Virus record (IMG/VR): IMGVR_UViG_3300032287_003622
Coordinates: 70,933 to 134,932 of that record
Reading direction: 5' to 3' (one strand)
DNA: 64,000 nt
DNA from: a virus
Part shown: positions 1-64,000 of the stretch, in pieces
Position numbering within the stretch: the first letter of the stretch is position 1
Layout of the letters: each line of letters starts with the position of its first letter
Notes under the pieces: generated by a model
Database searches by the model: none
Told to the model about the DNA's origin: nothing
What the model saw: the letters and a program-made list of their open reading frames with translations, nothing else
Made by a program: the position numbers and the translations under genes

Positions 1-477
1 GAACAGGCCCAATTGCCCAGACTGTTTGCTGGCGAGGACACCCAGAACATGACTTCGTGTTGGTTGACCAATTTTGCCGAAGCTCGAGACAGTTTGATTT
101 ATGTGCCCACAGAAACTGTGTATTTTGGTCGCAGAACACACATAACCGAAAAAACATTCAAGGCCATTGCTTTGGAAATGCCATTTGTGCTGGTTGCACC
201 AGCAGGCAGCCTTGAATACATGCGGAGTTACGGATTCCAAACCTTTGCTTCAGTGTTTGATGAAAGCTATGATTGTGAAACCGACGACCATGTCAGACTA
301 GCACGTGTGACGGCCTTGTTAAAAGACCTTGATTCGCTGTCTATCAAAGAAAAAAAACAAATACACAATGCCTGCCTGCCCATGGTTGAGCACAACTACA
401 ATCATTTTTATCGAGGTGGGTTGACTGAAATACTGTGGTTGGAATTACAGAGAATGTTAGATGCCTTTAGAATTTAA
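1..477 (+). CDS. 'ET...TEK' family glycosyltransferase-like protein (GT10-like C-terminal domain), 5'-truncated by window
   Basis: Frame open from base 1; motif VPTETVY...ITEKTFKAI...PFVLV...LEYMRSYGFQTF...DESYD shared with six paralogs in the window. Confidence 0.6.
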   Translation, partial: EQAQLPRLFAGEDTQNMTSCWLTNFAEARDSLIYVPTETVYFGRRTHITEKTFKAIALEMPFVLVAPAGSLEYMRSYGFQTFASVFDESYDCETDDHVRLARVTALLKDLDSLSIKEKKQIHNACLPMVEHNYNHFYRGGLTEILWLELQRMLDAFRI

Positions 478-1666
478 TTTTTCAGCTGAAAAAATCTTAG
501 GCGATAAAGCCTACCCGTCGTTGGCACAATGGACTGCACAACCTTATACTGATGATTGGCACGAATTCGGAGAACATTGGCCATACACAGTTCCAGTTGC
601 ACTCTATGACTACTGCCAACAACACGATTTTCCAATCAAAGTTCATGATATCAGATCAGCCCCTAAACATTCTTTTTATACTATAGCACCTCAAACATTC
701 AATTTTGATATTGACTACATAGGTCTGTTGCCCAATCTAGTTATGAGCAATTGCAGGTCTCATAATAACCATACACGGTTGTTGTTTTATTACAATGAAG
801 GAGACGATCCTAACCCCATCAAAACACGCATAGAACAACTTTTGCGAGATTACAGCTTGCCACTAGAATGTTATCGTTTTATCAGTGCCAACACAGCAGC
901 TCGAGATTTGGAAAGATTTGAATATTTTGCAGCACATGAACTTTTGTTTTGGCAAGCCAACCAATCACAGTCGCCGTTGCAAATACATGATAGACCTAGA
1001 TCTAAATTATTTACTGTGTTGAATCGCACACACAAATGGTGGAGAGCCACAGCAATGACAGATTTGTTGCATCGTGGGCTATTAGACAATTGCTACTGGA
1101 GCTATAATACACAAATCGATATATCAGAAAACAAAAATTCTAATTCCATCATGACCGGCGACATTTTTGATCAGTATGTTGATGATTTTTTATCTCATGG
1201 ACCTTATACCTGCGATTCATTATCACAATCTGAGCACAACAATCATGCCGCCGTGGTAACCGAGCATTTCCAAGATTCTTATTGTAGTATAGTTTTTGAA
1301 ACGTTCTTTGATTTGGGTTACTCTAATGGCACATTTTTAACTGAAAAAGTATTCAAGTGTCTCAAACACGGGCACCCATTTGTGGTGGTAGGTTGCCCAG
1401 GAGCCTTGGCCGAATTGAGAGCCATGGGATATCGCACATTTGATCATGCCATAGACAACAGTTATGATCACGTGCAAGACAACACGCAACGTTGGTTAAG
1501 CATAGTAAAAACCATAGAAAAAATTCGTAGACAAGACATGCATGTATGGTTTGCGTCTTGTAGATCAGACATAGAACACAATCAACGTTTATTTTGTCAG
1601 TCCAAATACGACCGATTAAATAGTTTGTTCACACGCATACTCAACAATGATCAATTCTTATACTAG
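461..1666 (+). CDS. 'ET...TEK' family glycosyltransferase-like protein
   Basis: 401 aa; LNRTHKWWR and IVFETFF...FLTEKVFKCLKHGHPFVVVG...LRAMGYRTFDHAIDNSYD motifs. Confidence 0.6.
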   Translation: MPLEFNFSAEKILGDKAYPSLAQWTAQPYTDDWHEFGEHWPYTVPVALYDYCQQHDFPIKVHDIRSAPKHSFYTIAPQTFNFDIDYIGLLPNLVMSNCRSHNNHTRLLFYYNEGDDPNPIKTRIEQLLRDYSLPLECYRFISANTAARDLERFEYFAAHELLFWQANQSQSPLQIHDRPRSKLFTVLNRTHKWWRATAMTDLLHRGLLDNCYWSYNTQIDISENKNSNSIMTGDIFDQYVDDFLSHGPYTCDSLSQSEHNNHAAVVTEHFQDSYCSIVFETFFDLGYSNGTFLTEKVFKCLKHGHPFVVVGCPGALAELRAMGYRTFDHAIDNSYDHVQDNTQRWLSIVKTIEKIRRQDMHVWFASCRSDIEHNQRLFCQSKYDRLNSLFTRILNNDQFLY

Positions 1667-2666
1667 CTGGCAACCCTTGGAAGAAGTCATCGTAGGTCGA
1701 GCCTACACTCCAGACTACTTTGATTTCATTGACAATGCCCAGGTTAGGAATCAATTGCAACAGATATTGGTTGAAACACAAGAAGATCTCGACAATTTGC
1801 AACGCACCATAGAACAATATGGAGCGCGAGTGCGGCGGCCAAATCTTCCCGACAAACACTGGTTTCACGAACAACAGATTTCGGGGCAAGGAGTTCCGTT
1901 GCCGCCTTTGACTCCCCGAGACTGGCAAATAAGCCTGGGTCAAAAACTCCTGCGTGTGTTGCCCATCACCGAACTAGATGAAATCTGCGACAATTACAAA
2001 GATCAAATTGTAAACCCCCATGGCATTGAATGGAATCCTGATTGCATATTGAATGGTGCGTCGGCAAGCTGTATCGTTCGTGTAGGTCGTGACGTGTTTT
2101 TTGACAATAGCGATTTTTTACGACCAGAACAGACCGCCTGGATCGTGGAAAACTGTCTGGGGCCAGAATATAGAATACACGAAGCAGTCACTGACGGGCA
2201 CGGCGATGCGGTTTTCGCTATTTTGAAACCCGGTGTCATACTTTCCAGCAAACATGACATGCATCTACATCTGGCACAAGACTTTCCTGGTTGGGAAGTG
2301 CTAAAGATCTGGGATAGTTCAATCTGGGCAGCCATGGAAGTGGGTAAATTCAAATATGAGGAAAGTCCCGGAGCTTGGTATGTGCAAGGACAGACTCCTA
2401 CACCTGAATTCACAAACTTTGTAAACACCTATCTAAACAAGTGGACTGGTTTTGTGGCCGAAACAGTGTTTGATGTCAACTGCTTGGTGCTGGATGAATC
2501 TAATGTGATCTTCAGTGCCTACAACAAAGATGTTTTTGATTTTTGTTATCGGCATCGAATCAATCCCATAATCTCAGAATTGCGTCATAGTTATTTCTGG
2601 GATGGTGGTATAAGTTGTTGCACGCAGGACCTTCGTCGTCGTGGTGGTCTCGAGACTTATCTTTAA
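1647..2666 (+). CDS. Amidinotransferase (glycine / inosamine-phosphate amidinotransferase family)
   Basis: N-terminal SWQPLEEVIVGRA, PRD, GHGD and C-terminal DGGISCCTQDLRR (catalytic Cys motif GGxxCxTxDxxR). Confidence 0.85.
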   Translation: MINSYTSWQPLEEVIVGRAYTPDYFDFIDNAQVRNQLQQILVETQEDLDNLQRTIEQYGARVRRPNLPDKHWFHEQQISGQGVPLPPLTPRDWQISLGQKLLRVLPITELDEICDNYKDQIVNPHGIEWNPDCILNGASASCIVRVGRDVFFDNSDFLRPEQTAWIVENCLGPEYRIHEAVTDGHGDAVFAILKPGVILSSKHDMHLHLAQDFPGWEVLKIWDSSIWAAMEVGKFKYEESPGAWYVQGQTPTPEFTNFVNTYLNKWTGFVAETVFDVNCLVLDESNVIFSAYNKDVFDFCYRHRINPIISELRHSYFWDGGISCCTQDLRRRGGLETYL

Positions 2667-4129
2667 CTGAACACGGGTATATTATAGGCGGTTTGAAATC
2701 TATCAGCGTCAGCACGATCATTGACCATGGGTTCACCACGGATGTTGAGACTAGTATTAAGCAGTAAAGGACATCCAGTGCGCTCATACCAGGCCTCTAA
2801 TAATTTTCTAATGCCAGAGCCATCAGCTGACACAGTCTGTACTCGACTAGTGCCGTCCACATGACACACAGCAGGGTATAGCTCAGGACGGAGACAAGTT
2901 CCGACTGACTGCATATAAGGGCTGCTACGCCAACCCCGGGGCATATGAAAAAATTCATCCACATGCTCTGCCAGGATAACCGGTGCAAACGGTCTAAACT
3001 TTTGCCTACGTTTGATCTCATTGACTTGATCCTTTATATCAGATCCTCGGGGGTCTGCGAGAAGACTTCGATTTCCAAGGGCTCGGGGTCCAAACTCGGC
3101 TCGACCACTAGCGACACCGACGATTCTATCACTGAGTAAATGATCAACGAGGGCGCAAACAGGATATTCTCCTGGGATTTCATGGCCAAGGTACGCATCT
3201 GTCCAGCGTAGACGTCTTCCATGGGCCAGTGCGGCAGCACCAAGGCTGTTACCAGCATCGCCAGGACAAGGCATGATCCAAATGTTTTCAAAATATTCAC
3301 CGAGTTTTCTATTAGCAAGACAGTTCAAAGCCACGCCGCCCTGATAGACCAGATTAGAGCTCCAGTTGAACTCTTGGGCACGGCGCATAACACTATATAT
3401 CAATTCTTCTGTTAAAACTTGTGCAGATGCCGCAATATCTTCATTGGCGGCCAGCCACAACCACGCAGGATCTATGCCTATGTGTAGATTGTCTTCCAGC
3501 AAGGCGCGGCATTCTTCCACATATCGTGGTTGGCCATATGCGGCCATGCCCATGGTGATGTATTCCTCGTCTAGCGGGTGTAGGCCAATGCGCTGAGTAA
3601 TTGCACTATAAAACAGCCCAATCGATCTGGGATAACTTTGGCTCCAAAGTTTCTTATACTGCGCTTTATCCGTTGTATCATATTCTGCTCCCCATATACT
3701 TATGGTATCAAATTCTCCAATGGCATCTATGACCACACAGGTGGCACGGTCATATGGGCTGGTTTGGAAACCAGCAGCCGCATGGCACAGGTGATGACTG
3801 TAAGTTTTTACTTGTCTAGGTAGACATTGCAACCATGATCCTAGTTGATTCCGCAATACTTGTTGAATGGTCACATTAGACCAATCTATGCCTTGCCCTG
3901 ATACAAGATTACGTGCTTGTTTAAGCCAGGGTCGCTCATAGTAGGTAATGGTGTCTATGGGATATTCACAAAATTCTTCCAGCAGACTTGTACATATATC
4001 TGCATCATTTTTCTTTTTTGAATAGCGTTCGCTGTGTCCAGCGAACATTATCTCACCGTCGCCGCGGATCAATGTGGCGGCTGCATCGTGAAATCCGGCA
4101 CTTAATCCAAGAATATACTGTTGTTTCAT
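2663..4129 (-). CDS. Carbamoyltransferase, NodU/CmcH/TobZ family
   Basis: LGLSAGFHDAAA, ERYSKKKND, HHLCHAAAG, GGVALNCLAN, PGDAG, GRAEFGPRALGNRSLLADP, KRRQKFRPFAP, HVDGTSRVQTV, LLNTSLN. Confidence 0.95.
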   Translation of the reverse strand: MKQQYILGLSAGFHDAAATLIRGDGEIMFAGHSERYSKKKNDADICTSLLEEFCEYPIDTITYYERPWLKQARNLVSGQGIDWSNVTIQQVLRNQLGSWLQCLPRQVKTYSHHLCHAAAGFQTSPYDRATCVVIDAIGEFDTISIWGAEYDTTDKAQYKKLWSQSYPRSIGLFYSAITQRIGLHPLDEEYITMGMAAYGQPRYVEECRALLEDNLHIGIDPAWLWLAANEDIAASAQVLTEELIYSVMRRAQEFNWSSNLVYQGGVALNCLANRKLGEYFENIWIMPCPGDAGNSLGAAALAHGRRLRWTDAYLGHEIPGEYPVCALVDHLLSDRIVGVASGRAEFGPRALGNRSLLADPRGSDIKDQVNEIKRRQKFRPFAPVILAEHVDEFFHMPRGWRSSPYMQSVGTCLRPELYPAVCHVDGTSRVQTVSADGSGIRKLLEAWYERTGCPLLLNTSLNIRGEPMVNDRADADRFQTAYNIPVFS

Positions 4130-4227
4130 TTGTAGATAAAAGGATCTCTCTTGCGTAGTTCTTTGAGTTTTTTCCGATAGCGGATTTCCAATTTTATTCT
4201 ATCTATTAGATTACGAATCCATTTCAT
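4126..4227 (-). CDS. 33-aa basic peptide MKWIRNLIDRIKLEIRYRKKLKELRKRDPFIYK (not in the ORF track)
   Basis: Read by hand; fills the intergenic gap and its TGA overlaps the carbamoyltransferase ATG (ATGA coupling). Confidence 0.7.
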   Translation of the reverse strand: MKWIRNLIDRIKLEIRYRKKLKELRKRDPFIYK

Positions 4228-4912
4228 TTGTTTTTTCCTTTAGTAAGGGGTCATACAGTGGTACAGCGCAAAATGTTACTTTTTCTTTATTAATCACTGT
4301 GGCTCGTTTGAGGGCGATTACAGTTTCTAAATTGTAATAATTGTAATTAGTGTCGATTCGTTGATGCCATTTCATTGCTGTTCCTATGCTGGTTCCGTCA
4401 CAGATATTGTAATTGGGGTCTACCATGCCCGCGAATTCATTCCAATCGTCTGACCAATCTAACAAATACGGTAAAATTACAAGTCTCCACCCGGACTTCA
4501 TTTTGGCACGCCATGGCCAATGCAACAATCTCACTGAGTATTCATACAAGCTGTTATCTTCTTGTGTCCAAGGTTTTCGACCTTTGTTGGCCCATTTTGT
4601 GCCATACAACATTTCGGGATGTAATCTTCCACGATTAAAGTAGGTGTCGTGACATGTCAATTTTTCCGGCAAAGGTATAGTGTAACCCAAATTGCATATT
4701 CCTCGAAAACCCAAACAATTTCGTATAGTTTGCCGATCCGCAACTGCATCACCGTGATGAGTTTGAATCTCCTGTTTGAGGGCTTTTTGATTTTTGAACC
4801 AGTTGGGAATAAAACGATTCATTGGTTCCGGTGGAGGACATTGCAAATACTGTATCTCAGGATCTGAGCAATATTCCCAGGTCAAATAGTCGTTAACTGA
4901 TATATCGTTCAT
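4211..4912 (-). CDS. Hypothetical phage protein (start revised to ATG 4912)
   Basis: ATGA overlap with the upstream stop at 4909-4911; TIRNCLG...GYTIPLP and PWRAK..GW motifs; function unknown. Confidence 0.6.
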   Translation of the reverse strand: MNDISVNDYLTWEYCSDPEIQYLQCPPPEPMNRFIPNWFKNQKALKQEIQTHHGDAVADRQTIRNCLGFRGICNLGYTIPLPEKLTCHDTYFNRGRLHPEMLYGTKWANKGRKPWTQEDNSLYEYSVRLLHWPWRAKMKSGWRLVILPYLLDWSDDWNEFAGMVDPNYNICDGTSIGTAMKWHQRIDTNYNYYNLETVIALKRATVINKEKVTFCAVPLYDPLLKEKTNEMDS

Positions 4913-5946
4913 TTTAATGCTTTTATCTGCCTTGTTATAAAGTCCGAATCCGACCAGCAATAGTCATAGAAAGCATGGGCTTCACTGGTGCCTACGGAAT
5001 AAACGTTTAAATGAGTTTTTAACTGCGCCCAAATATCACGATAGTCTTCAGTGCCAAAACTGCGTAATAGATCTACTTGACCTACCTGTGGATGTCCAAT
5101 AGTTAATGTTTTGTCCTCGGGATCAAAGCCGTTGGCCACTAGCCAATCACGGAACTCTGCCAACTGCTGGATCTGCCAAGGAAACGTTCCAGGATTGTTG
5201 GCCCACTCTATGTCAAAGTCGCCGGCGGCTTCGGTCTGTGCTTTCAAGCTAGTGGTTGTGAGTTCGCCTATGCGACTGTCTTGTCCTTCGTCCTGGAAAA
5301 CTTCCCAATGATGCTTGCCCACTGCTTTGTTGACACCCACATAAACTCCACCTAGGCTACGATTGATAGTTTCAATACCAAACAATTCGTAGTCTTCTGG
5401 TTCCAATATAAATCTTGGAGCCGATAACCAACACATAAGTTGGCTGGGTCTTTGCCATTCTGGTGCGGTGTGTTTTTTGCGCCAGCTCAATTGCCAGCTT
5501 TCAAACTCGTGACACAACAAATTTAACTGGCGAATGTGCCAGCGTGTTGCATTATCAGCTTGCCAGTAGTAGTCGCTGATGTGCCCACTGCCTCCTTGTA
5601 AGTCCTCAAAGTATCTGTGCAATTGATTGAAGTGATTGTGGTTGACTCCGCCCTTTTCATCCACACTGTTGCTTATGTCAAAATAGTCATCAATGTAATA
5701 ATTAAGTCCACTGGCATTTATGGCCGCGATACTGCGATTTATTTGATCCAGGATATATGACCCATTTCTGGGGCCATCTGCAAATCCAAAAAAGCAGTAA
5801 TTTTTTTCCAGGTGATAATCATTGACCAACAAGTCGTTCAAGGCAATCAGCCATTTGCGACTGAGACTGTTGTCATAGACGTCGACATACACCCGCAATA
5901 AATCTTTGGGGGTGCCTAGATCTATTTCTACTACATCAAGTAGCAA
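4909..5946 (-). CDS. Hypothetical protein associated with the radical SAM array (start uncertain: TTG 5946 or ATG 5964)
   Basis: Long ORF coupled at both ends; His/Glu motifs NQLHRYFE, LLCHEFE, GKHHWEV. Confidence 0.6.
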   Translation of the reverse strand: MLLDVVEIDLGTPKDLLRVYVDVYDNSLSRKWLIALNDLLVNDYHLEKNYCFFGFADGPRNGSYILDQINRSIAAINASGLNYYIDDYFDISNSVDEKGGVNHNHFNQLHRYFEDLQGGSGHISDYYWQADNATRWHIRQLNLLCHEFESWQLSWRKKHTAPEWQRPSQLMCWLSAPRFILEPEDYELFGIETINRSLGGVYVGVNKAVGKHHWEVFQDEGQDSRIGELTTTSLKAQTEAAGDFDIEWANNPGTFPWQIQQLAEFRDWLVANGFDPEDKTLTIGHPQVGQVDLLRSFGTEDYRDIWAQLKTHLNVYSVGTSEAHAFYDYCWSDSDFITRQIKALK

Positions 5947-7243
5947 TCGCTTGGTACCAGTCATATATCTCCTGATTGGGTTGCAGTATATCTGCCATGG
6001 TGTAGGTATCACCGCGTATTTGTTCTAATTTTAATACACGACGCTTGCCTTTAGCAAGTCCGGCTTGCCATTCAGCAGGCCACTGTTCTTCAAATGTGGG
6101 TCGCTGTTTGAGTTGTAACAACACATCTTGCAGGGCACCCGGCGGCAAGCGGTCTACTAGATCATTCACTGTGATGTCTAGCAACTGTCTAGGCAAGGCC
6201 AAGGGACTCATTATAATATCTGGAGTAAAACTGAATATGACCTTGGCCAAAACATCTACATCCAGCTCATCGGCCAAACGTTGTATGCGTTCAACTTCAA
6301 ACAGACCTGGCAAGGTCAATGTAAAATCTATACGCATCTGTCGGCGATGTCGTGCTATTTTATTACCTTGCCGGAAGTTGGCCAGCCAGGATTCATAATC
6401 TAGTCCAGTCCTTATGTATTCACCTGTGGCCTCTGTTCCGTCCAGGCTGGCACATATCTGCCAGTCACGTATGTGTGCCAGGATATCCGTATAAAGATTT
6501 GTTCCTTTATATTCCACTCGGCTTAAATTGGTATTGTATCTGGCATATACCCTAGGTCCATCGCCTAGTTCAATGATACGTTTCATGTAACGCCAATGTT
6601 GTTCGTACATGAGCGGCTCACCACCTACCCAGTAAACTTCTTCCACTCTGTGCTGTTCCACAGCCAAGGCAAATTCGGCTTCAATTTGCGTGTCTTGATA
6701 GGCCGTGATCTGTTCACGCACTTCGGGACGCATCCAGGTGTTCTTGGGGTTTGACCAATCAATCATGTTGTGCTGACGTTGTTCCGTTTCCCAGGAACTG
6801 GACAACATGTCTCCACACATGCGACATTTGAAATTACATAGATTGCTGAATCTATAGTCCCAACTCACAGGTCTTGTTCGGGTAAAACCATAGCGATCAG
6901 TGGCACGCATGCATTCTTCATACTTGTGCTCAAATAATCTATTGAAATAATCTCTGTATACGTCTGTGTTCAATAACTTGTTGTTGCACACTTCACACTC
7001 GGACAAAGTTTCTCCCAGCATCATGCGCAATCTTACACTGCGCATGTGTTCGCTGTTCCAATGTTCGTCCAGACTCACAGGATGATATTTGCCTGTTCCA
7101 GATTCAGTGTCTATGTATTGTTCAAAGTTCTGCGCAGGTTCTCTTGACGCACAACACATTCTGCGTTCGGTCTGCGGACTGAGGTATGTGTGTGTCCATG
7201 GTGCCATGCACAAGGTTTCAGGACGTTGTTTAGGGGCCGGCAT
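5936..7243 (-). CDS. Radical SAM protein with N-terminal twitch-like domain
   Basis: CMAPW...MCC...CEVC N-terminal; CNFKCRMC; VGGEP; YNTN; ASLDG...EYIR. Confidence 0.9.
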   Translation of the reverse strand: MPAPKQRPETLCMAPWTHTYLSPQTERRMCCASREPAQNFEQYIDTESGTGKYHPVSLDEHWNSEHMRSVRLRMMLGETLSECEVCNNKLLNTDVYRDYFNRLFEHKYEECMRATDRYGFTRTRPVSWDYRFSNLCNFKCRMCGDMLSSSWETEQRQHNMIDWSNPKNTWMRPEVREQITAYQDTQIEAEFALAVEQHRVEEVYWVGGEPLMYEQHWRYMKRIIELGDGPRVYARYNTNLSRVEYKGTNLYTDILAHIRDWQICASLDGTEATGEYIRTGLDYESWLANFRQGNKIARHRRQMRIDFTLTLPGLFEVERIQRLADELDVDVLAKVIFSFTPDIIMSPLALPRQLLDITVNDLVDRLPPGALQDVLLQLKQRPTFEEQWPAEWQAGLAKGKRRVLKLEQIRGDTYTMADILQPNQEIYDWYQAIAT

Positions 7244-8444
7244 AGTCTATGAGTTCTGCAAATTCTGGTTCAACCCAAGCAAGGTTTTGTTGTCGCTTGC
7301 GATCTAAATCTGCTATGCGCATTTTTAGAATAAATCCATCAAGACTGACGCCATTGTTCATAAAATCAATGATGCGGGCGAATTCATTGTGTGTGGCCTT
7401 ATCAACATCAGCGACAGCCAATCGCTCAGCAATGATTTTTTTGGCCTTGTCTGGTAAAGTGCTGATACTAAAATAGTAAGCTTCATGCATCATGTTCCAA
7501 TAAACAAAATCAAATCCTTGCTGAGCAACCCAAGCAGCCACTTCGGCAATGTAATAAACATTAAACACATTGACGGTGGTGCACACCTGTAACTGTATGT
7601 GGCTGTGACGCTGTCTCAATTCTTTGAATTTGACAATGTTTTGTTCAACTTCGGTCCACACAGCATTGGTGCGCTGATATTCAAATCTGGATCCAATATC
7701 GTCGATGCTGAATGCTATCTCAACCAGTTTGAAATGTTTCCAAATAGTTTCGGCATTTTCTGGCCATTGTGTGCCATTAGTATTGTAGTGTATTTCTATG
7801 TTGCCAGCCAGTCCACGATCGACCAAACCTTGCAACACGTCAAAGTGCTCCTGGATCATGAACGGTTCGCCGCCGGTGAACTCGATATATTGTATTTGAT
7901 CTACAATTTTTTCAATCTCGGTCCAAAACACAGGATTTTCTCTGGGCCAGGCACCTTGTCGCAACATGTGATAGTGATGATTGGATTTTTTGTCTTCATC
8001 TGGTCCAAGATTAGCCAGTTCTTCTGTGGCAAAGGTGCTTGAACTCCAGCTTCCACAAATCCTGCATTTTAAATTACAAATATTGCCTAATTTAAGATCT
8101 AAAAACATCAATGGTTTGGCATCCACTGTCCAATGTTGTTGTGGTAGAATATGCTTGAGGCGATCCAGGGTATGCATGCGTTTGCTGGTGCGACCAGCAC
8201 GCTCTTCTCTCCAGCACTTTCTACAGGTTTGAGGCTGTTGCCTATCCAAGAACTGCTGGCGCAGATTTTTCATGTAAACACTGTTTTGTATACCACCAAA
8301 ACTGGCTGTGTTAAGATCAAACTTGCACCCTTGGTCGTCCACGATCTCTTCTTCGGCCAAGCAACAAGGCCGCACTGTGCCAATGGGACTGCTCTCCAGG
8401 CTGATCCAGGGTAAAACACAAAATTTATCGTGAGGCAAATTCAT
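7230..8444 (-). CDS. Radical SAM protein with N-terminal twitch-like domain
   Basis: CVLPW...RPCC...CRKC; CNLKCRIC; TGGEP; YNTNG; FSIDD. Confidence 0.9.
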   Translation of the reverse strand: MNLPHDKFCVLPWISLESSPIGTVRPCCLAEEEIVDDQGCKFDLNTASFGGIQNSVYMKNLRQQFLDRQQPQTCRKCWREERAGRTSKRMHTLDRLKHILPQQHWTVDAKPLMFLDLKLGNICNLKCRICGSWSSSTFATEELANLGPDEDKKSNHHYHMLRQGAWPRENPVFWTEIEKIVDQIQYIEFTGGEPFMIQEHFDVLQGLVDRGLAGNIEIHYNTNGTQWPENAETIWKHFKLVEIAFSIDDIGSRFEYQRTNAVWTEVEQNIVKFKELRQRHSHIQLQVCTTVNVFNVYYIAEVAAWVAQQGFDFVYWNMMHEAYYFSISTLPDKAKKIIAERLAVADVDKATHNEFARIIDFMNNGVSLDGFILKMRIADLDRKRQQNLAWVEPEFAELIDYAGP

Positions 8445-10338
8445 GGTCTATAATCTCTGTGAGTCGATCGGCCCAGGCTTTGTGACATCTCGCACTATGA
8501 TGCACACCGTCGTTGCCTTGATTATCAAATATCCAACTGCGCCCAGCTTGTGTTTGGTTGTCGTGCATGACTATGTGCTTTTTTTCCAATATGTGTTTGC
8601 ACACTGGATCTACACTTTCCAAAAATATATTGACAATGGGTATGTCCAGGGCCTTGCAAATCTCATTGGTAGTGACAATATCATCTAGCCAAGTGGCCAA
8701 GAAGTTCTGTTCACCGGCTTTGAGTTGGTTGGACAGTATAGCGTGTGTGTCTGACATGGTCATTGGAACTGGGACATTTTGTTTCCATACAGTGCGTCTC
8801 ATAGGATTTGGCCATTGTGCAATTATCAATCCAGGCCGGTTTCCGGCTCCAATCCACTGCATGAAATTATGACGACATATGGTAGAATTTCCGCCATCCT
8901 TGGCCAAATTGTGTATGGTGCGTTGATAGTGCTCACTGAGTAGAATGACATAAATTTCACTGTGCAGGACACCGATACCAGCAGTATGGCTGCACCCAAC
9001 AGCGACCCAATCGTTGGGCTGGCTATGCTGTCTTGGTTGCCAAGTCCATGGCTGGTCAAAATATGTTTGCAGTGTAGTAACATTTAATGCGTGCAATTCT
9101 GGCAAAACCTCTAACACTTGTTCTCTACGTATTTGATCCAACTGTGAGGTCTTCTGCCAAAATTTTTCAATGAGATCATTGTTGTTGGTGGCACGCATGA
9201 AATTCATGGCACTTTCAAAACCCATGGTGGCACGTTGTAAAGGATCTTTGGGACGCAACCAGGCCAAATGTTCTTCATACTTGGTCCTAATACATTTCTT
9301 ATATGGATCTGGTGCTATGTCTATTCTTAAATAATCGGGATCTTGAAGGATGTTGACATTTAGATCTTGAGGTCGTATAAACCCAAGATCAGTCCAAGCG
9401 CGATGGAAATCTGGCAGGTGCCAAGCATTCAAGATACTGAGAGTGGAACTGATATAAAAATCAACTTCGGGGCATGTTTCCAACATCTGAACACGATTGC
9501 GTTCCACAGTGTCCCAGTTGGTCCCTTGGCGTATATATTCGGCTCTGGGACCCATGGCATCTAGACTGGCACCTACCGCTACACTTTTGAACTTTTTCCA
9601 GTAATCAAACACTGTGCGGTCTTTGAGTCGGACATGTGTGAAGTTGGTATTATAGATCAAACGCACATCAAAACGTCCACGACGCTCTAGTTCGTCTAAA
9701 ATATTATAGTGTTCTTTCATCATCAACGGCTCGCCACCGGCAAAGTAAATTTGCTCAACATAGTCCAGATGCGGAATCAACTGTTCCCACATGTCTGTTT
9801 CGGTGCGTCCTGCGTAATTTAAAGCCAGATTCTGCTGGGCCCATGTTGCCCCGGCCAATTTTGCCTGATCTTGATACCAAGAACTGCTGAAGATATGTCC
9901 GCAACTACGGCAACTGAGATTGCACAAGTTACTGAAACGTATGTCCCAGTAGGTCATACGGAATTCGCCATCGTCGATGCGTTTGATATGATGTCCATGA
10001 TGTTTGTTGGCACTGCGACGACCGCTGAAGAATCCAGATTCTTCCTGTTCATAACAACGATTGCAGGCCGGATTGAATCGCTCGTTGAGCATGTCGTTTC
10101 TCAACTCACGCATTGGTGCGTCTCGATAAATTTCTTCAAGAGTTTTAAGACGAGTGTTGCCCACAGGATAGGCCATTTCAGCATGACAGCAAGGATAGGC
10201 TTCGCCAGTGGGATAGGCATGCAGGTGTATCCAGGGATAGATGCAGAATCTTTTTGATTCCTTCAGCAAGAATTCCTCACGCTGGGTGAGTTCTATGGGT
10301 TGGACCAGATCGGCTGAATTATACTTGTATTGACTCAT
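8425..10338 (-). CDS. N-twitch radical SAM protein fused to a C-terminal SGNH-like domain
   Basis: CIYPW..YPCC..CNRC; CNLSCRSC; AGGEP; C-terminal VAVGCSHTAG, NLAKDGG, DGVHHS. Confidence 0.85.
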   Translation of the reverse strand: MSQYKYNSADLVQPIELTQREEFLLKESKRFCIYPWIHLHAYPTGEAYPCCHAEMAYPVGNTRLKTLEEIYRDAPMRELRNDMLNERFNPACNRCYEQEESGFFSGRRSANKHHGHHIKRIDDGEFRMTYWDIRFSNLCNLSCRSCGHIFSSSWYQDQAKLAGATWAQQNLALNYAGRTETDMWEQLIPHLDYVEQIYFAGGEPLMMKEHYNILDELERRGRFDVRLIYNTNFTHVRLKDRTVFDYWKKFKSVAVGASLDAMGPRAEYIRQGTNWDTVERNRVQMLETCPEVDFYISSTLSILNAWHLPDFHRAWTDLGFIRPQDLNVNILQDPDYLRIDIAPDPYKKCIRTKYEEHLAWLRPKDPLQRATMGFESAMNFMRATNNNDLIEKFWQKTSQLDQIRREQVLEVLPELHALNVTTLQTYFDQPWTWQPRQHSQPNDWVAVGCSHTAGIGVLHSEIYVILLSEHYQRTIHNLAKDGGNSTICRHNFMQWIGAGNRPGLIIAQWPNPMRRTVWKQNVPVPMTMSDTHAILSNQLKAGEQNFLATWLDDIVTTNEICKALDIPIVNIFLESVDPVCKHILEKKHIVMHDNQTQAGRSWIFDNQGNDGVHHSARCHKAWADRLTEIIDHEFASR

Positions 10339-11662
10339 ACCAGCTTTTCAGTGAAGGGAAAGTTTCTGCAAAGTTTTTGTTTCTGCGTTGATCGTATTGT
10401 GTGTAAAACTGTCGGAAGTCATTGAGCAGTTTTGGCTTATCAAAAGCTTCGCTGTGTGGAGTCTTGACCTGATCCAAATAATTTATCAAACGTTCAGTGT
10501 GACGGATTTCGTGTTCGTGCATGTAGTCCTGACCACGATGTTGATCCAACCATGCTGTCAAGCGTTGTGCATAATCTTGCTTGATAGACTCAGGCAAGAC
10601 CAAGGCACTTTGGAAACTGGGGAATCGCAGTATATTCAATGTAAAGTTCACACGATCTCGGCCATACACTTTCTTTAGTCTGATCAGTTGATCCAAGAAT
10701 GTATCCAAACTGTCCAAGCACAGGGCATTGATGGTGGCCATACAATGCACAGCTCGTATGTGTTCATGTTCTAATAGCTCTTGGACATTGTGCATCCATA
10801 AGTCGTAGTCCAGACCATCTCTGATGTATTCAGCTTGGGCACCATAGGCTTCATTGCTGGTATAGATCTCCACGTGTGGAATATCCTTCAATGCATCTCT
10901 AAACTCAAACAAGCGCAACCGATCCATGCCCAAGTTGCTGTTGATAGCCAATCTTGTTTGACTCCGTCCCTTGTTGGCTTTGAACCAGTCAATCAGTTTC
11001 CACAGTTCTCCACTCATGGTGGGCTCACCTCCGGTGATTCTCAGTTCTTGCAAGGTCCGATGTAGATCACTTTCCCACCAGGCAAAGAAAGCTTCAACAT
11101 AGGGATTGGTTTCTCCAAAACGATACAGTTGACTGGCTCCGTGCTCGTGCGTGAAATGATTACGACCATCACTGACCAGATCCTGATAAGGGCCATTATT
11201 CTTGATGTCTCGGACCCAGGTGCTAGAAAAAGCCGGATTACAATAGCTACATGCAAACTGACAAGTGCGATCAAAGGCAATTTCAAGAGTGCGTAAATCC
11301 ACGTCTTCTGCAGGCGGTGTCTTATAGGCTCGATCCAAGGCCTCAATGGGATATATTTTACTTTTGTAAACACGATCACTTACAGCATCTACACCCATGT
11401 CTTCGATTTTCCAGCAGTATTCACAGCCGGCAGGACGTTGGCCTTCCTGCATCATTTTGCGTTCTTTTTTCTTTAGATAGGTATTGTGCAAGGCTCGTGG
11501 ATTTTTTTCTACATCTGCTACTTCAACTCTGTGTGCCGGAGGATGATGACAGCTTGTGGTTTGTCCGCTGCCCAACCATATGGTAGCATTGTACCATTTG
11601 GCTGCACAGAAACTGGCACTTTTAGTATCAAGGATCTGACGTCTAAACTCTAGGTCATTCAT
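10319..11662 (-). CDS. Radical SAM protein with N-terminal twitch-like domain
   Basis: CAAKW..SCHHP..CEYCW; CQFACSYC; TGGEP; EYIRDG. Confidence 0.9.
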   Translation of the reverse strand: MNDLEFRRQILDTKSASFCAAKWYNATIWLGSGQTTSCHHPPAHRVEVADVEKNPRALHNTYLKKKERKMMQEGQRPAGCEYCWKIEDMGVDAVSDRVYKSKIYPIEALDRAYKTPPAEDVDLRTLEIAFDRTCQFACSYCNPAFSSTWVRDIKNNGPYQDLVSDGRNHFTHEHGASQLYRFGETNPYVEAFFAWWESDLHRTLQELRITGGEPTMSGELWKLIDWFKANKGRSQTRLAINSNLGMDRLRLFEFRDALKDIPHVEIYTSNEAYGAQAEYIRDGLDYDLWMHNVQELLEHEHIRAVHCMATINALCLDSLDTFLDQLIRLKKVYGRDRVNFTLNILRFPSFQSALVLPESIKQDYAQRLTAWLDQHRGQDYMHEHEIRHTERLINYLDQVKTPHSEAFDKPKLLNDFRQFYTQYDQRRNKNFAETFPSLKSWYESIQV

Positions 11663-12722
11663 GGAAATAGTGTTTTTTTATAAATTGTTTGAATCGTTTT
11701 GGGAATTCATGCCGGACCTTGACTCTCATGTCGGCAAGATGTTGCTGATTGTATTTACATACATTGTCACAATCCTCAAGGAAAGCTGCCAGATCCTGAT
11801 TACATAAGTCTTCTACTATGACAGCAGTTCGTTGTAATCTGTCTTGATTGTTGTCAATGAGATCAAAACTTTCATCTATGACCTGACCAAATGTTCGAAA
11901 TCCCATGTTGTGCATGTCTCTGTAAAAACCTCGATTGGCCACAGCTATCCAAGGATGACCCATGGCTATGGGTTTCCAGATTTTTTCAGTTCTAAAACTG
12001 TAGGGGTAATCATACACGGTTTCTGTGACCAAGCTGAAATAGGTGTCAAGATAAGGTTGAGCTTTGAGATAAATCTCGCCCCATAGGCCACCAAAACGTT
12101 GATATTTAACGAATCCATGGTTGTCTATTACGGTATCAGCAAAATGATCAAATTCATATTTTTTGTCTAGTATTTTCAAGGGACCGGCGGCACTGTCAAG
12201 GTTGGTCCAAATACATTGATCCAACAGACCGTGCAATCTCGACAACAGGTATTTTCTGTGAGGTCTATTGCGTCCATTGAGAAACAAAAGTTTATAGGGT
12301 CTAACAAGTCCTTGTTGTTTTTTGTATTCATCGATGGCCTGTAGATTTTCCTCATAGTCCAATATCTTGGGCAGAAAGCTGTCATACTGTAAACAGGGCC
12401 ATGCTGGATCCATATCGCCGCCGCCAATCAATAGAATTGTTCCGGACTTGACCCAAGGTTCTATGCCATACATGGCACAATGACGTGCCAGAGTTTCTGA
12501 GCCTTCGGCAGGATTACTTAAAATAACCTGTATCACTTTTTGAGAAACCAGATTCTTGATCAAATCAATGTGTTGGGTAAATTGCGCACGGCCAATCAAA
12601 TATACTGCGCCTGGCACTATGTGGTGTTGATCCAGGTTCCAAAATTCTGCATCAGCCCATGGTCGCAACAGGTCGTATACTTCACAGAATGTATCCAACA
12701 CCAGTTTACGATTGCCTAGCAT
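11655..12722 (-). CDS. 'ET...TEK' family glycosyltransferase-like protein (start revised to 12722)
   Basis: LNGRNRPHR; LVTETVY...RTEKIWKPIAMGHPW...GFRTF...IDESFD. Confidence 0.6.
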   Translation of the reverse strand: MLGNRKLVLDTFCEVYDLLRPWADAEFWNLDQHHIVPGAVYLIGRAQFTQHIDLIKNLVSQKVIQVILSNPAEGSETLARHCAMYGIEPWVKSGTILLIGGGDMDPAWPCLQYDSFLPKILDYEENLQAIDEYKKQQGLVRPYKLLFLNGRNRPHRKYLLSRLHGLLDQCIWTNLDSAAGPLKILDKKYEFDHFADTVIDNHGFVKYQRFGGLWGEIYLKAQPYLDTYFSLVTETVYDYPYSFRTEKIWKPIAMGHPWIAVANRGFYRDMHNMGFRTFGQVIDESFDLIDNNQDRLQRTAVIVEDLCNQDLAAFLEDCDNVCKYNQQHLADMRVKVRHEFPKRFKQFIKKHYFHE

Positions 12723-14055
12723 GATACTCGCATTCCTGCCACCAAGCACGCATTTCTGGAAAGGTCTTTAAAAAATCTGTGGCGCGGCGGCGGTCATGTT
12801 CGGCAAAGAATCTATAGAAGTCGGCTTTGTTCTTGTTTAGGTATTCTGCGGATAACTTTTGACCATCACGCATCCAGGCAATGTCTCTATCAAGTCTAGC
12901 AAGCTCGTAATCTTTAAATCCGTGGAACGGATCGTCTTCACGTTCAATTTGTCTGATCATCCATGCCCACAATTGTTCAAGCTGATCCACATAACTTTCT
13001 GGAAGCAGTTGCAAACTTTGCCAAGTGGGTTGTCGTAACACCGGTGTATCAAACCATACACGCTGATAAGTTTTACTATATAATTTTCTCAGTCCCAATA
13101 TGCCAGCAAATAAGTGCGGAAGACCGGTTACACTTAAATTGTTCATGGTAACAATAAAAGTAACCGAGTTACGACCTGGAATGTCTGTCAAGAATTGGTT
13201 AACACGATCCCATAAGAGATCAAAGTCCAGGCCGTGTCTAATGTATTCGGCTTGGTCGCCAAAGCTATCTAAACTAACAAACTGCATAAAGTGTTCAATC
13301 TTCTCGCCTTCACACAACTGTTTGACATAGCCTTTGTATTTTTGCCAAGACTTCTCATCAACACTGAAGTTGCTGGTCACATTCAAGTGCAAATCGGGCT
13401 TGGGATTGGCCAGCACCCAGTCAAACACACGATAAGTGTTCTTGTCCAACATGGGCTCACCCCCGGTCATGCGGAAGTGCTTGAGTTCTGGATACAAGTC
13501 GGGCCACCATGACCAGAAAGCATCTACATAGGGATTGTGCTCACGAACAGGTATAGGACAGCGACGGCCTACAAAATGACTGGGATCATTGTGCGTAGTT
13601 GTGGTAGGATATCCACCGTGGGATTCAACTTCTTGTTGCCAGGTGCTCGAAAACTGCGGACTGCAATAGCTACAAGCAAGATTACAAGCATGATTAAAAT
13701 TGACTTCAACATAACTAGGGATAACATCTTCTTCTCCATTTGAATTTACTATAACATCAAAGTCCTTGGCGGCCCAGGGCTCACCCGATCGATAGTGTCG
13801 ATCGCTTAATTTATTGTTATCTTCCATGGCCCAACAGTAGCCGCACTCACTAGGGCGTTCTTGCTTGAGCATGATCTTACGTTGTTCTTTCTTGTAAGGA
13901 GTGTTGTGTAGTGCGCCTGGATTATCTTTTAACAAGTCTGCGTCTATAGCGTGTAATGGCGGATGGTAACACGAGTTGTTGAGCCCAGTAGGCAAGTGCA
14001 GGCTTACTTGTTTCCACTTAGCAAGGCAGAGAGCATGACCTAACTGCTCTTTCAT
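12706..14055 (-). CDS. Radical SAM protein with N-terminal twitch-like domain
   Basis: CLAKW..SCYHP..CGYCW; CNLACSYC; TGGEP; VSLDS..AEYIRHG; close paralog of 10319-11662. Confidence 0.9.
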   Translation of the reverse strand: MKEQLGHALCLAKWKQVSLHLPTGLNNSCYHPPLHAIDADLLKDNPGALHNTPYKKEQRKIMLKQERPSECGYCWAMEDNNKLSDRHYRSGEPWAAKDFDVIVNSNGEEDVIPSYVEVNFNHACNLACSYCSPQFSSTWQQEVESHGGYPTTTTHNDPSHFVGRRCPIPVREHNPYVDAFWSWWPDLYPELKHFRMTGGEPMLDKNTYRVFDWVLANPKPDLHLNVTSNFSVDEKSWQKYKGYVKQLCEGEKIEHFMQFVSLDSFGDQAEYIRHGLDFDLLWDRVNQFLTDIPGRNSVTFIVTMNNLSVTGLPHLFAGILGLRKLYSKTYQRVWFDTPVLRQPTWQSLQLLPESYVDQLEQLWAWMIRQIEREDDPFHGFKDYELARLDRDIAWMRDGQKLSAEYLNKNKADFYRFFAEHDRRRATDFLKTFPEMRAWWQECEYHARQS

Positions 14056-14092
14056 TTCTTCTGCTGAACTTAAAAATTTTGATTTTGTAATT

Positions 14093-14992
14093 TTAAAATC
14101 TCTTTTCTGGCCAAACAGTAGACCATTCTTTCATGTCGTAGGGTTGTTCTTTTGACATAACTTTTTTATCATACTCTAGTGCCCACTGCACAGTATCTTC
14201 ACTTAGTTGTATCTCTGTTAAAACTTTTTGCAGATATTCTAAATGTTCAGCTGGAGTAGGATGAGGATCTGTGCGTATAAGACGTTTATCTAATTTAAAA
14301 TGTCCGTTAATTTCGTTCCAAATATTAGATTTGATACCTTTAAAATTCTGAACTATAAAATCTTTCCAACTTGGCCAGCTTGGACCTTCTAAATTTGCAT
14401 AAGACTGTTTCCAGTGGCTCCAGTCTACGTGTCCGGGTCTGCTATACCAATCCTTATTAAAGATTACTTCATACACACTAGGACGTATCATTTCAAATTC
14501 AGACTGATACAGGTCTATAATTTGCTGATCAAAATTATATTCACGACAGTCTTCAATGTCTATGTTATTGTCATGATATGTAAAAGGCACCATGGATAAA
14601 AAATACCAACGACATCCAATGGATTTTAATAAAGTAACTGTGGCAGATACTATAGACAAGTCTCTAATAAGATAACCAGTGGGATCTACATACTGTTCAA
14701 TATAGTCTGGAGTATAATCAGTTCTACCATACACGCTGCCTTCTAATTGCCAATTGCCGTTGATCCATCTGTCGTCGCGAGTAATACCAGACCACATGAT
14801 AATTACAGTATCATCTTTGTTAATTTGCCGACGCTTAACACATTCGGTCAATGAATTTAATATGAATAAATTACCGCCGCCATTCATGCCCCAATTTTCA
14901 AATTGATCGAATTCGCTTCCTACTATGTCAGCCCATGTGGGCCAACAATAATTGGTAAAACTACAACCAAAAGTAAACAGTCTATTATTCAT
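14093..14992 (-). CDS. SGNH/GDSL-like hydrolase or acyltransferase
   Basis: LFTFGCSFT (block I-like), NWGMNGGGN (block II-like), DPHPT (block V-like). Confidence 0.6.
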   Translation of the reverse strand: MNNRLFTFGCSFTNYCWPTWADIVGSEFDQFENWGMNGGGNLFILNSLTECVKRRQINKDDTVIIMWSGITRDDRWINGNWQLEGSVYGRTDYTPDYIEQYVDPTGYLIRDLSIVSATVTLLKSIGCRWYFLSMVPFTYHDNNIDIEDCREYNFDQQIIDLYQSEFEMIRPSVYEVIFNKDWYSRPGHVDWSHWKQSYANLEGPSWPSWKDFIVQNFKGIKSNIWNEINGHFKLDKRLIRTDPHPTPAEHLEYLQKVLTEIQLSEDTVQWALEYDKKVMSKEQPYDMKEWSTVWPEKRF

Positions 14993-15007
14993 ATCATATT
15001 ATTATAC

Positions 15008-15015
15008 TATAAATA
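15008..15015 (+). promoter_or_regulatory. T4-type late promoter TATAAATA
   Basis: Exact T4 late consensus 27 nt upstream of the 15043 gene in a divergent intergenic gap. Confidence 0.5.
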
Positions 15016-15042
15016 TTTCCACGATACAAGAATAATCCACAC

Positions 15043-16188
15043 GTGAATGCAAAAATCCTAGCCAGAGCACCATTTGATCAATGGACTTTTGACTTTTTTT
15101 CTGAATGCGTTCCAATGATCCCGGAGCAGTCAGATGTATATTATGTTTGGTCAGACCCTGCAGAAAACATTGGACCTATTTTGAATGGTTTGGAATACAA
15201 CAATGCCAACGTTTTTATATTTATACCCGAAGATCTTAACTTATACGACTTTAATCCCTGGACTGAATCAATTACCATGGGTGTTCGTGCCATACTTGAA
15301 ATTGTGAATCGGCACCTAGATAAAAAATTTGTAATAATTACTGATGTTATTGACCTACAGCAAGAAATTAAAAATGTGTCAAATTTGCGTGTGGTCCAAA
15401 CTGAATTTATAACAACCGAACACGAGCAGTATCAACACCTTCCAGCAGTGGCAGATAAAAATTTTAATTCAGACAAGAGCTATATTTTTCTTAACAATAG
15501 GCCAGCTGCGCACAGAGTATCTGCTGTAGGTTATCTATTATATCACGGTTGGGACAAACACGGGCTGATAACTATAAGCAAGTTTTTTCACGATCACGTA
15601 AACAAATATGAGTCATATTTAGATTTTGTAGGATGGCAATTTAGTCCAGAACAAGAATCAACGATCAAACCAATTTTGTTAGATGGGTTTAAGCAATTAC
15701 AAACATATCCCAATTACAATGACGAATATGTAAAAATTGCACATCAAAATGTTAACAATTATCAACAACATCTTATACCAAGATATCAAAATAGTTTTGT
15801 TGAAATTGTCCCTGAAACTTATTTTGCGGAACCATCCAGTATGCTTACAGAAAAAACTCTCAACAGTGTGTATGGTTGTAATTTTCCTATTTTCCTGGCC
15901 ACACCAAATCTAGTAGGGTATCTAAGAAATTTAGGACTAGACATGTTTGATGATGTAATAGACCATAGCTATGATCAATTGACTAATGTGTTTGACCGTA
16001 TGACCCAAGCACTCAAACTTAACCAGCGCCTGTTAGTTGATGTTGATTATGCCAAATCTTGTTGGCAAGCAAATCAGCAAAGATTTTTAAAAAATGTAGA
16101 CTTTGTGAGGCACAGTATGTATAAAACAATTCATCAACGGGCCAGAGATCAATTCAAGTCAGCGGTGGAGTGGGTAAATGCCAATTGA
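15043..16188 (+). CDS. 'ET...TEK' family glycosyltransferase-like protein, inverted relative to neighbours
   Basis: LNNRPAAHR; IVPETYF...LTEKTLNSVYGCNFPIF...LRNLGLDMFDDVIDHSYD. Confidence 0.6.
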   Translation: MNAKILARAPFDQWTFDFFSECVPMIPEQSDVYYVWSDPAENIGPILNGLEYNNANVFIFIPEDLNLYDFNPWTESITMGVRAILEIVNRHLDKKFVIITDVIDLQQEIKNVSNLRVVQTEFITTEHEQYQHLPAVADKNFNSDKSYIFLNNRPAAHRVSAVGYLLYHGWDKHGLITISKFFHDHVNKYESYLDFVGWQFSPEQESTIKPILLDGFKQLQTYPNYNDEYVKIAHQNVNNYQQHLIPRYQNSFVEIVPETYFAEPSSMLTEKTLNSVYGCNFPIFLATPNLVGYLRNLGLDMFDDVIDHSYDQLTNVFDRMTQALKLNQRLLVDVDYAKSCWQANQQRFLKNVDFVRHSMYKTIHQRARDQFKSAVEWVNAN

Positions 16189-17198
16189 ATTTGTTGATTG
16201 GTAAGATTTCTAAATGTATAATAGTTGTGATCTAGTATTGACTGCATGTCTATTAAACTGTTATGAAGTTCTTGAACCGTCCACAAACTTATAGTTTTTA
16301 GCACCTGTTCAATCATGCGAATTCTATCTCCTTCGCAATAATCGTCATAGTTTTCGTCCCAATAATCATTGAATGTTTTAAATCCTAAACGGCGTAGATT
16401 TTGTAAGTATTCAAAATTAGACATGACTATAAAAGGCCTACGGGCTAGTATGGGTCTCCAAATTTTTTCTGTAGGCAAAAAACAACGCCCTGATGCATTT
16501 GGTTCACATACTATATCAACAAAAATTTTGTTGTAATACTGTAACAAATTTAAATTAGCAGGATGTTGTATAGGATAATAACTGTTGACATGCTGAAACA
16601 AAGAATCAGAATAATCACGATTTTTTAAAAATTCAAGATCTAAAGTTCTTGGGCAAGTGGTTAAAAACTTTGCCGATTCTGACACTATGTTGCAACCAAA
16701 TTGAAAAAGATCATCCAATCCCAAATAACCATTGGCATTATAGTTTTCTCGTGTCGGATCATAATGATAAGTTTGTAAAGTTTTATTTTTATGTTGGGTA
16801 TCTAGGATGGTAGCAATCCATAATCTAAACCAATTGCTCCGACTCACAAAGTTTGCAAAGTGCCAACCGGGATGCGTATGGTTGCTGATTACTTTATCTT
16901 TTGCCCAGTGGTTAATCTCATCAATTTCATACCAATAATTAGAATCAAACACCACTCGGTAATGATCATGTTGCTCTAGAGCATTGGCAGTTCGCACAGT
17001 GATATGTTGTTTGTTATATCCTGTTGATCCGCAAAATTCATCCAGTAGTCTATACAAGCCCAGGGCTTCTGCACAACTTCCTTCGGGCCCAAAATCAATG
17101 ACCGCAGGCAGATTTTTTGCCTGGTGATGATGCAAATAGGAAATCACAAGATCCTTACGCCAAATTTTCCTGTCAAGCGTTTGTACACTCAAGGTCAT
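16149..17198 (-). CDS. 'ET...TEK' family glycosyltransferase-like protein (start revised to 17198)
   Basis: ATGA overlap; DIVCEP...PTEKIWRPILARRPFIVM...LRRLGFKTFNDYWDENYD. Confidence 0.6.
   Translation of the reverse strand: MTLSVQTLDRKIWRKDLVISYLHHHQAKNLPAVIDFGPEGSCAEALGLYRLLDEFCGSTGYNKQHITVRTANALEQHDHYRVVFDSNYWYEIDEINHWAKDKVISNHTHPGWHFANFVSRSNWFRLWIATILDTQHKNKTLQTYHYDPTRENYNANGYLGLDDLFQFGCNIVSESAKFLTTCPRTLDLEFLKNRDYSDSLFQHVNSYYPIQHPANLNLLQYYNKIFVDIVCEPNASGRCFLPTEKIWRPILARRPFIVMSNFEYLQNLRRLGFKTFNDYWDENYDDYCEGDRIRMIEQVLKTISLWTVQELHNSLIDMQSILDHNYYTFRNLTNQQIQLAFTHSTADLN
16422..16472. repeat. 51-bp exact direct repeat, copy 1
   Basis: catgactataaaaggcctacgggctagtatgggtctccaaattttttctgt, identical at 19301-19351. 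Confidence 0.9.
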
Positions 17199-18034
17199 TT
17201 TAGTTTGACGTTTTCTAAATGTATCAATTTGGATTGAGTATCTTGCACTGTAGGGCACATGGCACAGACCGATGCAGGACGGCCAAAATTGTGTAAAAAA
17301 TTTTCTAATTCTTGATCAGAACAATCCGGTCCTATGCCATTTTGCAAATACGGTTGCCATAGTTCCCAATTTGGACGACCAAATCTTTCCAATGTTTCTC
17401 TAAGTAGTCCGCTGGTGCTGCATTTATAAATGCGACCGTTGTATAACAAAGGACAAGTTTGTTGGCAACAAATAGAAAATGCCTGTGCAGGGTCGCTAGT
17501 ATGCGGCCGCATATCCTGATAGGTGCCTTGGAAGGTCTTCCAGAAAATGTCAGGTCTGCGCACATGAAATCTAAAATTATTATCAGTGCGTAAGCGATTG
17601 ACTCCGTGTTCTGTCACCGGTTGCCAATTGTACATGTTTAATATTCTTTGTATAACTTGTTCTAACTGTTCATCGTGTTGATGCACAGCCACTTTAAAAA
17701 CACAATTGCCAATTTCATGTAATAGTTCTACAATATCAAAGTTTTTTTCCAACAACAATCCATTGGTTGTAAATCTAATTTGCGTTGTGGGCATAAGTTC
17801 ACGTAACCCAACAATCCAATCACGTATGCGAGGATTCATCAATGGCTCACCACCTAATATGCCAAAGTCAGGAAGGTCAACACGGGCCAACCACGACTCT
17901 AGTTGCGCTCTTCCTTCTGCCCAGGTTAAGTATCCAGCATGTTTTAAATCGCTATAGTTTGTACAGCCTGTGCAACTGAGATTACACGCCTGTGTGACCA
18001 TAATCTCAATAAAAGGAAGAACTGGTTTTGTCAT
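17195..18034 (-). CDS. Radical SAM protein with C-terminal Cys cluster
   Basis: CNLSCTGC; LGGEP; TTNGLL; C-terminal ICCQQTC..YKC..CAMC. Confidence 0.85.
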   Translation of the reverse strand: MTKPVLPFIEIMVTQACNLSCTGCTNYSDLKHAGYLTWAEGRAQLESWLARVDLPDFGILGGEPLMNPRIRDWIVGLRELMPTTQIRFTTNGLLLEKNFDIVELLHEIGNCVFKVAVHQHDEQLEQVIQRILNMYNWQPVTEHGVNRLRTDNNFRFHVRRPDIFWKTFQGTYQDMRPHTSDPAQAFSICCQQTCPLLYNGRIYKCSTSGLLRETLERFGRPNWELWQPYLQNGIGPDCSDQELENFLHNFGRPASVCAMCPTVQDTQSKLIHLENVKLK

Positions 18035-19077
18035 ATTTTTATCCAGCGGTTGTTAGCCAAAGTCCAATTTACTACTTGTGCTATTCTATCTTGTAGTCTA
18101 AATTGTGGGTGCCAACCCAGATCGAGCATGTATTCCCCACTGAGTGCATAACGCAAGTCATGTCCAGGGCGACTACTGTGAAAGTCTACCAATTGATAAT
18201 TCAATGGTTTGCCTATAACTTGTGCTATGGTCTGTGCCAAAGTCAAATTATCAATTTCCTCGGGCCCCACCAGATTAAACTTAGGGCATTTGGCGCCGCC
18301 AAAATCTTGCGGTAACATTAATAGATCCAAAGCAAGAATAAACATGACACCGGCAGCCACATCCTCGGCATGGATATAATGTCTTGACCCGGCCACCGTG
18401 CGTTCTTTGTTGGAATGTATCAGCACTTCTTCACCGGCCTGTATTCTACGAATGCACAACGGGACAAATTTTTCTGGATGCTGACGTTCGCCGAACACAT
18501 TCATGGTGTGCGTTATCACGATAGGCAAGTTATAAGTGTTTTCAAAAGCCACACACATTTCTTCACCGGCTGCTTTGCTGGCCGAGTAGGGATTTGTTGA
18601 GTTGTAGCGATCCCTTTCGGAATAGGCCACTCCAATGGGCGCTGGGCCGAATATTTCGTCCGTGCTAAAATAAACAAATTTTTCCAGGGCAGGTTGAGTT
18701 CTGGCAAACTGTAATAAGTTTACTGTTCCTACAACATTGTCCATAACAAATTCCATGGGACGGGCTATGCTGCGATCAACATGGCTACTGGCTGCCAGAT
18801 GCAGGATATAATCAACCGGACCGATGTCGGCCGACAACATAGAATTGATTTCGGCTCGCAGGTCATGATATATCACACGCACTCGGGCTCGATCCTGTGG
18901 AGAGAATTCCATCATGATATCCTGCAAGCGGTTGAGGTTTCCGCTGAAATCCAGTCGATCCAAACTGATCACCGACCAATCAGTGTGTCGTATGATATGT
19001 GCTATCATGTGATGGGCTATAAAACCGGCACCGCCAGTGACAAGAACTGTTTTAGATTTTTTTAATATTGGTTGCAT
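18031..19077 (-). CDS. rmlB: dTDP-glucose 4,6-dehydratase-like NDP-sugar dehydratase
   Basis: VTGGAGFIA, HLAASSHVDRSI, STDEIFG, PYSASK, RPGHDLRYAL. Confidence 0.85.
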   Translation of the reverse strand: MQPILKKSKTVLVTGGAGFIAHHMIAHIIRHTDWSVISLDRLDFSGNLNRLQDIMMEFSPQDRARVRVIYHDLRAEINSMLSADIGPVDYILHLAASSHVDRSIARPMEFVMDNVVGTVNLLQFARTQPALEKFVYFSTDEIFGPAPIGVAYSERDRYNSTNPYSASKAAGEEMCVAFENTYNLPIVITHTMNVFGERQHPEKFVPLCIRRIQAGEEVLIHSNKERTVAGSRHYIHAEDVAAGVMFILALDLLMLPQDFGGAKCPKFNLVGPEEIDNLTLAQTIAQVIGKPLNYQLVDFHSSRPGHDLRYALSGEYMLDLGWHPQFRLQDRIAQVVNWTLANNRWIKI

Positions 19078-20878
19078 ATGATTGATTGATCAACATGTCG
19101 TAGTTATGCTGTAATTTTTTGGTCATTGATTTATAGATTTCTGTAAAATTTCTTAATGGTTGGCTGGCCAATTTATTGATCAGATCTAAAATTTTATAGT
19201 AGCGATACGCACCATCATACCCATCATAATCTTCGTCCCAAAAATCATTGAAGGTTTCAAAACCCATTTGACGTAAATATTCCAGATAGTCTCGACTGCC
19301 CATGACTATAAAAGGCCTACGGGCTAGTATGGGTCTCCAAATTTTTTCTGTGGGATAAAAACTCAAACCCTGGCTGACTGGTTCAGCTACCAAATCAATG
19401 AGAATATTATCGTAGAGATCAACCAGTGTATTTGTCCAATCATAATAGCCCTTTTTGTAATCAATGTCACTGTGATATTTTGGATCTCGCAAAAGATTGA
19501 GATACTGCACACTTTCAGGGTCCCAGCTGAACAATCGTTGAATATCAAATAAATTTCTGGAATCGAAGTTATCAAAATTAAATTTGTGCTGTATGTAAGA
19601 AATAGCGGAATGGTTCCTGGCAAGATGCGTTGCGATGCCCAGCCTTGGTGCGCTGGGCCGACCGTAAAAACATCCAAATATCTTATTTTGATTCCAGTCT
19701 CGACGGCGGGCCTGATCAAATCCAGATAAGTTCTGCATCCAGTCCAACCATGACACTGATTCTACTTGATATTTGTCATGAGTTTCTAATCTATTACTGG
19801 TTTTGATAATGACTGATTTGTGAGTGAATTGATCCAGTATGTCATACACACCGCAGTAAGTCAAACAATGAGCTTCATTGTTAATCTGCAAAACAATGTT
19901 TTGATTTTCACTGTGATGACAAAAAGAAACAAATTTATCCACTTCCAGCAATCTATCATTCTCAAGTTTTACTTCATAGAAGTTGTTGATTTTTCTTAAA
20001 ACATACTCGGCAAAAAATCCATGACATTTTATGCTTGGGTGCATGAGTTCTAAGAAATTTTCTTGATCATTTTTACACATTTCAGCACGGTCGTTGGCAG
20101 TGTCTGCTAACTCATTGGCCCAATGCAACCAAACATTTTTTCCTAGTTCAGGAGCTAAATCTTGTGCGATTTGCAATTTTTCAATGATCCAAGGGGATAC
20201 CAGATAACACATATTGGTATCTTTGGGCACACCTCTGCGGTCACAGATCACCTCTAACCAGGATTTATCAAAAAAATAAGGTTTTAACTTGTCCATGCCA
20301 ATGGCATCAACAAAATTTGTTCCAAAATAAAAACTATACCTTTGATCAAATTTTGCCAATTGCGAATGGATGGCATCGGCTATATGTTCATTTATGAATT
20401 TCAAGAAGCTATAGTAGTCTCGGTAAGTGTTGATATTGTCAATAAGCCAGGATCTATAATCGATATGACGGTCATCGTCGCTGTCAAAATCTCTGCCAAC
20501 TTCGGTAAAAATTGAAATCACAATGATTTGTTTGTAATCTAAATCACTTGATATTTTGGCCAATTCTTTTATCTTTCTTGCTATGTGCCAGTTGCCAGCA
20601 CCGGGCTCGCCAAGATTTAAAAAATCTGCTTTCATTACCCCGGACACGGTTCCACCATAAACGTAATTTAAACGCACTGTGTGATCGTCATGCAAGTCAT
20701 CACCCCAAGTCCAACTATCACCAATGGTGACCAATAAGGTCTCACTGTTGGTATTGTATTTGATAAAATTATAAGGATTAGTTCCTGCTACCACTGCCGA
20801 AGTGCGATCCGTGGGAAGCGAAAAAAAATCATCTATATTGTCGTTTGTCAACAAAATTTTACCAACCCTCCTGGCCAC
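19052..20878 (-). CDS. Fusion of N-terminal SGNH-like domain and C-terminal 'ET...TEK' glycosyltransferase-like domain
   Basis: TIGDSWTWG, NLGEPGAGN, LMHPS; then LVAEP...PTEKIWRPILARRPFIVMG...GFETFNDFWDEDYD; start may be a TTG near 20851-20854. Confidence 0.6.
   Translation of the reverse strand: MARRVGKILLTNDNIDDFFSLPTDRTSAVVAGTNPYNFIKYNTNSETLLVTIGDSWTWGDDLHDDHTVRLNYVYGGTVSGVMKADFLNLGEPGAGNWHIARKIKELAKISSDLDYKQIIVISIFTEVGRDFDSDDDRHIDYRSWLIDNINTYRDYYSFLKFINEHIADAIHSQLAKFDQRYSFYFGTNFVDAIGMDKLKPYFFDKSWLEVICDRRGVPKDTNMCYLVSPWIIEKLQIAQDLAPELGKNVWLHWANELADTANDRAEMCKNDQENFLELMHPSIKCHGFFAEYVLRKINNFYEVKLENDRLLEVDKFVSFCHHSENQNIVLQINNEAHCLTYCGVYDILDQFTHKSVIIKTSNRLETHDKYQVESVSWLDWMQNLSGFDQARRRDWNQNKIFGCFYGRPSAPRLGIATHLARNHSAISYIQHKFNFDNFDSRNLFDIQRLFSWDPESVQYLNLLRDPKYHSDIDYKKGYYDWTNTLVDLYDNILIDLVAEPVSQGLSFYPTEKIWRPILARRPFIVMGSRDYLEYLRQMGFETFNDFWDEDYDGYDGAYRYYKILDLINKLASQPLRNFTEIYKSMTKKLQHNYDMLINQSYATNIKKI
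19301..19351. repeat. 51-bp exact direct repeat, copy 2
   Basis: Identical to 16422-16472; encodes TEKIWRPILARRPFIVM on the minus strand. Confidence 0.9.
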
Positions 20879-21788
20879 GAATGATGTCTATTTCTCTGAT
20901 CATTAGACCTTGATTGTGCCAATTTGACCGGAAGTGCTGTTTGAAAAACCTACTTTCTGGGCCAAGCACTGTGAGCATGGGCAAGTCTAATTGTGTGGCT
21001 AGATCCTCAGCTACTCTTCCGGCCAAGATTTCTGGATTAGAATCACACACAGTTGACCATAATTTTTCTAACTGATCAAAATCTTGAACCACTCGATGAT
21101 TCCACTGTGGAGTGATCATGGTCATATATGTTCCCATCCTGGCGCCAGCCATGCTCCAAATTCCATGTTCTACATCTCGCCCTATGTTGTGCCAGATAGT
21201 TAAATGATCTAGATTGCGTTGATGGACCTGATCCTTAAATTCAGCCGCGGTGAGTCTGGCACCTCGGCTCAAGCACATCTTGACACCTTCTCGGAATCCA
21301 GCTCTCCATGCATGGAAAGCCGATCCATTGGGATACGTGGTGCTATAACAATCATGCATGGCCCAATATAAAGGGTCAAAACAGAATTCTACCTCTGTCT
21401 CTACAGTTCCATCTGTGGCTTCATGAGTGCGCATGTTGTTGACAAAGGCTCGGGTCCATGAACTCAGACCTCCGTTGCCATACATGAGTCCATTGATGTG
21501 ATTCCTGGCACGCCAACGGAACACAGCAGATTCCCATGCCTCGTCTGGCGTTTGCAGTGTGAGATTGAAAAAACCAGGATCTGGCAAATTATCACCATCG
21601 ATCAAAATAAAACGTTCGGTGTCAGACGCCTGGGCTGCGGCTTTATGAGCGGCATCCGATCCTTTAACTCCGTCCACACGTTTGGCCCATGGAACCATGT
21701 TGCGTATTTTGACCCAAAACTCTTCGCGTTGAGGTTCGTCATAGGTCAAGTAGATACAATCAAGATCTGCTATGTCAACTGATTTCAT
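20859..21788 (-). CDS. Putative GT-A fold glycosyltransferase
   Basis: YLTYDEP, RVDGVKGSDAAHKAAA, FILIDGDN (DxD), AWRAGFREGVKM. Confidence 0.55.
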   Translation of the reverse strand: MKSVDIADLDCIYLTYDEPQREEFWVKIRNMVPWAKRVDGVKGSDAAHKAAAQASDTERFILIDGDNLPDPGFFNLTLQTPDEAWESAVFRWRARNHINGLMYGNGGLSSWTRAFVNNMRTHEATDGTVETEVEFCFDPLYWAMHDCYSTTYPNGSAFHAWRAGFREGVKMCLSRGARLTAAEFKDQVHQRNLDHLTIWHNIGRDVEHGIWSMAGARMGTYMTMITPQWNHRVVQDFDQLEKLWSTVCDSNPEILAGRVAEDLATQLDLPMLTVLGPESRFFKQHFRSNWHNQGLMIREIDIIRGQEGW

Positions 21789-22128
21789 ATGTTTTTTTAC
21801 TCCATTTTGTATGATCCCGATCGTCGGCTACCACCACACAAACATCTCGAGGATCGCAGGCTGTGCCCGATTCCGAAGGGGTTAATTTTTTGGAAATTCT
21901 TGTTTGTTTGAGTTTTATTAATTTTCCTTCTACCACTCGCACATCCATACGATGATTAATATAGGTCTGCTGATCAACTTCTATGAAATCTCCTGGCAGA
22001 TCCTCCATGGTATAACAACAAGGACTTCCGTCGGTGTTGTAGTAGAGTCGATATGTGATGGGTTTGGGTTCTGGCCAGACAAATTCGGCCATGACTTTTA
22101 AAAAGTTTTCTGTGGTTTCATTGGTCAT
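21775..22128 (-). CDS. Hypothetical protein (start revised to 22128)
   Basis: Coupled ORF, YRLYYNTDG motif; no family recognised. Confidence 0.55.
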   Translation of the reverse strand: MTNETTENFLKVMAEFVWPEPKPITYRLYYNTDGSPCCYTMEDLPGDFIEVDQQTYINHRMDVRVVEGKLIKLKQTRISKKLTPSESGTACDPRDVCVVVADDRDHTKWSKKTYEIS

Positions 22129-22384
22129 TTTTGTTGCGTTGATCGGCGATAATTTGTTTTTCAAAACGCTGTTCTTGTATGGTTTTTTCTTTCCAGATGC
22201 GTCGTGGATTACTACACAACATACAGTGTGGCCGGCCACAGTTCATGCTGTGATGTTTGGCATATCTGTGATATTCTCTTACAGTGATACCATGTGCTTG
22301 TGCAATTTTGACCTGCTTGATTGTGGCTGATCTTTTTTTGCTTATACGTTTGCTGTGTTTGATTTTATCAATGTCGTTGCTCAT
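22118..22384 (-). CDS. Small basic Cys/His protein (start revised to 22384)
   Basis: ATGA overlap; HHSMNCGRPHCMLCSNPRR possible zinc site; Lys/Arg-rich. Confidence 0.6.
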   Translation of the reverse strand: MSNDIDKIKHSKRISKKRSATIKQVKIAQAHGITVREYHRYAKHHSMNCGRPHCMLCSNPRRIWKEKTIQEQRFEKQIIADQRNKNDQ

Positions 22385-23106
22385 TGCATCCTCCAATCTT
22401 TGATGTGATAGTGCACCAGGCCCCACTGTGTCACTGTGTTGATCCTTAGTGGATCAGTTTCCCAAATCAACTCCTTGGTCCAATCTGGAGTTTTTATAGG
22501 ATTGACATGTTGCTTCATATGCACAATCGTTGGTCCAAATCCGGTTGGCAAAGTCACAGAATCTGGACCCATGATCTGTGCAACCATGGCATAAACAACA
22601 TCAGTGGTGGGTTGATCATCTGGAAATTTCAGCAATTTTTTATAATCATTCCACTGCTCAAATATGTTCCTTACTAGTTGGAAAAATTCTTGTGCTGTTT
22701 TACTTAGTCTCCAATAGGTTATGGCGTTATAAACATCAGGCAGTTTGTTTTGATCAAAGATTTTTCTATAATGTCTTGACGTCACTGGTTCATCATAAAA
22801 GTTTCTGGCTCCTTGGCTGACCACAACATCTCGCAATTCGAACAAGGTCCACCAATGATCTATGGCGCTGGCAACAATCATGTCAGCTTCGAGCTTTATG
22901 GTTTGTCTGTAAGGACTAATCCAAAACATTTGCCAATCATTGGCAAAGCCGCCTTGATCTCCATGCGGTAACATATTTTTGGTTACAATAGTGATGTGAG
23001 CATCTGGATGAAAATGCCTTATGCTGTCTGCCAACTGTTCCGCACATTCTTGGTATATCTGCCCAATGGCCGGAATCAAATATCCTCTTTCATGTGTTAC
23101 TGGCAA
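22381..23106 (-). CDS. Putative GT-A fold glycosyltransferase-like protein
   Basis: GYLIPA, LADSIR, SPYRQTIKLEADM (ExD), TTDVVYA, VHMK. Confidence 0.5.
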   Translation of the reverse strand: MPVTHERGYLIPAIGQIYQECAEQLADSIRHFHPDAHITIVTKNMLPHGDQGGFANDWQMFWISPYRQTIKLEADMIVASAIDHWWTLFELRDVVVSQGARNFYDEPVTSRHYRKIFDQNKLPDVYNAITYWRLSKTAQEFFQLVRNIFEQWNDYKKLLKFPDDQPTTDVVYAMVAQIMGPDSVTLPTGFGPTIVHMKQHVNPIKTPDWTKELIWETDPLRINTVTQWGLVHYHIKDWRMQ

Positions 23107-23845
23107 CTATGTCTCCTAGATGTTTTTTGTTCATACAGTGAAAATCTTGTCTTAGTTCCACCCAACGAGTCTGCCCTTGGGTATTGACATAATCTATGCG
23201 ATATCTATCTGTGTCGAGTTGACTCAATTGATGGTCCGGCATGACTGTTGCCAATTGCCAAGGTATTCCTGGTGAATTCGTGACATGGCCGTTGACCATG
23301 CCAAGGGCTATGCTCATGGCATGGTCATTTCGATACAAAGATCCAGAAATCTTATAAAGATCTCGATAGTGCGACCAATGGTCTCGTATCATGGCCATGC
23401 TTTGAAATATAAATTCTGCATGCCGACTGCGTCTAAACACTACAACGGTGGCCCACCATTGAGGCATACAATTGGCTCCAAAATAATTCAATCCAGAAAA
23501 ATCGTTGTTCTGGGTCACATCATAGGACCATCTATGTGCTAAAAAATCTTGATCAACATCCAACAATACCTTGAGCTGATCTGTGGCAACCACATAGTCC
23601 GCATCAAGTAACAAGGTGCAATCCCAAGGGCTCGCTTGATATGCATCCATGCGATTGGTGTTATGCCATGATACTGTGCCTAGATTGGCAAAACTTCTTA
23701 TTCCAGAATCTGTGCGAGAATCATCTGTGACTATGTGAGTTGGTATACTCAGATGTCTTTCAATGTTTTTGGCACTCCAGTGAGCCATGGCTACATAATC
23801 TGTGTGCTCGTTGTTGCGAGCAAATATCAAAGCCCCTGTGGTCAT
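23090..23845 (-). CDS. Putative GT-A fold glycosyltransferase-like protein
   Basis: GALIFA, SPWDCTLLLDADY (DxD), RNDHAMSIA, HCMNK; paralog-like to 22381-23106. Confidence 0.55.
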   Translation of the reverse strand: MTTGALIFARNNEHTDYVAMAHWSAKNIERHLSIPTHIVTDDSRTDSGIRSFANLGTVSWHNTNRMDAYQASPWDCTLLLDADYVVATDQLKVLLDVDQDFLAHRWSYDVTQNNDFSGLNYFGANCMPQWWATVVVFRRSRHAEFIFQSMAMIRDHWSHYRDLYKISGSLYRNDHAMSIALGMVNGHVTNSPGIPWQLATVMPDHQLSQLDTDRYRIDYVNTQGQTRWVELRQDFHCMNKKHLGDIVASNT

Positions 23846-24150
23846 CTATTCTTGTTGATCTGTTCGTATTCCAGTAGCCATGCGTTCATTTGCTCATTGT
23901 GCCGCGCTTGACTCATCTGCATGAGTTCATTGGTGTCAATACGCACCGGGTTTCCGTAGAGATCTTCCAAGACCACTTCTCCCATGCGTCCACAGGTAAA
24001 GATTGTGGCATTGAGTTCTGGGCCGGCACGCCACATGCCACCGCGGTAGGCAAACGTAAGTTTGGCTTGATATTTTTCACGCAAGGTCCTGCGTGCAGCT
24101 TCGTGCTCGAATCTGGCACGGCTGTGGGCGATCAATTGGTCAGTGTCCAT
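23842..24150 (-). CDS. Hypothetical protein
   Basis: 102-aa ORF heading the operon; preceded by TATAAT on the minus strand just downstream of a terminator. Confidence 0.6.
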   Translation of the reverse strand: MDTDQLIAHSRARFEHEAARRTLREKYQAKLTFAYRGGMWRAGPELNATIFTCGRMGEVVLEDLYGNPVRIDTNELMQMSQARHNEQMNAWLLEYEQINKNR

Positions 24151-24175
24151 AAGTTAATTATACAAGGAAAAGTGA

Positions 24176-24203
24176 GAAAAACAAAGCCCCTTGCGGGGCT
24201 TTT
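24176..24203 (-). terminator. Rho-independent terminator
   Basis: Minus strand AAAGCCCC-GCAA-GGGGCTTT followed by GTTTTT; lies 20 nt after the stop of the 333-aa gene. Confidence 0.85.
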
Positions 24204-24222
24204 GGTAAAGCAAAACTGCCTA

Positions 24223-25224
24223 TTAGGCCACTGAAGCTGCGATTGTGGGTGTGCCCCAGCTGTTGGTAAGATATGTGGTGCTGGGTGGTATCACATTGAC
24301 CAAGGTAGTAGGAGCCGTGCCAGTGATGGCAGTAGCCGGGCTGGTAGTGTCTGTTCCGCCAGAAATGTCGGAGCTGACCCCAGCGCCGCTGGATCCATCA
24401 TCGTACCAGGTAGTGACCAAGGTCAAAACCGTAGCGCCTGCATCGACAGCTGCTGTGGTTTGGATATATTCTGGCGTGTATGGACTAGTGGGATTGTTAA
24501 GTTGGAACAAGGTAGTGGCTGCTCCACCTGGAGTAAGGTTATACCATCCTGTGGTGGTTGCTAGAGCGGTTTGGGTGCCACCTGTGTCATTAAGCCGTGT
24601 AGTTCCTGTATAGACCTGGCTGGCTATGGTCTGGCTAGTGCCGTTGACGCGGCCGGAAATGAATATGTTTCCGCAGTAGCCGGCCAGAGTGTTCCAGTCT
24701 GGGTCATGGTCAGTGCCGGTACTGGTTTTGCCATACATGATTTTGACCAAGCCACCTGCGTTCCAGAAATATCTGGCCGAGTTTGCATCTGCGAATGTGA
24801 CTGTGTGGGTGAATGTTATGGTCCATGAGCTCTGGCCACTTCCAGTGGCCGTGGTCTTGCTTGTAGAACCCGAAAATGTGCCAATGGTTGTTCCGCTGGC
24901 TGCTGCGTTTCCACGATTATTGGTGATAGTGTTGATATCTGTGGCCACGTTGGCCAAGATTGCAATGGTGTTTCCAGCCACGGGTTGTGTGCGGCTGGTC
25001 AAGGTCGAATTGGTCTGATTTCCAGCAGTTGCCAAGTTGGCTACCAAAGTGTCCCATTGCGTGGCTGTTACTGTGCCACCAACTGAGACCTGGCTGATGT
25101 TGGTTTGCCCCCAACCATAATCGCCAGAACCTGTGCCCCAAACCGTGTTGATGTTGTTTGCGCCAGTGGCCACAAATGTATTGTAGTCTGTTGCTTGTAT
25201 TAATCCGCCTACGGAATATGTCAT
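24223..25224 (-). CDS. Thr/Gly/Ser-rich virion (tail/baseplate) protein
   Basis: Very Thr-rich; ARYFWNAGG motif; last gene of the structural operon. Confidence 0.6.
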   Translation of the reverse strand: MTYSVGGLIQATDYNTFVATGANNINTVWGTGSGDYGWGQTNISQVSVGGTVTATQWDTLVANLATAGNQTNSTLTSRTQPVAGNTIAILANVATDINTITNNRGNAAASGTTIGTFSGSTSKTTATGSGQSSWTITFTHTVTFADANSARYFWNAGGLVKIMYGKTSTGTDHDPDWNTLAGYCGNIFISGRVNGTSQTIASQVYTGTTRLNDTGGTQTALATTTGWYNLTPGGAATTLFQLNNPTSPYTPEYIQTTAAVDAGATVLTLVTTWYDDGSSGAGVSSDISGGTDTTSPATAITGTAPTTLVNVIPPSTTYLTNSWGTPTIAASVA

Positions 25225-25243
25225 TTTTTCTAGTTCCTATCTA

Positions 25244-26524
25244 TTACTTGATCGTTACAATGGCTTCAACAGTGCCTTCACTGTTGTCTAATTTATCAGT
25301 CAATGCGCGACCAATCACATTAAATGCTGTGGCTTCTCCGGCTACAGCAGATCTGGCCAAGCCATTGCCAGCTGATACCAGCCTGTCACCTTTGCGCACC
25401 TGTCCTACAACTTTGACCGGCACTCGTCCAGTCATTGCAACTGGGGGATGTGTAGCGTCTGTGCCGGCATTGCTGTTCATCAAGTATGCTGCTCGTGTAC
25501 TTATCACGCCAAACACATTTTCGCTGAGTGCGGCAGATACTTTGGTTATTTCTGCTGGGCCTCCCAGTTCAACCACAGTTCCAGGAGTCAAAACTTCATC
25601 GGCTGCAAATCTTTCAGCTACGTCAGCATAATTGGCATTGATTTGATTGCCTGCTATTGTTCCGTTGGCTCCATATATGGTCATGGCAGTTGTGGGTGTG
25701 CCACCAACGTTTACAGAAAAGGACATGTTGCCGCCACTGGTTTGATTATATACTGAGACATTGGTTCCGCTCACGCCTACACGGAAATCACTGTTTACAC
25801 CAACCGACAGGCCGGTATTGTTGAGCACACCCAACGTTCCTGTGGTGCTGGTATTGGTGTCGGTGCGCATGAATGCGTTGGCATTGTAGCCGACCAAGGT
25901 TTGTGCAGAAGTAGCTATGCCCTGGAACAATGGAACTTGACCTCCTATGTTGGTGGCCAATGTAATACCTGGGCGCACTGTGGTATAACCAGGTATGGCT
26001 ACAGCTGGAGTAAATGTTGCATCTTTGCTGACGATGCCCACGATGCTGTCATTGACAAACAATTCAATGACCACATGGCTCACTGAAACATTGTCTACAA
26101 TAGTAGCTACGATAGCGCCAGTGGTTCCCTCGCCGGCACTGAATTGTGGACCGACTAACAACCACGCGGTGCCAGTCCAAACTTTGAGCTGTTGATTAAC
26201 AGTGTCGTACCATAGGTCGCCGGTGCTGTTGCTGGTTGGAGCTGTGCCACTGCTGGTTGCGGCTGAAATGGTCTTGAATGTGATTCCGTTATAGACCTTG
26301 AGCAGAGAATTGCCCGAATCCCACCAAAGTTGTCCGGTCAGTGGATTAGCCGGCTGGGTAGTATTGCTGCTGTTTTCCAACAGATGTATAAAGTTGGTAT
26401 CAAGAAAGTCACCATAGCCAGCATAGTTTTTACCAATCAAGGTCATGGAACTTGATGTATTGATAGTGCCATCTGGAATGGTGGCAAACAAGGTTCCATC
26501 TGTTAAGTTAATTGTATATGCCAT
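25244..26524 (-). CDS. Tail/baseplate fibre protein with C-terminal intramolecular-chaperone (peptidase G2-like) domain
   Basis: LIGKNYAGYG..NFIHLLEN; two G(Q/D)LW(W/Y)D repeats; C-terminal YADVAERF..GTVVELGG..GVIST.AAYLMN..PVAMTGRVPVKVVG.VRKGDRLVS. Confidence 0.65.
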   Translation of the reverse strand: MAYTINLTDGTLFATIPDGTINTSSSMTLIGKNYAGYGDFLDTNFIHLLENSSNTTQPANPLTGQLWWDSGNSLLKVYNGITFKTISAATSSGTAPTSNSTGDLWYDTVNQQLKVWTGTAWLLVGPQFSAGEGTTGAIVATIVDNVSVSHVVIELFVNDSIVGIVSKDATFTPAVAIPGYTTVRPGITLATNIGGQVPLFQGIATSAQTLVGYNANAFMRTDTNTSTTGTLGVLNNTGLSVGVNSDFRVGVSGTNVSVYNQTSGGNMSFSVNVGGTPTTAMTIYGANGTIAGNQINANYADVAERFAADEVLTPGTVVELGGPAEITKVSAALSENVFGVISTRAAYLMNSNAGTDATHPPVAMTGRVPVKVVGQVRKGDRLVSAGNGLARSAVAGEATAFNVIGRALTDKLDNSEGTVEAIVTIK

Positions 26525-26543
26525 TTATTGCTCCGTATTCGTG

Positions 26544-26549
26544 TATTTA
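26544..26549 (-). promoter_or_regulatory. Putative late promoter TAAATA (second copy at 26569-26574)
   Basis: Recurrent motif upstream of structural genes; GGAG RBS follows. Confidence 0.5.
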
Positions 26550-26571
26550 CCAGGTAGTAATATGCTCATAT

Positions 26572-27180
26572 TTATGTTACACTGAGATTTGTCAATGTTT
26601 GTATGCGCAGAGTATAATCTATCTGTATCTGCCGATTCAAACTCTTTTGCACAGGATGGAAAATCACATGAGTAATCAACAAAAGATTGGTAGATGAACC
26701 ATTCCAGCACTGTAATCCTAGCTCGTCAAATACGTATTCGCCATTGAAGTTGGTGGAATTATCAAAGGCCTGTTGTCCATAGGGTTCGCCGTAGTCCAAA
26801 AGACAAGTTGTCACGATGTCGGTGTATACATTGCCTGAAGTATGCAACACTGTCATGTAGTTGTTGGCCGGATCCGAATTTGCTGCTGAATTGTCATCAA
26901 CAACTTTGCTATAGGTTTGGTTGTAAAGACTGGCATTTTGCCCAGTGGTATTGGGCGGCAAATAGGTAATAACTCCAGTGGGATCTACTGTGCTGCCACC
27001 GTTGCCAAAGGCCATGCTGTAGATGTATCCAACTGTGCGATCAGCCAAGGTATTGGCCATGCAGATGCTGATGTTTTCGTAATGTATGGCGTTCTTTTTG
27101 TCCACAAAAACTTCGCCAGAATTAGGGTCGTAGATTTTCAGAAAACCCTGGATGGTAGTAAAACTGGGCGTGAGAATCAT
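26572..27180 (-). CDS. Putative baseplate/tail structural protein
   Basis: Position in the baseplate operon; MAFGNGG, FDELGL, HVIFHPVQKSLNR motifs. Confidence 0.55.
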   Translation of the reverse strand: MILTPSFTTIQGFLKIYDPNSGEVFVDKKNAIHYENISICMANTLADRTVGYIYSMAFGNGGSTVDPTGVITYLPPNTTGQNASLYNQTYSKVVDDNSAANSDPANNYMTVLHTSGNVYTDIVTTCLLDYGEPYGQQAFDNSTNFNGEYVFDELGLQCWNGSSTNLLLITHVIFHPVQKSLNRQIQIDYTLRIQTLTNLSVT

Positions 27181-27323
27181 GCTCGTTTCTCCACAAAAAC
27201 TTTCTTGGTCACAGGGTCAAAAATCTTGATGAATCCCTGCACCGAGATCGATCCAGTTTCATTGGGTTTTTTTGTAGCACTAGCTGTGCGATTGGTTGCT
27301 GTAGATGAGACACTTTTGTTCAT
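27177..27323 (-). CDS. 48-aa protein MNKSVSSTATNRTASATKKPNETGSISVQGFIKIFDPVTKKVFVEKRA (not in the ORF track)
   Basis: Read by hand; ATGA overlap with the next gene; C-terminus resembles the next gene's N-terminus. Confidence 0.7.
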   Translation of the reverse strand: MNKSVSSTATNRTASATKKPNETGSISVQGFIKIFDPVTKKVFVEKRA

Positions 27324-27327
27324 GCTG

Positions 27328-27333
27328 TATTTA
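27328..27333 (-). promoter_or_regulatory. Putative late promoter TAAATA
   Basis: GGTAAATACAGC-ATG; motif 4 nt before the start codon. Confidence 0.5.
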
Positions 27334-27339
27334 CCTTGT

Positions 27340-30300
27340 TTAAAGGCCCCTCAAAAACCTTGCTGGTTGTGTGTTGGTATCTTGCAAAGGAACACCGTCG
27401 CTGGCTGTGGTTGGCCCTGGCTGATACCAGGATATGCCCTGTCTTACATAAATGACAACCTCCAGTCCTGCGGGTATTGATTGGGCGAATTGAACAGTGA
27501 CTAGGTCCAATGAGGTAACCAAATAAGTACTAGGATCTTGTTCAATGCCACCAATCAACACACGCACCGGGATTGAAAGATCTATGTTGGTGACAAATGT
27601 CGTGGTTGATCCATCTGCAAACGTAAAATAAAATTGATCTTCGGCTCCTTGTTGGGTTCTTATATAAACGCAAAGACCAGGGAAAGGTGCAGTGTTGAAC
27701 GTAACAGTGACTGGATTGAAGTCATCTAGCACATAGGTATTAGAGGCTTGTTCTTGCAGTCCAATGTCAAGCGATGTCACAAACTTGGCACTGCTGCCGG
27801 TGGCAGTAAACACCTGCTGTTGTTCTGTGGAGTCTAGATATAGCACAGTCACAATAACCTGTTGATCCAGAGCCGGAATAGCAACAAACTCTATGGCCAC
27901 TGGTTCAACCTGTGTCACCACATAGGTAGAAGGATCTTGTAGATTTCCGCCCACAGTCACTTGCACTATGCCACCAAGATAAACCAATGGTCGATTGTCT
28001 ACGACTATGTCAGTTACATAAGTGCTAGTGGCTCCATCTGCCATAAAAGTGTTGCTGTTGATATAATCTTGATACAGAGTTGGCAATAAGTTTTCGCGAC
28101 TCATGTCATAGACTGTGGCACCAGATTCATGAGCAGCAACAGCAGTTCCTGCAGTTCCTCTCAACAGACTGCTGATAGTGTTGTTGAGGATGTTGCGTTC
28201 ACGATACATAATACGTTCAGCATTAATGGTTACCACACCCCATGAATTGATTTCAAAATCTGGTGTATTCAAAGCACTGGCATCTTTGACATAGATCACG
28301 TCGTCGGTAATAGACACCGGGGCAGTGATTGATGTGGTAGTTTCTGAGGTGATACGATAAGTGGCTTGTAGCCCACGCATGTCTTGGAAGATACGGAATG
28401 CCATGGCTCCTGGGACAACACTTTGGGTAAGACAAGTAATAGCTATCACCGAATTAGAAGTTATAGGTAGTCCTGTGATTCTAATCTTGGTTTCGCCCAC
28501 AGTAACAAAGTTCAATCCAGCAAACAACCATTCTCCGTCTAAGGTAACAAGAATCCTGTCAGGATTAGAAATAGGATGTGAGGTGTCATAGGTATGATAT
28601 GGAGATTCCCCTTCGCCTACAAATACCTGTGTAAGCAATCCTTGTTGGCTGGTATCGTTCCATGTAACGATGTCAATGATATCTCCCGGAGTTGGAGAAT
28701 ATCCGTTGGCGGGCTGAAATACCAATTCGTCACCTAAAATCCAATATTGTGCCTTGGTTCTCACACTGATCAATATCACACTGCCCATTGCCGGAGCATC
28801 AAAAAATGTAATTGTTCGTGCAGAGGATCCATCCCATGCATCAACTTGATAATTAATTCCTTGAATAGTTGGTTGATTGTCAACATATACTGAAACATCG
28901 TTGTCAGAAATAAGGCCTTGACTATATCCACCATTCATAGGCAAATCAAATGTCACGGTGGTTCCGTCGCCCATGTGCTCCATACCTTCTGATGGTCTTA
29001 GACGTGCTCCGTTGCTGACCACTATCAAATTCACAGGATTTGTTCCTTGCAGACTATTAACTAAAGGAATACTCAAACTACCATCAGATATCTCTGTCTG
29101 AAACACTGGCAGACTCCAGCTATGTGTGGTCTGTTCAGGAGGAGCATATCCCAAGGTGCAAAGATTTATGCGATCTGAGGCTCCATAGGTGTTAACAAAT
29201 GTTATTCGAGTAGACGTTTGAGTTTGTGATGCCCAGGTGTAATCAACACCGGGCTCTAGTCGTGTTTCACCATTGTAGATCAAGAATTCATAGATAGAAT
29301 TATAAGGAAATGGCACCGTGATAGTATCGCCAACTTCATTGCCCAGATAAGTGCGATTGTAAAGCTGATTTCCACCACCAACTCCAGTTACGTAGACATT
29401 GATGATATCGCCATCAGTTTCGGTCAGCCCTAGGGTGACTTCATAGTTGGCCCAGTCATAACTGACCGGTTCTATGGCTATGCCCAAGGTGGCATTGAAA
29501 ACCTGCACTGTAAACGGCAAATCAATTATGCCAGCAAAGCTCACAGTGGGGTTGGCCGAGTCATACACATATCTACGGTTACCTGCTGGAAATCCATGTC
29601 CGCCACCGGTCCAATCACTTCCGGGTGTAGTGTAAACTCTAAAATCCAAAGTATCAAATTCGCTGCCGGGTATGAGTTCTTCAGGAGCATGGCTGCTGAA
29701 TGTGTCTATGTAAGCACCGCCATCTACGTTGATGTCTGTAGGTCTAGTTCCCAGATATAGATCAAGATAGCTGCTGGCATATTGCACATCTAAAATACCA
29801 TAGTCATAGGTTGGTCGACCTTCGCGATCCACAGAAAGATTATCAAAGGGATTGATATCAAAATTTCCAACATCATACCCAGTGTTCTGATTGAAATCCG
29901 GAGCATCTACTTGAACTCCAGGATAGTCAACACCATCCACCAGCAGTGGCAGGCTTAGGCCTGGCATGTTGGGACCTGGCAAGTAGAAGCCCATGGTGCG
30001 ATCTACGCCACTGAGAGATGCTGCAGAAACACGGGTCCAGTCAGATGGTATGAATACCGGGCCCGATAGTGTGCTGTTGGCCGACCAAACCAAATTGGAC
30101 CAACGCACTCGAGTCCCGGCCACATAAACCACATTGGGTTCCCAATCTACGATTGTGCTGCGATATTGATACCGATCATATTTTATTGTGGTCTTGAAAG
30201 AACGCACAAGATTGTTGCCCATCTGTGCTCGTGCTGTGGCTCCGGTGCCGCCGCCACCTACCAAAGTAAGAACGGCGGTAGTAGTATATCCTTCGCCCGG

Positions 30301-33300
30301 GTCATCTATTGTTATAGCCACAACTTTTCCTGCGCTGTTTATGATGGCGGTCATTTGTGCCTGTCGCACACACTCGCCCGATACCGACACTGTTGGTGCT
30401 GTGGTGTATCCGCTTCCTTGATCTAACACTTCTACTGCTTGGATGCTCAACAAATAATTGTTGAACCAATCACTCCACGGTCTTTCCAACCAAATCTGTG
30501 CGTTGGCTGGTGCATCGCTTACAAAAGATTGATTGATACTGTCCGAATAGGTGTATGGTAAAAGTATTGGACTTGTAAATTGTGGTGATTCCAGCGAGGT
30601 ATTATAATAGGCTGGCACATCATAATCAGTCAAAGCACCTGGATAACGATCTAGTCCATCATAGACCAAATTGAATTCAAGATTTTGAACATGATATGGT
30701 TTGACTTCGTTTAGGTAATCCAGCACAAAGGTTTGATTGTCAGGCTGATACAATTGTATTGGCAATAATCCCCGGATCACATGATTGACATTGATGTAAC
30801 TGGTCTTTACCAACCATTCTGGGCTGTTTAACTCTGTATAGATGAACTGGAACATCAGTATGAGAGCACGATTTCTTTCAATTAATAATTCATCTATGAG
30901 CAGTTCCTCGTTGATGGCACGTATGATCTGTCTGGTTTCAATCGTTGGCTCTTGATCAAAAAATTGTGAATCAAAAACCTCAGCATCAAAACCAAATCGT
31001 CCCAATGCATAGTCCCATAGCTTGGCACTGAATTCTATGGTTCCATCTTGCAATCCTACCCTGTTCCATCCTGTGTCGGTTCTAACATAGATTTCAAATT
31101 TGCCCTGGCCATTGGCAGCCACTTTAACGCTGCTGCCCACTGAAGCTGTTTGCAGACTCAAGGTCTGTAATCCTGCTGTGTTGGCCACAGTGGCTATGGG
31201 CGTGATGCTGCTGTTGTATCCTGGCTGATACCAGTTGATATAGTTCCAATAAGCTGGTGTATAGTAATTTTGAACCAGTGTGAGACTAAGTTCACGTTGC
31301 CCGCCCGAGATGTCTGTTACTGTGTAGATACTCCATAATCCATTCAAGCTGGCATCTGACATTACCAAATATTTGTAGCCCAGCGGCACTGCGGCAATAT
31401 TTTGGTAGGCCAAGATTTCTAAATTTGGCACTTCTAAATTCCAAGCCCCGGTATTTGCTGCAGGAATTGGCTGAGCACTGTTCAACAAAGAAAAACTTTT
31501 AGTTTCTGATATAGGAAATTGCGCCAGGATTTTGTTGACATATTGCAGATAATTTTTCAAGGCCAACAATCTGTCTACAAACATGCTCTGGCGCGGACGG
31601 AATTGCACCCCATAACGCATGCCTGGACTTAGAGTTGGGTCCGGAACTGCATTGCCCAAAGTGTCTATACCACAAAAACTGTCAATGAATTTACGATACA
31701 AGTTGGCATTTAGAAAACTGGATGGTTTGCCGTCGGTAATAAATTCATATTCGGTATGTATGTTTGAATTTCCTCCTAGGATCTGGCGGTCGTATTCTAC
31801 ATGTAGGATGGTGTCGTTGGCCGACAACAAACCATTGGCATTGTAGAGAGCCAAAGCATTGGCACTGAGTGCGGCTATGTAAGGCAACCCGCTGCCTAAG
31901 GGATTTTGAATATAGGATGCAATTGCTGATACACTGAGAGTTTTTCCTGCCTCAGTTGCCACGGTGGTTAGACCTCGAACCCAGAAATAATAATTGGTAA
32001 CCAATATTCCTTGGTCATTGATCAAGGAACTTACAGTATAACTCACTGTGCTAAAGGGGGTGCCACTGCCGGTATAATTGACAGGGGGCACTGAACTTTC
32101 AATCCACTGATATACATCTACTTCACTGCCAGGAAACACTTGGCCCCAACGCCGACTTGCATATATGAGATTGTCCTGATTGGCATCTATAAATCTTACC
32201 CGGTTGGTGTCCCACCAAATCTGTCCCAAATGTGCAGATCCCCAACTGGTTCCAACATTATGAATCAGACCTGCATTATAACTGGCCGGATCCACAGCAC
32301 CTATGTAGTCTATGTTTCTGCGTGCAACCCCTAATATTTTGCCTTGCAAAGGGTCAATGTAATCAAAATAGGTTTGTGTGTTGGTCAATAGTTTGTCGTA
32401 GGAATAGACAGAATTAAGCAAATTAACATCAACCATGGGTAGTTGATTATAGATCACTGTCCATACCGGTGCATCGCCGGCATTGTCAATCACAGTCACT
32501 GAACCATAGTTGGTGTCGCTGTTGTTGATTTCGTCGCCGGGGGTGCCTACCACCAAACGACCACGGCGATAATTCACCGAATGACCAAATTGATCATTAG
32601 TCTGCACGCTATTTTTGTAAACCTGTTGACCAAACACAAATTTACCTGGATTTTCTAAACTGGAATCTGCACTAGGCAAATAATCAAATGTATAGACCAC
32701 TCCTGAATTAGCTATGGTGTTGAAATAGGTGGTGCTACGGTCATCGAAATAGGTAAGATTGTTGTCAAAGGTAGTGGCCTCATAAACCTCTCCATTGGGA
32801 GCTCCTATCACGAGATTGATCGATCCAGTGTTGACATTGACACTGGAACCGAAGTAAGCATAGTCTGTGGGATTTGGACTGCTGATAGATTGAGTGTAGG
32901 CGTAGGTAACGAATCCTAAATCGTAAAATGCAGAAATTTCTGCACTGTCGTTGGACGAAATACCAGGTAATACTGTGAGCTTGTTGAATTCTTGTGCTGC
33001 ATTGGCATTGATCACGCTGATGGTCATTCTTCCAGCTACGACCTCTATACGGGCACGTGCTGCTGGGGCCGACACAAAAGATATCTGTTGAGTTGAATTG
33101 TTATAGGTGTAATCAATGTTTAATATCTGTAAAACATTGTTGACATACACAATCGGCGTGTAAGAAGATGCCGTAGAATAGATATTTCCAATATCAAAAA
33201 CTTGTCGGGAACCTGTGCCTTGCAAGATCACATTGGGGACCAAAGACGCTACCACATTGGGTATCTGTGCTGAATTAATTGCTCCGACCAGCCCGGCCAC

Positions 33301-36300
33301 AGTGTTGTTGGGTTCGGCCGGGACCGACACCTCCATGTCATTGATGCGTATGGTGTTTTGAGGCACCAGGGCGGGGTTGGCCGCGGTGGTGGTTATAATT
33401 CCATAGACTCTGGATTGATTCACTTGTCGTTGCACCATGCCCGATTGATGCACCTGGCTGACATAGCTGTCCAAGGGAGCTCCTATGTATACACTGCAAT
33501 TGTTGGAGCAGATGTCCAAGGCATACCCAAATTCAGACTCGTCTATGACAGTATTGGCTGTTATTTTTTGCACAAGTTGGAACTGATTGGTTTCAATTTC
33601 TATACTGTCCCCTATGTTCAAAGTCAGTCCAGTGTTGAGAACAATATTTGATCCAACAACTGAATACTGCCCATTGATATATTGGTCGGTATTGGTGAGA
33701 TATTGATTGTTCAAGGTTACTTGTATGGGTTCTACAAATGATCCTGGAATAGCATAGGTCAGTTGACCAGGATTGTCAACAATATATTTGATCACTCCAC
33801 GATCTATGGCATAGACCGCTCCGGCATAGACCACCGGACTACCTTGAGAGTCCAAGGCTGTATCAAAAGGTGCTCCAATTAACACTTGTCGACCATTTTG
33901 ATCAGTGGTTATGCTGGCGCCAAATTTGGCATTGATGTCCACGCCCGAAACAGTGATGGTGTCAATGTATTGCCAATAGGTCCCAGCAGTGGCTCCTATG
34001 ATAGCGCCGGCAGGAGGAACATTTAAAAAAGTCACATTAGGATAACTGAAAATGTAGTCAATGTTGGGACGTTGCAACACTCCGTTCACAGACAAAGTGA
34101 ATGCATCAATGCTGGTGGCAGTGTAAAGAAATTGTGCCAAAGAAAACACAGCAGTGTTGCTGACACCAAATCCAGAAATAGTAAAATCAGTGATGCCTCC
34201 AGATGTAACTTCGGTCACCGTGATTGTTAGATCATTGGCCACGCTGCCAGACGGATCAATCTGCGTGTAGGATACAGTCAGTGTGTCACCGATGTTGTAG
34301 TTGATACCCGGTGATGTGATCGAGACACTGTATTGTCCTCGTGTATTGCTCACTGTGAACACAGCACCAGTGCCAGATCCAGAAGCAAAATCTTGTGTGA
34401 CACCAAAATATATGGCAAAATCCAGTTGCGCAACTTGTTTACGAGCTATGATCACTCGTTGCCCTGCAACAGGAACAAAAGTCAGTTGCACCAAAGTTCC
34501 AGAAATGGTATAATCTCGGAGATAAACACATTCCAAATTATTGACCAACACTACCAACTGTTCTGGCTGTGCCGAATTGATGGCTATCTGCGTGTTGTAA
34601 GTAAAAGTTGCTGTGACGCCATTAGCAACATAAGTTATAATTTGAGTGGGTATGTCAACTCTTCCATAAGCATATACCCGATTACCGTCGGGCGCCCCCA
34701 CGTAGGCCATGCGCTCATCATCTGACACAATCACAGATGCACCAAACCCAATGGCCGAGAAATCAAGATCTGGTGCGGTCAGCAATTGTGTCTGAACAAA
34801 TGCCTGACTTCCTGGTTGCTGATAAAGTATTACCGCATAACCTGCAGCTGAGTTGCTGGCACTGGCTCCGGCCATGGCCCAAGATCTATTGCCAAAGTCA
34901 ACACTGTTGCCAAATCCCTGCGTGCCTGGGGCTGTCAGAGTCAATACCAAACTTTGAGCAAATTGATTGTCTTGATCGACAAAATAGCTGTAAACAGCTC
35001 CTGTGCCAGATAAAGTGTTTGGAGCACCTACCAGCAAGGAGTAATTATCATTGCTCTGCGACACGCTGGAACCAAAATACGAATTGGGATCGAGATTTTC
35101 GGGCTGTATTTGTTGTAATTCTTCAAACGGACTTTGTTTTTCAATGACCTGCCAGTGTCCCGACCCGTCATTGTCTACCCACACTCGGGCTCCAGGTAGC
35201 AAGTCGTTGGCATAAGACAGCTCGGCCACATCGCTGGCCTGGGCGACTCTCATAGACTGCAGATAATACACCAACCCTGTGCCGCTGATCGAAGTTTGAT
35301 TTGAATTGGTAAATGCATACTCAATGACCACAGTATCTATAGCCGGCACACTGATCACTCGATAAACACCATCTACTGCCGAATCAAAATACCTTACAAT
35401 TATCAAATCACCGCGTTCAAGATTAGTGGTTTGTGAAAATTGTGCTTGACTGGTTCCATTTAAGTTGTCAGTCAGTCTGATAAGACGTCCTGGAACCTGG
35501 GCACAACGATATATTGCCCAATCATATCCATTGATTTGTGCAACCCAGATACTTGTGCCATTGCCTATGGTTCCAATGTCTCTGGCAATAGCACTAGGAT
35601 TATTGAGATTGAAAACCGTGATGTCAACATCATTGATATTGACGTATCCAGCCGATGGCAACGCACTATCAGAATTGGTCACGTAGGTAGTAGGTAGTAT
35701 GTCTGTGGAGGGGGTAACATAACTTTCGGCCCAGAGATCTTCGAGCAGAATAGTTTGATTGGCCACGCTGGATTGTCCTGGTTGGATTATCTGCACTGTG
35801 CTGGGATTTCCGTTTAGCAAAGCTTCATTCAATGCTATGTCAAACCAACTGCGATTGGCATTGGCTCCATACGTTCCAACCAATATACCCCAGTTTTCAA
35901 AAATATTGTATTCGCCGATTTCTTTGTTGAAGTTTACTTTGGTAAACAGATCGGTGGCCTGTGTGGTTCCTTTGGTCTTAATAAACTGTTGATAAATCAT
36001 GACCTGGCTGGAACTGCTAAGATCCAGATCAGTCATGTATTGTCTTGGCCTAAATCCGATCAATCCATAGGCCAAAAGATCGTTGTCGTTGTTTAAATTG
36101 GCAGTCTGAGTGTTATAACTGTTGGCAAGTTGTTCAGCCTTGGTTGCCAAATTTTGTAAAAGCCCCTGTTCTATTAGGTCATAGTTGCTCTTATACCAGT
36201 CACCATATTCAAATTTTGCCTTGGGTTGTATGATGTCAATGGCCTGCCAGTAACTGTTTTTGTATAAAACCATGTCACCCTTGGTATACTTGGTATTGGT

Positions 36301-39300
36301 CTGCCAATCAACCACATTGTCTTGGTTGAGTATGAATCCTTGAGCATTAAGCACTCCGTTCCAACCGGTGCTGACACTGGCCATGAGTCTGAGACGATTT
36401 TGTCTTTCTGCTGTGATGGTGTCATAGATCAAGTCATTAAAAATGGTGCGATTGTCCAACACCATCATGTTTTCATAATCGGTATATTTTAGTTGCAAAT
36501 AACTGATGGTTTGACTGCCGGCCGGATCGGGATTCAAGGAAAACACATTGCCTTGGCGACGTATAATCAAATCTCTCGAGTCAAAAGCCTTGCGATTTTG
36601 ATCCAGCAGTAGATTCTCTGGTGTATAAGTCACTATGGAATCTACCACTGCACCAGGACGGAAAGATGTTATTTGCGTGGCCGATGGATTGAGATTGATT
36701 ATAGTGCCTGGTGCCCATCCTTGATTGGCAAAATACAAGAATTCCTGGGCCATCTGTATCCAGTTCAAGGTGTATCCATTTTCTTGCACTGTGAATGACA
36801 ATCCTTGGCTTGCCAAAAACTGTCCATAACTCAACAAAAAGTCCACTACACCGGTAAGATTTGCAAATGTATAACCATACGGTATCTGTGCGACCTTGTT
36901 GGTATAAGAACTAGGAACAGTGACAGTGACATTGCCGGCTGTCAAAGTTTGGCTGGATCCTGCTACCTGGCTGGTCAATATAGAAAAATAAGGGTTGATA
37001 GCACTGTAACCATATACGCTGTAACCGTCTTCAACTACCTCTACAATGACCGCACTGTAATCTAAACGATTGAAAGGTTGATTTTTATACAGCAACAGAT
37101 TGAAGCTTTCGGGCGGCACCAGCAAACTGGTGTTTTGACTTTGAGCGCTGCCTTTTTCTAGATAAACCGCTAGATTTGATTCGGCCACAAACGAGGCGAA
37201 TCTATAGCACAAACGCACATCTATGTTGTCTAAGTCTGTGGTCAAAGCATCGGTGCTGTCTATTCCTAGTTGCTGATTGTAATCAACTATCCAGTCAATA
37301 TAACTGGCCTTGCTGATTCCGTTGCCATAAACTTCTATCTGCTTGGGTTGTATGCGACCACGACCATCATAAAGATATTGGTCAAACTCAGGACTGTATT
37401 TGTACAAATCTCTGTCTGCAAACAGACTGAAAAATTCTGCTGGTCTTGTCAATATCAGCAAGCGCATGACTGCAAAAGGATAGCTGGAACTTGACCACCA
37501 CGAAGCTTCTACCGGTCCACCGTCTCCCACTTTCCAACTGGCAACAAATCCCTGAGGATCGTATGGACCTACCACACTCTGCAACGGAGGCAAAAGATTT
37601 CCTTGATTGTCCACAGGAATAACTTGTGTGAGTCCAGGTCTACGATATTTTGGAATCACATAAGGAGCTACCGGGTCAGCCACCAATCCCTGTTCAAGAT
37701 CACCCCAAAGCACCAAGTTGTCACTGGTGTAAGGCACTGGACCATAGCGATCTGCCCACCAGCTTGGTTCTTCGCTTAAACCCAACATTTCCCAAGGTGT
37801 GGTATTTGGCGAAGTGGTGTCATAGAAATAACGATATATGCCACGCCAGGCTCCCAACAGTGGCTGATTATTGATTCTATTACCGGCCTGACTGTAGTTG
37901 TAGGTAAATTCATTGTTGGCCAGATAAGTTTGTTGCGTATAATCCAGTTTGTTGGCTCCTACCCAGGCCAGAAATTGTTCGCCCAATATCTGATTTATTT
38001 CTTGTTGATTGTAATCGGTAGTGCGGAAAAATCCTGGAATAACATCTTCAGCTACCAAAGGCGGTGGGTTACCATCATTTTTTAAATTGTTATAAATTCT
38101 GGTCTCAAATTCCAACAACACCCGATCTCTGATGTCACCAAATGCTGTGGTAATAGATCCATCATGTCCTTGAATAACCAAAGTTGGATTCACATAATTT
38201 GTGTCATAAAATATCTTTGGTTGATATTTGGGATACAAACCCAGTTTGGTAGGTGTGTTGGGGACAAAATTTCCCACGGTGCTGGTATATTCATTGATTG
38301 TCACGGTAGACCCGACAGCAAAAGGCACCTGCGGTTCAATGGTCAATGTGGGTCCTTCAGTTGACACAACATAATCTGTATCTCGTGTCAGAAGAACATT
38401 GTCTATGTAAACACACAATCCTTGGTAGTTTGATTCGGTATAACTGTAAGTTTGTGTGAGATTGAATGTTCTTGTGGTAACAGGATTGATTACATATGAA
38501 TTGGAAGTGAATGTTGGACTCGTAGGCAACATATCACTCCAGTAAAATGGATTTACGCTGGTTTTGCCAAGATTGATCTGTGATATTGATTCATCCAGCA
38601 GGCGGGACACGGTCCAATTATCGTAGTCAGCTATGCCAAATGTGGTCACCGTGTTTAATAATTGTGTTTTGAATTTGATATATTCAGAACTGTTGTATTG
38701 CAAGGCACCAAAAATGTTATAGTTGGGATCTCGCATGAAATATCCAGTCAAAGTCAAAGGCGAACTTTGCTGTAATATTTGCAAGCCATAAGGTATCACA
38801 TTGCCCAGGTCTCTCACGTTGTTGGGGCCAATGGGAGGTCCGGACAAATCAATAAGATTTTGGGCTATGGTAACATAATGATTGCGTATGGTGCCCAGGC
38901 TGAATTGCTGGCTGTTTTCGTTGAGAGGATTGTTTTGGAGATTGATAGGAACCTGATAAAATCCTTGTTGACTTATCTGATCGCTCAACACTGCCACAAT
39001 GATCTGATCACCGGGCACATAAGTGGTCAAGAGATTGATAGTGGTAGTGTCGGTGCCTACTGTATATTGATAATTATAGGACTCCTGGAATTCTCCATTG
39101 ATAAAAATCTGTATGGCTGGCACTGTGTTATTGTCATTTACAGCAACATCCAGCAACAAAGGACCACCGTCGTAGCTGAACTGAAATTGTTGCCGCACCA
39201 AGCTAGAGGTCACAGCCGTTTGCCAACCTATCTCTCTTACAAAATCAACCCGGTCACGATATTGACGCACAAAACCTGTGCTAAGAGGCACAGTCAGTCC

Positions 39301-41997
39301 TGTTCCTTCTACAGTGTAGTTGAAAGAATCCTTGTAAAAATTGTTGTCAAATACTATGTCCCCTATGTTGCTGAGACTCAGATAAGTGAGGGGGAATCCC
39401 AATACGATATCTGGTACAGCATCTCCAATGGCGTAACTAAACAAGGGGCTACCTGCAAAATCCGTGCTGGGATAAATCGCTCTGTTGCCAAAACTCACAC
39501 CATTTCTATCATAGATGTCAAACAATGGAGGTTGATTGACATTGTTTTTTTGTTGAGTTTTGATCCAATCTACACCGTCATATCTGTATGTGAGTCCTTG
39601 TTCTATCAGGCCACTGAGAACCACAACATTTTGATCGACCAAGGCTGTGCCATCAGTGACTGGTATCAGTGCAATAATGGGTTGAGTTATCAAAGGCGGA
39701 ACTGAATCTGGTGTTACGAACCGCACTTCGTATATGGTTTTACGGACATCTGCATCTAGATCTGCTGCAAATATAATCCTGGTGCCGTCCAGCACTGTGT
39801 AACCATCGGTGCTGTAACCGGTGCTGCCATTGACCACACTTAATGCGTCAGTTTGTCGAAAATCAATGATGTCAACAGGCTGTTTGCTTTGTGTTCCAAA
39901 ATTGAATAACCTGGTGCCACCACGGAATTCCAAAATAGGTCTTTTGGCTCTGAGTTGATTGTCTATTACTGGTTGGGTATTGTTATACAAAGCAGATGCT
40001 GTGATAACGTCGATATGGAACCATCGATTGCTGCGCGACCATGGATTTAGATCCGGCGAATCTCGCGATATGGTTATGTAATCAGGCGTCAAGGGTTGAT
40101 TCAAACTGGCATCATAATTGCCCAAATCATAGGGCGTGGTATCGTAGGGTATTGACGCACTTTTAGTGTAAGTTTCTGGAGTTATGTAATCAGAAGTGGG
40201 CAACAACTGTATGGCAGTTCCGACACCTTGAACATAGTAAGATTTATTCTTATATTGAGTTGGAAAAACATCGCCTCTAAATATTACTTTGAGTCCGTTG
40301 GTAAAAGTCACTCCGTTGGGGCTCACATAGTTTTTTTGACCTATGATTTCTTCGACATTGAGTGTGTCGGCCTGGGTTTGATCAATGATACGTATCTGAC
40401 CAAAAATTTCTGGGTCAGTTCCATCCTGATACCATAAAATATTTTTGATTGCTGTCAACAATGGAATCTGTTCAAAGAAACCAGATTCATTTTTGTACCA
40501 TCCGGTGTTGCTCCACTGATCGCCAAATGCTATTGAAAACTTGTTGAGAGCGTCAACTTGCAAAATACTTTTGAGGCTCATATAGACCCCACCACCGGCA
40601 GCTATTTCATACTGTATCTGCCAAACACTGTATTGCACCGCTGGATCAGTGATAGGGGTTGTCTGATCAAAGGTCACAGAATCAAAGCCACCGGGCCCTG
40701 GAGGATCGCCTGCCGGCAACGGATCAAAAAATGTTGTTTGTTGCCAGCCGCCGGTGACAGGATCTGTGCCTTGATTCATAAACACAATGGTTCTACCGTT
40801 GAGATTGGTAATACCGTCTATGCCGTTGGGATATTGTGTGAAAAAGTTGTCGACGAATTGATTGTTGATTTGATCAAATTGAAGGTCAGTTATCAAATCC
40901 ACAGAACCTATGCTGGGCAGGTCATAATAAAAATTTTGTGCCGTTGACAAAGGCACATCAAAAGTCACTGTTCCAAGATCCTCGCCATTGTTGACGACTC
41001 CCAATACATCTCGACCACTGATGTTTGGAGTGGCTGGAATACGTCCACTTACTCCAGGGTCTGTCTGTATCCAGAATCCAGGGCCATTGCCAGGAGTGCC
41101 ATCCACAATATTGATTTGGCCTTGTAAATTTATTTGCACATCATTGCAATAATACAAGGTATCAGGCGCATCTTGTGGCACAGTAAAAGTAACAAGCCCC
41201 TGCGCACCACCATTGTTGAAAACACCGTTGGAATATATGTTGGTAGTGCCAAGACTGATCTGTGTTTTAATGTAGAAAGACCAATCAAATGTCTGACTGA
41301 GGTTGAAAACATAGGTATTGCCGCGCACCAAAGTAAGAGTGGGGTTTGGCTGATAGTCTATGTTCCAACTACTGGTTCCGTTGTTGGTCACTCTAAAGTT
41401 GACTGTTTCCTTGTCGTTTTGGGCTACATTGAAAGTGTAGCTGCCGCCGCGAACCAGAGTCAATATTGGATTGTTGCCACTTACTCCGGAAAAAGTATAC
41501 ACACCATTTTCTCTGGTCACATCAAAACTGTCGGTCGATGGTATGCCAGTGGCACTTACGTCTACCGCCAGCGGTCCTCCAGGTAACCAAAAATATTGTG
41601 CATAGTTGATCAATTTATCAAAATCAACAAATGGATCCCAGGCGTAATAATCACTAGTGTAGAGTCGTTGAGCATTGTCAACATAAGAACCTTGCATTTG
41701 CAAAGCATCTGTGATTCCCGGATAAGTTATGGCATCAACCACCCGATGAAAATCTTTTGGATCAACCTGGACCACTCCGGGCTCAAGTTGATAGTCCGTT
41801 CTTGTTTTGGTAGGTTCAACAACATAATTGTCGTTGGCATTGACTCCGGGGCCAACTCGCCGACCAATAAATCCTTGCGATTGTGTGAATCTTGGATTTT
41901 GGATCAACTGATCCAGGGTGGCTGACAAAAACTGCTCATTGATGGGAGTTTGAAAAATTTCTGGTAAGAATTCTACACTGCGCACTTGCTTGGCCAT
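27340..41997 (-). CDS. Giant (4885 aa) baseplate wedge-like virion protein with FG-GAP-like repeats
   Basis: Directly follows gp6 (TAATG overlap); multiple FGxS(V/I)...(V/I)GAP repeats; repeated GDGxTxxF / VxVNxxxQ..DY beta domains. Confidence 0.7.
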   Translation of the reverse strand: MAKQVRSVEFLPEIFQTPINEQFLSATLDQLIQNPRFTQSQGFIGRRVGPGVNANDNYVVEPTKTRTDYQLEPGVVQVDPKDFHRVVDAITYPGITDALQMQGSYVDNAQRLYTSDYYAWDPFVDFDKLINYAQYFWLPGGPLAVDVSATGIPSTDSFDVTRENGVYTFSGVSGNNPILTLVRGGSYTFNVAQNDKETVNFRVTNNGTSSWNIDYQPNPTLTLVRGNTYVFNLSQTFDWSFYIKTQISLGTTNIYSNGVFNNGGAQGLVTFTVPQDAPDTLYYCNDVQINLQGQINIVDGTPGNGPGFWIQTDPGVSGRIPATPNISGRDVLGVVNNGEDLGTVTFDVPLSTAQNFYYDLPSIGSVDLITDLQFDQINNQFVDNFFTQYPNGIDGITNLNGRTIVFMNQGTDPVTGGWQQTTFFDPLPAGDPPGPGGFDSVTFDQTTPITDPAVQYSVWQIQYEIAAGGGVYMSLKSILQVDALNKFSIAFGDQWSNTGWYKNESGFFEQIPLLTAIKNILWYQDGTDPEIFGQIRIIDQTQADTLNVEEIIGQKNYVSPNGVTFTNGLKVIFRGDVFPTQYKNKSYYVQGVGTAIQLLPTSDYITPETYTKSASIPYDTTPYDLGNYDASLNQPLTPDYITISRDSPDLNPWSRSNRWFHIDVITASALYNNTQPVIDNQLRAKRPILEFRGGTRLFNFGTQSKQPVDIIDFRQTDALSVVNGSTGYSTDGYTVLDGTRIIFAADLDADVRKTIYEVRFVTPDSVPPLITQPIIALIPVTDGTALVDQNVVVLSGLIEQGLTYRYDGVDWIKTQQKNNVNQPPLFDIYDRNGVSFGNRAIYPSTDFAGSPLFSYAIGDAVPDIVLGFPLTYLSLSNIGDIVFDNNFYKDSFNYTVEGTGLTVPLSTGFVRQYRDRVDFVREIGWQTAVTSSLVRQQFQFSYDGGPLLLDVAVNDNNTVPAIQIFINGEFQESYNYQYTVGTDTTTINLLTTYVPGDQIIVAVLSDQISQQGFYQVPINLQNNPLNENSQQFSLGTIRNHYVTIAQNLIDLSGPPIGPNNVRDLGNVIPYGLQILQQSSPLTLTGYFMRDPNYNIFGALQYNSSEYIKFKTQLLNTVTTFGIADYDNWTVSRLLDESISQINLGKTSVNPFYWSDMLPTSPTFTSNSYVINPVTTRTFNLTQTYSYTESNYQGLCVYIDNVLLTRDTDYVVSTEGPTLTIEPQVPFAVGSTVTINEYTSTVGNFVPNTPTKLGLYPKYQPKIFYDTNYVNPTLVIQGHDGSITTAFGDIRDRVLLEFETRIYNNLKNDGNPPPLVAEDVIPGFFRTTDYNQQEINQILGEQFLAWVGANKLDYTQQTYLANNEFTYNYSQAGNRINNQPLLGAWRGIYRYFYDTTSPNTTPWEMLGLSEEPSWWADRYGPVPYTSDNLVLWGDLEQGLVADPVAPYVIPKYRRPGLTQVIPVDNQGNLLPPLQSVVGPYDPQGFVASWKVGDGGPVEASWWSSSSYPFAVMRLLILTRPAEFFSLFADRDLYKYSPEFDQYLYDGRGRIQPKQIEVYGNGISKASYIDWIVDYNQQLGIDSTDALTTDLDNIDVRLCYRFASFVAESNLAVYLEKGSAQSQNTSLLVPPESFNLLLYKNQPFNRLDYSAVIVEVVEDGYSVYGYSAINPYFSILTSQVAGSSQTLTAGNVTVTVPSSYTNKVAQIPYGYTFANLTGVVDFLLSYGQFLASQGLSFTVQENGYTLNWIQMAQEFLYFANQGWAPGTIINLNPSATQITSFRPGAVVDSIVTYTPENLLLDQNRKAFDSRDLIIRRQGNVFSLNPDPAGSQTISYLQLKYTDYENMMVLDNRTIFNDLIYDTITAERQNRLRLMASVSTGWNGVLNAQGFILNQDNVVDWQTNTKYTKGDMVLYKNSYWQAIDIIQPKAKFEYGDWYKSNYDLIEQGLLQNLATKAEQLANSYNTQTANLNNDNDLLAYGLIGFRPRQYMTDLDLSSSSQVMIYQQFIKTKGTTQATDLFTKVNFNKEIGEYNIFENWGILVGTYGANANRSWFDIALNEALLNGNPSTVQIIQPGQSSVANQTILLEDLWAESYVTPSTDILPTTYVTNSDSALPSAGYVNINDVDITVFNLNNPSAIARDIGTIGNGTSIWVAQINGYDWAIYRCAQVPGRLIRLTDNLNGTSQAQFSQTTNLERGDLIIVRYFDSAVDGVYRVISVPAIDTVVIEYAFTNSNQTSISGTGLVYYLQSMRVAQASDVAELSYANDLLPGARVWVDNDGSGHWQVIEKQSPFEELQQIQPENLDPNSYFGSSVSQSNDNYSLLVGAPNTLSGTGAVYSYFVDQDNQFAQSLVLTLTAPGTQGFGNSVDFGNRSWAMAGASASNSAAGYAVILYQQPGSQAFVQTQLLTAPDLDFSAIGFGASVIVSDDERMAYVGAPDGNRVYAYGRVDIPTQIITYVANGVTATFTYNTQIAINSAQPEQLVVLVNNLECVYLRDYTISGTLVQLTFVPVAGQRVIIARKQVAQLDFAIYFGVTQDFASGSGTGAVFTVSNTRGQYSVSITSPGINYNIGDTLTVSYTQIDPSGSVANDLTITVTEVTSGGITDFTISGFGVSNTAVFSLAQFLYTATSIDAFTLSVNGVLQRPNIDYIFSYPNVTFLNVPPAGAIIGATAGTYWQYIDTITVSGVDINAKFGASITTDQNGRQVLIGAPFDTALDSQGSPVVYAGAVYAIDRGVIKYIVDNPGQLTYAIPGSFVEPIQVTLNNQYLTNTDQYINGQYSVVGSNIVLNTGLTLNIGDSIEIETNQFQLVQKITANTVIDESEFGYALDICSNNCSVYIGAPLDSYVSQVHQSGMVQRQVNQSRVYGIITTTAANPALVPQNTIRINDMEVSVPAEPNNTVAGLVGAINSAQIPNVVASLVPNVILQGTGSRQVFDIGNIYSTASSYTPIVYVNNVLQILNIDYTYNNSTQQISFVSAPAARARIEVVAGRMTISVINANAAQEFNKLTVLPGISSNDSAEISAFYDLGFVTYAYTQSISSPNPTDYAYFGSSVNVNTGSINLVIGAPNGEVYEATTFDNNLTYFDDRSTTYFNTIANSGVVYTFDYLPSADSSLENPGKFVFGQQVYKNSVQTNDQFGHSVNYRRGRLVVGTPGDEINNSDTNYGSVTVIDNAGDAPVWTVIYNQLPMVDVNLLNSVYSYDKLLTNTQTYFDYIDPLQGKILGVARRNIDYIGAVDPASYNAGLIHNVGTSWGSAHLGQIWWDTNRVRFIDANQDNLIYASRRWGQVFPGSEVDVYQWIESSVPPVNYTGSGTPFSTVSYTVSSLINDQGILVTNYYFWVRGLTTVATEAGKTLSVSAIASYIQNPLGSGLPYIAALSANALALYNANGLLSANDTILHVEYDRQILGGNSNIHTEYEFITDGKPSSFLNANLYRKFIDSFCGIDTLGNAVPDPTLSPGMRYGVQFRPRQSMFVDRLLALKNYLQYVNKILAQFPISETKSFSLLNSAQPIPAANTGAWNLEVPNLEILAYQNIAAVPLGYKYLVMSDASLNGLWSIYTVTDISGGQRELSLTLVQNYYTPAYWNYINWYQPGYNSSITPIATVANTAGLQTLSLQTASVGSSVKVAANGQGKFEIYVRTDTGWNRVGLQDGTIEFSAKLWDYALGRFGFDAEVFDSQFFDQEPTIETRQIIRAINEELLIDELLIERNRALILMFQFIYTELNSPEWLVKTSYINVNHVIRGLLPIQLYQPDNQTFVLDYLNEVKPYHVQNLEFNLVYDGLDRYPGALTDYDVPAYYNTSLESPQFTSPILLPYTYSDSINQSFVSDAPANAQIWLERPWSDWFNNYLLSIQAVEVLDQGSGYTTAPTVSVSGECVRQAQMTAIINSAGKVVAITIDDPGEGYTTTAVLTLVGGGGTGATARAQMGNNLVRSFKTTIKYDRYQYRSTIVDWEPNVVYVAGTRVRWSNLVWSANSTLSGPVFIPSDWTRVSAASLSGVDRTMGFYLPGPNMPGLSLPLLVDGVDYPGVQVDAPDFNQNTGYDVGNFDINPFDNLSVDREGRPTYDYGILDVQYASSYLDLYLGTRPTDINVDGGAYIDTFSSHAPEELIPGSEFDTLDFRVYTTPGSDWTGGGHGFPAGNRRYVYDSANPTVSFAGIIDLPFTVQVFNATLGIAIEPVSYDWANYEVTLGLTETDGDIINVYVTGVGGGNQLYNRTYLGNEVGDTITVPFPYNSIYEFLIYNGETRLEPGVDYTWASQTQTSTRITFVNTYGASDRINLCTLGYAPPEQTTHSWSLPVFQTEISDGSLSIPLVNSLQGTNPVNLIVVSNGARLRPSEGMEHMGDGTTVTFDLPMNGGYSQGLISDNDVSVYVDNQPTIQGINYQVDAWDGSSARTITFFDAPAMGSVILISVRTKAQYWILGDELVFQPANGYSPTPGDIIDIVTWNDTSQQGLLTQVFVGEGESPYHTYDTSHPISNPDRILVTLDGEWLFAGLNFVTVGETKIRITGLPITSNSVIAITCLTQSVVPGAMAFRIFQDMRGLQATYRITSETTTSITAPVSITDDVIYVKDASALNTPDFEINSWGVVTINAERIMYRERNILNNTISSLLRGTAGTAVAAHESGATVYDMSRENLLPTLYQDYINSNTFMADGATSTYVTDIVVDNRPLVYLGGIVQVTVGGNLQDPSTYVVTQVEPVAIEFVAIPALDQQVIVTVLYLDSTEQQQVFTATGSSAKFVTSLDIGLQEQASNTYVLDDFNPVTVTFNTAPFPGLCVYIRTQQGAEDQFYFTFADGSTTTFVTNIDLSIPVRVLIGGIEQDPSTYLVTSLDLVTVQFAQSIPAGLEVVIYVRQGISWYQPGPTTASDGVPLQDTNTQPARFLRGL

Positions 41998-44900
41998 TAG
42001 ATTACTCCACTACCAGGTGCAGTTTGTAGATTCGTGCTGGTCAAGGCAGTGATAACTTCTATATCATTGACTGTGGCGCCATTTACAAAAATCTGATTGG
42101 GTGCCGATCTTATCTCGTATAGATCACCAAAACTTTTCTGTGGATTCAAAGGAACCAACACCACCGAGCTGACCACGTCACCTATGTTTTGATGTATGTA
42201 GGCTGCCAGCTCGCTGAAATAAAACGTGTCTCCAAAATTCCAATTGGCCAAATCAAAGTAAGCATTCATGTTGGCCACCACAAGATTTTTTATAGCACTG
42301 ACACTGGCTGTGCTGTTGGCAGACCGTATGACCTTGATAGTGGCACGCAAAGCTGGGTCGGCCTTTTGACCAAACAATGGTTGGAAAGACACACTGTTTA
42401 GAATCATGTTGTCTGAAATCATTTTGTAATTTTGCAAACCTTGATAAGCTGTGTTGAGATCATCCAATGTAGGTGCGCTGGGCTTGGAAACTGTGCCTGT
42501 GGTATCTTGTAACCAGTTGATATAGGAAGTGTAGTAGGCGTTGGTTACCAAATACACATCAATGATGTTTGTGCTTCCAGGATCAATGCGACTGGTCAGA
42601 GGACTGTTGTGTCGATATTGGAAATATAAACCTTGACGTCCTACTTTGGCCAGATAGGAATTATCTTGAGTCAATGTGGGATTACCCAAGATATCAACTC
42701 CTAACACATAAAAAAGCTGTGTTTGATAGGCATAAAACACTTGGCCAACTTCGTATTGTGTTTGGACTGCTTGGATGCTGGCCAAGGTAGGGTAATCACT
42801 GTTGACAATTCCTGCATCAATCAATAGATAGCGTTGCAAATTGTCAAAATCCACTGTTTGTTGGAAATAGACATATTTTTGATTGCTGTTCACATTAGGA
42901 GCTACAATTTCATCAAAGAAATCTGGATTAATAGGAATTCCATCGCCTAGGGCTCGAGTATAACTGACTTCCACCTGGAAATCGTCAACCAAGCCATCAC
43001 TCAGGACTGGCTGATCAATAATGGTAACCACAGTATCGGATCCCAAAGGCACGCTGGCATCGGGTCTACTGTTGATTTTCAAGATGTTTACATAATCGCG
43101 TATCACAGTTCCAGATCTACTGTCATAGATAGGATCGGCGGTATAAAAGAAGAATCTGGTCTGTAGAACGCTGCCAAAATAATAATTCAGAGATCTGTAT
43201 ACAACTGTGTAGGTAGATCCATTGAATGTGGCCTGGATCAGCCAGGAAGCGTCAAGATTGGATCCAGATGTGTTTTGAGCATAGGTTTGATTCCAGCTGG
43301 CATTGACAGCTAGATTGTTTGAAGTGATCAGATACCAGGTAGCAGTGAGATTATCATAGCCCAGACCAAAGTTTTGATTGAGATAGATTTGTTGCACCAT
43401 CTGTTGTTGTAAACTTACAGGAATGTCTGTGACAAATGTAGGAATTACCTGTGTGGGCAAGGCTCCTGTGGGAACAAAGTTGTTTAAGACCACTGGACCT
43501 TCGCCGGAAGGCAAGTTGCCAAGTCCTTCTGCAGTGCCGGATGTATAGACTGCTGTGGGGCTGGCCCATATGGTCAGTTTTTCATCAGGCCGTGTTGGCA
43601 CCCCAACAACCAAACGATTGTCAGAATCAAAATAACGGCCGGTGGGTGCAACAAATTTTACCAAGCTGCCTTCTGTGATATATTTGGCATTGTTGCTGGC
43701 ATAATTGCCTATGGCCTGAGGATTGCGTGCGGCATTTTGAAAATACCCTGTGCATTCATTGACCAACACAGTGCTCTGATTCCAACTGTAGTTCAGCACA
43801 CTCAAATCTGGGCGTGTGTAGTTGGCAAAATAAAATTGTTGCAGACCGGCCTTGAGCAACAAAGGATTGATCTGATTTATCACAGCATCAGAGATGTCAT
43901 TGATAGTCAACCAACTGAATTGAAATGCCGGCAGTGCAAAATTTTGATAGATAGCACCATCGCTGGCAAAAATATTTGTGCTGGAATACTTGCCTGTGCC
44001 ATCCACCAAATCGAGATATCGACTGGTTCCTATGCTGGCACGATTGACAGCGCTGCTTTTTAAAATACTGTTGTATTGAGTAAAAGGAAATTGGGTGTAG
44101 TCCTCGCCATTGACCATGCGATTTTGAGTATAATATTGAGCAGGAGCACGTTGTTTTATTTCTTGTATGGTTTCGCGTGCCTGTGCATTGGTCACCGGCT
44201 CTGTGATGCCGCAGGTGAACGTGATGGTTTCGATCTGACCTGTTCGGCTCACATAGTTGATGGGCACAGTCACGCTCTGCATTTCGACAGGATTAATGAT
44301 ATAGCTCAATCCATTTGAAGCACGCACATAGGTCCTAAAGGTTCCAACTGGTATGGTGCTGAAAATTCCATCTCCAAAATTCAATGTGATTTGGTCATTG
44401 GTGCGACTGGTCACACTGTAGATATCTCTGGTGCCCGGAGCCAATTGTTCCACGGCAGCTGCGTATACGCTCTGAACCTTTTCCCAATACCCGGCCACGT
44501 TGCCTAAGTTGTTTAATCTATACAACCAAACGTCGGTATTGTTGATGCCTTCTATGTTGATGTTGACTGCACGATTGATGATTTTTTCTGGCAAATTGAA
44601 GTCTTGATTTTGCAATACTCCCTGTTTGAACAAAAAGAAAAAACCTGTGTTGTTGCTGAGGAAACCTTGTTTGTCATTGCGATACATTATATTGAATTGT
44701 CCCACCGGCAGAGGAGGTGGTTCATACACATAATCTTCGCCGGCTGTGGTGGAATTGACCACTTCAAAAGGCATATTGACTGTGTCAATGGTGGCCGTGA
44801 ACGGAACCACAGGAATATAGCCTGGTATGAGATTTATGGTATATTCTTGTGTGTCAACACCCATGATGCTTTTGTTGCTGGATGGTTGCCCAAATTTTTG

Positions 44901-45401
44901 TGTGTTAACCAGGCTGGCATTGAGTATAGTTATAAATTGTTCTTGCCAGTCGGCATTGGTAGGATCTGCCCAGTTCACGGTGATATTGGCCAGATTGATG
45001 CCATTGTAATCAATGATATTCTCAGTGGTAGTCACAGAAAAAACTTTGAGATATCCCGATGCACAGGTATTGCGCAAAGGTGTATAGCTGACCAAATTGG
45101 CCAATTTTACCACGCTGTCTCTGCGTTCGGCGGTGTCTAAGTAGTTTTCTCGGGTGTTTAAATCGGTTCTAAATGCCAGGCTTTGACCCATAAAAGCCAT
45201 GACGTCCAGCAAGGCAATGAATTCTGAACTTTCAATGTAGTCGTTGAAAGTTTCTGGGTAATACAGGCGCAGATAATCTATGAAACTTTTGCGTAGAGTT
45301 TCAAAATCGTAACTTTGGAAGTCGGCTTCTTGATAGACCTGATAGATTTGTTTCCAGTCTTCTACGCCAAAAATCGCTGTTTGTCTTGATGTTGTAGCCA
45401 T
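41997..45401 (-). CDS. Baseplate wedge subunit, T4 gp6-like
   Basis: SYDFETLRKSFIDYL, FNDY..SS, LDTAERRDSVVKLANLVSYTP, ETIQEIKQRAPAQYYTQNRMVNGEDY. Confidence 0.85.
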   Translation of the reverse strand: MATTSRQTAIFGVEDWKQIYQVYQEADFQSYDFETLRKSFIDYLRLYYPETFNDYIESSEFIALLDVMAFMGQSLAFRTDLNTRENYLDTAERRDSVVKLANLVSYTPLRNTCASGYLKVFSVTTTENIIDYNGINLANITVNWADPTNADWQEQFITILNASLVNTQKFGQPSSNKSIMGVDTQEYTINLIPGYIPVVPFTATIDTVNMPFEVVNSTTAGEDYVYEPPPLPVGQFNIMYRNDKQGFLSNNTGFFFLFKQGVLQNQDFNLPEKIINRAVNINIEGINNTDVWLYRLNNLGNVAGYWEKVQSVYAAAVEQLAPGTRDIYSVTSRTNDQITLNFGDGIFSTIPVGTFRTYVRASNGLSYIINPVEMQSVTVPINYVSRTGQIETITFTCGITEPVTNAQARETIQEIKQRAPAQYYTQNRMVNGEDYTQFPFTQYNSILKSSAVNRASIGTSRYLDLVDGTGKYSSTNIFASDGAIYQNFALPAFQFSWLTINDISDAVINQINPLLLKAGLQQFYFANYTRPDLSVLNYSWNQSTVLVNECTGYFQNAARNPQAIGNYASNNAKYITEGSLVKFVAPTGRYFDSDNRLVVGVPTRPDEKLTIWASPTAVYTSGTAEGLGNLPSGEGPVVLNNFVPTGALPTQVIPTFVTDIPVSLQQQMVQQIYLNQNFGLGYDNLTATWYLITSNNLAVNASWNQTYAQNTSGSNLDASWLIQATFNGSTYTVVYRSLNYYFGSVLQTRFFFYTADPIYDSRSGTVIRDYVNILKINSRPDASVPLGSDTVVTIIDQPVLSDGLVDDFQVEVSYTRALGDGIPINPDFFDEIVAPNVNSNQKYVYFQQTVDFDNLQRYLLIDAGIVNSDYPTLASIQAVQTQYEVGQVFYAYQTQLFYVLGVDILGNPTLTQDNSYLAKVGRQGLYFQYRHNSPLTSRIDPGSTNIIDVYLVTNAYYTSYINWLQDTTGTVSKPSAPTLDDLNTAYQGLQNYKMISDNMILNSVSFQPLFGQKADPALRATIKVIRSANSTASVSAIKNLVVANMNAYFDLANWNFGDTFYFSELAAYIHQNIGDVVSSVVLVPLNPQKSFGDLYEIRSAPNQIFVNGATVNDIEVITALTSTNLQTAPGSGVI

Positions 45402-45408
45402 ATGGGTT

Positions 45409-45443
45409 CCCAGTTCTAATATTTAGTTTTGCTATAAACTGGG
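45409..45443 (-). promoter_or_regulatory. Late promoter TAAATA (45420-45425) inside an inverted repeat that covers the gp6 RBS
   Basis: CCCAGTT (45409-45415) and AACTGGG (45437-45443) arms. Confidence 0.45.
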
Positions 45444-45446
45444 TAG

Positions 45447-45821
45447 TTAAACGTAGGTGGCCGAACGTTGTTGTTGGTCGAAAAATATACTCAACAATTG
45501 CGCATTGGTGCTGGGAACCACGGCTAGGCCCAGTTGGATCAAGATACCATTTTGTTGTGGAAATATCTGCAGACCACTGACATAGACTCGAGGATCGCCG
45601 GCACATACTCGCTGTATTTCTTGATACAATGCAGCCTGTGTTTCGCTGGTTTGATTTTCAAACAAATAGTTCCAAATAACTGTGCCATATCCAGGACGGC
45701 CTGGCAACTCTCCTTGTCTGATGTTGAAGGCATTTAACAAATCGATCTTGATCAGATCAAAGTCCACAGCGGTAAACTTTTTGTTCTGATTTATGGTATT
45801 GAATCCAATAAAAGTAGGCAT
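45447..45821 (-). CDS. Baseplate wedge subunit, gp25/GpW family
   Basis: IKIDLLNAFNIRQGELPGRPGYGTVIWNYLFE..DPRV. Confidence 0.9.
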   Translation of the reverse strand: MPTFIGFNTINQNKKFTAVDFDLIKIDLLNAFNIRQGELPGRPGYGTVIWNYLFENQTSETQAALYQEIQRVCAGDPRVYVSGLQIFPQQNGILIQLGLAVVPSTNAQLLSIFFDQQQRSATYV

Positions 45822-45826
45822 GTTGT

Positions 45827-45832
45827 TATTTA
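45827..45832 (-). promoter_or_regulatory. Putative late promoter TAAATA
   Basis: GTAAATAACAAC-ATG; motif 5 nt before the gp25 start. Confidence 0.5.
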
Positions 45833-45835
45833 CTC

Positions 45836-47443
45836 TTATATCAGCGTAGAAGAATTTGGATTAAAAACTGTGGTTCCCACACTGGCCAATGAGCCACTGT
45901 TTAATGATGACAAATTAGAAAATGCCCCCTGGGCTCTTCCCTGCAAATCTTTTAAAACATTTTGTGCTTTGGCTATGTCCAAAGCAGCACCGAGGCTGGC
46001 AGAATCCGGCAACTTGGGCTCAAAACTGGGCACAGGAATTTTGTTGCTGCCAAAAACTTTGATCATGGCCACGTCTACTGTGGCGCGATTCACAGTGTTT
46101 GAAAAACCTGCGGCTTTTTGCACCGATGCTACCAAACTGTCGCCAACCCCACCAAAAAGATTGGTCACATTGAAACTTCCCAATTGTCCAGTCAATGAAC
46201 CCAGCTGAGCCTGGGCCTGTCCCAACAAGGCTGTGGCCTGTCCCTGTAGTTGTCCGGCCAAGGCTGTGACCTGGCCAGTTACTGCTGATTGCGCCTGACC
46301 CAGTAAATTGCTGACGCTGGGCAGATTTGAAGTTAAATTGCTTAGACTGAGGTTTGACAAATTACTTAGACCATTGGTCAAAGTGCTGGCGGCACCGGAT
46401 GCAAATTGGCTGACTTTGCCAAGACTGTTCATGGCTGTCTGCACCGACGCAAGACTGGGTGTAATTCCTGAGGTCAAGTTGCCTAGTCCCGGCAATCCTG
46501 AAAACACTTGAGAAGACAAACCTTTGATATTGACCAGATTTGTTGTAAGATTGGTCAGTCCTGGCAAACCCTGTGCCCATTGGGCTGTGAGTTGGGTGCC
46601 AAATCTACTGGCATTGTTGACCAAGGCTGCTATTTGACCATTAACATTGTTGGTCAAAGTAGATGTGATAGCATTGACTGGCTGATTGGACCCCATGAAT
46701 ATCTGTCCATTCACAGCGGCGATACTTTGTGCCGCAGGAGTTGTTATTACTCCAGTTGCTTGCAAGCTGTCATAGCCATTGACCATGAGGGTGCTCTGAG
46801 CAGTATTTTGAGCCGTTGGGTTGATGAGGAATTGGTCAGCGGTGTTGATTCCATCTTTGCCGGTCCAGATACCTGGTGCTTTCAAAACATCAACCAAGTT
46901 GTTAGATCCTGATTTCAGAAACTGTTGCCAAGTTCCGGGTTTGACATATCCTGACATTTCCAACTGTTGACAACTCAGACCATATTGTCCTACTCCTTTT
47001 TCATTGGTAATGACCGTGGCCGGCTGATCCACGGTGTTAGCTACCTGTGCCATGAGAGCCTGAGTTTGATTACTGGTCAATGACCCAATGGCCGGAGGTG
47101 TAAATCCTGTGGAAGTAATGGAGGCTATGTCGGCTTGGTCAATGGGATTCTGCAACGGCACATCAACCAAAGGTGGCACACTGGCCACAGTTGGCAGGCC
47201 ATTTATTATGGCCAATATAACAGTGTCGTCTACACCTGCTGTGCCTCGGTCCAAGCGACTCAACTCAAATTTGACCAAGGAAGATCTTGCTCCGGATATA
47301 CTTTGTCCTGGCACAAATCCTACCAAAGCACCAGCAGCAACCTGACTGTAAAATATCTGATCTGCCTGCTCTTGAGTAGTTCCTGTAGGAGTTTGCATGG
47401 TAAATTTTGCGCCGGAAGGAAGAGTATATTTGAACTGGCTCAT
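45836..47443 (-). CDS. Baseplate-associated protein downstream of the gp5-like gene
   Basis: GVGQYGLSCQQLEMSGYVKPGT segment (possibly lysozyme-like); long Ser/Gln/Leu/Gly low-complexity C-terminal half. Confidence 0.5.
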   Translation of the reverse strand: MSQFKYTLPSGAKFTMQTPTGTTQEQADQIFYSQVAAGALVGFVPGQSISGARSSLVKFELSRLDRGTAGVDDTVILAIINGLPTVASVPPLVDVPLQNPIDQADIASITSTGFTPPAIGSLTSNQTQALMAQVANTVDQPATVITNEKGVGQYGLSCQQLEMSGYVKPGTWQQFLKSGSNNLVDVLKAPGIWTGKDGINTADQFLINPTAQNTAQSTLMVNGYDSLQATGVITTPAAQSIAAVNGQIFMGSNQPVNAITSTLTNNVNGQIAALVNNASRFGTQLTAQWAQGLPGLTNLTTNLVNIKGLSSQVFSGLPGLGNLTSGITPSLASVQTAMNSLGKVSQFASGAASTLTNGLSNLSNLSLSNLTSNLPSVSNLLGQAQSAVTGQVTALAGQLQGQATALLGQAQAQLGSLTGQLGSFNVTNLFGGVGDSLVASVQKAAGFSNTVNRATVDVAMIKVFGSNKIPVPSFEPKLPDSASLGAALDIAKAQNVLKDLQGRAQGAFSNLSSLNSGSLASVGTTVFNPNSSTLI

Positions 47444-47452
47444 GTTATTTTG

Positions 47453-49327
47453 TTAACCGTTGTATCCTACAGATGCGCCTAATCTGGCATTCATGGCTTT
47501 GAAGGCTTCCAAGGCAGCCACCGCACGGGGGTCATCACGACCAAACTCTGCTACCAGCTTTTCATATTCATTCTGTTTGGCTTCTATATCATTGATTAAA
47601 ACTCGCTGTGCAGCCCGGTCAAGCGTGGCGGAACTAGCTGTTGCGGGCGACACTGCACCGTTGGTAAAACCCAACCCAGACGGCAAGGCATTGGTTATGG
47701 CCCCGGCTCCGGGTATGCTGGACAATGCGCCGGTGATGGCTCCTGCCCCGGGAATGCCAGACAAGCTAGGCAAGCCAGGTATGCTGGGTAAACCAGTAGG
47801 CAAGCTGGGTGCAGTGGCCGTTATGGTTACATTTTCGGGCACTTCGGGAGCATCAGGTGGCGGTGTCGGTGTGGCATCAGACAATTTGACTGATGTAGAC
47901 ACGCCTTGATTGTGATAAGGATAAGGTTCATGTGTGGGTGCTCGAGTCACTATGCTTTCGGTTGTTGCTGGAGTGGCCAACCAACCCACACTGGCATTGA
48001 ATTCAACTTTGGGGTGCAGATACTTGGTAAGACCCGGTGGTGTTTCTACATCAATACGCGGACCGCCATTGAGCTGTATTTGTCCGCTGTTGAAACTGAG
48101 ACTGCTGTCAGCTGCCCAGCTGCCCAATTGACTGGTGATGGCCAGTGTGCCAGGAGTTTTTATGCCTACACTGTTTTGGCTGAACAAAGTCAGCTTGCCT
48201 TTGTTTGACAAGCTCATGTCGCTGTCGCTTTGCAAAATTGTGCCTTTGATACTTTTGGTATTGATCTTGCCTCCAGCATACATGTTGATGTCTTCATCGG
48301 CATGTAGATTGATAGTTCCTTGAGTGCGTATGTTTACACTGTTAGTGGTGTAAACATCCAAGGTTCCTTCCTGGCCCAACTCAATCCAGGATTGTCCGTT
48401 GGCATGACAGATATAAAAGCAATTGCCGTCATCACTCATGGTTATCTGATGACCCTTACTGGTGCGTATTCTTATTAGATTATCATTGCCATTGAGATCA
48501 CCGTCGTCCATGACCAAGCTGTGTCCGCCACGGCGAGCTATTACTGTGGCTGCTGAGGCCGGACGTGAGGCCAAAGACTGTGGATTTATGTCTTCTTCGG
48601 CCTCGTTGGCTCCGCCAACATTTTGATAAATGGCTCGACCCGGTGTGCTGATACCATAACATCCACTGGGACTTTCTCTTTGACTAGTGCTGCCAATGGT
48701 GCCACGTATGTCATCATTGATAAGACCTTGTTGAAACAGGATACCGGCCACATAACTATGAACAGGCTTGGGTTGATCAAAATATTTAGGATTGTCAGCT
48801 ATGTTAGGATTGCGGGCATTTATCTCAGTGACTGGCAGTTTTTCAGCCGAAGCAAAATAGCTGGCCTGTGTTTTGTTCTGTGTGACAGCCTCTGATTTTT
48901 TTACCGATCCAACGGCTGGAATCATGTGTGTGATTCCTTGCTCGGGTATGCATCCTATGTAGTAGCCTTGATTGGGATCGCCACCAACAAAAAAACACAG
49001 CACCTGCACACCTATGTCTGGTGGAGTGAACCACATGCCGTAGCTTTGAGGATTACCCTGTTCAAAGGCCCCGGTCCCGGCACTTTTTCCAGCGGGTGTG
49101 GCTCCGTAAAATGGTGGGCAGTAATTGACTGTGCGCCACAGGCTAGAGTCTTTTGGATTGGGTCCACCAAACTGTTCGATGTATACCTGTAGACGTCCGG
49201 ATCTGGTGGGGTCTACATTGTTGGTAACTGTTCCTACGAATGGCCCAAATTCTGTGGGCATGCCTCCACGATCAAACTTGTAATTGGTAGGTTGTCCGCG
49301 ATTGCGTCCTAGATTTTCTCCGGCCAT
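47453..49327 (-). CDS. Baseplate hub / central spike, gp5/VgrG-like
   Basis: OB-fold-type VTNNVDPTRSGRLQVYI..GMWFTPPDIGVQVLCFF; GHSLVMDD..IRIRTSKGHQITMSD; beta-helix-like repeats; APTHEPYPYH. Confidence 0.75.
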   Translation of the reverse strand: MAGENLGRNRGQPTNYKFDRGGMPTEFGPFVGTVTNNVDPTRSGRLQVYIEQFGGPNPKDSSLWRTVNYCPPFYGATPAGKSAGTGAFEQGNPQSYGMWFTPPDIGVQVLCFFVGGDPNQGYYIGCIPEQGITHMIPAVGSVKKSEAVTQNKTQASYFASAEKLPVTEINARNPNIADNPKYFDQPKPVHSYVAGILFQQGLINDDIRGTIGSTSQRESPSGCYGISTPGRAIYQNVGGANEAEEDINPQSLASRPASAATVIARRGGHSLVMDDGDLNGNDNLIRIRTSKGHQITMSDDGNCFYICHANGQSWIELGQEGTLDVYTTNSVNIRTQGTINLHADEDINMYAGGKINTKSIKGTILQSDSDMSLSNKGKLTLFSQNSVGIKTPGTLAITSQLGSWAADSSLSFNSGQIQLNGGPRIDVETPPGLTKYLHPKVEFNASVGWLATPATTESIVTRAPTHEPYPYHNQGVSTSVKLSDATPTPPPDAPEVPENVTITATAPSLPTGLPSIPGLPSLSGIPGAGAITGALSSIPGAGAITNALPSGLGFTNGAVSPATASSATLDRAAQRVLINDIEAKQNEYEKLVAEFGRDDPRAVAALEAFKAMNARLGASVGYNG

Positions 49328-50961
49328 TATGCATCATCCCTTGCAATTATTTGAGGTGCTTCGTTGGTTGTTCCGCCATCGGTGCCGGCCAATCCTGCGG
49401 CATAATCAATGTCACCGGTAGAGGTAGGATCTTCGGGTGGTGGTGCTGGCTGTGGTTCGGGATACTCAAAACCTATGTTGGCATCATCAATGCGACTGGG
49501 TTCAAAACCTATGTTGGCATCGGCCACCCTGCTGGGTTCATTTTCAAAACCAACATTGGCATCCTCTACACGACTGGGCAAACGAGATCCTGTAGCAGTG
49601 CTGGTCGGTGTTGGACGACCCTGTGCTGTCTGGGAAGGATTTACAGAATTGCTCAATGGCAGAAGACTGCCTACCAGTTCTTGTGTGAACTGACCTTTGC
49701 TGAAAACATTTTTACAGCTCTTGGATATAAATGCAAACGTTTCCTGGGGAGCTCCGGATCCTGAATTTGTGTTCATAATACCTGTGTTGAAATCATAGTC
49801 AGTGGGTCGATTAAAACTCACTGTGAATGTCACTTCTTGACTGTCATAATTTATGCTGCCATCGGCATTGAAAGGCTTGAATTCAAAACTGCGTGCATTG
49901 ACGCCAAAAGCCACTTCGCCTTGTTGCAACCAGGCCGGATCGCCCACAATGCGCAACCTTACTTCGCTGAAATCACTCACACTGTAGAGAAAAGATGCAG
50001 CGTTGTCGGCTGGCTCATTGATGTAGTTGGGTTGTCCTTGTCCTCTCTGTTCACTGGTAGCCATGTGGAACTGTTTGAACTGATCTCTTCCTTTGGGGGG
50101 AGGAACTGCCAAGGCACTGGCGTTACCACTCAGTGTGACATAATAGGCCTGATTGTATTCTTGTTCATAGTGCAATATGGCATTGTTCAAACCGGTGAAC
50201 CAATAGTTATAGGCCTTGTGAGCGCCACGATAGTTGCTGTTGGGAAAATAAGGACTGGCCATCTGGTTGATAGAATATGGCGAGATCACAAAAGTCATGC
50301 GATAGGCATGATCTCTGCGTTTGTTATCATAGGCCAATTGTTTGGCATTGACACTGATCTTGTACCAAGCAGTGACCCCGCTGTTGGCCTTGGCATTCTT
50401 GGTTTGTTGACCGTCCTCATCAAAATTTACTTTTTGCTGATCTGTAATATATTTGCTGCTACGCATGACCTGATCTATGAACTGCACTATCTGCGTGCCG
50501 GCCAACACCTGCCAGATCTGGCTGTTTTTGTTGACAGAATCAGTATTTTGATCCAGTTTGGCAGCCGCTGTGTTGACATTTTTTGGTGCAGTGTTTCTAT
50601 AGATAACAGGGCCGGGCTTGACAACTTCTGAGGCTCCTATGGATGCCGGGGCAAATTCTATGGCATATTCGTCGGCCACTGCATAAGTGCCACGTTTGAC
50701 CAAATCTTTTTGGTATTGATTTAAGGCCTCGCATAGGCCAGTGAAAATATTGTTGTTGCCTTTGCTAGGGGCATCAGGAGCCTTGGGAGCGGCCGAGCCC
50801 GGATTGGCGATTTGGTCAAACAATTTGTTTTTGACTGCTATTGTGCCGGGCGTGTCGCCACCGTAAATTCTCACAGCACCACGACCGGTATTGCCGGCGG
50901 CATCCAAAGCAGCTTGAACTTGATTTTGTTGTTGAATACGAGATTTTGATATTCCAGGCAT
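49327..50961 (-). CDS. Baseplate hub-like protein, C-terminal part
   Basis: KAYNYWFTGLN, LRIVGDPAWL and FSKGQFTQEL motifs typical of gp27/gpD-like hubs; position before gp5-like gene. Confidence 0.5.
   Translation of the reverse strand: MPGISKSRIQQQNQVQAALDAAGNTGRGAVRIYGGDTPGTIAVKNKLFDQIANPGSAAPKAPDAPSKGNNNIFTGLCEALNQYQKDLVKRGTYAVADEYAIEFAPASIGASEVVKPGPVIYRNTAPKNVNTAAAKLDQNTDSVNKNSQIWQVLAGTQIVQFIDQVMRSSKYITDQQKVNFDEDGQQTKNAKANSGVTAWYKISVNAKQLAYDNKRRDHAYRMTFVISPYSINQMASPYFPNSNYRGAHKAYNYWFTGLNNAILHYEQEYNQAYYVTLSGNASALAVPPPKGRDQFKQFHMATSEQRGQGQPNYINEPADNAASFLYSVSDFSEVRLRIVGDPAWLQQGEVAFGVNARSFEFKPFNADGSINYDSQEVTFTVSFNRPTDYDFNTGIMNTNSGSGAPQETFAFISKSCKNVFSKGQFTQELVGSLLPLSNSVNPSQTAQGRPTPTSTATGSRLPSRVEDANVGFENEPSRVADANIGFEPSRIDDANIGFEYPEPQPAPPPEDPTSTGDIDYAAGLAGTDGGTTNEAPQIIARDDA
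49464..49578 (-). repeat. Three coding repeats PSRxxDAN(I/V)GFE
   Basis: tcaaaacctatgttggcatc at 49466 and 49502; variant tcaaaaccaacattggcatc at 49544. Confidence 0.8.
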
Positions 50962-50970
50962 GATTTCTCT

Positions 50971-52278
50971 CTATGGTGCCACTATTGAAAAAGGACTTTC
51001 GGTCTCGCCTGTGAAGTTACCCAAGGCATCTACTCCGGCACTGGCACGGATATCATTGACTGTGGCCCCAGGATTGGTTGGAGTAAAGATCTGGGCCGGA
51101 CTGGGAGATTCTGTGCGAGCACCCGACTCTTGTTGAACAGCAGGGGCTCCTGCAGCACTGCCTTGTAGAATCTGTGCCACGGTCTGACCAGAAAATTGGA
51201 AGGCAAATGGTATGGTGCCTCTGGCTTGACTGGTGCCTGTGGAGTAAGGCACTGGTTTTCCAACAATGTTATATTCGATCTGATTGGCCACAGTCCTGAA
51301 AGTTAGATTCTCTATAAGGAAAGGATAATATTTTTTGATTACTGCTTGACTGGTCGATCCAGAAACACCGCCGCGTGCAGGAGCCACTAAATTGCCTTGA
51401 CTGTCGTAACCGTAGAATTCTATGGTCAGACAATACTGCGCGGCTCCATAATTGGGGGCCTGACTGGTCTGATTTGCTGTAGTATTGGCGGTGGTTGTGG
51501 CCTGAGCACCACTGCCTGCTGTGGGGTTTTTGTAGGCTGTTTGCAAAGCACTGTAAAGATTTTGTATCAAAGTCAACCCATTGGGTTCCACAACTTTGAA
51601 TCTTATTTCTGTGGCATTGTTGCTCATGTTGGTGCCTTTGCCCATGAGCACGGTTTCTATTTCCAAATCATCTAGATAGTAGTCATAGGGAAAATATTGA
51701 TTGCGGCCGCCGGTAGGTGCCCCTCCGCTTTGCATGAGCAGGCTCCAATTGCCAGTGCCGGGCGCTGGCGCAAGTCCTGTGGTAAGATTGTTGTATTGAT
51801 CCGGGGTCAACAACCACCAAGAAATAGCGTAGGTATAACTGGCATACTGATCCAGCACATTTGGCTGAGGTGTTATAGGTTGGTTGGCAAAGGTCTGATT
51901 GATGACCTGCTGGTTGCTGGTGCTGGATCTGGGTGGAGTATCATCATTGCCTCGGGCTCCGTAAGGATCAGATGAGGTTCCGGCACCTACTCCAGATGAG
52001 GTAGGAGCTTTAGGAGTTTGAACAGGTGCATCTTCTTGTGCACCGGCTTGTGCAGGACCGCCCAAGATTTGTGTTGGTTCGGCTAATTCTGTAGTGGCTT
52101 GGGTCTGCTCGATTGTGCCTGTTTTGGGATTTGTTGCCTCATAGGCTTGTTGTTGTTCTGGAGTAGGTGCGGCCGCAAGATCCAGAATTTGACCTGTGCT
52201 TGGATCATCGTAGTAGTATCCGCCCGACGGCGACGGCCCTACATAACGATAAAATGACGGGAATTCTCCTTGTGCCAT
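50971..52278 (-). CDS. Baseplate hub-like protein, N-terminal part
   Basis: PNVLDQYASYTYAISW, IRFKVVEPNGLTL, LTIEFYGYD; disordered N-terminus. Confidence 0.5.
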   Translation of the reverse strand: MAQGEFPSFYRYVGPSPSGGYYYDDPSTGQILDLAAAPTPEQQQAYEATNPKTGTIEQTQATTELAEPTQILGGPAQAGAQEDAPVQTPKAPTSSGVGAGTSSDPYGARGNDDTPPRSSTSNQQVINQTFANQPITPQPNVLDQYASYTYAISWWLLTPDQYNNLTTGLAPAPGTGNWSLLMQSGGAPTGGRNQYFPYDYYLDDLEIETVLMGKGTNMSNNATEIRFKVVEPNGLTLIQNLYSALQTAYKNPTAGSGAQATTTANTTANQTSQAPNYGAAQYCLTIEFYGYDSQGNLVAPARGGVSGSTSQAVIKKYYPFLIENLTFRTVANQIEYNIVGKPVPYSTGTSQARGTIPFAFQFSGQTVAQILQGSAAGAPAVQQESGARTESPSPAQIFTPTNPGATVNDIRASAGVDALGNFTGETESPFSIVAP

Positions 52279-52279
52279 G

Positions 52280-52582
52280 CTAGAATCCCAACACTGATTT
52301 GAGAGTGCTCAATCTAGGCAGGTATATCACTGTTCCTGCTTCAAAATCCATGGGTGGTTCAGTCAAAGTATTGGGGTTGCGTTGATAAAACACCCACCAC
52401 AAGCCGGCATCCCCATAAAGGTCAAAGGCCAATAGATCGGGTCGGTATTGAAAAGTGGTATTGATCGTAAACAAGATGTCGTCGGCTGACTTGGGTATAG
52501 GCCGATTGTTCATGACATCCAAAAAGAATTGGCTGTAACCTGTAGTAAAATAAGGACTCGTCGCGCTGTAATTGCCGGCCAT
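52280..52582 (-). CDS. Baseplate protein, gp53/LysM-like
   Basis: YRPDLLAFDLYGDAGLWWVF..N..GTVIYLP. Confidence 0.8.
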   Translation of the reverse strand: MAGNYSATSPYFTTGYSQFFLDVMNNRPIPKSADDILFTINTTFQYRPDLLAFDLYGDAGLWWVFYQRNPNTLTEPPMDFEAGTVIYLPRLSTLKSVLGF

Positions 52583-54024
52583 TACCAGAATCCTCCTTTC
52601 AACAAGTTACCGTTGGCAAAGTTCTTGAGACTGAACTGTTTGCTTACCTGGCTTCGGCTCTGCACCGGCAACAATGTCAGTTGCATGTCGATTTTGGTGG
52701 GCACGTAGGTAGGATTATTTAATAAACTTCGCAATGGGGCAGCCACTTCGTTTTCGGCTCCGCGTGGCAAGAAAGCAGCTGCCAATCGCGTGACTGTTGG
52801 ACTGACAGCATTGAGTGTGGTGGAATAAAGATTTTGCAAAGGTTGTAGATTCAAGCCCAGATTGTTGGGGCTTCCAGAACTTATATAATCAACATCAGCA
52901 GGCAGGGTATAATTGAATTGCGTTACCAAGCAAGGATGATTGCTGAATTGATAATCTCCTAGGCCACTGAAAAAAACCAAGGGTGGCGGACTGCCGCGTT
53001 GCGCATCTTGGCCATAAAACATCTTGGTCACACTGCGGAAAAAGTGTATGACTGCCAGCACATAGGCCGCATCTGCTGTGCTCTGCGCTGTGAATGGAGC
53101 ATTGATTGTGACCTGATCAGTATAACTGTTTTGATAGAAATATCCTCGATAGTTGCTGTGTGTAAGATCGTAAGGATTGTAATTGGCCTTGTAGGCTGTG
53201 CTTATGGTAGGAGTAAAAGGAAATATTACTCCATTGGTTGTTTTCAATGGTTGCAATATGCCTGCATCCGGAGCATTATACAAATAAGTAGCACCCGGTG
53301 CCAATCTCAAGGTAACACGCCAGTCGGTGTTGACTGGCATCTGTGCGAGGCTGGAATTGGTCTCTTGATTCTGTGCCTGGATCACGCCAGTGGTCACCTC
53401 ACTTTGTCTAGGAGCACCCCCGAATACCCTCTCTGCCTCAAACAACTGTGCGTCTGTTATGCCAACTTCAATGTCAGGTTCGCCCTGGCTGACACCATTG
53501 GCCGCTGCCAAGGCATCCAAATCCTCGGCCGAATACTTGATATCCGAAGCTGGCACAGCGATTTCATTTTGTGAACCATAGCCGTCGGTGTTGCCAGATT
53601 CCTGGAATTCATTGGGGGTTACCTGGTCGGCCGGAATTATCTGTTCATTGGCCTGGGCGGAATCTGTTTGTTGAGCTTCAGGATCTACCTGTGGACTGAC
53701 AGTGTTGTTTGTGGATGTTGTGACAGATCCGTCTGGAGAAGGCAATGTTGAGGTTTGCCCAGATTCGGCCTGTTGTGCTCGTTCCAGATTGGCCATGTCG
53801 TCATCATACTGGATCTTTAGCGTATCTGCAAATGATTGCTGACTGTTTACCAAGCGATTTTTGGCTTCAAGAAACTCAGGTGTGCCCGGTGTTAATCTAC
53901 CCGCAGCTACTTCATTGTCTAACTGCTGGCGGCCGGCGGCAACTTTGTCCAGGGCGTCCTGGAGCAAGAATCTTGATTGATTCACAGCTTTGTTAGCAGA
54001 CTGCACTGTAGGAGTAAATGCCAT
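52582..54024 (-). CDS. Tail tube initiator / baseplate protein (gp48/gp54-like) with long acidic N-terminal extension
   Basis: C-terminal GVIFPFTP..THSNY..FFRSVTKMFYG..GSPPPLV..LPADVDYI. Confidence 0.6.
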   Translation of the reverse strand: MAFTPTVQSANKAVNQSRFLLQDALDKVAAGRQQLDNEVAAGRLTPGTPEFLEAKNRLVNSQQSFADTLKIQYDDDMANLERAQQAESGQTSTLPSPDGSVTTSTNNTVSPQVDPEAQQTDSAQANEQIIPADQVTPNEFQESGNTDGYGSQNEIAVPASDIKYSAEDLDALAAANGVSQGEPDIEVGITDAQLFEAERVFGGAPRQSEVTTGVIQAQNQETNSSLAQMPVNTDWRVTLRLAPGATYLYNAPDAGILQPLKTTNGVIFPFTPTISTAYKANYNPYDLTHSNYRGYFYQNSYTDQVTINAPFTAQSTADAAYVLAVIHFFRSVTKMFYGQDAQRGSPPPLVFFSGLGDYQFSNHPCLVTQFNYTLPADVDYISSGSPNNLGLNLQPLQNLYSTTLNAVSPTVTRLAAAFLPRGAENEVAAPLRSLLNNPTYVPTKIDMQLTLLPVQSRSQVSKQFSLKNFANGNLLKGGFW

Positions 54025-54042
54025 GTCGTTGTCCTCTCCACA

Positions 54043-54048
54043 TATTTA
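54043..54048 (-). promoter_or_regulatory. Putative late promoter TAAATA heading the baseplate operon
   Basis: CTAAATATGTGGAGAGGACAACGAC-ATG, with a GGAGAGG RBS. Confidence 0.55.
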
Positions 54049-54083
54049 GCGGAAAAATAAACCACCTATATTATGAATAAAGG

Positions 54084-54116
54084 TTGACAACCTGGCATTT
54101 CGTGCTACAATAAATA
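54084..54116 (+). promoter_or_regulatory. Sigma70-type promoter with overlapping TAAATA, upstream of gp55
   Basis: TTGACA (54084-54089), 16 nt, TACAAT (54106-54111) preceded by an extended -10 TG; TAAATA 54111-54116; AGGAG RBS at 54124. Confidence 0.7.
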
Positions 54117-54135
54117 ATATCTTAGGAGAATTTTA

Positions 54136-55038
54136 GTGTCAACTACTGTCACACGAACCCCAGCAAAGACAAATTATTTAAATAATCGAGATATCTTAAA
54201 ACAGATACACCTAAGCAAGAACACCTACTGCACCTATCGTGATCCTGCGACAGATCACCAGTATGATATCATCCTGCCCACGGTCACAAAGATCAATCAA
54301 AGAACCATAGTCGAAGCACGCAGGAATCGTGCAGATCGCATACGGCGCGAAACTGGTGTAGAAATCGATCAAAAGAAAATACCCAATACTGATCTGGTGT
54401 TCCGTATAACCTGCTGGGAACACATACCCATGGCACCTAAAAAAATTCCAAAAAGTCAGCAAAAGAAAAAGAAAATAGAAGACATGTTTGAGTTGGACGT
54501 GTTGGATGAGGACGATCCACTTGCTGAATTGTTGGAACAACCTGTGTTGGATGAAAAACATGTGCGCTTGAACTTTCCTCCTTTTTACCACTATCGCTTG
54601 GATAAAAACAAGGCGCCGTACCTGGTGGGCAAAAGCCACTGGCGTGGCGACCTTGACAAGGGCGAGTTTTCAAAAGATCACGGCATCATGACCCGCACCT
54701 TGGCCACCATGTTTATGAAATTATGCGAACGCTATGCCACACGATCAAACTGGCGTGGCTATACCTACAATGAAGAAATGCGTGGGCAGGCACTACTACA
54801 ACTCAGCCAAATTGGTCTGCAGTTTGATGAATCAAAAAGTCAAAATCCATTTGCTTACTACACCGCGGCCATTACAAATAGTTTCACACGCATCTTGAAT
54901 CTGGAAAAGAAAAATCAAAACATCAGGGATGACATGCTGGAACAAGCCGGACTCAATCCATCGTGGACAAGACAAAATGCTGGCAAGAAAAATCCCAACT
55001 TTGCACCCAGCGAGGTTGTAATTATCACTGAAGAATAA
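54136..55038 (+). CDS. Late-transcription sigma factor, T4 gp55-like
   Basis: NYLNNRDIL; RSNWRGYTYNEEM..QFDESKSQNPFAYYTAAITNSFTRILNLEKK; T4-like gp55-47-46 order. Confidence 0.85.
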   Translation: MSTTVTRTPAKTNYLNNRDILKQIHLSKNTYCTYRDPATDHQYDIILPTVTKINQRTIVEARRNRADRIRRETGVEIDQKKIPNTDLVFRITCWEHIPMAPKKIPKSQQKKKKIEDMFELDVLDEDDPLAELLEQPVLDEKHVRLNFPPFYHYRLDKNKAPYLVGKSHWRGDLDKGEFSKDHGIMTRTLATMFMKLCERYATRSNWRGYTYNEEMRGQALLQLSQIGLQFDESKSQNPFAYYTAAITNSFTRILNLEKKNQNIRDDMLEQAGLNPSWTRQNAGKKNPNFAPSEVVIITEE

Positions 55039-55050
55039 AAAAATTCGGGC

Positions 55051-55944
55051 ATGAATTTGTCAAAAACCATACCCATTGTGTTCAATGGCGGCAGTTATGG
55101 CACCTATCTTGAATGGGCCCTGACTACACTGACTACCAATGAAAAAATAGTTGTGCCATTTACATCATTGGGCAACAGCCATGGATTTGTCGGAAATCAT
55201 TTGATAGACATGGCCGGTTGGCAAAAATTTACAGCTGGCAACAGTTCCTATGCCTTCGTGCGGGTTCATCCCAAAACAACCAAACAAGAATCTCTATCAC
55301 AGAATCTTGATTGTATGTTGAACACGGTAGACAAAATCATATACTTGTATCCTGATCACAGAACCAAGTTGCTGGTCATAAACAATTATTTTACCAAAGT
55401 TTGGAACAATTGGTGGTCATATCAATTTGACAAAGAGATCAGTCAAGATTATATCTACAACAACTGGCCGGTTGACAGATCTGTGGACATAAATGATTTG
55501 CCCAATTGGATCAAACGAGAGTTTTTGAGTTATTATCTCATGCCTAGTTGGCACGATCAAGTAGAATGGTATCATCCCGACACTTGGCAACACCCCAGAT
55601 GTTTGATGTTGACAGTGTCTGAATTGTTGTGTGATTTTGTATCAAGCCTAACTAAAATAAAAAATTTTTGCCAATTGACCTACATCAAAGATCCACAACA
55701 GTTGATTCCATACCATAACTGGATGTTGAGTTTGCAACGGCATTTACCACAGGATGCTTTATGCAACGAGATAGTTGCACGCACAATCAACGACGAAGCA
55801 TTTGAATGGAACACTTTACCATTGGCCAGCGAAGGTTGGATACAGTGGGAACTACGAAATCTCGGTTATGAAATACGTTGTGATGGGCTTGACACATTCC
55901 CCACTGATAGTATACAATTGAAAAACTTACTTTACCTTATATGA
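55051..55944 (+). CDS. Hypothetical protein, possibly sulfotransferase/P-loop-like
   Basis: N-terminal IVFNGGSYGTYLEWAL; WIKREFLSYY; weak recognition only. Confidence 0.4.
   Translation: MNLSKTIPIVFNGGSYGTYLEWALTTLTTNEKIVVPFTSLGNSHGFVGNHLIDMAGWQKFTAGNSSYAFVRVHPKTTKQESLSQNLDCMLNTVDKIIYLYPDHRTKLLVINNYFTKVWNNWWSYQFDKEISQDYIYNNWPVDRSVDINDLPNWIKREFLSYYLMPSWHDQVEWYHPDTWQHPRCLMLTVSELLCDFVSSLTKIKNFCQLTYIKDPQQLIPYHNWMLSLQRHLPQDALCNEIVARTINDEAFEWNTLPLASEGWIQWELRNLGYEIRCDGLDTFPTDSIQLKNLLYLI
55889..55918 (+). promoter_or_regulatory. Sigma70-type promoter upstream of gp47, inside the preceding gene
   Basis: TTGACA (55889-55894), 18 nt, TACAAT (55913-55918). Confidence 0.5.
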
Positions 55945-56954
55945 CTCTATTCCGAAAAGTTGCTGTTTGCACAGACATACACTTTGGCTTGAAATCAAAC
56001 AGCCTACAACACAATCAAGATTGCAGCGATTTCATTGATTGGTTCATAGCTACCGCCCGGGCCAATGGTTGCGAAACTGGCATGTTCCTGGGCGACTGGA
56101 GCCACCAGCGTGCTGCAATCAACATGCAGACCTTGCAGTATAGCCTGCGTAGCCTGGAAAAGTTATCAGCGGCCTTTGACCGCTTTTACTTTATTCCTGG
56201 CAATCATGATCTTTACTATCGTGACAAACGAGACATCTACAGCACAGAATGGGCACGCCACATACCCAACATCCAAATAGTCAATGACTGGTTTGAAGAT
56301 GGTGATGTGGTCATAGCACCCTGGCTTGTAGGTGACGACCACAAACGTATTCCAAAGTTAAAGGGCCAATACATGTTTGGACATTTTGAACTGCCGCATT
56401 TCAAAATGAATGCCATGGTAGAAATGCCCGATCACGGTGAGATCCAGGTTGATCATTTTGGCAACTTTGACCGGGTGTTTTCAGGACACTTTCATCTTAG
56501 ACAACAGAAAAAGAACATCAACTACATTGGCAACTGCTTCCCACACAACTATGCCGATGCTGGTGACACAGCACGTGGCATGATGACGTTAGAGTGGGGA
56601 GCCGAGCCGGTGTTCCATGCCTGGCCTGGACAACCACTTTACAAAGTTTTGAAACTAAGTCAGGTAATAGATTCGGCACCAGACTTGTTGGCTCGTAACA
56701 TGCATGTGCGTGTGGAACTGGATATCGACATCAGCTACGAAGAAGCAGGATTTATCAAAGACACATTTATAAAAGACTATAATTTAAGAGAGATGGCTTT
56801 GATTCCTGTGAAAAAAACCGACGTAGACACAGACATGGCACCCGGAGAAGTCAAGTTCGAAAGCGTGGATCAGATCGTAACTGATCAGCTGACCAATATC
56901 GAGAGCGAGTTTTATGATCCCAAACTATTGTTGAAAATCTATCAAAATCTATGA
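55941..56954 (+). CDS. Recombination endonuclease subunit, gp47 / SbcD / Mre11
   Basis: DIHFG, LGD, GNHD, GHFE, SGHFH phosphoesterase motifs. Confidence 0.92.
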   Translation: MTLFRKVAVCTDIHFGLKSNSLQHNQDCSDFIDWFIATARANGCETGMFLGDWSHQRAAINMQTLQYSLRSLEKLSAAFDRFYFIPGNHDLYYRDKRDIYSTEWARHIPNIQIVNDWFEDGDVVIAPWLVGDDHKRIPKLKGQYMFGHFELPHFKMNAMVEMPDHGEIQVDHFGNFDRVFSGHFHLRQQKKNINYIGNCFPHNYADAGDTARGMMTLEWGAEPVFHAWPGQPLYKVLKLSQVIDSAPDLLARNMHVRVELDIDISYEEAGFIKDTFIKDYNLREMALIPVKKTDVDTDMAPGEVKFESVDQIVTDQLTNIESEFYDPKLLLKIYQNL

Positions 56955-58102
56955 TCAAATCAGCTAATATGTTACATCAGTTGGCTATTAAAAGTTTTTC
57001 AACAGAGCTTGAAATAGTAGGCATGTGTGACATACTTTCAAACGACCAAACTTGGCAAAATCTTTATTCGTGTTTTTTTCCATTTAAGTCTTTTGAGTTC
57101 AAACCCAATCAAAGATTTTTAATTTTGCATCATGATACTGATTACTATCCATCAATGGGCAGTTGCGGAAATACCATCTATAATATTATAAAGATCATAG
57201 CTGAATTAGATATCAGCACCGATCATATAATAATACTGACAGCATCGTTGGAGAATTTACAACACGAAGTCGAGTACCAGTGCCAAATTAACAATCTTTC
57301 GCCAATAAAAACTATAGATTTTTCTTTATGGTACACATGGCCACCCAACCTTGAAAAACAAGTGGTTGAGTTGCCAGAAAAGAAATACTTGTTCAGCTGT
57401 CTAAATGGAGTTCCGCGTACCCACCGAAAAACACTGTTAGCATTGTTGCATCAATCAGATCTGATCAACGATGGAATGATATCATGGCACCCGCATGACA
57501 TGACAAGAAGCCGGCACGATCCTGAACAAAAATCCAAAACCGGCCCTGACTATGACACCAACTGTGTCTTTAGAGTCACAAGCCCAATCAATCAGCACAT
57601 AAACGAGGAGTTGAGTTTGTGTTCTGCTAGCAAAAAACTTCATGTAAATTATCAAACTCAACTAAATCAATCAATAAAATCAACGGTAGTAAGCGGTGAG
57701 CCTAATTCACTCGAATCTCGTTGGGTAGCTGACTATCTTCAACATTCCTTAGTATATATTGTGGTTGAAACAGTGGGTCAATATCCACATGTGTATTTGT
57801 CAGAAAAAACTTGGAAGGCAATGATGTCAATGATGCCTTTTATGATTTTAGGAGCTCGTGGAAGTCTGACCAAACTTAAAAAAATGGGTTTTAAAACGTT
57901 CAGCGATTTCTGGAGTGAAGAGTATGATCAACTTCCTACACCGTTCGAGCGAGCAACAGCCATTGTGAATAATTTATTGCTGTTAAAAAAACAAGACATA
58001 AACACTTTGTATGCCAATATACGTCCAATATTGCTTCATAATCAGCAACATATGAGTACTATGCAAAACACAGAGTTAGAAAAAATCAAAAATCTAATAT
58101 GA
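56951..58102 (+). CDS. 'ET...TEK' family glycosyltransferase-like protein
   Basis: LNGVPRTHR; IVVETVG...LSEKTWKAMM..PFMILG...LKKMGFKTFSDFWSEEYD. Confidence 0.6.
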   Translation: MIKSANMLHQLAIKSFSTELEIVGMCDILSNDQTWQNLYSCFFPFKSFEFKPNQRFLILHHDTDYYPSMGSCGNTIYNIIKIIAELDISTDHIIILTASLENLQHEVEYQCQINNLSPIKTIDFSLWYTWPPNLEKQVVELPEKKYLFSCLNGVPRTHRKTLLALLHQSDLINDGMISWHPHDMTRSRHDPEQKSKTGPDYDTNCVFRVTSPINQHINEELSLCSASKKLHVNYQTQLNQSIKSTVVSGEPNSLESRWVADYLQHSLVYIVVETVGQYPHVYLSEKTWKAMMSMMPFMILGARGSLTKLKKMGFKTFSDFWSEEYDQLPTPFERATAIVNNLLLLKKQDINTLYANIRPILLHNQQHMSTMQNTELEKIKNLI

Positions 58103-58719
58103 AACCACGTATACTGTTAACCGGAGGAAGTTCTGGAATTGGAAAATGTTGCTACGAACTGTTAAAAGACCGTTACGATATCGATGCTCCGACTAGACAA
58201 CTACTGGACTTATCTAAAATTGAGCAGATTGATTCTTGGGATTATAGCCCATACGATGTTATAATCAACAGTGCTGGATGTAATATTGGTACCTATTTGG
58301 GATTCAACCACAACGATTCTTTTAATCAAGTACAACAAATACAAACTAATTTCATTGCCCCTCTATTGATAGCCAAACACTACACCAGTAGTAGACAACA
58401 AGGACAATTTATATACATCAGTAGTGCCAGCATTGACAACCCGTTCGTATATAACATTGTGAATGCTTCCTCAAAATCTGCTTTGAAATATGCCATTGAC
58501 GTTTTACGAACACAGTATAAAAACTTTTCATTCAATGAAATCTGTCCAGGAAAAACCAAGACAAATATGTTGAATCAAAACTATATGAATACTCGCTCAT
58601 CAGATGAAATTGAACTTGAATACTCTAAATCCTCATATCTTTTACCAACACAAGTGGCCAGTCTGGTTGAGTATTGTATAGACAATCGACACATATCCAA
58701 GATTGACATAAATCCATAA
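58099..58719 (+). CDS. Short-chain dehydrogenase/reductase (atypical active site)
   Basis: ILLTGGSSGIG, INSAG, YISS, NASSK, ICPGKTKT. Confidence 0.8.
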   Translation: MKPRILLTGGSSGIGKCCYELLKDRYDIDAPTRQLLDLSKIEQIDSWDYSPYDVIINSAGCNIGTYLGFNHNDSFNQVQQIQTNFIAPLLIAKHYTSSRQQGQFIYISSASIDNPFVYNIVNASSKSALKYAIDVLRTQYKNFSFNEICPGKTKTNMLNQNYMNTRSSDEIELEYSKSSYLLPTQVASLVEYCIDNRHISKIDINP

Positions 58720-60482
58720 TGATCCAAATAAAAAATTTAACTGTTCGTAACTTTATGAGTGTGGGTAACACTACCCAGGCCATTGACTTTGACCGCAAAG
58801 ACCTAACCTTGGTGCTGGGAGAAAACCTGGACATGGGCGGAGATGGTTCCAGGAACGGCACAGGCAAGACCACTATCATCAACGCACTCAGCTATGCCTT
58901 GTACGGACAGGCCTTGAGCAACATACGCAAAGACAACCTGGTCAATAAAACCAACGGCAAGAACATGTTGGTCAGTCTAGAATTTGTAGTGGGCGCACAA
59001 GAATACAAGATCGAACGTGGTCGAAAACCCAATGTGTTGCGTTTTTATGTCAACAACCAGGCACAAAAAATCACCGACGAAGCACAAGGTGACAGCCGAG
59101 AAACACAGGACGCCATTGAGCATGTGCTGGGGCTCAGTCACGATATGTTCAAACATATCTTGGCGTTGAACACTTATACCGAACCGTTCTTGAGTCTTAA
59201 AGCCAACGATCAGCGTACTATCATTGAACAACTGTTGGGCATAACCATGCTCAGCGAACGAGCCGACCGTATCAAAGAACACAACCGGCAGACCAAAGAG
59301 GGCATACAACAAGAAGAATTCCGCATACGTGCTGTGCAGGAAGCCAACAAGCGCATAGAAGAACAGATCGAAGCCTTGCGACGCAGACAAACATTATGGA
59401 CTACCCGACATGAAGAAGAGATTGCAAAACTTACGACCGCGCTCGAAGAGCTCAAGAAGATTGACATTGAAGCCGAGATACAGGCACACAAGGCACACAA
59501 AGTATGGGATCAGAAGCGCAAGGACCTTAACGACTTGGCTGGACAAATCTCCCGCACGAAGCTTGATAAAGATCGCGAGAACAAAAGCATTGAGAAGCTT
59601 GTCAAAGAGATTACGACTCTTGAAAATCACACATGTCACACCTGTGGGCAGGCTTTCCATGACAGTAAGCACCAACAGGTCCTGGCGGGTAAGCAGACTG
59701 ATCTGGTGGGAGCGCGAGCGGCGTGCCAGGAACATACACAGCTCTTATCAGAACTTGAGACTGCCCACACAGCCTTGGGCACGCTAGGAAAACCTCCGGT
59801 CATGTTCTATGATCGAGAAGAAGATGCCATACAGCATAGAAGCAGTTTGTCTGCGTTAGAAAAGCAGTTGGAAAGCAAACAGGTCGAAACGGATCCTTAT
59901 GAAGAACAGATTGCAGACATGCAAGGTCAGGCCCTGCAAGCGGTAAACTATGACACTCTCAATGAACTTACCCGATTGCAGGAACATCAAGATTTCTTGC
60001 TCAAACTCCTGACCAGCAAGGACAGTTTTGTTCGCAAAAAAATCATTGAACAGAATTTGAGTTATCTCAATGCACGACTCACACACTACTTGGATAGGAT
60101 TGGTTTGCCACACACCGTGGTATTCCAAAACGATCTCTCAGTCAGCATTGAAGAACTGGGTCGTGAACTGGATTTTGACAACTTGAGTCGTGGCGAACGC
60201 AATCGTTTGATTCTCAGCATGAGCTGGGCCTTCCGCGATGTGTTTGAAAGTCTGTATCAACCCATCAATGTGTTGTTCATAGATGAGATGATTGACTCGG
60301 GCTTGGACACACAAGGTGTGGAAAACAGTCTGGCCTTGCTCAAACACATGAGTCGTGAGCGGCACAAGAGTATTTGGCTGGTATCGCACAGAGACGAGTT
60401 GGCCGGACGTGTGGAAAACATACTCAAGGTGGTCAAGGAAGGCGGATTTACTACCTACAACACGGATATCGAAATTGCGTAG
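58719..60482 (+). CDS. Recombination ATPase subunit, gp46 / SbcC / Rad50
   Basis: NFMSVGN, Walker A NGTGKT, zinc hook CHTC, signature LSRGE, Walker B LFIDE, VSH. Confidence 0.95.
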   Translation: MIQIKNLTVRNFMSVGNTTQAIDFDRKDLTLVLGENLDMGGDGSRNGTGKTTIINALSYALYGQALSNIRKDNLVNKTNGKNMLVSLEFVVGAQEYKIERGRKPNVLRFYVNNQAQKITDEAQGDSRETQDAIEHVLGLSHDMFKHILALNTYTEPFLSLKANDQRTIIEQLLGITMLSERADRIKEHNRQTKEGIQQEEFRIRAVQEANKRIEEQIEALRRRQTLWTTRHEEEIAKLTTALEELKKIDIEAEIQAHKAHKVWDQKRKDLNDLAGQISRTKLDKDRENKSIEKLVKEITTLENHTCHTCGQAFHDSKHQQVLAGKQTDLVGARAACQEHTQLLSELETAHTALGTLGKPPVMFYDREEDAIQHRSSLSALEKQLESKQVETDPYEEQIADMQGQALQAVNYDTLNELTRLQEHQDFLLKLLTSKDSFVRKKIIEQNLSYLNARLTHYLDRIGLPHTVVFQNDLSVSIEELGRELDFDNLSRGERNRLILSMSWAFRDVFESLYQPINVLFIDEMIDSGLDTQGVENSLALLKHMSRERHKSIWLVSHRDELAGRVENILKVVKEGGFTTYNTDIEIA

Positions 60483-61341
60483 AATACGAGTATTACACAT
60501 TGAACCCACAGACGTCTGTCAGGCCGCATGTCCTATGTGCGCCAGAGAGACTGATACTAAATTTAGAAAAGATCAAAAACATCACTTGCGTGTGGAGAAA
60601 ATACAACAGCATTTTAGTGACCGAGTGATTGGCAATCTTGACAAGATGTTCATGTGCGGCAATTACGGAGATCCGGCTGCTGGATACTACACCATGGACA
60701 TCTACCGATATTTTAGAAAAGTCAATTCCGACATTGTGTTGGGGATGAACACCAACGGTGCTGTGCAAAGTACATTTTTTTGGCATGCCTTGGGCGGCCT
60801 GTTCAATCAGCCCAAAGATTATTGTGTGTTCAGCATTGATGGGTTGGAGGACACCAATTCGATATATAGAAAAAATGTCAATTGGGACAAGCTCATGGCC
60901 AATGCACAAGCGTTTATTGCGGCCGGAGGAAGTGCCCATTGGGACATGCTGGTCTACAAGCATAATCAGCATCAAGTAGATGAATGTGAACGCCTCGCCC
61001 GAGACATGGGCTTCAAATGGTTCCGTGCTAAGATTTCCAAACGTGGGTTCACAGACAGATTAGAATTTCCTATTGGTTGGAAGGAACCCGTAATCACACA
61101 GGGGCCAATACAGTGTCATGCTCAACAGGAACGTAGCATGTATATAGATGCACAAGGTCGAGTCAGTGCCTGTTGTTGGCTGGGTGCCACACAAAGTGAT
61201 TTTGTCAAAGACGATTTGGCCACAGTAAAACAATCTTGGAAAACAGAAACTCCACACCCAACATGTAAAAAAACTTGTTCTACTAGCAAATCAAAAACAA
61301 GTTTTACAAACCAGTGGCAACGGGAGGTTAATCTTGTTTGA
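60475..61341 (+). CDS. Radical SAM protein with C-terminal twitch/SPASM-like Cys cluster (start revised to TTG 60475)
   Basis: CQAACPMC; CGNYGDP; NTNG; FSIDG; C..GRVSACC..CKKTC. Confidence 0.85.
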   Translation: MRRIRVLHIEPTDVCQAACPMCARETDTKFRKDQKHHLRVEKIQQHFSDRVIGNLDKMFMCGNYGDPAAGYYTMDIYRYFRKVNSDIVLGMNTNGAVQSTFFWHALGGLFNQPKDYCVFSIDGLEDTNSIYRKNVNWDKLMANAQAFIAAGGSAHWDMLVYKHNQHQVDECERLARDMGFKWFRAKISKRGFTDRLEFPIGWKEPVITQGPIQCHAQQERSMYIDAQGRVSACCWLGATQSDFVKDDLATVKQSWKTETPHPTCKKTCSTSKSKTSFTNQWQREVNLV

Positions 61342-62446
61342 TTACAACATCATAGACGAATATCAACTTGAAATAACTTCTTACTGCAATGCTGCCTGTC
61401 CTCAGTGTCCACGAAACAACAACGGCGAAGGTGTAAACCCTAGAATGCCTCTTTGCCATTTAGGTAGAGATGTCATTGACCGAGCTTTTCCTACCGAAAT
61501 GTGTGCTCGTCTCCGTCAAATATTTTTTTGTGGCAGCTACGGTGATCCTATCATGCACCCTGATTTCTTGGATATTCTAAGAGATTTTAGGAAAAAAAAT
61601 CCTACCCTGTGGTTGTATTTTCATACCAATGGCGGTGCTCACGATGCGGATTATTGGACAGAGGTTGCTAGAATCATGGCAGGATATGGACAAATTGACT
61701 TTGGTATAGACGGCCTAGAGGACACTTTACATCTGTACCGCCGTAATGTAAAATACAGCCGGGTCATCGACAATGCCCAGGCATTTATACGTGCAGGAGG
61801 TCGAGCGCAATGGAACTTTATTGTGTTTCGACACAACGAACATCAAGTAGAACAGGTCCGACAGCTTGGAGAACAAATGGGATTTTTCAATGTATTGATT
61901 AGAAAAACTGGAAGATTTTTCAATCATAGAACTGTGGAAGAAATGTCTTCGTGGCCGGTGTCCAACAAATATGATCTAGAACCACCTTCGCAGGATGAAT
62001 ATCGCAATCAAAGCATGTTGTTTCTTCCTGAACTAAAAAAACAATACAGCAACATCAAAGATTATTTTGACACCACACCCATACGTTGTGATGCCTTGAT
62101 AGGACCCAAAGTGGTAGTCAATGCCGAAGGATTGGTTTTGCCTTGTAACTTTTTCAATCATAATTTGTATGATCGTAGATTTTACGAGCCCGGAGTATTG
62201 CCCGAGTCCAACGAATTAAGCACTATCAACGGACAAAATCAAGTTCGGGCATTTTTAGAGAGTTACACGCTGGACAGTTTTAATATACATTTGCACAGTC
62301 TCAAACAAATATTTGAAAACCCCATGTGGTCTGATTTAGTTGCCAGCTGGAATAAGACTTTAGCTCAAGGCAGATTGTTTGAATGTGCCATGACCTGTGG
62401 TTCAAAAATTACCAAGGTGTGGGATCAAGGAGGAAGCAAAAGATGA
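61334..62446 (+). CDS. Radical SAM protein with C-terminal twitch/SPASM-like Cys cluster
   Basis: CNAACPQC; CGSYGDP; HTNG; FGIDG; C..GLVLPC..CAMTC; paralog of the preceding gene. Confidence 0.88.
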   Translation: MFDYNIIDEYQLEITSYCNAACPQCPRNNNGEGVNPRMPLCHLGRDVIDRAFPTEMCARLRQIFFCGSYGDPIMHPDFLDILRDFRKKNPTLWLYFHTNGGAHDADYWTEVARIMAGYGQIDFGIDGLEDTLHLYRRNVKYSRVIDNAQAFIRAGGRAQWNFIVFRHNEHQVEQVRQLGEQMGFFNVLIRKTGRFFNHRTVEEMSSWPVSNKYDLEPPSQDEYRNQSMLFLPELKKQYSNIKDYFDTTPIRCDALIGPKVVVNAEGLVLPCNFFNHNLYDRRFYEPGVLPESNELSTINGQNQVRAFLESYTLDSFNIHLHSLKQIFENPMWSDLVASWNKTLAQGRLFECAMTCGSKITKVWDQGGSKR

Positions 62447-63033
62447 AATATATGATTACAGGTGGCAACCGTGGTCTTGGCCAGGCCCTGGCCAGGCACT
62501 TCAACGGTGACAGTTTCAGTCGTAGCTGTGGTCATGATATAACCAAAGACTCCGATCGTGCCTGGATGGCCAACAAAAGTCTGGAATATGATGTATTTGT
62601 TAACAATGCTTTTGATGGTCCGTTCCAGGAATCATGGGCGGATTTTGGTCAGATAAAAATTTTATATGATGTAGCAAATTGTTGGCGGCACAACAACAAG
62701 CAGGGATGGATCATCAACATCGGAAGTGTAGGTACTCAAAATATTGTTGCGCCAGATCCAGATTTTGAAACCTATAGGATTTCTAAACTGGCTTTGAAAT
62801 CACATAGCCAACAATGGACTCGTGCATTCAAAGAAAATCGTGTAGCGTTCAAAACCACCCTCCTGACCTTGGATCGGCTGGACACTGAACTCACACGCAA
62901 CAGACCTACTTGGACTGGAAATGGACACAACCTGCATGATATCTGTCACTATATAGAATTGATTACAAACGGTGCAAATAATACTTGTATAGAAGAAATT
63001 ATAGCCTGGGTGAATTTTGATCATAAACAATAG
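62443..63033 (+). CDS. Short-chain dehydrogenase/reductase (start revised to 62443)
   Basis: AGGAGG RBS and ATGA overlap; MITGGNRGLG, VNNA, INIGS, YRISK. Confidence 0.8.
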   Translation: MKYMITGGNRGLGQALARHFNGDSFSRSCGHDITKDSDRAWMANKSLEYDVFVNNAFDGPFQESWADFGQIKILYDVANCWRHNNKQGWIINIGSVGTQNIVAPDPDFETYRISKLALKSHSQQWTRAFKENRVAFKTTLLTLDRLDTELTRNRPTWTGNGHNLHDICHYIELITNGANNTCIEEIIAWVNFDHKQ

Positions 63034-63036
63034 TCC

Positions 63037-63474
63037 ATGTCATGGCTATTCGAAAGCAAAGCAATTGAAACCTTACCCGAAGATTGCGTGGGTTTTGTTT
63101 ATTTGATCACAAATAACACCACCGGAAGAAAGTATATTGGAAAAAAATTAGCAAAATTTAGCAAGACAACATATAAGGTAGTGAAACTCAAGAACGGCAA
63201 CAAGAAACGCAAGAAAATACGTGGCAAAATCGAATCAGACTGGCAGACATACTACGGCAGCAACGAACAACTCAACAAAGACGTAGAACGCTTAGGCGCA
63301 GGCAACTTCACTCGAGAAATATTATACTACTGTAGGTCCAAGGCCGAATGTAGCTACATAGAAGCTCGCGAACAATTCTCAAGACGTGTATTAGAGTCGG
63401 ATGACTGGTACAATGGACACATTCAGGTGCGTGTGCATGGTAGCCATATCCGCAAATTAAACGACTCTGTTTGA
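63037..63474 (+). CDS. Stand-alone GIY-YIG family nuclease
   Basis: GFVYLITNNTTGRKYIGKK, YYGS, FTREIL, E(AREQ), YNGHI; no appended DNA-binding domain. Confidence 0.75.
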   Translation: MSWLFESKAIETLPEDCVGFVYLITNNTTGRKYIGKKLAKFSKTTYKVVKLKNGNKKRKKIRGKIESDWQTYYGSNEQLNKDVERLGAGNFTREILYYCRSKAECSYIEAREQFSRRVLESDDWYNGHIQVRVHGSHIRKLNDSV

Positions 63475-63795
63475 TCTGGGCACCCAGATCCACAAGGAGG
63501 AACGGTGAGATACCCGGTCCAGATGAGCTTGTGTGTCAACGGCAATTGCTAACTTAAGGCAACAAATGGTAGGGGCTCTGTGAAAAAGCGACAACCCCAG
63601 CTCATAGGACTTGGTTCTTCTCGGGTCACTAGGGTTCCGTTGATATGTGAAGCTTGAGTAGGGGGTACCGGTCAACCGCCTCCGCGTCGAAAGACAATCT
63701 CATTAGAATGAAGTGACTGTGCTACTCGGATAATGCAGATCATTGTTCACCGTGCATACGGTGAATTGTGACCACTTAATCTGGATAATACGGAA
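63473..63795 (+). ncRNA. Candidate large structured non-coding RNA, family not recognised
   Basis: Nested helices found by eye: 63518-24/63779-85; about 18 bp 63525-42/63637-55 with G.U pairs; 63656-61/63722-27; hairpins 63473-90, 63669-78, 63686-95 (GAAA loop), 63746-65. Confidence 0.6.
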
Positions 63796-63803
63796 AGACA
63801 ATG

Positions 63804-63844
63804 ATTGATGAGCGACAGCGAATCAATAGATCTCATTGAGATCT
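63804..63844. other. Two tandem hairpins
   Basis: ATTGAT-GA-GC-GACA-GC-GA-ATCAAT and AGATCTC-ATT-GAGATCT. Confidence 0.55.
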
Positions 63845-64000
63845 CAGAGCTGATCAGGAAAGTCTCGAAAGAGTGCGTGCTGGATGTTGCCACTCACAAA
63901 CTGATTGAAACTTTTGTGTTTGGTTTCTAGTTCGCCTTCAAGTGGTGCTACTCTGCGAAATGCTTCATCCATTTGGCCCATGTCGCGGAACTCCATTAAA
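63844..64000 (-). CDS. 3' end of a small protein, DUF6614-like (5' end beyond window)
   Basis: Read by hand: ..LMEFRDMGQMDEAFRRVAPLEGELETKHKSFNQFVSGNIQHALFRDFPDQL*; family call is from memory of the ALxRDFPD C-terminus. Confidence 0.6.
   Translation of the reverse strand, partial: LMEFRDMGQMDEAFRRVAPLEGELETKHKSFNQFVSGNIQHALFRDFPDQL

What the first reader, a model, noticed from the sequence alone, without database searches (positions are those of the whole stretch)
63473..63795. Unrecognised multi-domain structured RNA in the only long non-coding gap of the window
Seen: the window is otherwise wall-to-wall coding, but 63475-63843 is about 370 nt with no credible ORF and is full of nested complementarity. 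An outer helix TCCAGAT/ATCTGGA (63518-24/63779-85) closes a junction. One arm is a helix of about 18 bp, GAGCTTGTGTGTCAACGG/CCGTTGATATGTG-AAGCTT (63525-42/63637-55), enclosing TTGCT/GGCAA and GGGG/CCCC stems. A second arm is GAGTAG/CTACTC (63656-61/63722-27), enclosing GGGGG/CCTCC with a CGGT/ACCG hairpin, GTC-GAAA-GAC and TCAT/ATGA. A third arm is TTCACCGT-GCAT-ACGGTGAA (63746-65). The long helix has five G.U pairs that work only on the + strand, which points to RNA-level selection. GTCACT (63625-30) can pair with AGTGAC (63712-17) or GTGACC (63768-73), a possible pseudoknot or switch. GGATAATRC occurs twice (63728, 63783), each at the 3' end of a helix. Inference: a ribozyme-sized phage ncRNA that I cannot match to tRNA, tmRNA, RNase P or group I/II introns.
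Basis: partly seen in the sequence, partly recalled or inferred. Interest (0 to 1): 0.85.

Follow-up and report, generated by a model that had tools for sequence, protein, structure and literature searches.

The report
Twin-box structured RNA behind phage nuclease
The gene-free stretch behind a small nuclease gene of this uncultured T4-like lake phage encodes a real, knotted non-coding RNA of about 320-380 bases that carries the same 7-letter word twice, is related to a little-known catalogued RNA motif, and has no known job.

Summary
The gap 63475-63843 is real and is the window's only long ORF-free stretch. It encodes a + strand structured RNA. On 47 distinct relatives, my 90-pair model has 52 pairs changed on both sides, which 0 of 500 shuffles reach. 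Its 18-bp helix, its GAGTAG/CTACTC arm and its GTCACT pseudoknot do not hold. The supported pseudoknot joins the P5 loop to 63706-12.

Rfam finds nothing in the window, even at E<=10. The 3' half is shared with RNAs at the same position in related phages, whose 5' third is a full-length Polynucleobacter-1 motif (RF01718). The window RNA is therefore a new variant of that poorly known kind.

GGATAAT (63728, 63783) is a "twin box". The two copies are identical in every relative although 11-12 different words occur. In 13 of 13 independent changes at position 1, both copies changed together. No complementary partner was found nearby.

A small nuclease gene lies upstream in 101 of 101 evaluable loci: GIY-YIG in 97, PD-(D/E)XK in 4.

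Function is unknown. This scan has already noted the same family on other DNA.

The parts
63037..63474 (+). Small stand-alone GIY-YIG nuclease gene (145 aa, catalytic domain only). Its stop codon lies inside hairpin P0.
   Evidence: Pfam PF19835 SegE_GIY-YIG, E 8.6e-33, covering profile positions 1-123 of 123. There is one copy in the 135-kb contig. The GIY...YIG, R, E and N-type residues are at least 95% conserved in 125 relatives. A relative lies upstream of the RNA in 97 of 101 evaluable loci.
63473..63490 (+). P0 hairpin (63473-79 / 63484-90) at the 5' edge of the RNA
   Evidence: 6 of 7 pairs have changes on both sides. 69.6% of cells are paired; the alignment is ragged here.
63491..63533 (+). 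P1 (63491-96 / 63528-33), which encloses hairpin P2 (63499-505 / 63514-20, loop TGAGATAC)
   Evidence: P1 has 3 of 6 pairs changed on both sides; its two innermost pairs form in only 11-12 of 47 sequences. P2 has 6 of 7 pairs changed on both sides.
63537..63642 (+). Possible long-range helix CAACGG/CCGTTG (63537-42 / 63637-42) that closes the P3-P4-P5 domain
   Evidence: 75.9% of cells are paired and no pair is changed on both sides. C540-G639 occurs in only 1 of 47 sequences; the other 46 have A.G. The helix is inferred, not shown.
63546..63562 (+). P3 hairpin (63546-50 / 63558-62)
   Evidence: 4 of 5 pairs changed on both sides.
63572..63598 (+). P4/P4a hairpin (63572-75 / 63595-98 and 63579-80 / 63592-93) with a GAAAAAG loop
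   Evidence: 4 of 6 pairs changed on both sides; 99.5-100% of cells paired.
63605..63631 (+). P5 hairpin (63605-13 / 63622-31, A63628 bulged). Its loop forms the pseudoknot.
   Evidence: 4 of 9 pairs changed on both sides; 94.7% of cells paired.
63615..63712 (+). Pseudoknot PK1: P5 loop 63615-20 pairs with 63706-08 and 63710-12 (T63709 bulged)
   Evidence: 6 of 6 pairs changed on both sides; 92.9% of cells paired. Duplex energy of matched sequences is -7.31 against -5.10 for permuted ones, z = -10.5, n = 47. The same pairing is present in RF01718-type relatives.
63655..63702 (+). P6 (63655-58 / 63699-702), which encloses P7/P7a (63661-65 / 79-83 and 63669-71 / 76-78; the invariant GGTACCGGTCAACCGCC) and P8 (63686-88 / 93-95)
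   Evidence: The closing pair of P6 is A-U in 24 sequences and U-A in 19. The first pair of P7 is G-C in 34 and A-U in 13. P8 has 3 of 3 pairs changed on both sides. The core motif is invariant in 36 sequences and served as the search pattern.
63713..63744 (+). Hairpin Pb1, which presents ACTC + box 1 in its loop (window stem AGTGA.../...TCATT plus TGC/GCA)
   Evidence: Duplex energy between the flanks is -5.42 for matched sequences against -4.39 for permuted ones, z = -9.3, n = 138.
63728..63734 (+). Twin box, copy 1: GGATAAT
   Evidence: It is identical to copy 2 in 137 of 141 distinct cores when read by alignment columns; the other 4 are misaligned and are identical by pattern search. Identity is confined to these 7 positions.
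63746..63765 (+). P9 hairpin between the two boxes
   Evidence: 4 of 8 pairs changed on both sides; 98.1% of cells paired.
63783..63789 (+). Twin box, copy 2: GGATAAT, preceded by the invariant ATCT, with no local hairpin
   Evidence: The duplex test on its flanks gives z = -1.2.
63804..63827 (+). P10 hairpin with a GA/GAA internal loop and a covarying 2-bp inner stem
   Evidence: 6 of 6 plus 2 of 2 pairs changed on both sides.
63828..63844 (+). P11 hairpin AGATCTC-ATT-GAGATCT. It is the likely 3' end or a two-way terminator between the converging genes.
   Evidence: Mutual-information pairs 63831-34 / 63838-41. The alignment is poor here, and the consensus terminator scan found no U-tract site.

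Best explanation
Shown. 63473-63844 encodes a stable, intricately folded + strand non-coding RNA. It has about 14 supported helices and one pseudoknot. It is the window-type variant of a large phage RNA family.

The 3' core of that family runs: P5-loop pseudoknot, invariant GGUACCGGUCAACCGCC hairpin, box 1, P9, box 2, P10. In sibling RNAs this core follows the Rfam motif Polynucleobacter-1.

The RNA always lies directly downstream of a small nuclease gene on the same strand, and the nuclease stop codon sits inside its first hairpin.

Inferred. The RNA is made as the 3' part of the nuclease transcript and acts as an RNA in its own right. Its working surface is the 7-nt word shown twice: once in the loop of hairpin Pb1 and once in a single-stranded linker.

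The word is free to change, yet both copies always change together, and identity stops exactly at the 7 positions. The most economical reading is that one nucleic-acid partner reads both copies by base pairing, as a two-fold seed. That partner is not encoded within the RNA or its few-kb flanks, and its identity is unknown.
For: Structure. 90 pairs were tested on 47 distinct sequences. 87.4% of cells are paired, against 78.1% in shuffles. 52 pairs changed on both sides, which 0 of 500 shuffles reach. The covariation score is 0.269, against 0.117 for shuffles and 0.03-0.06 for slid controls. RNAalifold independently found 19 compensated pairs.

Strand. 354 G.U cells against 69 A.C cells.

Not coding. 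The conserved - strand frame is open for only 25-119 aa, and only 6 of 40 sequences have a Met upstream of it.

Family. An nhmmer profile of the window type finds the 3' core in 184 hits over the loci fetched by then (L002-L200) plus the window. Among distinct RNAs, 85 are RF01718-type, 49 window-type, 9 cut at the 5' end and 1 other. RF01718 is full length in 16 of 20 loci and in 5 of 6 loci.

Twin box. The copies are identical in 137 of 141 cores read by alignment columns, and the other 4 are misaligned. 11 words occur. In independent sister pairs both copies changed together in 13 of 13 (position 1), 6 of 6 (position 5) and 5 of 5 (position 7). The flanks at -3 to -1 are never identical, 0 of 138. 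Spacing varies from 47 to 61 nt, which argues against phased DNA sites.

Nuclease link. 97 of 101 evaluable loci found through the RNA motif have GIY-YIG upstream, and the other 4 have a PD-(D/E)XK gene. 76 of 76 evaluable GIY-YIG loci have the RNA. No sigma-70-like promoter lies between the gene and the RNA.
Against: No partner was found. An exact complement of the box occurs in 4 of 135 RNAs. There are 88 complement sites in 1.34 Mb of flanks against 82 expected. Wobble-tolerant hits fall on an invariant UUGUUU that does not track the box. The word is not depleted in the 135-kb contig.

Transcription, RNA ends and stability are not shown. RNA-library contigs cannot give strand or ends.

In L140 an opposite-strand gene lies between the nuclease and the RNA, so co-transcription is not universal.

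A protein reader is not excluded.

Earlier notes of this scan report copies in bacterial islands without the nuclease. I could not test that.
Confidence: 0.5

Rival explanations
1. Nuclease-RNA particle. The RNA is the partner of the upstream domain-less nuclease. It would guide, scaffold, restrain or be processed by that enzyme, in the manner of an OMEGA omega-RNA or a type III antitoxin RNA. The two boxes would be its address or its cutting sites.
For: A small nuclease gene of one of two unrelated folds lies upstream on the same strand in 101 of 101 evaluable loci found through the RNA motif. 76 of 76 evaluable GIY-YIG loci carry the RNA. The GIY-YIG protein is a bare catalytic domain with no DNA-binding domain. 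It stays intact down to 55% identity. The stop codon lies inside P0.
Against: No GIY-YIG column tracks the box: the best mutual information is 0.22-0.33 bit against about 1 bit of label entropy. The PD-(D/E)XK family often lacks the RNA: 54 of 75 evaluable loci have no detectable copy, and at least 31 of those have a gene within 170 nt downstream. Other genes sit between nuclease and RNA in 10 of 101 loci and in L140. The word is not avoided in the genome. No binding test was possible.
Confidence: 0.2
2. The RNA is independent of the nucleases, which are free-standing homing endonucleases. Like T4 seg and mob genes, they park beside a very conserved target, here the RNA gene.
For: The Pfam family is SegE-type and PHROGs label its relatives 'homing endonuclease'. 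Two unrelated nuclease folds occupy exactly the same slot just 5' of the conserved leader TGTTTGR. L140 keeps the last 12 nt or so of a lost GIY-YIG gene. The genes upstream of the nuclease vary widely.
Against: The slot is occupied in 101 of 101 evaluable loci and never empty. All copies that are not cut by a contig end are full length, and the catalytic residues are conserved. The contig holds only one copy. The protein has no DNA-binding domain. This idea also does not explain the twin box.
Confidence: 0.15
3. The two identical boxes are donor and acceptor sites for a strand transfer or re-alignment at the RNA's own DNA. This could be an R-loop or primer that starts replication or recombination beside the gp46/gp47 genes.
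For: Identity that is confined to a short word yet free to vary is what such mechanisms require; the examples I have in mind are hepadnavirus DR1/DR2 and coronavirus TRS, recalled and not checked. The locus lies next to SbcCD-like gp46/gp47 and a structure-specific-type nuclease.
Against: No reverse transcriptase or primase is encoded at the locus. No natural variant has one or three units: spacing is always 47-61 nt with two boxes. No joints were seen in RNA or DNA contigs (weak).
Confidence: 0.08
4. The element works at the DNA level, as iterons, operators or a packaging site, and is not an RNA.
For: Direct repeats that evolve in concert are typical of iterons (recalled).
Against: G.U against A.C counts are 354 to 69, which favours one strand. 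There are dozens of compensated pairs and a pseudoknot. Box spacing varies by 14 nt.
Confidence: 0.03
5. The region is a decayed or small protein-coding gene, or the remnant of a group I intron.
For: A 72-aa ORF lies on the - strand at 63457-63675. GIY-YIG genes often live inside group I introns (recalled).
Against: The - strand frame is open for only 25-119 aa and mostly lacks a start codon. Runs of more than 20 nt are invariant. No Rfam intron match appears even at E<=10. The downstream gene converges, so there are no exons.
Confidence: 0.01

Closest known systems
Polynucleobacter-1 RNA motif (Rfam RF01718; Weinberg et al. 2010, PMC2864571; I saw only its table row: RNA 'y', cis-regulatory 'y', switch '?', Burkholderiales and fresh water/estuary)
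   Same: In related phages, a full-length RF01718 match (69-119 bits) sits at the same place, directly behind the GIY-YIG gene. It is followed by the same 3' core, the same P5-loop pseudoknot and the same twin boxes as in the window. P5 of the window (CGGGTCACTAGGG) resembles model positions of about 44-56.
   Different: The window's first 100 nt or so (P0-P3) give no RF01718 hit even at E<=10. The Rfam model covers only 141 nt, which is about a third of the full RNA, and it does not include the twin boxes. Its function is unknown. It is listed as probably cis-regulatory, whereas here the RNA lies at the 3' end of a gene and faces a converging gene.
Omega-RNAs of OMEGA nucleases (TnpB, IscB/HEARO)
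   Same: A structured RNA of a few hundred nt is encoded next to a small nuclease gene and is probably made from the same transcript.
   Different: There is no Rfam HEARO hit. The nucleases here are GIY-YIG or PD-(D/E)XK, not RuvC/HNH. There are no transposon ends and no long guide, only two 7-nt words. No evidence of guiding was found.
Large ornate bacterial and phage ncRNAs of unknown function (ROOL, GOLLD, raiA, OLE)
   Same: Size, many helices, a pseudoknot, residence in phages and an unknown role.
   Different: The window matches none of these Rfam families. Twin identical words are not a described feature of those RNAs, as far as I recall.
   Same: Two short direct repeats whose sequence may drift but which must stay identical to each other.
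   Different: Those systems work through a replicase that switches templates. No such enzyme or product is seen here.

Membership tests
Polynucleobacter-1 RNA (Rfam RF01718) | Match to the Rfam covariance model at or above its gathering score of 37 bits | tested here: not met
   The window gives no match at gathering thresholds. 63300-64000 gives none at E<=10.
Polynucleobacter-1 RNA (Rfam RF01718) | Homology to bona fide members outside the modelled 141 nt (same locus, shared 3' core) | tested here: met
   The window-type profile aligns to positions of about 150-313 in loci that carry RF01718, with E 1e-8 to 1e-16. RF01718 is found in 16 of 20 and in 5 of 6 such loci.
Twin-box phage RNA (working name used in this scan; not catalogued) | Two identical 7-nt words, after ACTC and after ATCT, flanking a hairpin | tested here: met
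   GGATAAT at 63728 and 63783 around P9.
Twin-box phage RNA (working name used in this scan; not catalogued) | Invariant bulged hairpin GGTAYMGGWCAACCGCC | tested here: met
   63665-63681. It is invariant in alignment A1 and served as the search pattern.
Twin-box phage RNA (working name used in this scan; not catalogued) | Pseudoknot between a hairpin loop and the strand 5' of the first GTGAC | tested here: met
   6 of 6 pairs covary; z = -10.5.
Twin-box phage RNA (working name used in this scan; not catalogued) | Small nuclease gene upstream on the same strand | tested here: met
   GIY-YIG gene at 63037-63474. 101 of 101 evaluable loci have such a gene.
Group I intron | Match to the Rfam intron model, and flanking exons of one gene on the same strand | tested here: not met
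   No hit at E<=10. The downstream gene is on the opposite strand.
tRNA / tmRNA | Detected by ARAGORN or Rfam | tested here: not met
   0 genes found in the window; no Rfam hit.
OMEGA omega-RNA (HEARO and relatives) | Rfam match, and an adjacent TnpB/IscB-type gene | tested here: not met
   No Rfam hit. The neighbour is a GIY-YIG gene.
Self-cleaving ribozyme | Site-specific self-cleavage | not testable with these tools
   No known ribozyme family matched. Catalysis needs a bench assay.

The most novel reading that the evidence does not exclude
The RNA programs the bare-bones nuclease encoded just upstream. The two identical 7-nt words would act as a double address that brings a GIY-YIG or PD-(D/E)XK catalytic domain to a nucleic-acid target carrying the complementary word twice. 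This would be an RNA-directed nuclease system built on folds not known to use guides.
Probability: 0.12. Interest if true: 0.95.

Novelty: new variant of a known kind. Interest (0 to 1): 0.7.

Why it matters
Large, knotted non-coding RNAs with conserved tertiary architecture are rare, and each has led to new biochemistry. It shows that the orphan Rfam motif Polynucleobacter-1 is only the first third of a much larger RNA that comes with at least two or three interchangeable 5' domains.

Two features give concrete handles for experiments. First, a 7-nt word is kept identical in two places through at least 13 independent changes, which points to an unidentified reader that works by matching. Second, the RNA always lies behind a small nuclease gene of either of two folds. 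If the two are linked, this would be a new kind of RNA-nuclease partnership. If they are not, it is still a new class of phage RNA gene.

Tried and rejected
Similarity searches. Distant blastn of 63440-63860 against the phage collection (INPHARED) found no match. Sequence search of the PDB found nothing significant: the GIY-YIG protein scored only E 0.18 against 3r3p, and the PD-(D/E)XK protein found none.

Partner searches, all negative.
- Exact complement of the box inside the RNA: 4 of 135.
- Complement in the flanks: 88 sites against 82 expected.
- Wobble complement: the cluster at -170 is the invariant UUGUUU of RF01718-type RNAs and does not follow the box.
- Inverted-repeat target ATTATCC...GGATAAT in the window: 0.
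- Genome-wide avoidance of the word: none, 6 sites against 7.6 expected and 4 against 7.8.
- A 10-nt complement at G000:67053 lies inside an epimerase-like ORF, so I took it as chance.
- Pairing between the stretches that follow the two boxes, or between pre-box 2 and post-box 2: no signal.

A switch in which a central GTCA pairs with either GTGAC: rejected. 86 of 138 RNAs, mostly RF01718-type, have both TGACs and no central GTCA.

GIY-YIG residues that co-vary with the box: none convincing.

Bacterial copies. The core pattern in 185,579 species genomes gave 13 stretches. Only 1 is a true copy (L202, a 1.7-kb contig of a Flavobacteriales MAG), and 12 are chance matches. This narrow pattern does not test the bacterial islands reported by earlier notes.

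RNA libraries. Four metatranscriptome runs (X15, X16, X19, X20; each held 0.06-0.08 of the sampled words) were laid at 85% likeness or more. Short contigs of relatives cover parts of 63472-63790 in 3 of 4 runs, and nothing covers 63791-63900. These are contigs from libraries that may contain DNA. They give no strand, ends or level, so I use them neither for nor against expression.

The correct register (63624-29 with 63768-73) was not counted.

The supplementary files of Weinberg et al. 2010, which describe Polynucleobacter-1, were closed. They may bear on its gene context in bacteria.

Searches for prior print: 'Polynucleobacter-1' is found in 1 paper. 'GIY-YIG' with 'structured RNA', 'phage' and 'noncoding RNA' listed nothing on this RNA among the 20 papers shown (titles and abstract starts only).
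Full report
WHAT IS THERE. The window is the last 64 kb of a 134,932-bp IMG/VR viral contig that CheckV rates 39% complete. It carries SbcD/SbcC-like gp47/gp46, baseplate wedge and baseplate hub genes, so it is a T4-like myovirus. Relatives sit on contigs of 343-347 kb.

A 145-aa gene at 63037-63474 (+) is a bare SegE-type GIY-YIG catalytic domain (PF19835, E 8.6e-33, whole profile). A DUF6614 gene on the - strand ends at 63844. Between them lie 369 nt without a credible ORF. By a crude test, 63475-63904 is the only stretch of 150 nt or more in the window that no ORF of 100 aa or more covers.

Rfam (4227 families) finds nothing in the window at gathering thresholds, and nothing in 63300-64000 at E<=10. 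ARAGORN finds nothing. Folding energy alone is unremarkable: z = -2.15 on the + strand and -2.38 on the - strand.

IT IS A REAL STRUCTURED RNA. The GIY-YIG protein has at least 596 relatives in IMG/VR. 48 of the 80 best loci showed blastn similarity to the gap. A profile search then found it in 70 of 80.

On 47 distinct window-type sequences (alignment A3) I tested a model of 90 pairs in 17 helices.
- 87.4% of cells are paired, against 78.1% in shuffles.
- 52 pairs changed on both sides, which 0 of 500 shuffles reach.
- The covariation score is 0.269, against 0.117 for shuffles and 0.03-0.06 when partners are slid by 1-3 columns.

RNAalifold had independently given 61 pairs, 19 of them compensated. 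G.U cells outnumber A.C cells 354 to 69, so the + strand folds. A conserved-looking - strand frame is open for only 25-119 aa, and only 6 of 40 sequences have a Met ahead of it, so it is not a gene.

THE FOLD, IN WINDOW COORDINATES.
- P0: 63473-79 / 84-90. It overlaps the nuclease stop codon.
- P1: 63491-96 / 63528-33. It encloses P2, 63499-505 / 514-20.
- P3: 63546-50 / 58-62.
- P4 and P4a: 63572-75 / 95-98 and 63579-80 / 92-93.
- P5: 63605-13 / 22-31.
- Pseudoknot PK1: P5 loop 63615-20 with 63706-12. All 6 pairs covary, and the matched-against-permuted duplex test gives z = -10.5.
- P6: 63655-58 / 699-702. It encloses the invariant bulged hairpin P7/P7a and P8.
- Pb1: a hairpin around box 1 (z = -9.3).
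- P9: 63746-53 / 58-65.
- P10: 63804-09 / 22-27, with a GA/GAA internal loop.
- P11: 63828-44.

Its 18-bp helix is not supported: it does no better than shuffles, and its C540-G639 pair exists only in this window. The outer half of that helix competes with the covarying P1. Of GAGTAG/CTACTC only GAGT/ACTC is conserved, and it clashes with P6. GTCA/TGAC fails where P5 is compensated. The outer helix 63518-24/63779-85 is 90.6% paired but weakly supported, and it overlaps P2.

WHAT IT IS RELATED TO. After seeing conservation and covariation, I queried the scan's notebook. It pointed to Polynucleobacter-1 (RF01718), and I tested that lead.
- In 16 of 20 related loci and in 5 of 6 further loci, a full-length RF01718 match of 69-119 bits lies directly behind the GIY-YIG gene.
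- That match is followed by the same 3' core that the window-type profile detects, at profile positions of about 150-313.
- Among distinct RNAs, 85 are RF01718-type, 49 window-type, 9 cut at the 5' end and 1 other.
- L033 has a third kind of 5' end.
- Both main types share the A-rich P4-like element, the PK1 pseudoknot, the CCGUUG strand and everything 3' of it.

So the Rfam motif is the first third of a larger RNA. The window holds a variant whose first 100 nt or so are different.

In print I found only the table row of Weinberg et al. 2010 (PMC2864571; passages). A full-text search for the name found no other paper.

THE TWIN BOX. GGATAAT occurs at 63728 and 63783.
- Across 141 distinct cores, the two aligned 7-mers are identical in 137. 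The other 4 are misaligned and are identical by pattern search.
- 11 words occur, and L262 adds a twelfth, AAATGAG.
- Identity covers exactly 7 positions. The three bases before the boxes (CTC against TCT) are never alike, 0 of 138.
- On a tree of the core built without the box columns, independent sister pairs that differ in box 1 show the same change in box 2 in 13 of 13 (position 1, p = 0.0002), 6 of 6 (position 5) and 5 of 5 (position 7). The 4 misaligned rows were dropped from that test.
- Spacing between the boxes varies from 47 to 61 nt.
- Box 1 sits in a hairpin loop. Box 2 sits in a linker with no local hairpin.
- I found no complementary partner in the RNA, in the flanks or in the 135-kb contig, and the word is not avoided in the genome.

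THE NUCLEASE NEIGHBOUR. I looked at loci found through the RNA motif alone.
- 87 have the GIY-YIG gene adjacent and 10 have it within 2.5 kb on the same strand. 11 are cut by a contig end, and 4 lack it.
- All 4 that lack it carry a PD-(D/E)XK nuclease (PF24608) instead. In 3 it lies about 34 nt from the projected RNA start, and in 1 it lies 1.2 kb away.
- Occupancy is therefore 101 of 101.
- Conversely, 76 of 76 evaluable GIY-YIG loci have the RNA.
- The PD-(D/E)XK family is wider. Of 75 evaluable loci, 21 have the RNA by my detectors, 2 more (L262, L269) by eye, and at least 31 have a gene within 170 nt downstream.
- No GIY-YIG residue tracks the box.
- The contig has one GIY-YIG gene and one copy of the RNA.

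HOW IT MOST LIKELY WORKS. Shown: a conserved tertiary-structured RNA gene with two exposed identical words, tied to the 3' side of a nuclease gene. Inferred: it is made with, or right after, the nuclease message and acts through the two words.

Because the words are free to vary but must match, I think a base-pairing reader is more likely than a protein reader. I give the composite explanation about 0.5.

The rivals are:
- a nuclease-RNA particle (0.2);
- homing endonucleases parked beside a conserved RNA gene (0.15), weakened by the 100% occupancy and the missing DNA-binding domain;
- a strand-transfer or origin function (0.08);
- a DNA-level element (0.03);
- coding sequence or an intron remnant (0.01).

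Expression could not be settled. RNA-library contigs of relatives touch the region in 3 of 4 runs but give no strand or ends.

NOVELTY. This scan has already reported the same family on other DNA, and those notes gave me the RF01718 lead and the name 'twin box'. Judged on its merits, it is a new variant of a known but barely described kind. Its function is open and it has two unusual, testable features.

Noticed in passing
window 60355-63033: Two radical-SAM genes (PF04055) and a short-chain-dehydrogenase-like gene lie between gp46 and the GIY-YIG gene. This cassette differs from locus to locus in relatives.
   Followed up: partly
window 27340-41997 (-): One ORF of 4885 aa, followed by a 1134-aa baseplate wedge gene.
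   Followed up: no
L134:603-674 (-): A match to the Rfam family freshwater-2 RNA (RF02980, 55.2 bits; gathering score 49.9) on the same phage contig as a twin-box RNA.
   Followed up: no
window 63804-63827 and all relatives: Hairpin P10 keeps a GA...GAA internal loop around a covarying 2-bp stem (GC/GC, AC/GT, GT/AC) in every 5'-domain type. It looks like a protein-binding or tertiary-contact motif.
   Followed up: partly
L033:3404-3930: A third kind of 5' domain: no RF01718 hit and no window-type profile hit. It still has a twin box ACATGAA around a hairpin, behind a GIY-YIG gene.
   Followed up: partly
L262 and L269, about 360-420 nt after the PD-(D/E)XK gene: A divergent copy of the RNA that my profiles missed. 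It has a new box word, AAATGAG, and the core GAGGTAACGGCCAACCGCCTC.
   Followed up: partly
L258 and L277, 0-820 nt after the PD-(D/E)XK gene: ORF-free gaps of 816-823 nt that share CAGGGCAACCGGT and GTGGTAGTGCT...AGCACTACCATGGC hairpins. About 20 such loci exist. This may be another structured RNA behind the same nuclease family.
   Followed up: no
L140:8262-8285 (- strand): The last 12 nt or so of the GIY-YIG reading frame (GACTCTGTTTGA) are kept in front of P0 although the gene itself is absent. The leader TGTTTGR is also kept behind PD-(D/E)XK genes.
   Followed up: partly
window 63518-63527; L002, L004, L036 and others: The 5' strand of the possible outer helix looks like a third, degenerate box. 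It reads TCC-AGATGAG in the window and is exactly TCC-GGATAAT in several relatives, but it does not follow the twin boxes elsewhere.
   Followed up: partly

Follow-up and report, generated by a model that had tools for sequence, protein, structure and literature searches.

A stand-alone GIY-YIG nuclease gene and an adjacent pseudoknotted RNA with twin boxes in T4-like phages

Introduction

In the OMEGA systems (IscB or TnpB with an omega-RNA), a compact nuclease gene stands beside a large structured RNA on the same strand. The GIY-YIG fold is known from I-TevI and the T4 Seg enzymes. T4 endonuclease II (EndoII, DenA; 2wsh) is a small single-domain phage GIY-YIG enzyme of 134 residues that works alone and acts in host DNA breakdown together with gp46/47. 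GOLLD and ROOL are large, intricately folded phage noncoding RNAs without an assigned role. The Polynucleobacter-1 motif (RF01718) is listed in Weinberg et al. 2010 (PMC2864571) as a 141-nt motif of Burkholderiales and of fresh water or estuary and as a possible cis-regulatory element.

The window analysed here is a stretch of 64,000 nt from an uncultured giant phage of a lake (IMG/VR record IMGVR_UViG_3300032287_003622, positions 70,933 to 134,932). It carries a GIY-YIG nuclease gene followed by a structured RNA; this RNA sits at a convergent junction and neighbours the genes of the gp47/gp46 recombination nuclease (Table 1). The original prediction took the two for a candidate nuclease-RNA system in which the RNA may be a scaffold, guide or substrate. 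The observation itself stands and the interpretation is partly supported; no evidence was obtained for a guide-RNA system for a GIY-YIG nuclease. Finding one would have meant a new principle for genome editing, and the answer to that question is mostly negative. The RNA family is widespread and almost undescribed; its carriers are uncultured T4-like phages that range from lake phages of 345 kb to marine ones of 130-160 kb, and the form in the window is not catalogued. The literature searched contained nothing on this RNA or on the GIY-YIG/RNA pair, and the only trace found in print is the 141-nt motif in the 2010 table.

Table 1. Features of the nuclease-RNA locus (positions in the window)
Feature	Positions	Strand	Description
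Nuclease ORF	63037..63474	+	145 aa; stand-alone GIY-YIG, SegE_GIY-YIG family, phrog_447
H0	63473..63490	+	First RNA element; 7-bp hairpin GATCTGG-GCAC-CCAGATC; variable sequence; overlaps stop TGA 63472-63474
P1 domain	63491..63533	+	P1 63491-94/63530-33, P1a 63499-501/63518-20, P1b 63503-05/63514-16; two-sided changes in 6/10 pairs
P2 hairpin	63546..63562	+	7-nt loop AACUUAA, nearly invariant
P3 hairpin	63572..63598	+	GGGG/CCCC and inner 2 bp; conserved loop GUGAAAAAG; two-sided changes in 4/6 pairs
P4 hairpin	63605..63631	+	Loop 63615-63621 pairs with 63705-63712 (pseudoknot)
P5	63632..63654	+	Invariant core segment (GGGUUCCGUUGAUAUGUGAAGCU); predicted helix, all 7 pairs invariant
P6 closing helix	63655..63702	+	Encloses P7 63661-63683 (with GGUACCGGUCAACCGCC) and P8 63686-63695; P7 sequence common to type B RNAs
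Pseudoknot 3' strand	63705..63712	+	Partner of P4 loop; 5/7 pairs change two-sidedly; loop/distal mutual information
Box unit 1	63713..63734	+	GUGAC, 7-nt spacer, CUC, 7-mer GGAUAAU at 63728-63734; predicted single-stranded
P9	63746..63765	+	8-bp hairpin between boxes; sole RNAalifold helix in 3' module (218 sequences)
Box unit 2	63768..63789	+	GUGAC, 7-nt spacer, UCU, 7-mer GGAUAAU at 63783-63789; 7-mer same as in box 1
P10	63804..63827	+	Co-varying hairpin past A-rich linker; two-sided changes in 7/8 pairs; consensus A-run
Last hairpin	63829..63843		GATCTC-ATT-GAGATC; abuts stop codon of convergent gene; mutual information
Convergent gene, 3' part	63844..64000	-	Cut by contig end

Nuclease gene and protein

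The Pfam profile PF19835 (SegE_GIY-YIG) matched the 145-aa protein with an E value of 8.6e-33 and 113.6 bits (cut-off, 25), with residues 3-129 aligned to profile positions 1-123 of 123, and phrog_447 matched with an E value of 9.3e-37. PF19835 was the sole Pfam match and no separate C-terminal DNA-binding domain was found; because the profile spans residues 3-129 of 145, no space is left for a second domain. The protein is, as predicted, a GIY-YIG domain with a basic insert, and the translation contains the basic stretch KVVKLKNGNKKRKKIRGK. In the AlphaFold model (mean pLDDT, 96.4) this stretch forms a long beta-hairpin with strands at residues 40-50 and 56-66. The insert is a family feature, and homologues without RNA behind them carry a slightly shorter version, the hairpin of the RNA-linked proteins being 3-6 residues longer.

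A wide structural search with the model gave GIY-YIG domains as the top four solved matches. The best was the I-TevI catalytic domain (1ln0_A) at Z 8.2 and an rmsd of 2.8 over 82 residues, and matches were also obtained to PD-T4-3 (Z 7.3), UvrC (Z 5.7) and T4 EndoII (Z 5.4, rmsd 3.7 over 84 residues). Foldseek against the PDB returned nothing at E <= 0.001, and phmmer against the PDB at E <= 1 returned 3r3p as its sole match and thus no sequence match to T4 EndoII. Among 86 diverse members of the family, E109 and N126 were invariant and Y22, Y33 and G35 were conserved in at least 90%; we take these five to be the equivalents of the I-TevI catalytic residues. The nuclease shares the GIY-YIG fold with I-TevI and T4 Seg and belongs to the SegE_GIY-YIG Pfam family, but it has no linker or DNA-binding domain, carries the long basic beta-hairpin insert and is near-universal in its clade under purifying selection rather than sporadic. 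T4 EndoII sets the precedent of a GIY-YIG enzyme to which no DNA-binding domain has been added, and with that match the premise that a GIY-YIG domain lacking an extra domain needs outside help is weak.

Homologues were found in 2137 clusters (50% identity) at E <= 0.001, and most of the 150 matches listed were 130-180 aa long. A homologue is present in 610 cultured-phage records, in 612 places in total. The median dN/dS was 0.105 over the 43 of 150 random pairs with usable dS, which corresponds to strong purifying selection. The nuclease is an ordinary, selected, stand-alone enzyme. Nucleases of phrog_447 are frequently misnamed "NAD synthetase".

Structure of the RNA

The RNA occupies bases 63473 to about 63790 on the + strand and is a pseudoknotted RNA of roughly 320 nt. 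An alignment of 29 relatives gave 74 pairs in 15 helices, one of which is the pseudoknot. Standard pairing was present in 95.5% of cells, compared with 36.8-48.2% when partners were slid by 1-3 columns, and two-sided changes were seen in 30 pairs, compared with 1-9 when slid; the observed covariation score was reached by 0 of 500 shuffles. The structured RNA that had been predicted is therefore real. It was assigned to the + strand because many of the pairs are G-U. Folding of the single sequence gave z-scores of -1.61 (+ strand) and -1.87 (- strand), which is weak evidence by itself, so the case for the RNA rests on covariation. The RNA core is nearly invariant over 55 nt. Three sequencing runs, which are contigs and probably DNA, showed a pile-up of depth over 63534-63695; its source is contigs of related phages with the same conserved core, and it does not count as evidence of expression.

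The first hairpin of the RNA overlaps the nuclease stop codon in the window, as had been noticed; the hairpin is conserved among relatives and the overlap is not. A hairpin of at least 5 bp just 5' of P1 was present in 53 of 53 unique segments, compared with 56% of shuffles, with a median dG of -10.2 kcal/mol versus -2.6 kcal/mol for the shuffled segments. It lay within the stop codon plus 22 nt in 27 of 61 segments versus 28 of 61 shuffled ones. That no terminator separates the gene and the RNA was confirmed, with no terminator-like site found on either strand of 62300-64000 (mean for shuffles, 1.4).

Rfam searched at E <= 1 over 60000-64000 of the window gave no match, including to RF01718, GOLLD and ROOL, and ARAGORN, run over the entire window, detected neither a tRNA nor a tmRNA. 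The RNA resembles GOLLD and ROOL in being an intricately folded phage RNA without an assigned role but is much smaller. To our knowledge, neither has been described as carrying twin identical boxes. A group I intron was also considered: there was no Rfam match, divergent introns being able to escape the model, and the RNA has a stop codon on one side and a convergent gene on the other, with no exons apparent. A 15-codon ORF with a GTG start (63505-63552) and an SD-like AAGGAGG was rejected, as the motif is not kept in relatives (CATTGAGGAA) and sits inside helix P1a. A templated-repeat (reverse-transcriptase-like) reading of the 55-nt unit was rejected by eye, since both strands of the unit contain stop codons and a reverse transcriptase gene is absent from the vicinity.

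RNA family

The RNA in the window represents "type A" of a modular family of phage RNAs, of which the "type B" form begins with the Polynucleobacter-1 motif. Type B RNAs behind the orthologous nuclease in related phages matched RF01718 at their start with 69.5-95.3 bits (gathering score, 37), and the motif was found at the 5' end in 7 of 9 loci of one set and 2 of 14 of another. Types A, B and C differ by swapped 5' domains and retain the 3' module. The window RNA occupies the same site as the RF01718-bearing RNAs, directly behind the orthologous nuclease gene, and shares with them a P7-like GGUACCGGNCAACCGCC hairpin and the twin-box 3' module; by eye, a GGGUCAC(U)AGGG stretch also recurs in both. 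It differs in its 5' domain (P1-P5), which is built differently and had no match to RF01718 at E <= 1. Because of the common position and 3' module, it is regarded as a sister variant of the RF01718 RNAs. The RF01718 model spans only the first third of the type B RNA, which is why the twin-box module has remained uncatalogued. The motif is listed as a possible cis-regulatory element in the source named above (PMC2864571), whereas the locus here is the 3' end of a phage operon.

Linkage of the nuclease gene and the RNA

Co-occurrence across phage genomes held as had been suggested, with the nuclease gene upstream of the RNA in 219 of the 221 loci that could be tested; in the window both are on the same strand. 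The two were directly adjacent in 197 of the 219, and the RNA began at the stop codon or no more than about 70 nt from it. The suggested fixed spacing did not hold: in the other 22 loci, whole + strand genes (0.5-2.1 kb) intervene and end right at the RNA start. The RNA stood without the GIY-YIG gene in 2 of the 221 loci (L137 and L140). At L137 a PD-(D/E)XK nuclease (PF24608, E 1.1e-24) takes the place of the GIY-YIG gene; at L140 a different gene is upstream of the RNA and an HNH gene is downstream. The flanks vary widely, with 28 upstream and 21 downstream gene clusters; gp46 lay directly upstream in 78 of 213 loci, and the baseplate-hub gene lay directly downstream in 51 of 191. Marine phages of 130-160 kb still show the link between nuclease and RNA, at protein identities as low as 53-60%.

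The expectation that homologous nucleases would usually lack the RNA, which would speak against a joint system, was borne out in one setting and not in the other. Among 51 diverse IMG/VR loci, the RNA was present in 34 of 41 with gp46 upstream and in 1 of 10 elsewhere (9 of 10 lacking it); 16 of the 51 showed no RNA. Unlike the OMEGA RNAs, the RNA is thus not a constant companion of its nuclease family; the locus also differs from OMEGA in having a GIY-YIG fold and not RuvC/HNH, no transposon end and no terminal guide segment. At cultured homologue loci the gap to the next gene was 149 nt (Melnitz), 28 nt (phiN3) or none (S-SSM7), which is too small for the RNA, and the phiN3 homologue is flanked by homing endonucleases. 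A blastn "distant" search with window positions 63000-64000 and with a marine variant found no RNA match in 50,697 phage records. PA5oct, which has the closest cultured gp46 (52%), carries no GIY-YIG gene behind gp46; three RNA profiles found nothing in it at E <= 10, and Rfam gave chance-level matches only. One pattern scan of bacterial genomes returned a single match, a 148-kb contig filed under a Haliscomenobacter MAG. This contig is the same phage locus (nuclease, RNA and baseplate-hub gene) and is not evidence for a host.

Twin boxes

The 3' module holds two predicted single-stranded 7-mers, 55 nt apart, that are identical to each other in 220 of 224 unique modules, with 12 haplotypes. 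RNAalifold with 218 sequences left the boxes single-stranded. The 7-mers vary between close relatives, and the G/A box position has undergone at least 17 changes on the tree. The boxes changed jointly in 11 of 12 independent pairs, with none in the opposite direction and one without difference. Boxes that change often and yet stay identical are unusual in evolutionary terms and imply a reader that is sequence-specific.

The twin 7-mers are the sole "programmable" parts of the RNA, and they do not co-vary with residues of the nuclease. Nuclease columns accounted for at most 16% of the entropy at the G/A position (best normalised mutual information, 0.16) and at most 32% at the other frequently variable box positions, with no association. 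Box complements, with wobble allowed, had no consistent position within +-1.5 kb (best 10-nt bin, 36 of 222), and the 135-kb contig contained no strict box complement and no extra copy of the unit. In five genomes of 262-347 kb, the box-unit pattern was confined to the RNA locus. No consistent helix between the 7-nt spacers of both units was found by eye or with RNAalifold.

Interpretation

The locus probably consists of two separate, co-transcribed genes, a protein-only GIY-YIG endonuclease and a noncoding RNA that acts through its twin boxes on a reader. The nuclease would be a compact DNA endonuclease of the SegE/phrog_447 family, kept as a single conserved copy in many T4-like phages and working without the RNA. 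The RNA would be the last element of a gp47-gp46-...-nuclease transcription unit and would arise by read-through from the gene before it. The part that does the work is presumably the shared 3' module, in which a rigid scaffold would display one single-stranded 7-nt word (GGAUAAU in the window) twice, with a hairpin in between, and so hold two copies of one sequence-specific reader. This reader would be a nucleic acid with the complementary sequence or a dimeric protein whose gene lies elsewhere. Identification of the reader would show what these abundant phages use the RNA for. Some observations sit uneasily with two separate genes. The direct adjacency (197/219) is tighter than the local gene order and could reflect a functional tie, the link persists at 53-60% protein identity, the sole clear replacement of the GIY-YIG gene is another nuclease (L137), and the basic hairpin is 3-6 residues longer in RNA-linked proteins.

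These same observations, with the near-constant co-occurrence (219/221) despite variable flanks and the short distance from stop codon to RNA, would fit a functional nuclease-RNA partnership of a non-classical kind. The RNA might then be a scaffold, a timer or an inhibitor (RNA-antitoxin-like), or might bring the nuclease to nucleic acids that pair with the boxes. We consider such a partnership unlikely, as homologues elsewhere in phage genomes have no RNA, 22 of 219 loci have genes inserted between nuclease and RNA, no nuclease residue tracks the box haplotype, the RNA has no guide-like end segment and the basic hairpin belongs to the whole protein family. A specific form of the idea, in which the boxes are a programmable bivalent reader, two copies of one 7-10-nt word on the knotted scaffold that clamp two copies of a complementary sequence in host or phage nucleic acid and recruit the neighbouring nuclease (GIY-YIG, or PD-(D/E)XK in L137), is a long shot; in it, the pyrimidine triplet (CUC/UCU) before each word could wobble-pair with GGG. 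If true, this would add a new kind of RNA-directed nuclease system. A strict IscB/TnpB-like system, with a conserved scaffold and a variable guide that programs the GIY-YIG nuclease, is scarcely credible. A compact nuclease with an adjacent same-strand structured RNA and twin 7-mers that differ between close relatives would fit it, but the sought variable guide-like segment beside the scaffold was not found: both RNA ends are hairpins, and neither is unstructured and hypervariable. Moreover, the boxes are just 7-10 nt long, internal and duplicated, the protein family is mostly without RNA outside one genomic context, and a box complement was found neither nearby nor in the 135-kb contig.

Adjacency without joint function would also result if the nuclease still is or once was a Seg-type homing endonuclease of the free-standing sort that targets the neighbouring conserved RNA gene, the two being kept together by co-conversion. 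T4 SegB beside tRNA genes is a precedent, the protein is a SegE family member, the region is a hot spot for mobile nucleases (HNH at L140, PD-(D/E)XK at L137 and the homing endonucleases around the phiN3 homologue), and the 55-nt nearly invariant RNA core would suit as a target. Homing is nevertheless quite unlikely, given a presence that is near-universal among RNA-bearing loci and not sporadic, strong purifying selection (dN/dS about 0.1), the absence of a DNA-binding domain and the single conserved copy at other loci in 610 cultured phages. The position at a convergent junction next to the gp47/gp46 genes and the direct repeats 55 bp apart also recall the original prediction's alternative of a replication or recombination origin, in which a transcript would stay on its template beside gp46/gp47 and start replication or recombination, with boxes and hairpins acting as DNA. 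This is highly improbable, since the extensive covariation with G-U pairs and the pseudoknot points to a folded free RNA, and the profiles showed no look-alike near gp46 in PA5oct.

Downstream end of the locus

Past the boxes, P10 is either the hairpin of the second unit or, read on the - strand with the T-rich sequence that comes next, a terminator for the convergent gene. By eye, the translation of that gene resembles a 111-aa DUF6614 protein of a related locus (L205), which matched PF20319 with an E value of 1.8e-20.

Structured RNA downstream of the nuclease gene

The 369-nt stretch from the nuclease stop codon to the convergent gene contains no plus-strand ORF of at least 40 aa before 63805 and has a G+C content of 0.50-0.52 (vs. 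~0.42). This stretch was matched in 74 of the 80 loci fetched via the nuclease protein; four of the other six had <400 nt of downstream sequence, and two had room yet gave no match. RNAalifold predicted 61 pairs from 29 aligned copies, 19 with compensatory changes and many of the G-U type, so the RNA was assigned to the plus strand. In the refined structure of the 29 copies, 74 pairs make up 15 helices, one of them a pseudoknot. Standard pairs fill 95.5% of its cells (36.8-48.2% with slid partners), two-sided changes occur at 30 pairs (1-9 in slid controls), and the observed covariation score was reached by none of 500 shuffles. These comparative values bear out the original prediction of a structured RNA behind the nuclease gene and argue firmly that it is real. 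Because the sequence of helix P5 is invariant, the alignment is uninformative on its pairing. Features are listed in the table below.

Features of the nuclease-RNA locus (window coordinates)
Feature	Position	Strand	Description
gp46-like protein	58719-60482	+	Nearest cultured-phage protein in Pseudomonas phage PA5oct (52%)
Two radical-SAM genes and SDR-like gene	60355-63033	+	Between gp46 and nuclease; PF04055, one slightly under cut-off
Nuclease ORF	63037-63474	+	Stand-alone, 145 aa; PF19835 SegE_GIY-YIG, residues 3-129, E 8.6e-33
First hairpin	63473-90	+	Overlaps nuclease stop codon in the window
Pseudoknot	63615-21 with 63705-12	+	P4 loop; refined structure
Helix P5	63632-54	+	Predicted
7-mers GGAUAAU	63728-34 and 63783-89	+	Identical in the window
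Central hairpin of 3' module	63746-65	+	Single-stranded unit on each side
Hairpin after second unit	63804-27		Covarying; T-rich sequence beyond it on minus strand

No terminator-like site was found across 62300-64000, in line with the expectation that none separates gene and RNA. The reported overlap of the first hairpin with the stop codon holds for the window and is not a conserved trait: a hairpin of variable sequence precedes helix P1 in 53 of 53 unique relatives, and the overlap was counted in 27/61 vs. 28/61 after shuffling. A strong SD-like AAGGAGG with a GTG-started 15-codon ORF ending ...NGNC lies at 63495-63552 (plus strand). It is most likely not a gene; the SD-like word is unconserved in relatives and lies inside helix P1a. 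Contigs of three aquatic runs join 63685 to 63804 (118 bases skipped) and 63737 to 63844 (106 bases skipped), and probably derive from relatives whose 3' module is shorter or otherwise differs.

Twin boxes

Each single-stranded unit of the 3' module reads GUGAC, ~7 nt, a pyrimidine triplet, and a 7-mer, here called the box; the triplet is CUC in unit 1 and UCU in unit 2. Of 224 unique modules, 220 had two identical boxes, with 12 haplotypes; in the four non-identical modules, the pattern appears to have taken an upstream look-alike word. A tree computed with the box columns left out showed at least 17 changes at the G/A box position. Across phylogenetically independent pairs, the boxes changed together 11 times, oppositely never, and with one not differing once (p ~0.001). 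In 218 sequences, RNAalifold found the central hairpin as the sole pairing in the 3' module. A complementary partner for the boxes was not found within ±1.5 kb (best bin 36/222) or in the 135-kb contig, and five genomes of 262-347 kb held no further copies of the unit. Since the boxes are identical, change jointly, and have neither a partner nor a further copy in these searches, an external reader would treat both alike; the RNA would then be a scaffold on which one sequence-specific reader meets the same single-stranded word twice. The hairpin behind each unit points to an ancient tandem duplication of ~55 nt. Given the T-rich sequence on the minus strand, the hairpin after the second unit might also serve the convergent gene as a terminator.

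RNA forms

An Rfam search of window positions 60000-64000 gave no match at E ≤ 1. In many relatives, the match was restricted to the 3' half of the RNA profile, and the 5' halves of such relatives matched RF01718 (Polynucleobacter-1) at 69.5-95.3 bits in 7 of 9 loci searched (gathering score 37) and, among more distant ones, in 2 of 14. The table row on this motif in Weinberg et al. 2010 (PMC2864571) describes a likely RNA, possibly cis-regulatory, from Burkholderiales and fresh water or estuary; nothing beyond this row was found on it in the literature. The window's form (type A) is an uncatalogued sister of the catalogued front end (type B). A third 5' form, type C (L033, L350, L364, and L389), has no Rfam match and carries twin boxes, e.g., ACAUGAU or ACAUGAA, the same in both units. 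The hairpin containing GGUACCGGNCAACCGCC and the 3' module are common to all forms; the RNA family is therefore modular.

Nuclease

The Pfam search of the nuclease ORF gave no match besides PF19835. PHROGs assigns the protein to phrog_447; the family's label, "NAD synthetase", is a misnomer that recurs in many phage records. The AlphaFold2 model, from an alignment of 86 diverse members, has a mean pLDDT of 96.4, and the basic stretch is predicted to sit on a long beta-hairpin (strands 40-50 and 56-66). This hairpin was found in 8 of 8 aligned sequences; in three of them no RNA follows the gene, and there it is shorter by 3-6 residues. The best solved structural matches to the model were, without exception, GIY-YIG domains: the catalytic domain of I-TevI (Z 8.2, rmsd 2.8, 82 residues), PD-T4-3 (Z 7.3), the N-terminal domain of UvrC (Z 5.7), and T4 EndoII (Z 5.4). 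Foldseek by itself gave no match to the model at E ≤ 0.001. The family comprises 2137 clusters (50% identity) matching at E ≤ 0.001, with lengths mostly 130-180 aa among the 150 listed, and homologues occur at 612 places in total, in 610 cultured-phage records with a single copy apiece. Purifying selection acts on the gene within the clade: median dN/dS was 0.105 over the 43 of 150 randomly drawn pairs that gave a usable dS.

Association of the RNA with the nuclease

RNA-based locus counts come from two strict pattern searches and cover close relatives among the matches listed. Among these matches, a same-strand nuclease gene precedes the RNA at 110 of 112 type A loci whose upstream sequence reached 650 nt (8 more fell short) and at 109 of 109 type B loci where it reached 900 nt (10 more fell short), the co-occurrence that the original prediction called for. 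The neighbours vary among the matches listed: the gene after the RNA falls in 21 clusters (baseplate-hub gene in 51/191) and the gene before the nuclease in 28 (gp46 in 78/213), which makes the gp46-nuclease interval a variable cargo slot. Near-constant upstream position amid varying neighbours, tight adjacency, and pairing kept at 53-60% identity in marine phages (gp47, gp46, small ORF, nuclease, RNA) all speak for a functional tie between nuclease and RNA, which is nevertheless considered unlikely. Against a tie, spacing is not fixed: one or two whole plus-strand genes (0.5-2.1 kb) separate the two in 22 of 219 loci among the matches listed. The RNA also occurs independently of the gene, at L137 and L140. 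In L137, a PD-(D/E)XK endonuclease gene (PF24608, E 1.1e-24; reverse-complement coordinates 12195-12707) occupies the position of the GIY-YIG gene immediately upstream of the RNA; this swap of nuclease for nuclease keeps the functional tie alive. L140 has an unrelated gene upstream of the RNA and an HNH-motif gene just downstream. Different nucleases are drawn to this locus. A link through homing, in which the conserved RNA gene would be the target, is judged slightly less likely than the functional tie.

Homologues without the RNA were found away from gp46: in a set of 51 diverse loci that had sufficient flank (a further 18 were skipped and 11 were duplicates), the RNA was found in 34 of 41 with gp46 upstream vs. 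1 of 10 without. Detection used nhmmer profiles and patterns, which divergent forms may escape, and of the seven gp46-linked loci that gave no match, three have non-coding gaps of 404-466 nt. Behind the nuclease gene, Melnitz (50% identity) has 149 nt, phiN3 28 nt, and S-SSM7 no gap, and blastn found no such RNA in cultured phages. No nuclease column tracks the box haplotype (normalised mutual information at most 0.16 for the G/A position; 0.29-0.32 for two other frequently variable positions, not above the 0.35 for RNA type), and neither RNA end has an unstructured hypervariable segment of the guide-like kind envisaged; a strict guide-RNA system is very improbable. On these comparisons, the RNA is bound more to one location in the genome, where the gp47-gp46 operon has its 3' end opposite the baseplate genes, than to the protein family, and the nuclease family seems to work elsewhere without it; nuclease and RNA are therefore read as probable separate genes sharing one transcript.

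The intervening genes end at the RNA start, and the three searched gave no Pfam match. Among those of 264-356 aa (L005 3434-4267, L030 3443-4453, L008 3365-4435, and others), several hold GCSxTxG-like motifs reminiscent of SGNH hydrolases.

Genomic setting

The window is the final 64 kb of a 134,932-bp IMG/VR virus contig (contig end at window base 64000; CheckV completeness 39%). Related contigs that share the locus measure 337-347 kb, two with terminal repeats, which indicates a giant T4-like phage as the source. On the plus strand, gp46 is followed by two radical-SAM genes, then a short-chain-dehydrogenase-like gene, then the nuclease ORF; L003, a related locus, has a single radical-SAM gene in this interval. 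Marine loci such as L357 (2237-2491) and L362 (2238-2477) have a 70-84-aa ORF there, with weak, sub-cut-off likeness to histone-like Hc1 (E 1.4e-4). Elsewhere in the window, a giant ORF of 4885 aa (27340-41997, minus strand) is followed by one of 1134 aa (41997-45401). L205 (NZ_JBBAKG010000003.1), a 148-kb contig filed in a Haliscomenobacter MAG, carries the nuclease, a type A RNA, and DUF6614, baseplate-hub, and tape-measure-like genes; the contig is probably of phage origin, placed in the MAG by binning, and gives no proof of host. Near gp46 of PA5oct, the RNA profiles turned up no look-alike of the twin-box RNA. In PA5oct (L405 7000-8530; NC_071039.1 ~75650-77180), a gene-poor stretch of ~1.4 kb between RusA-like and baseplate-hub genes has just four annotated ORFs of 117-153 nt, a sigma-70-like TTGACA...TATAAT, and no similarity to the twin-box RNA; it could be the place of another RNA.
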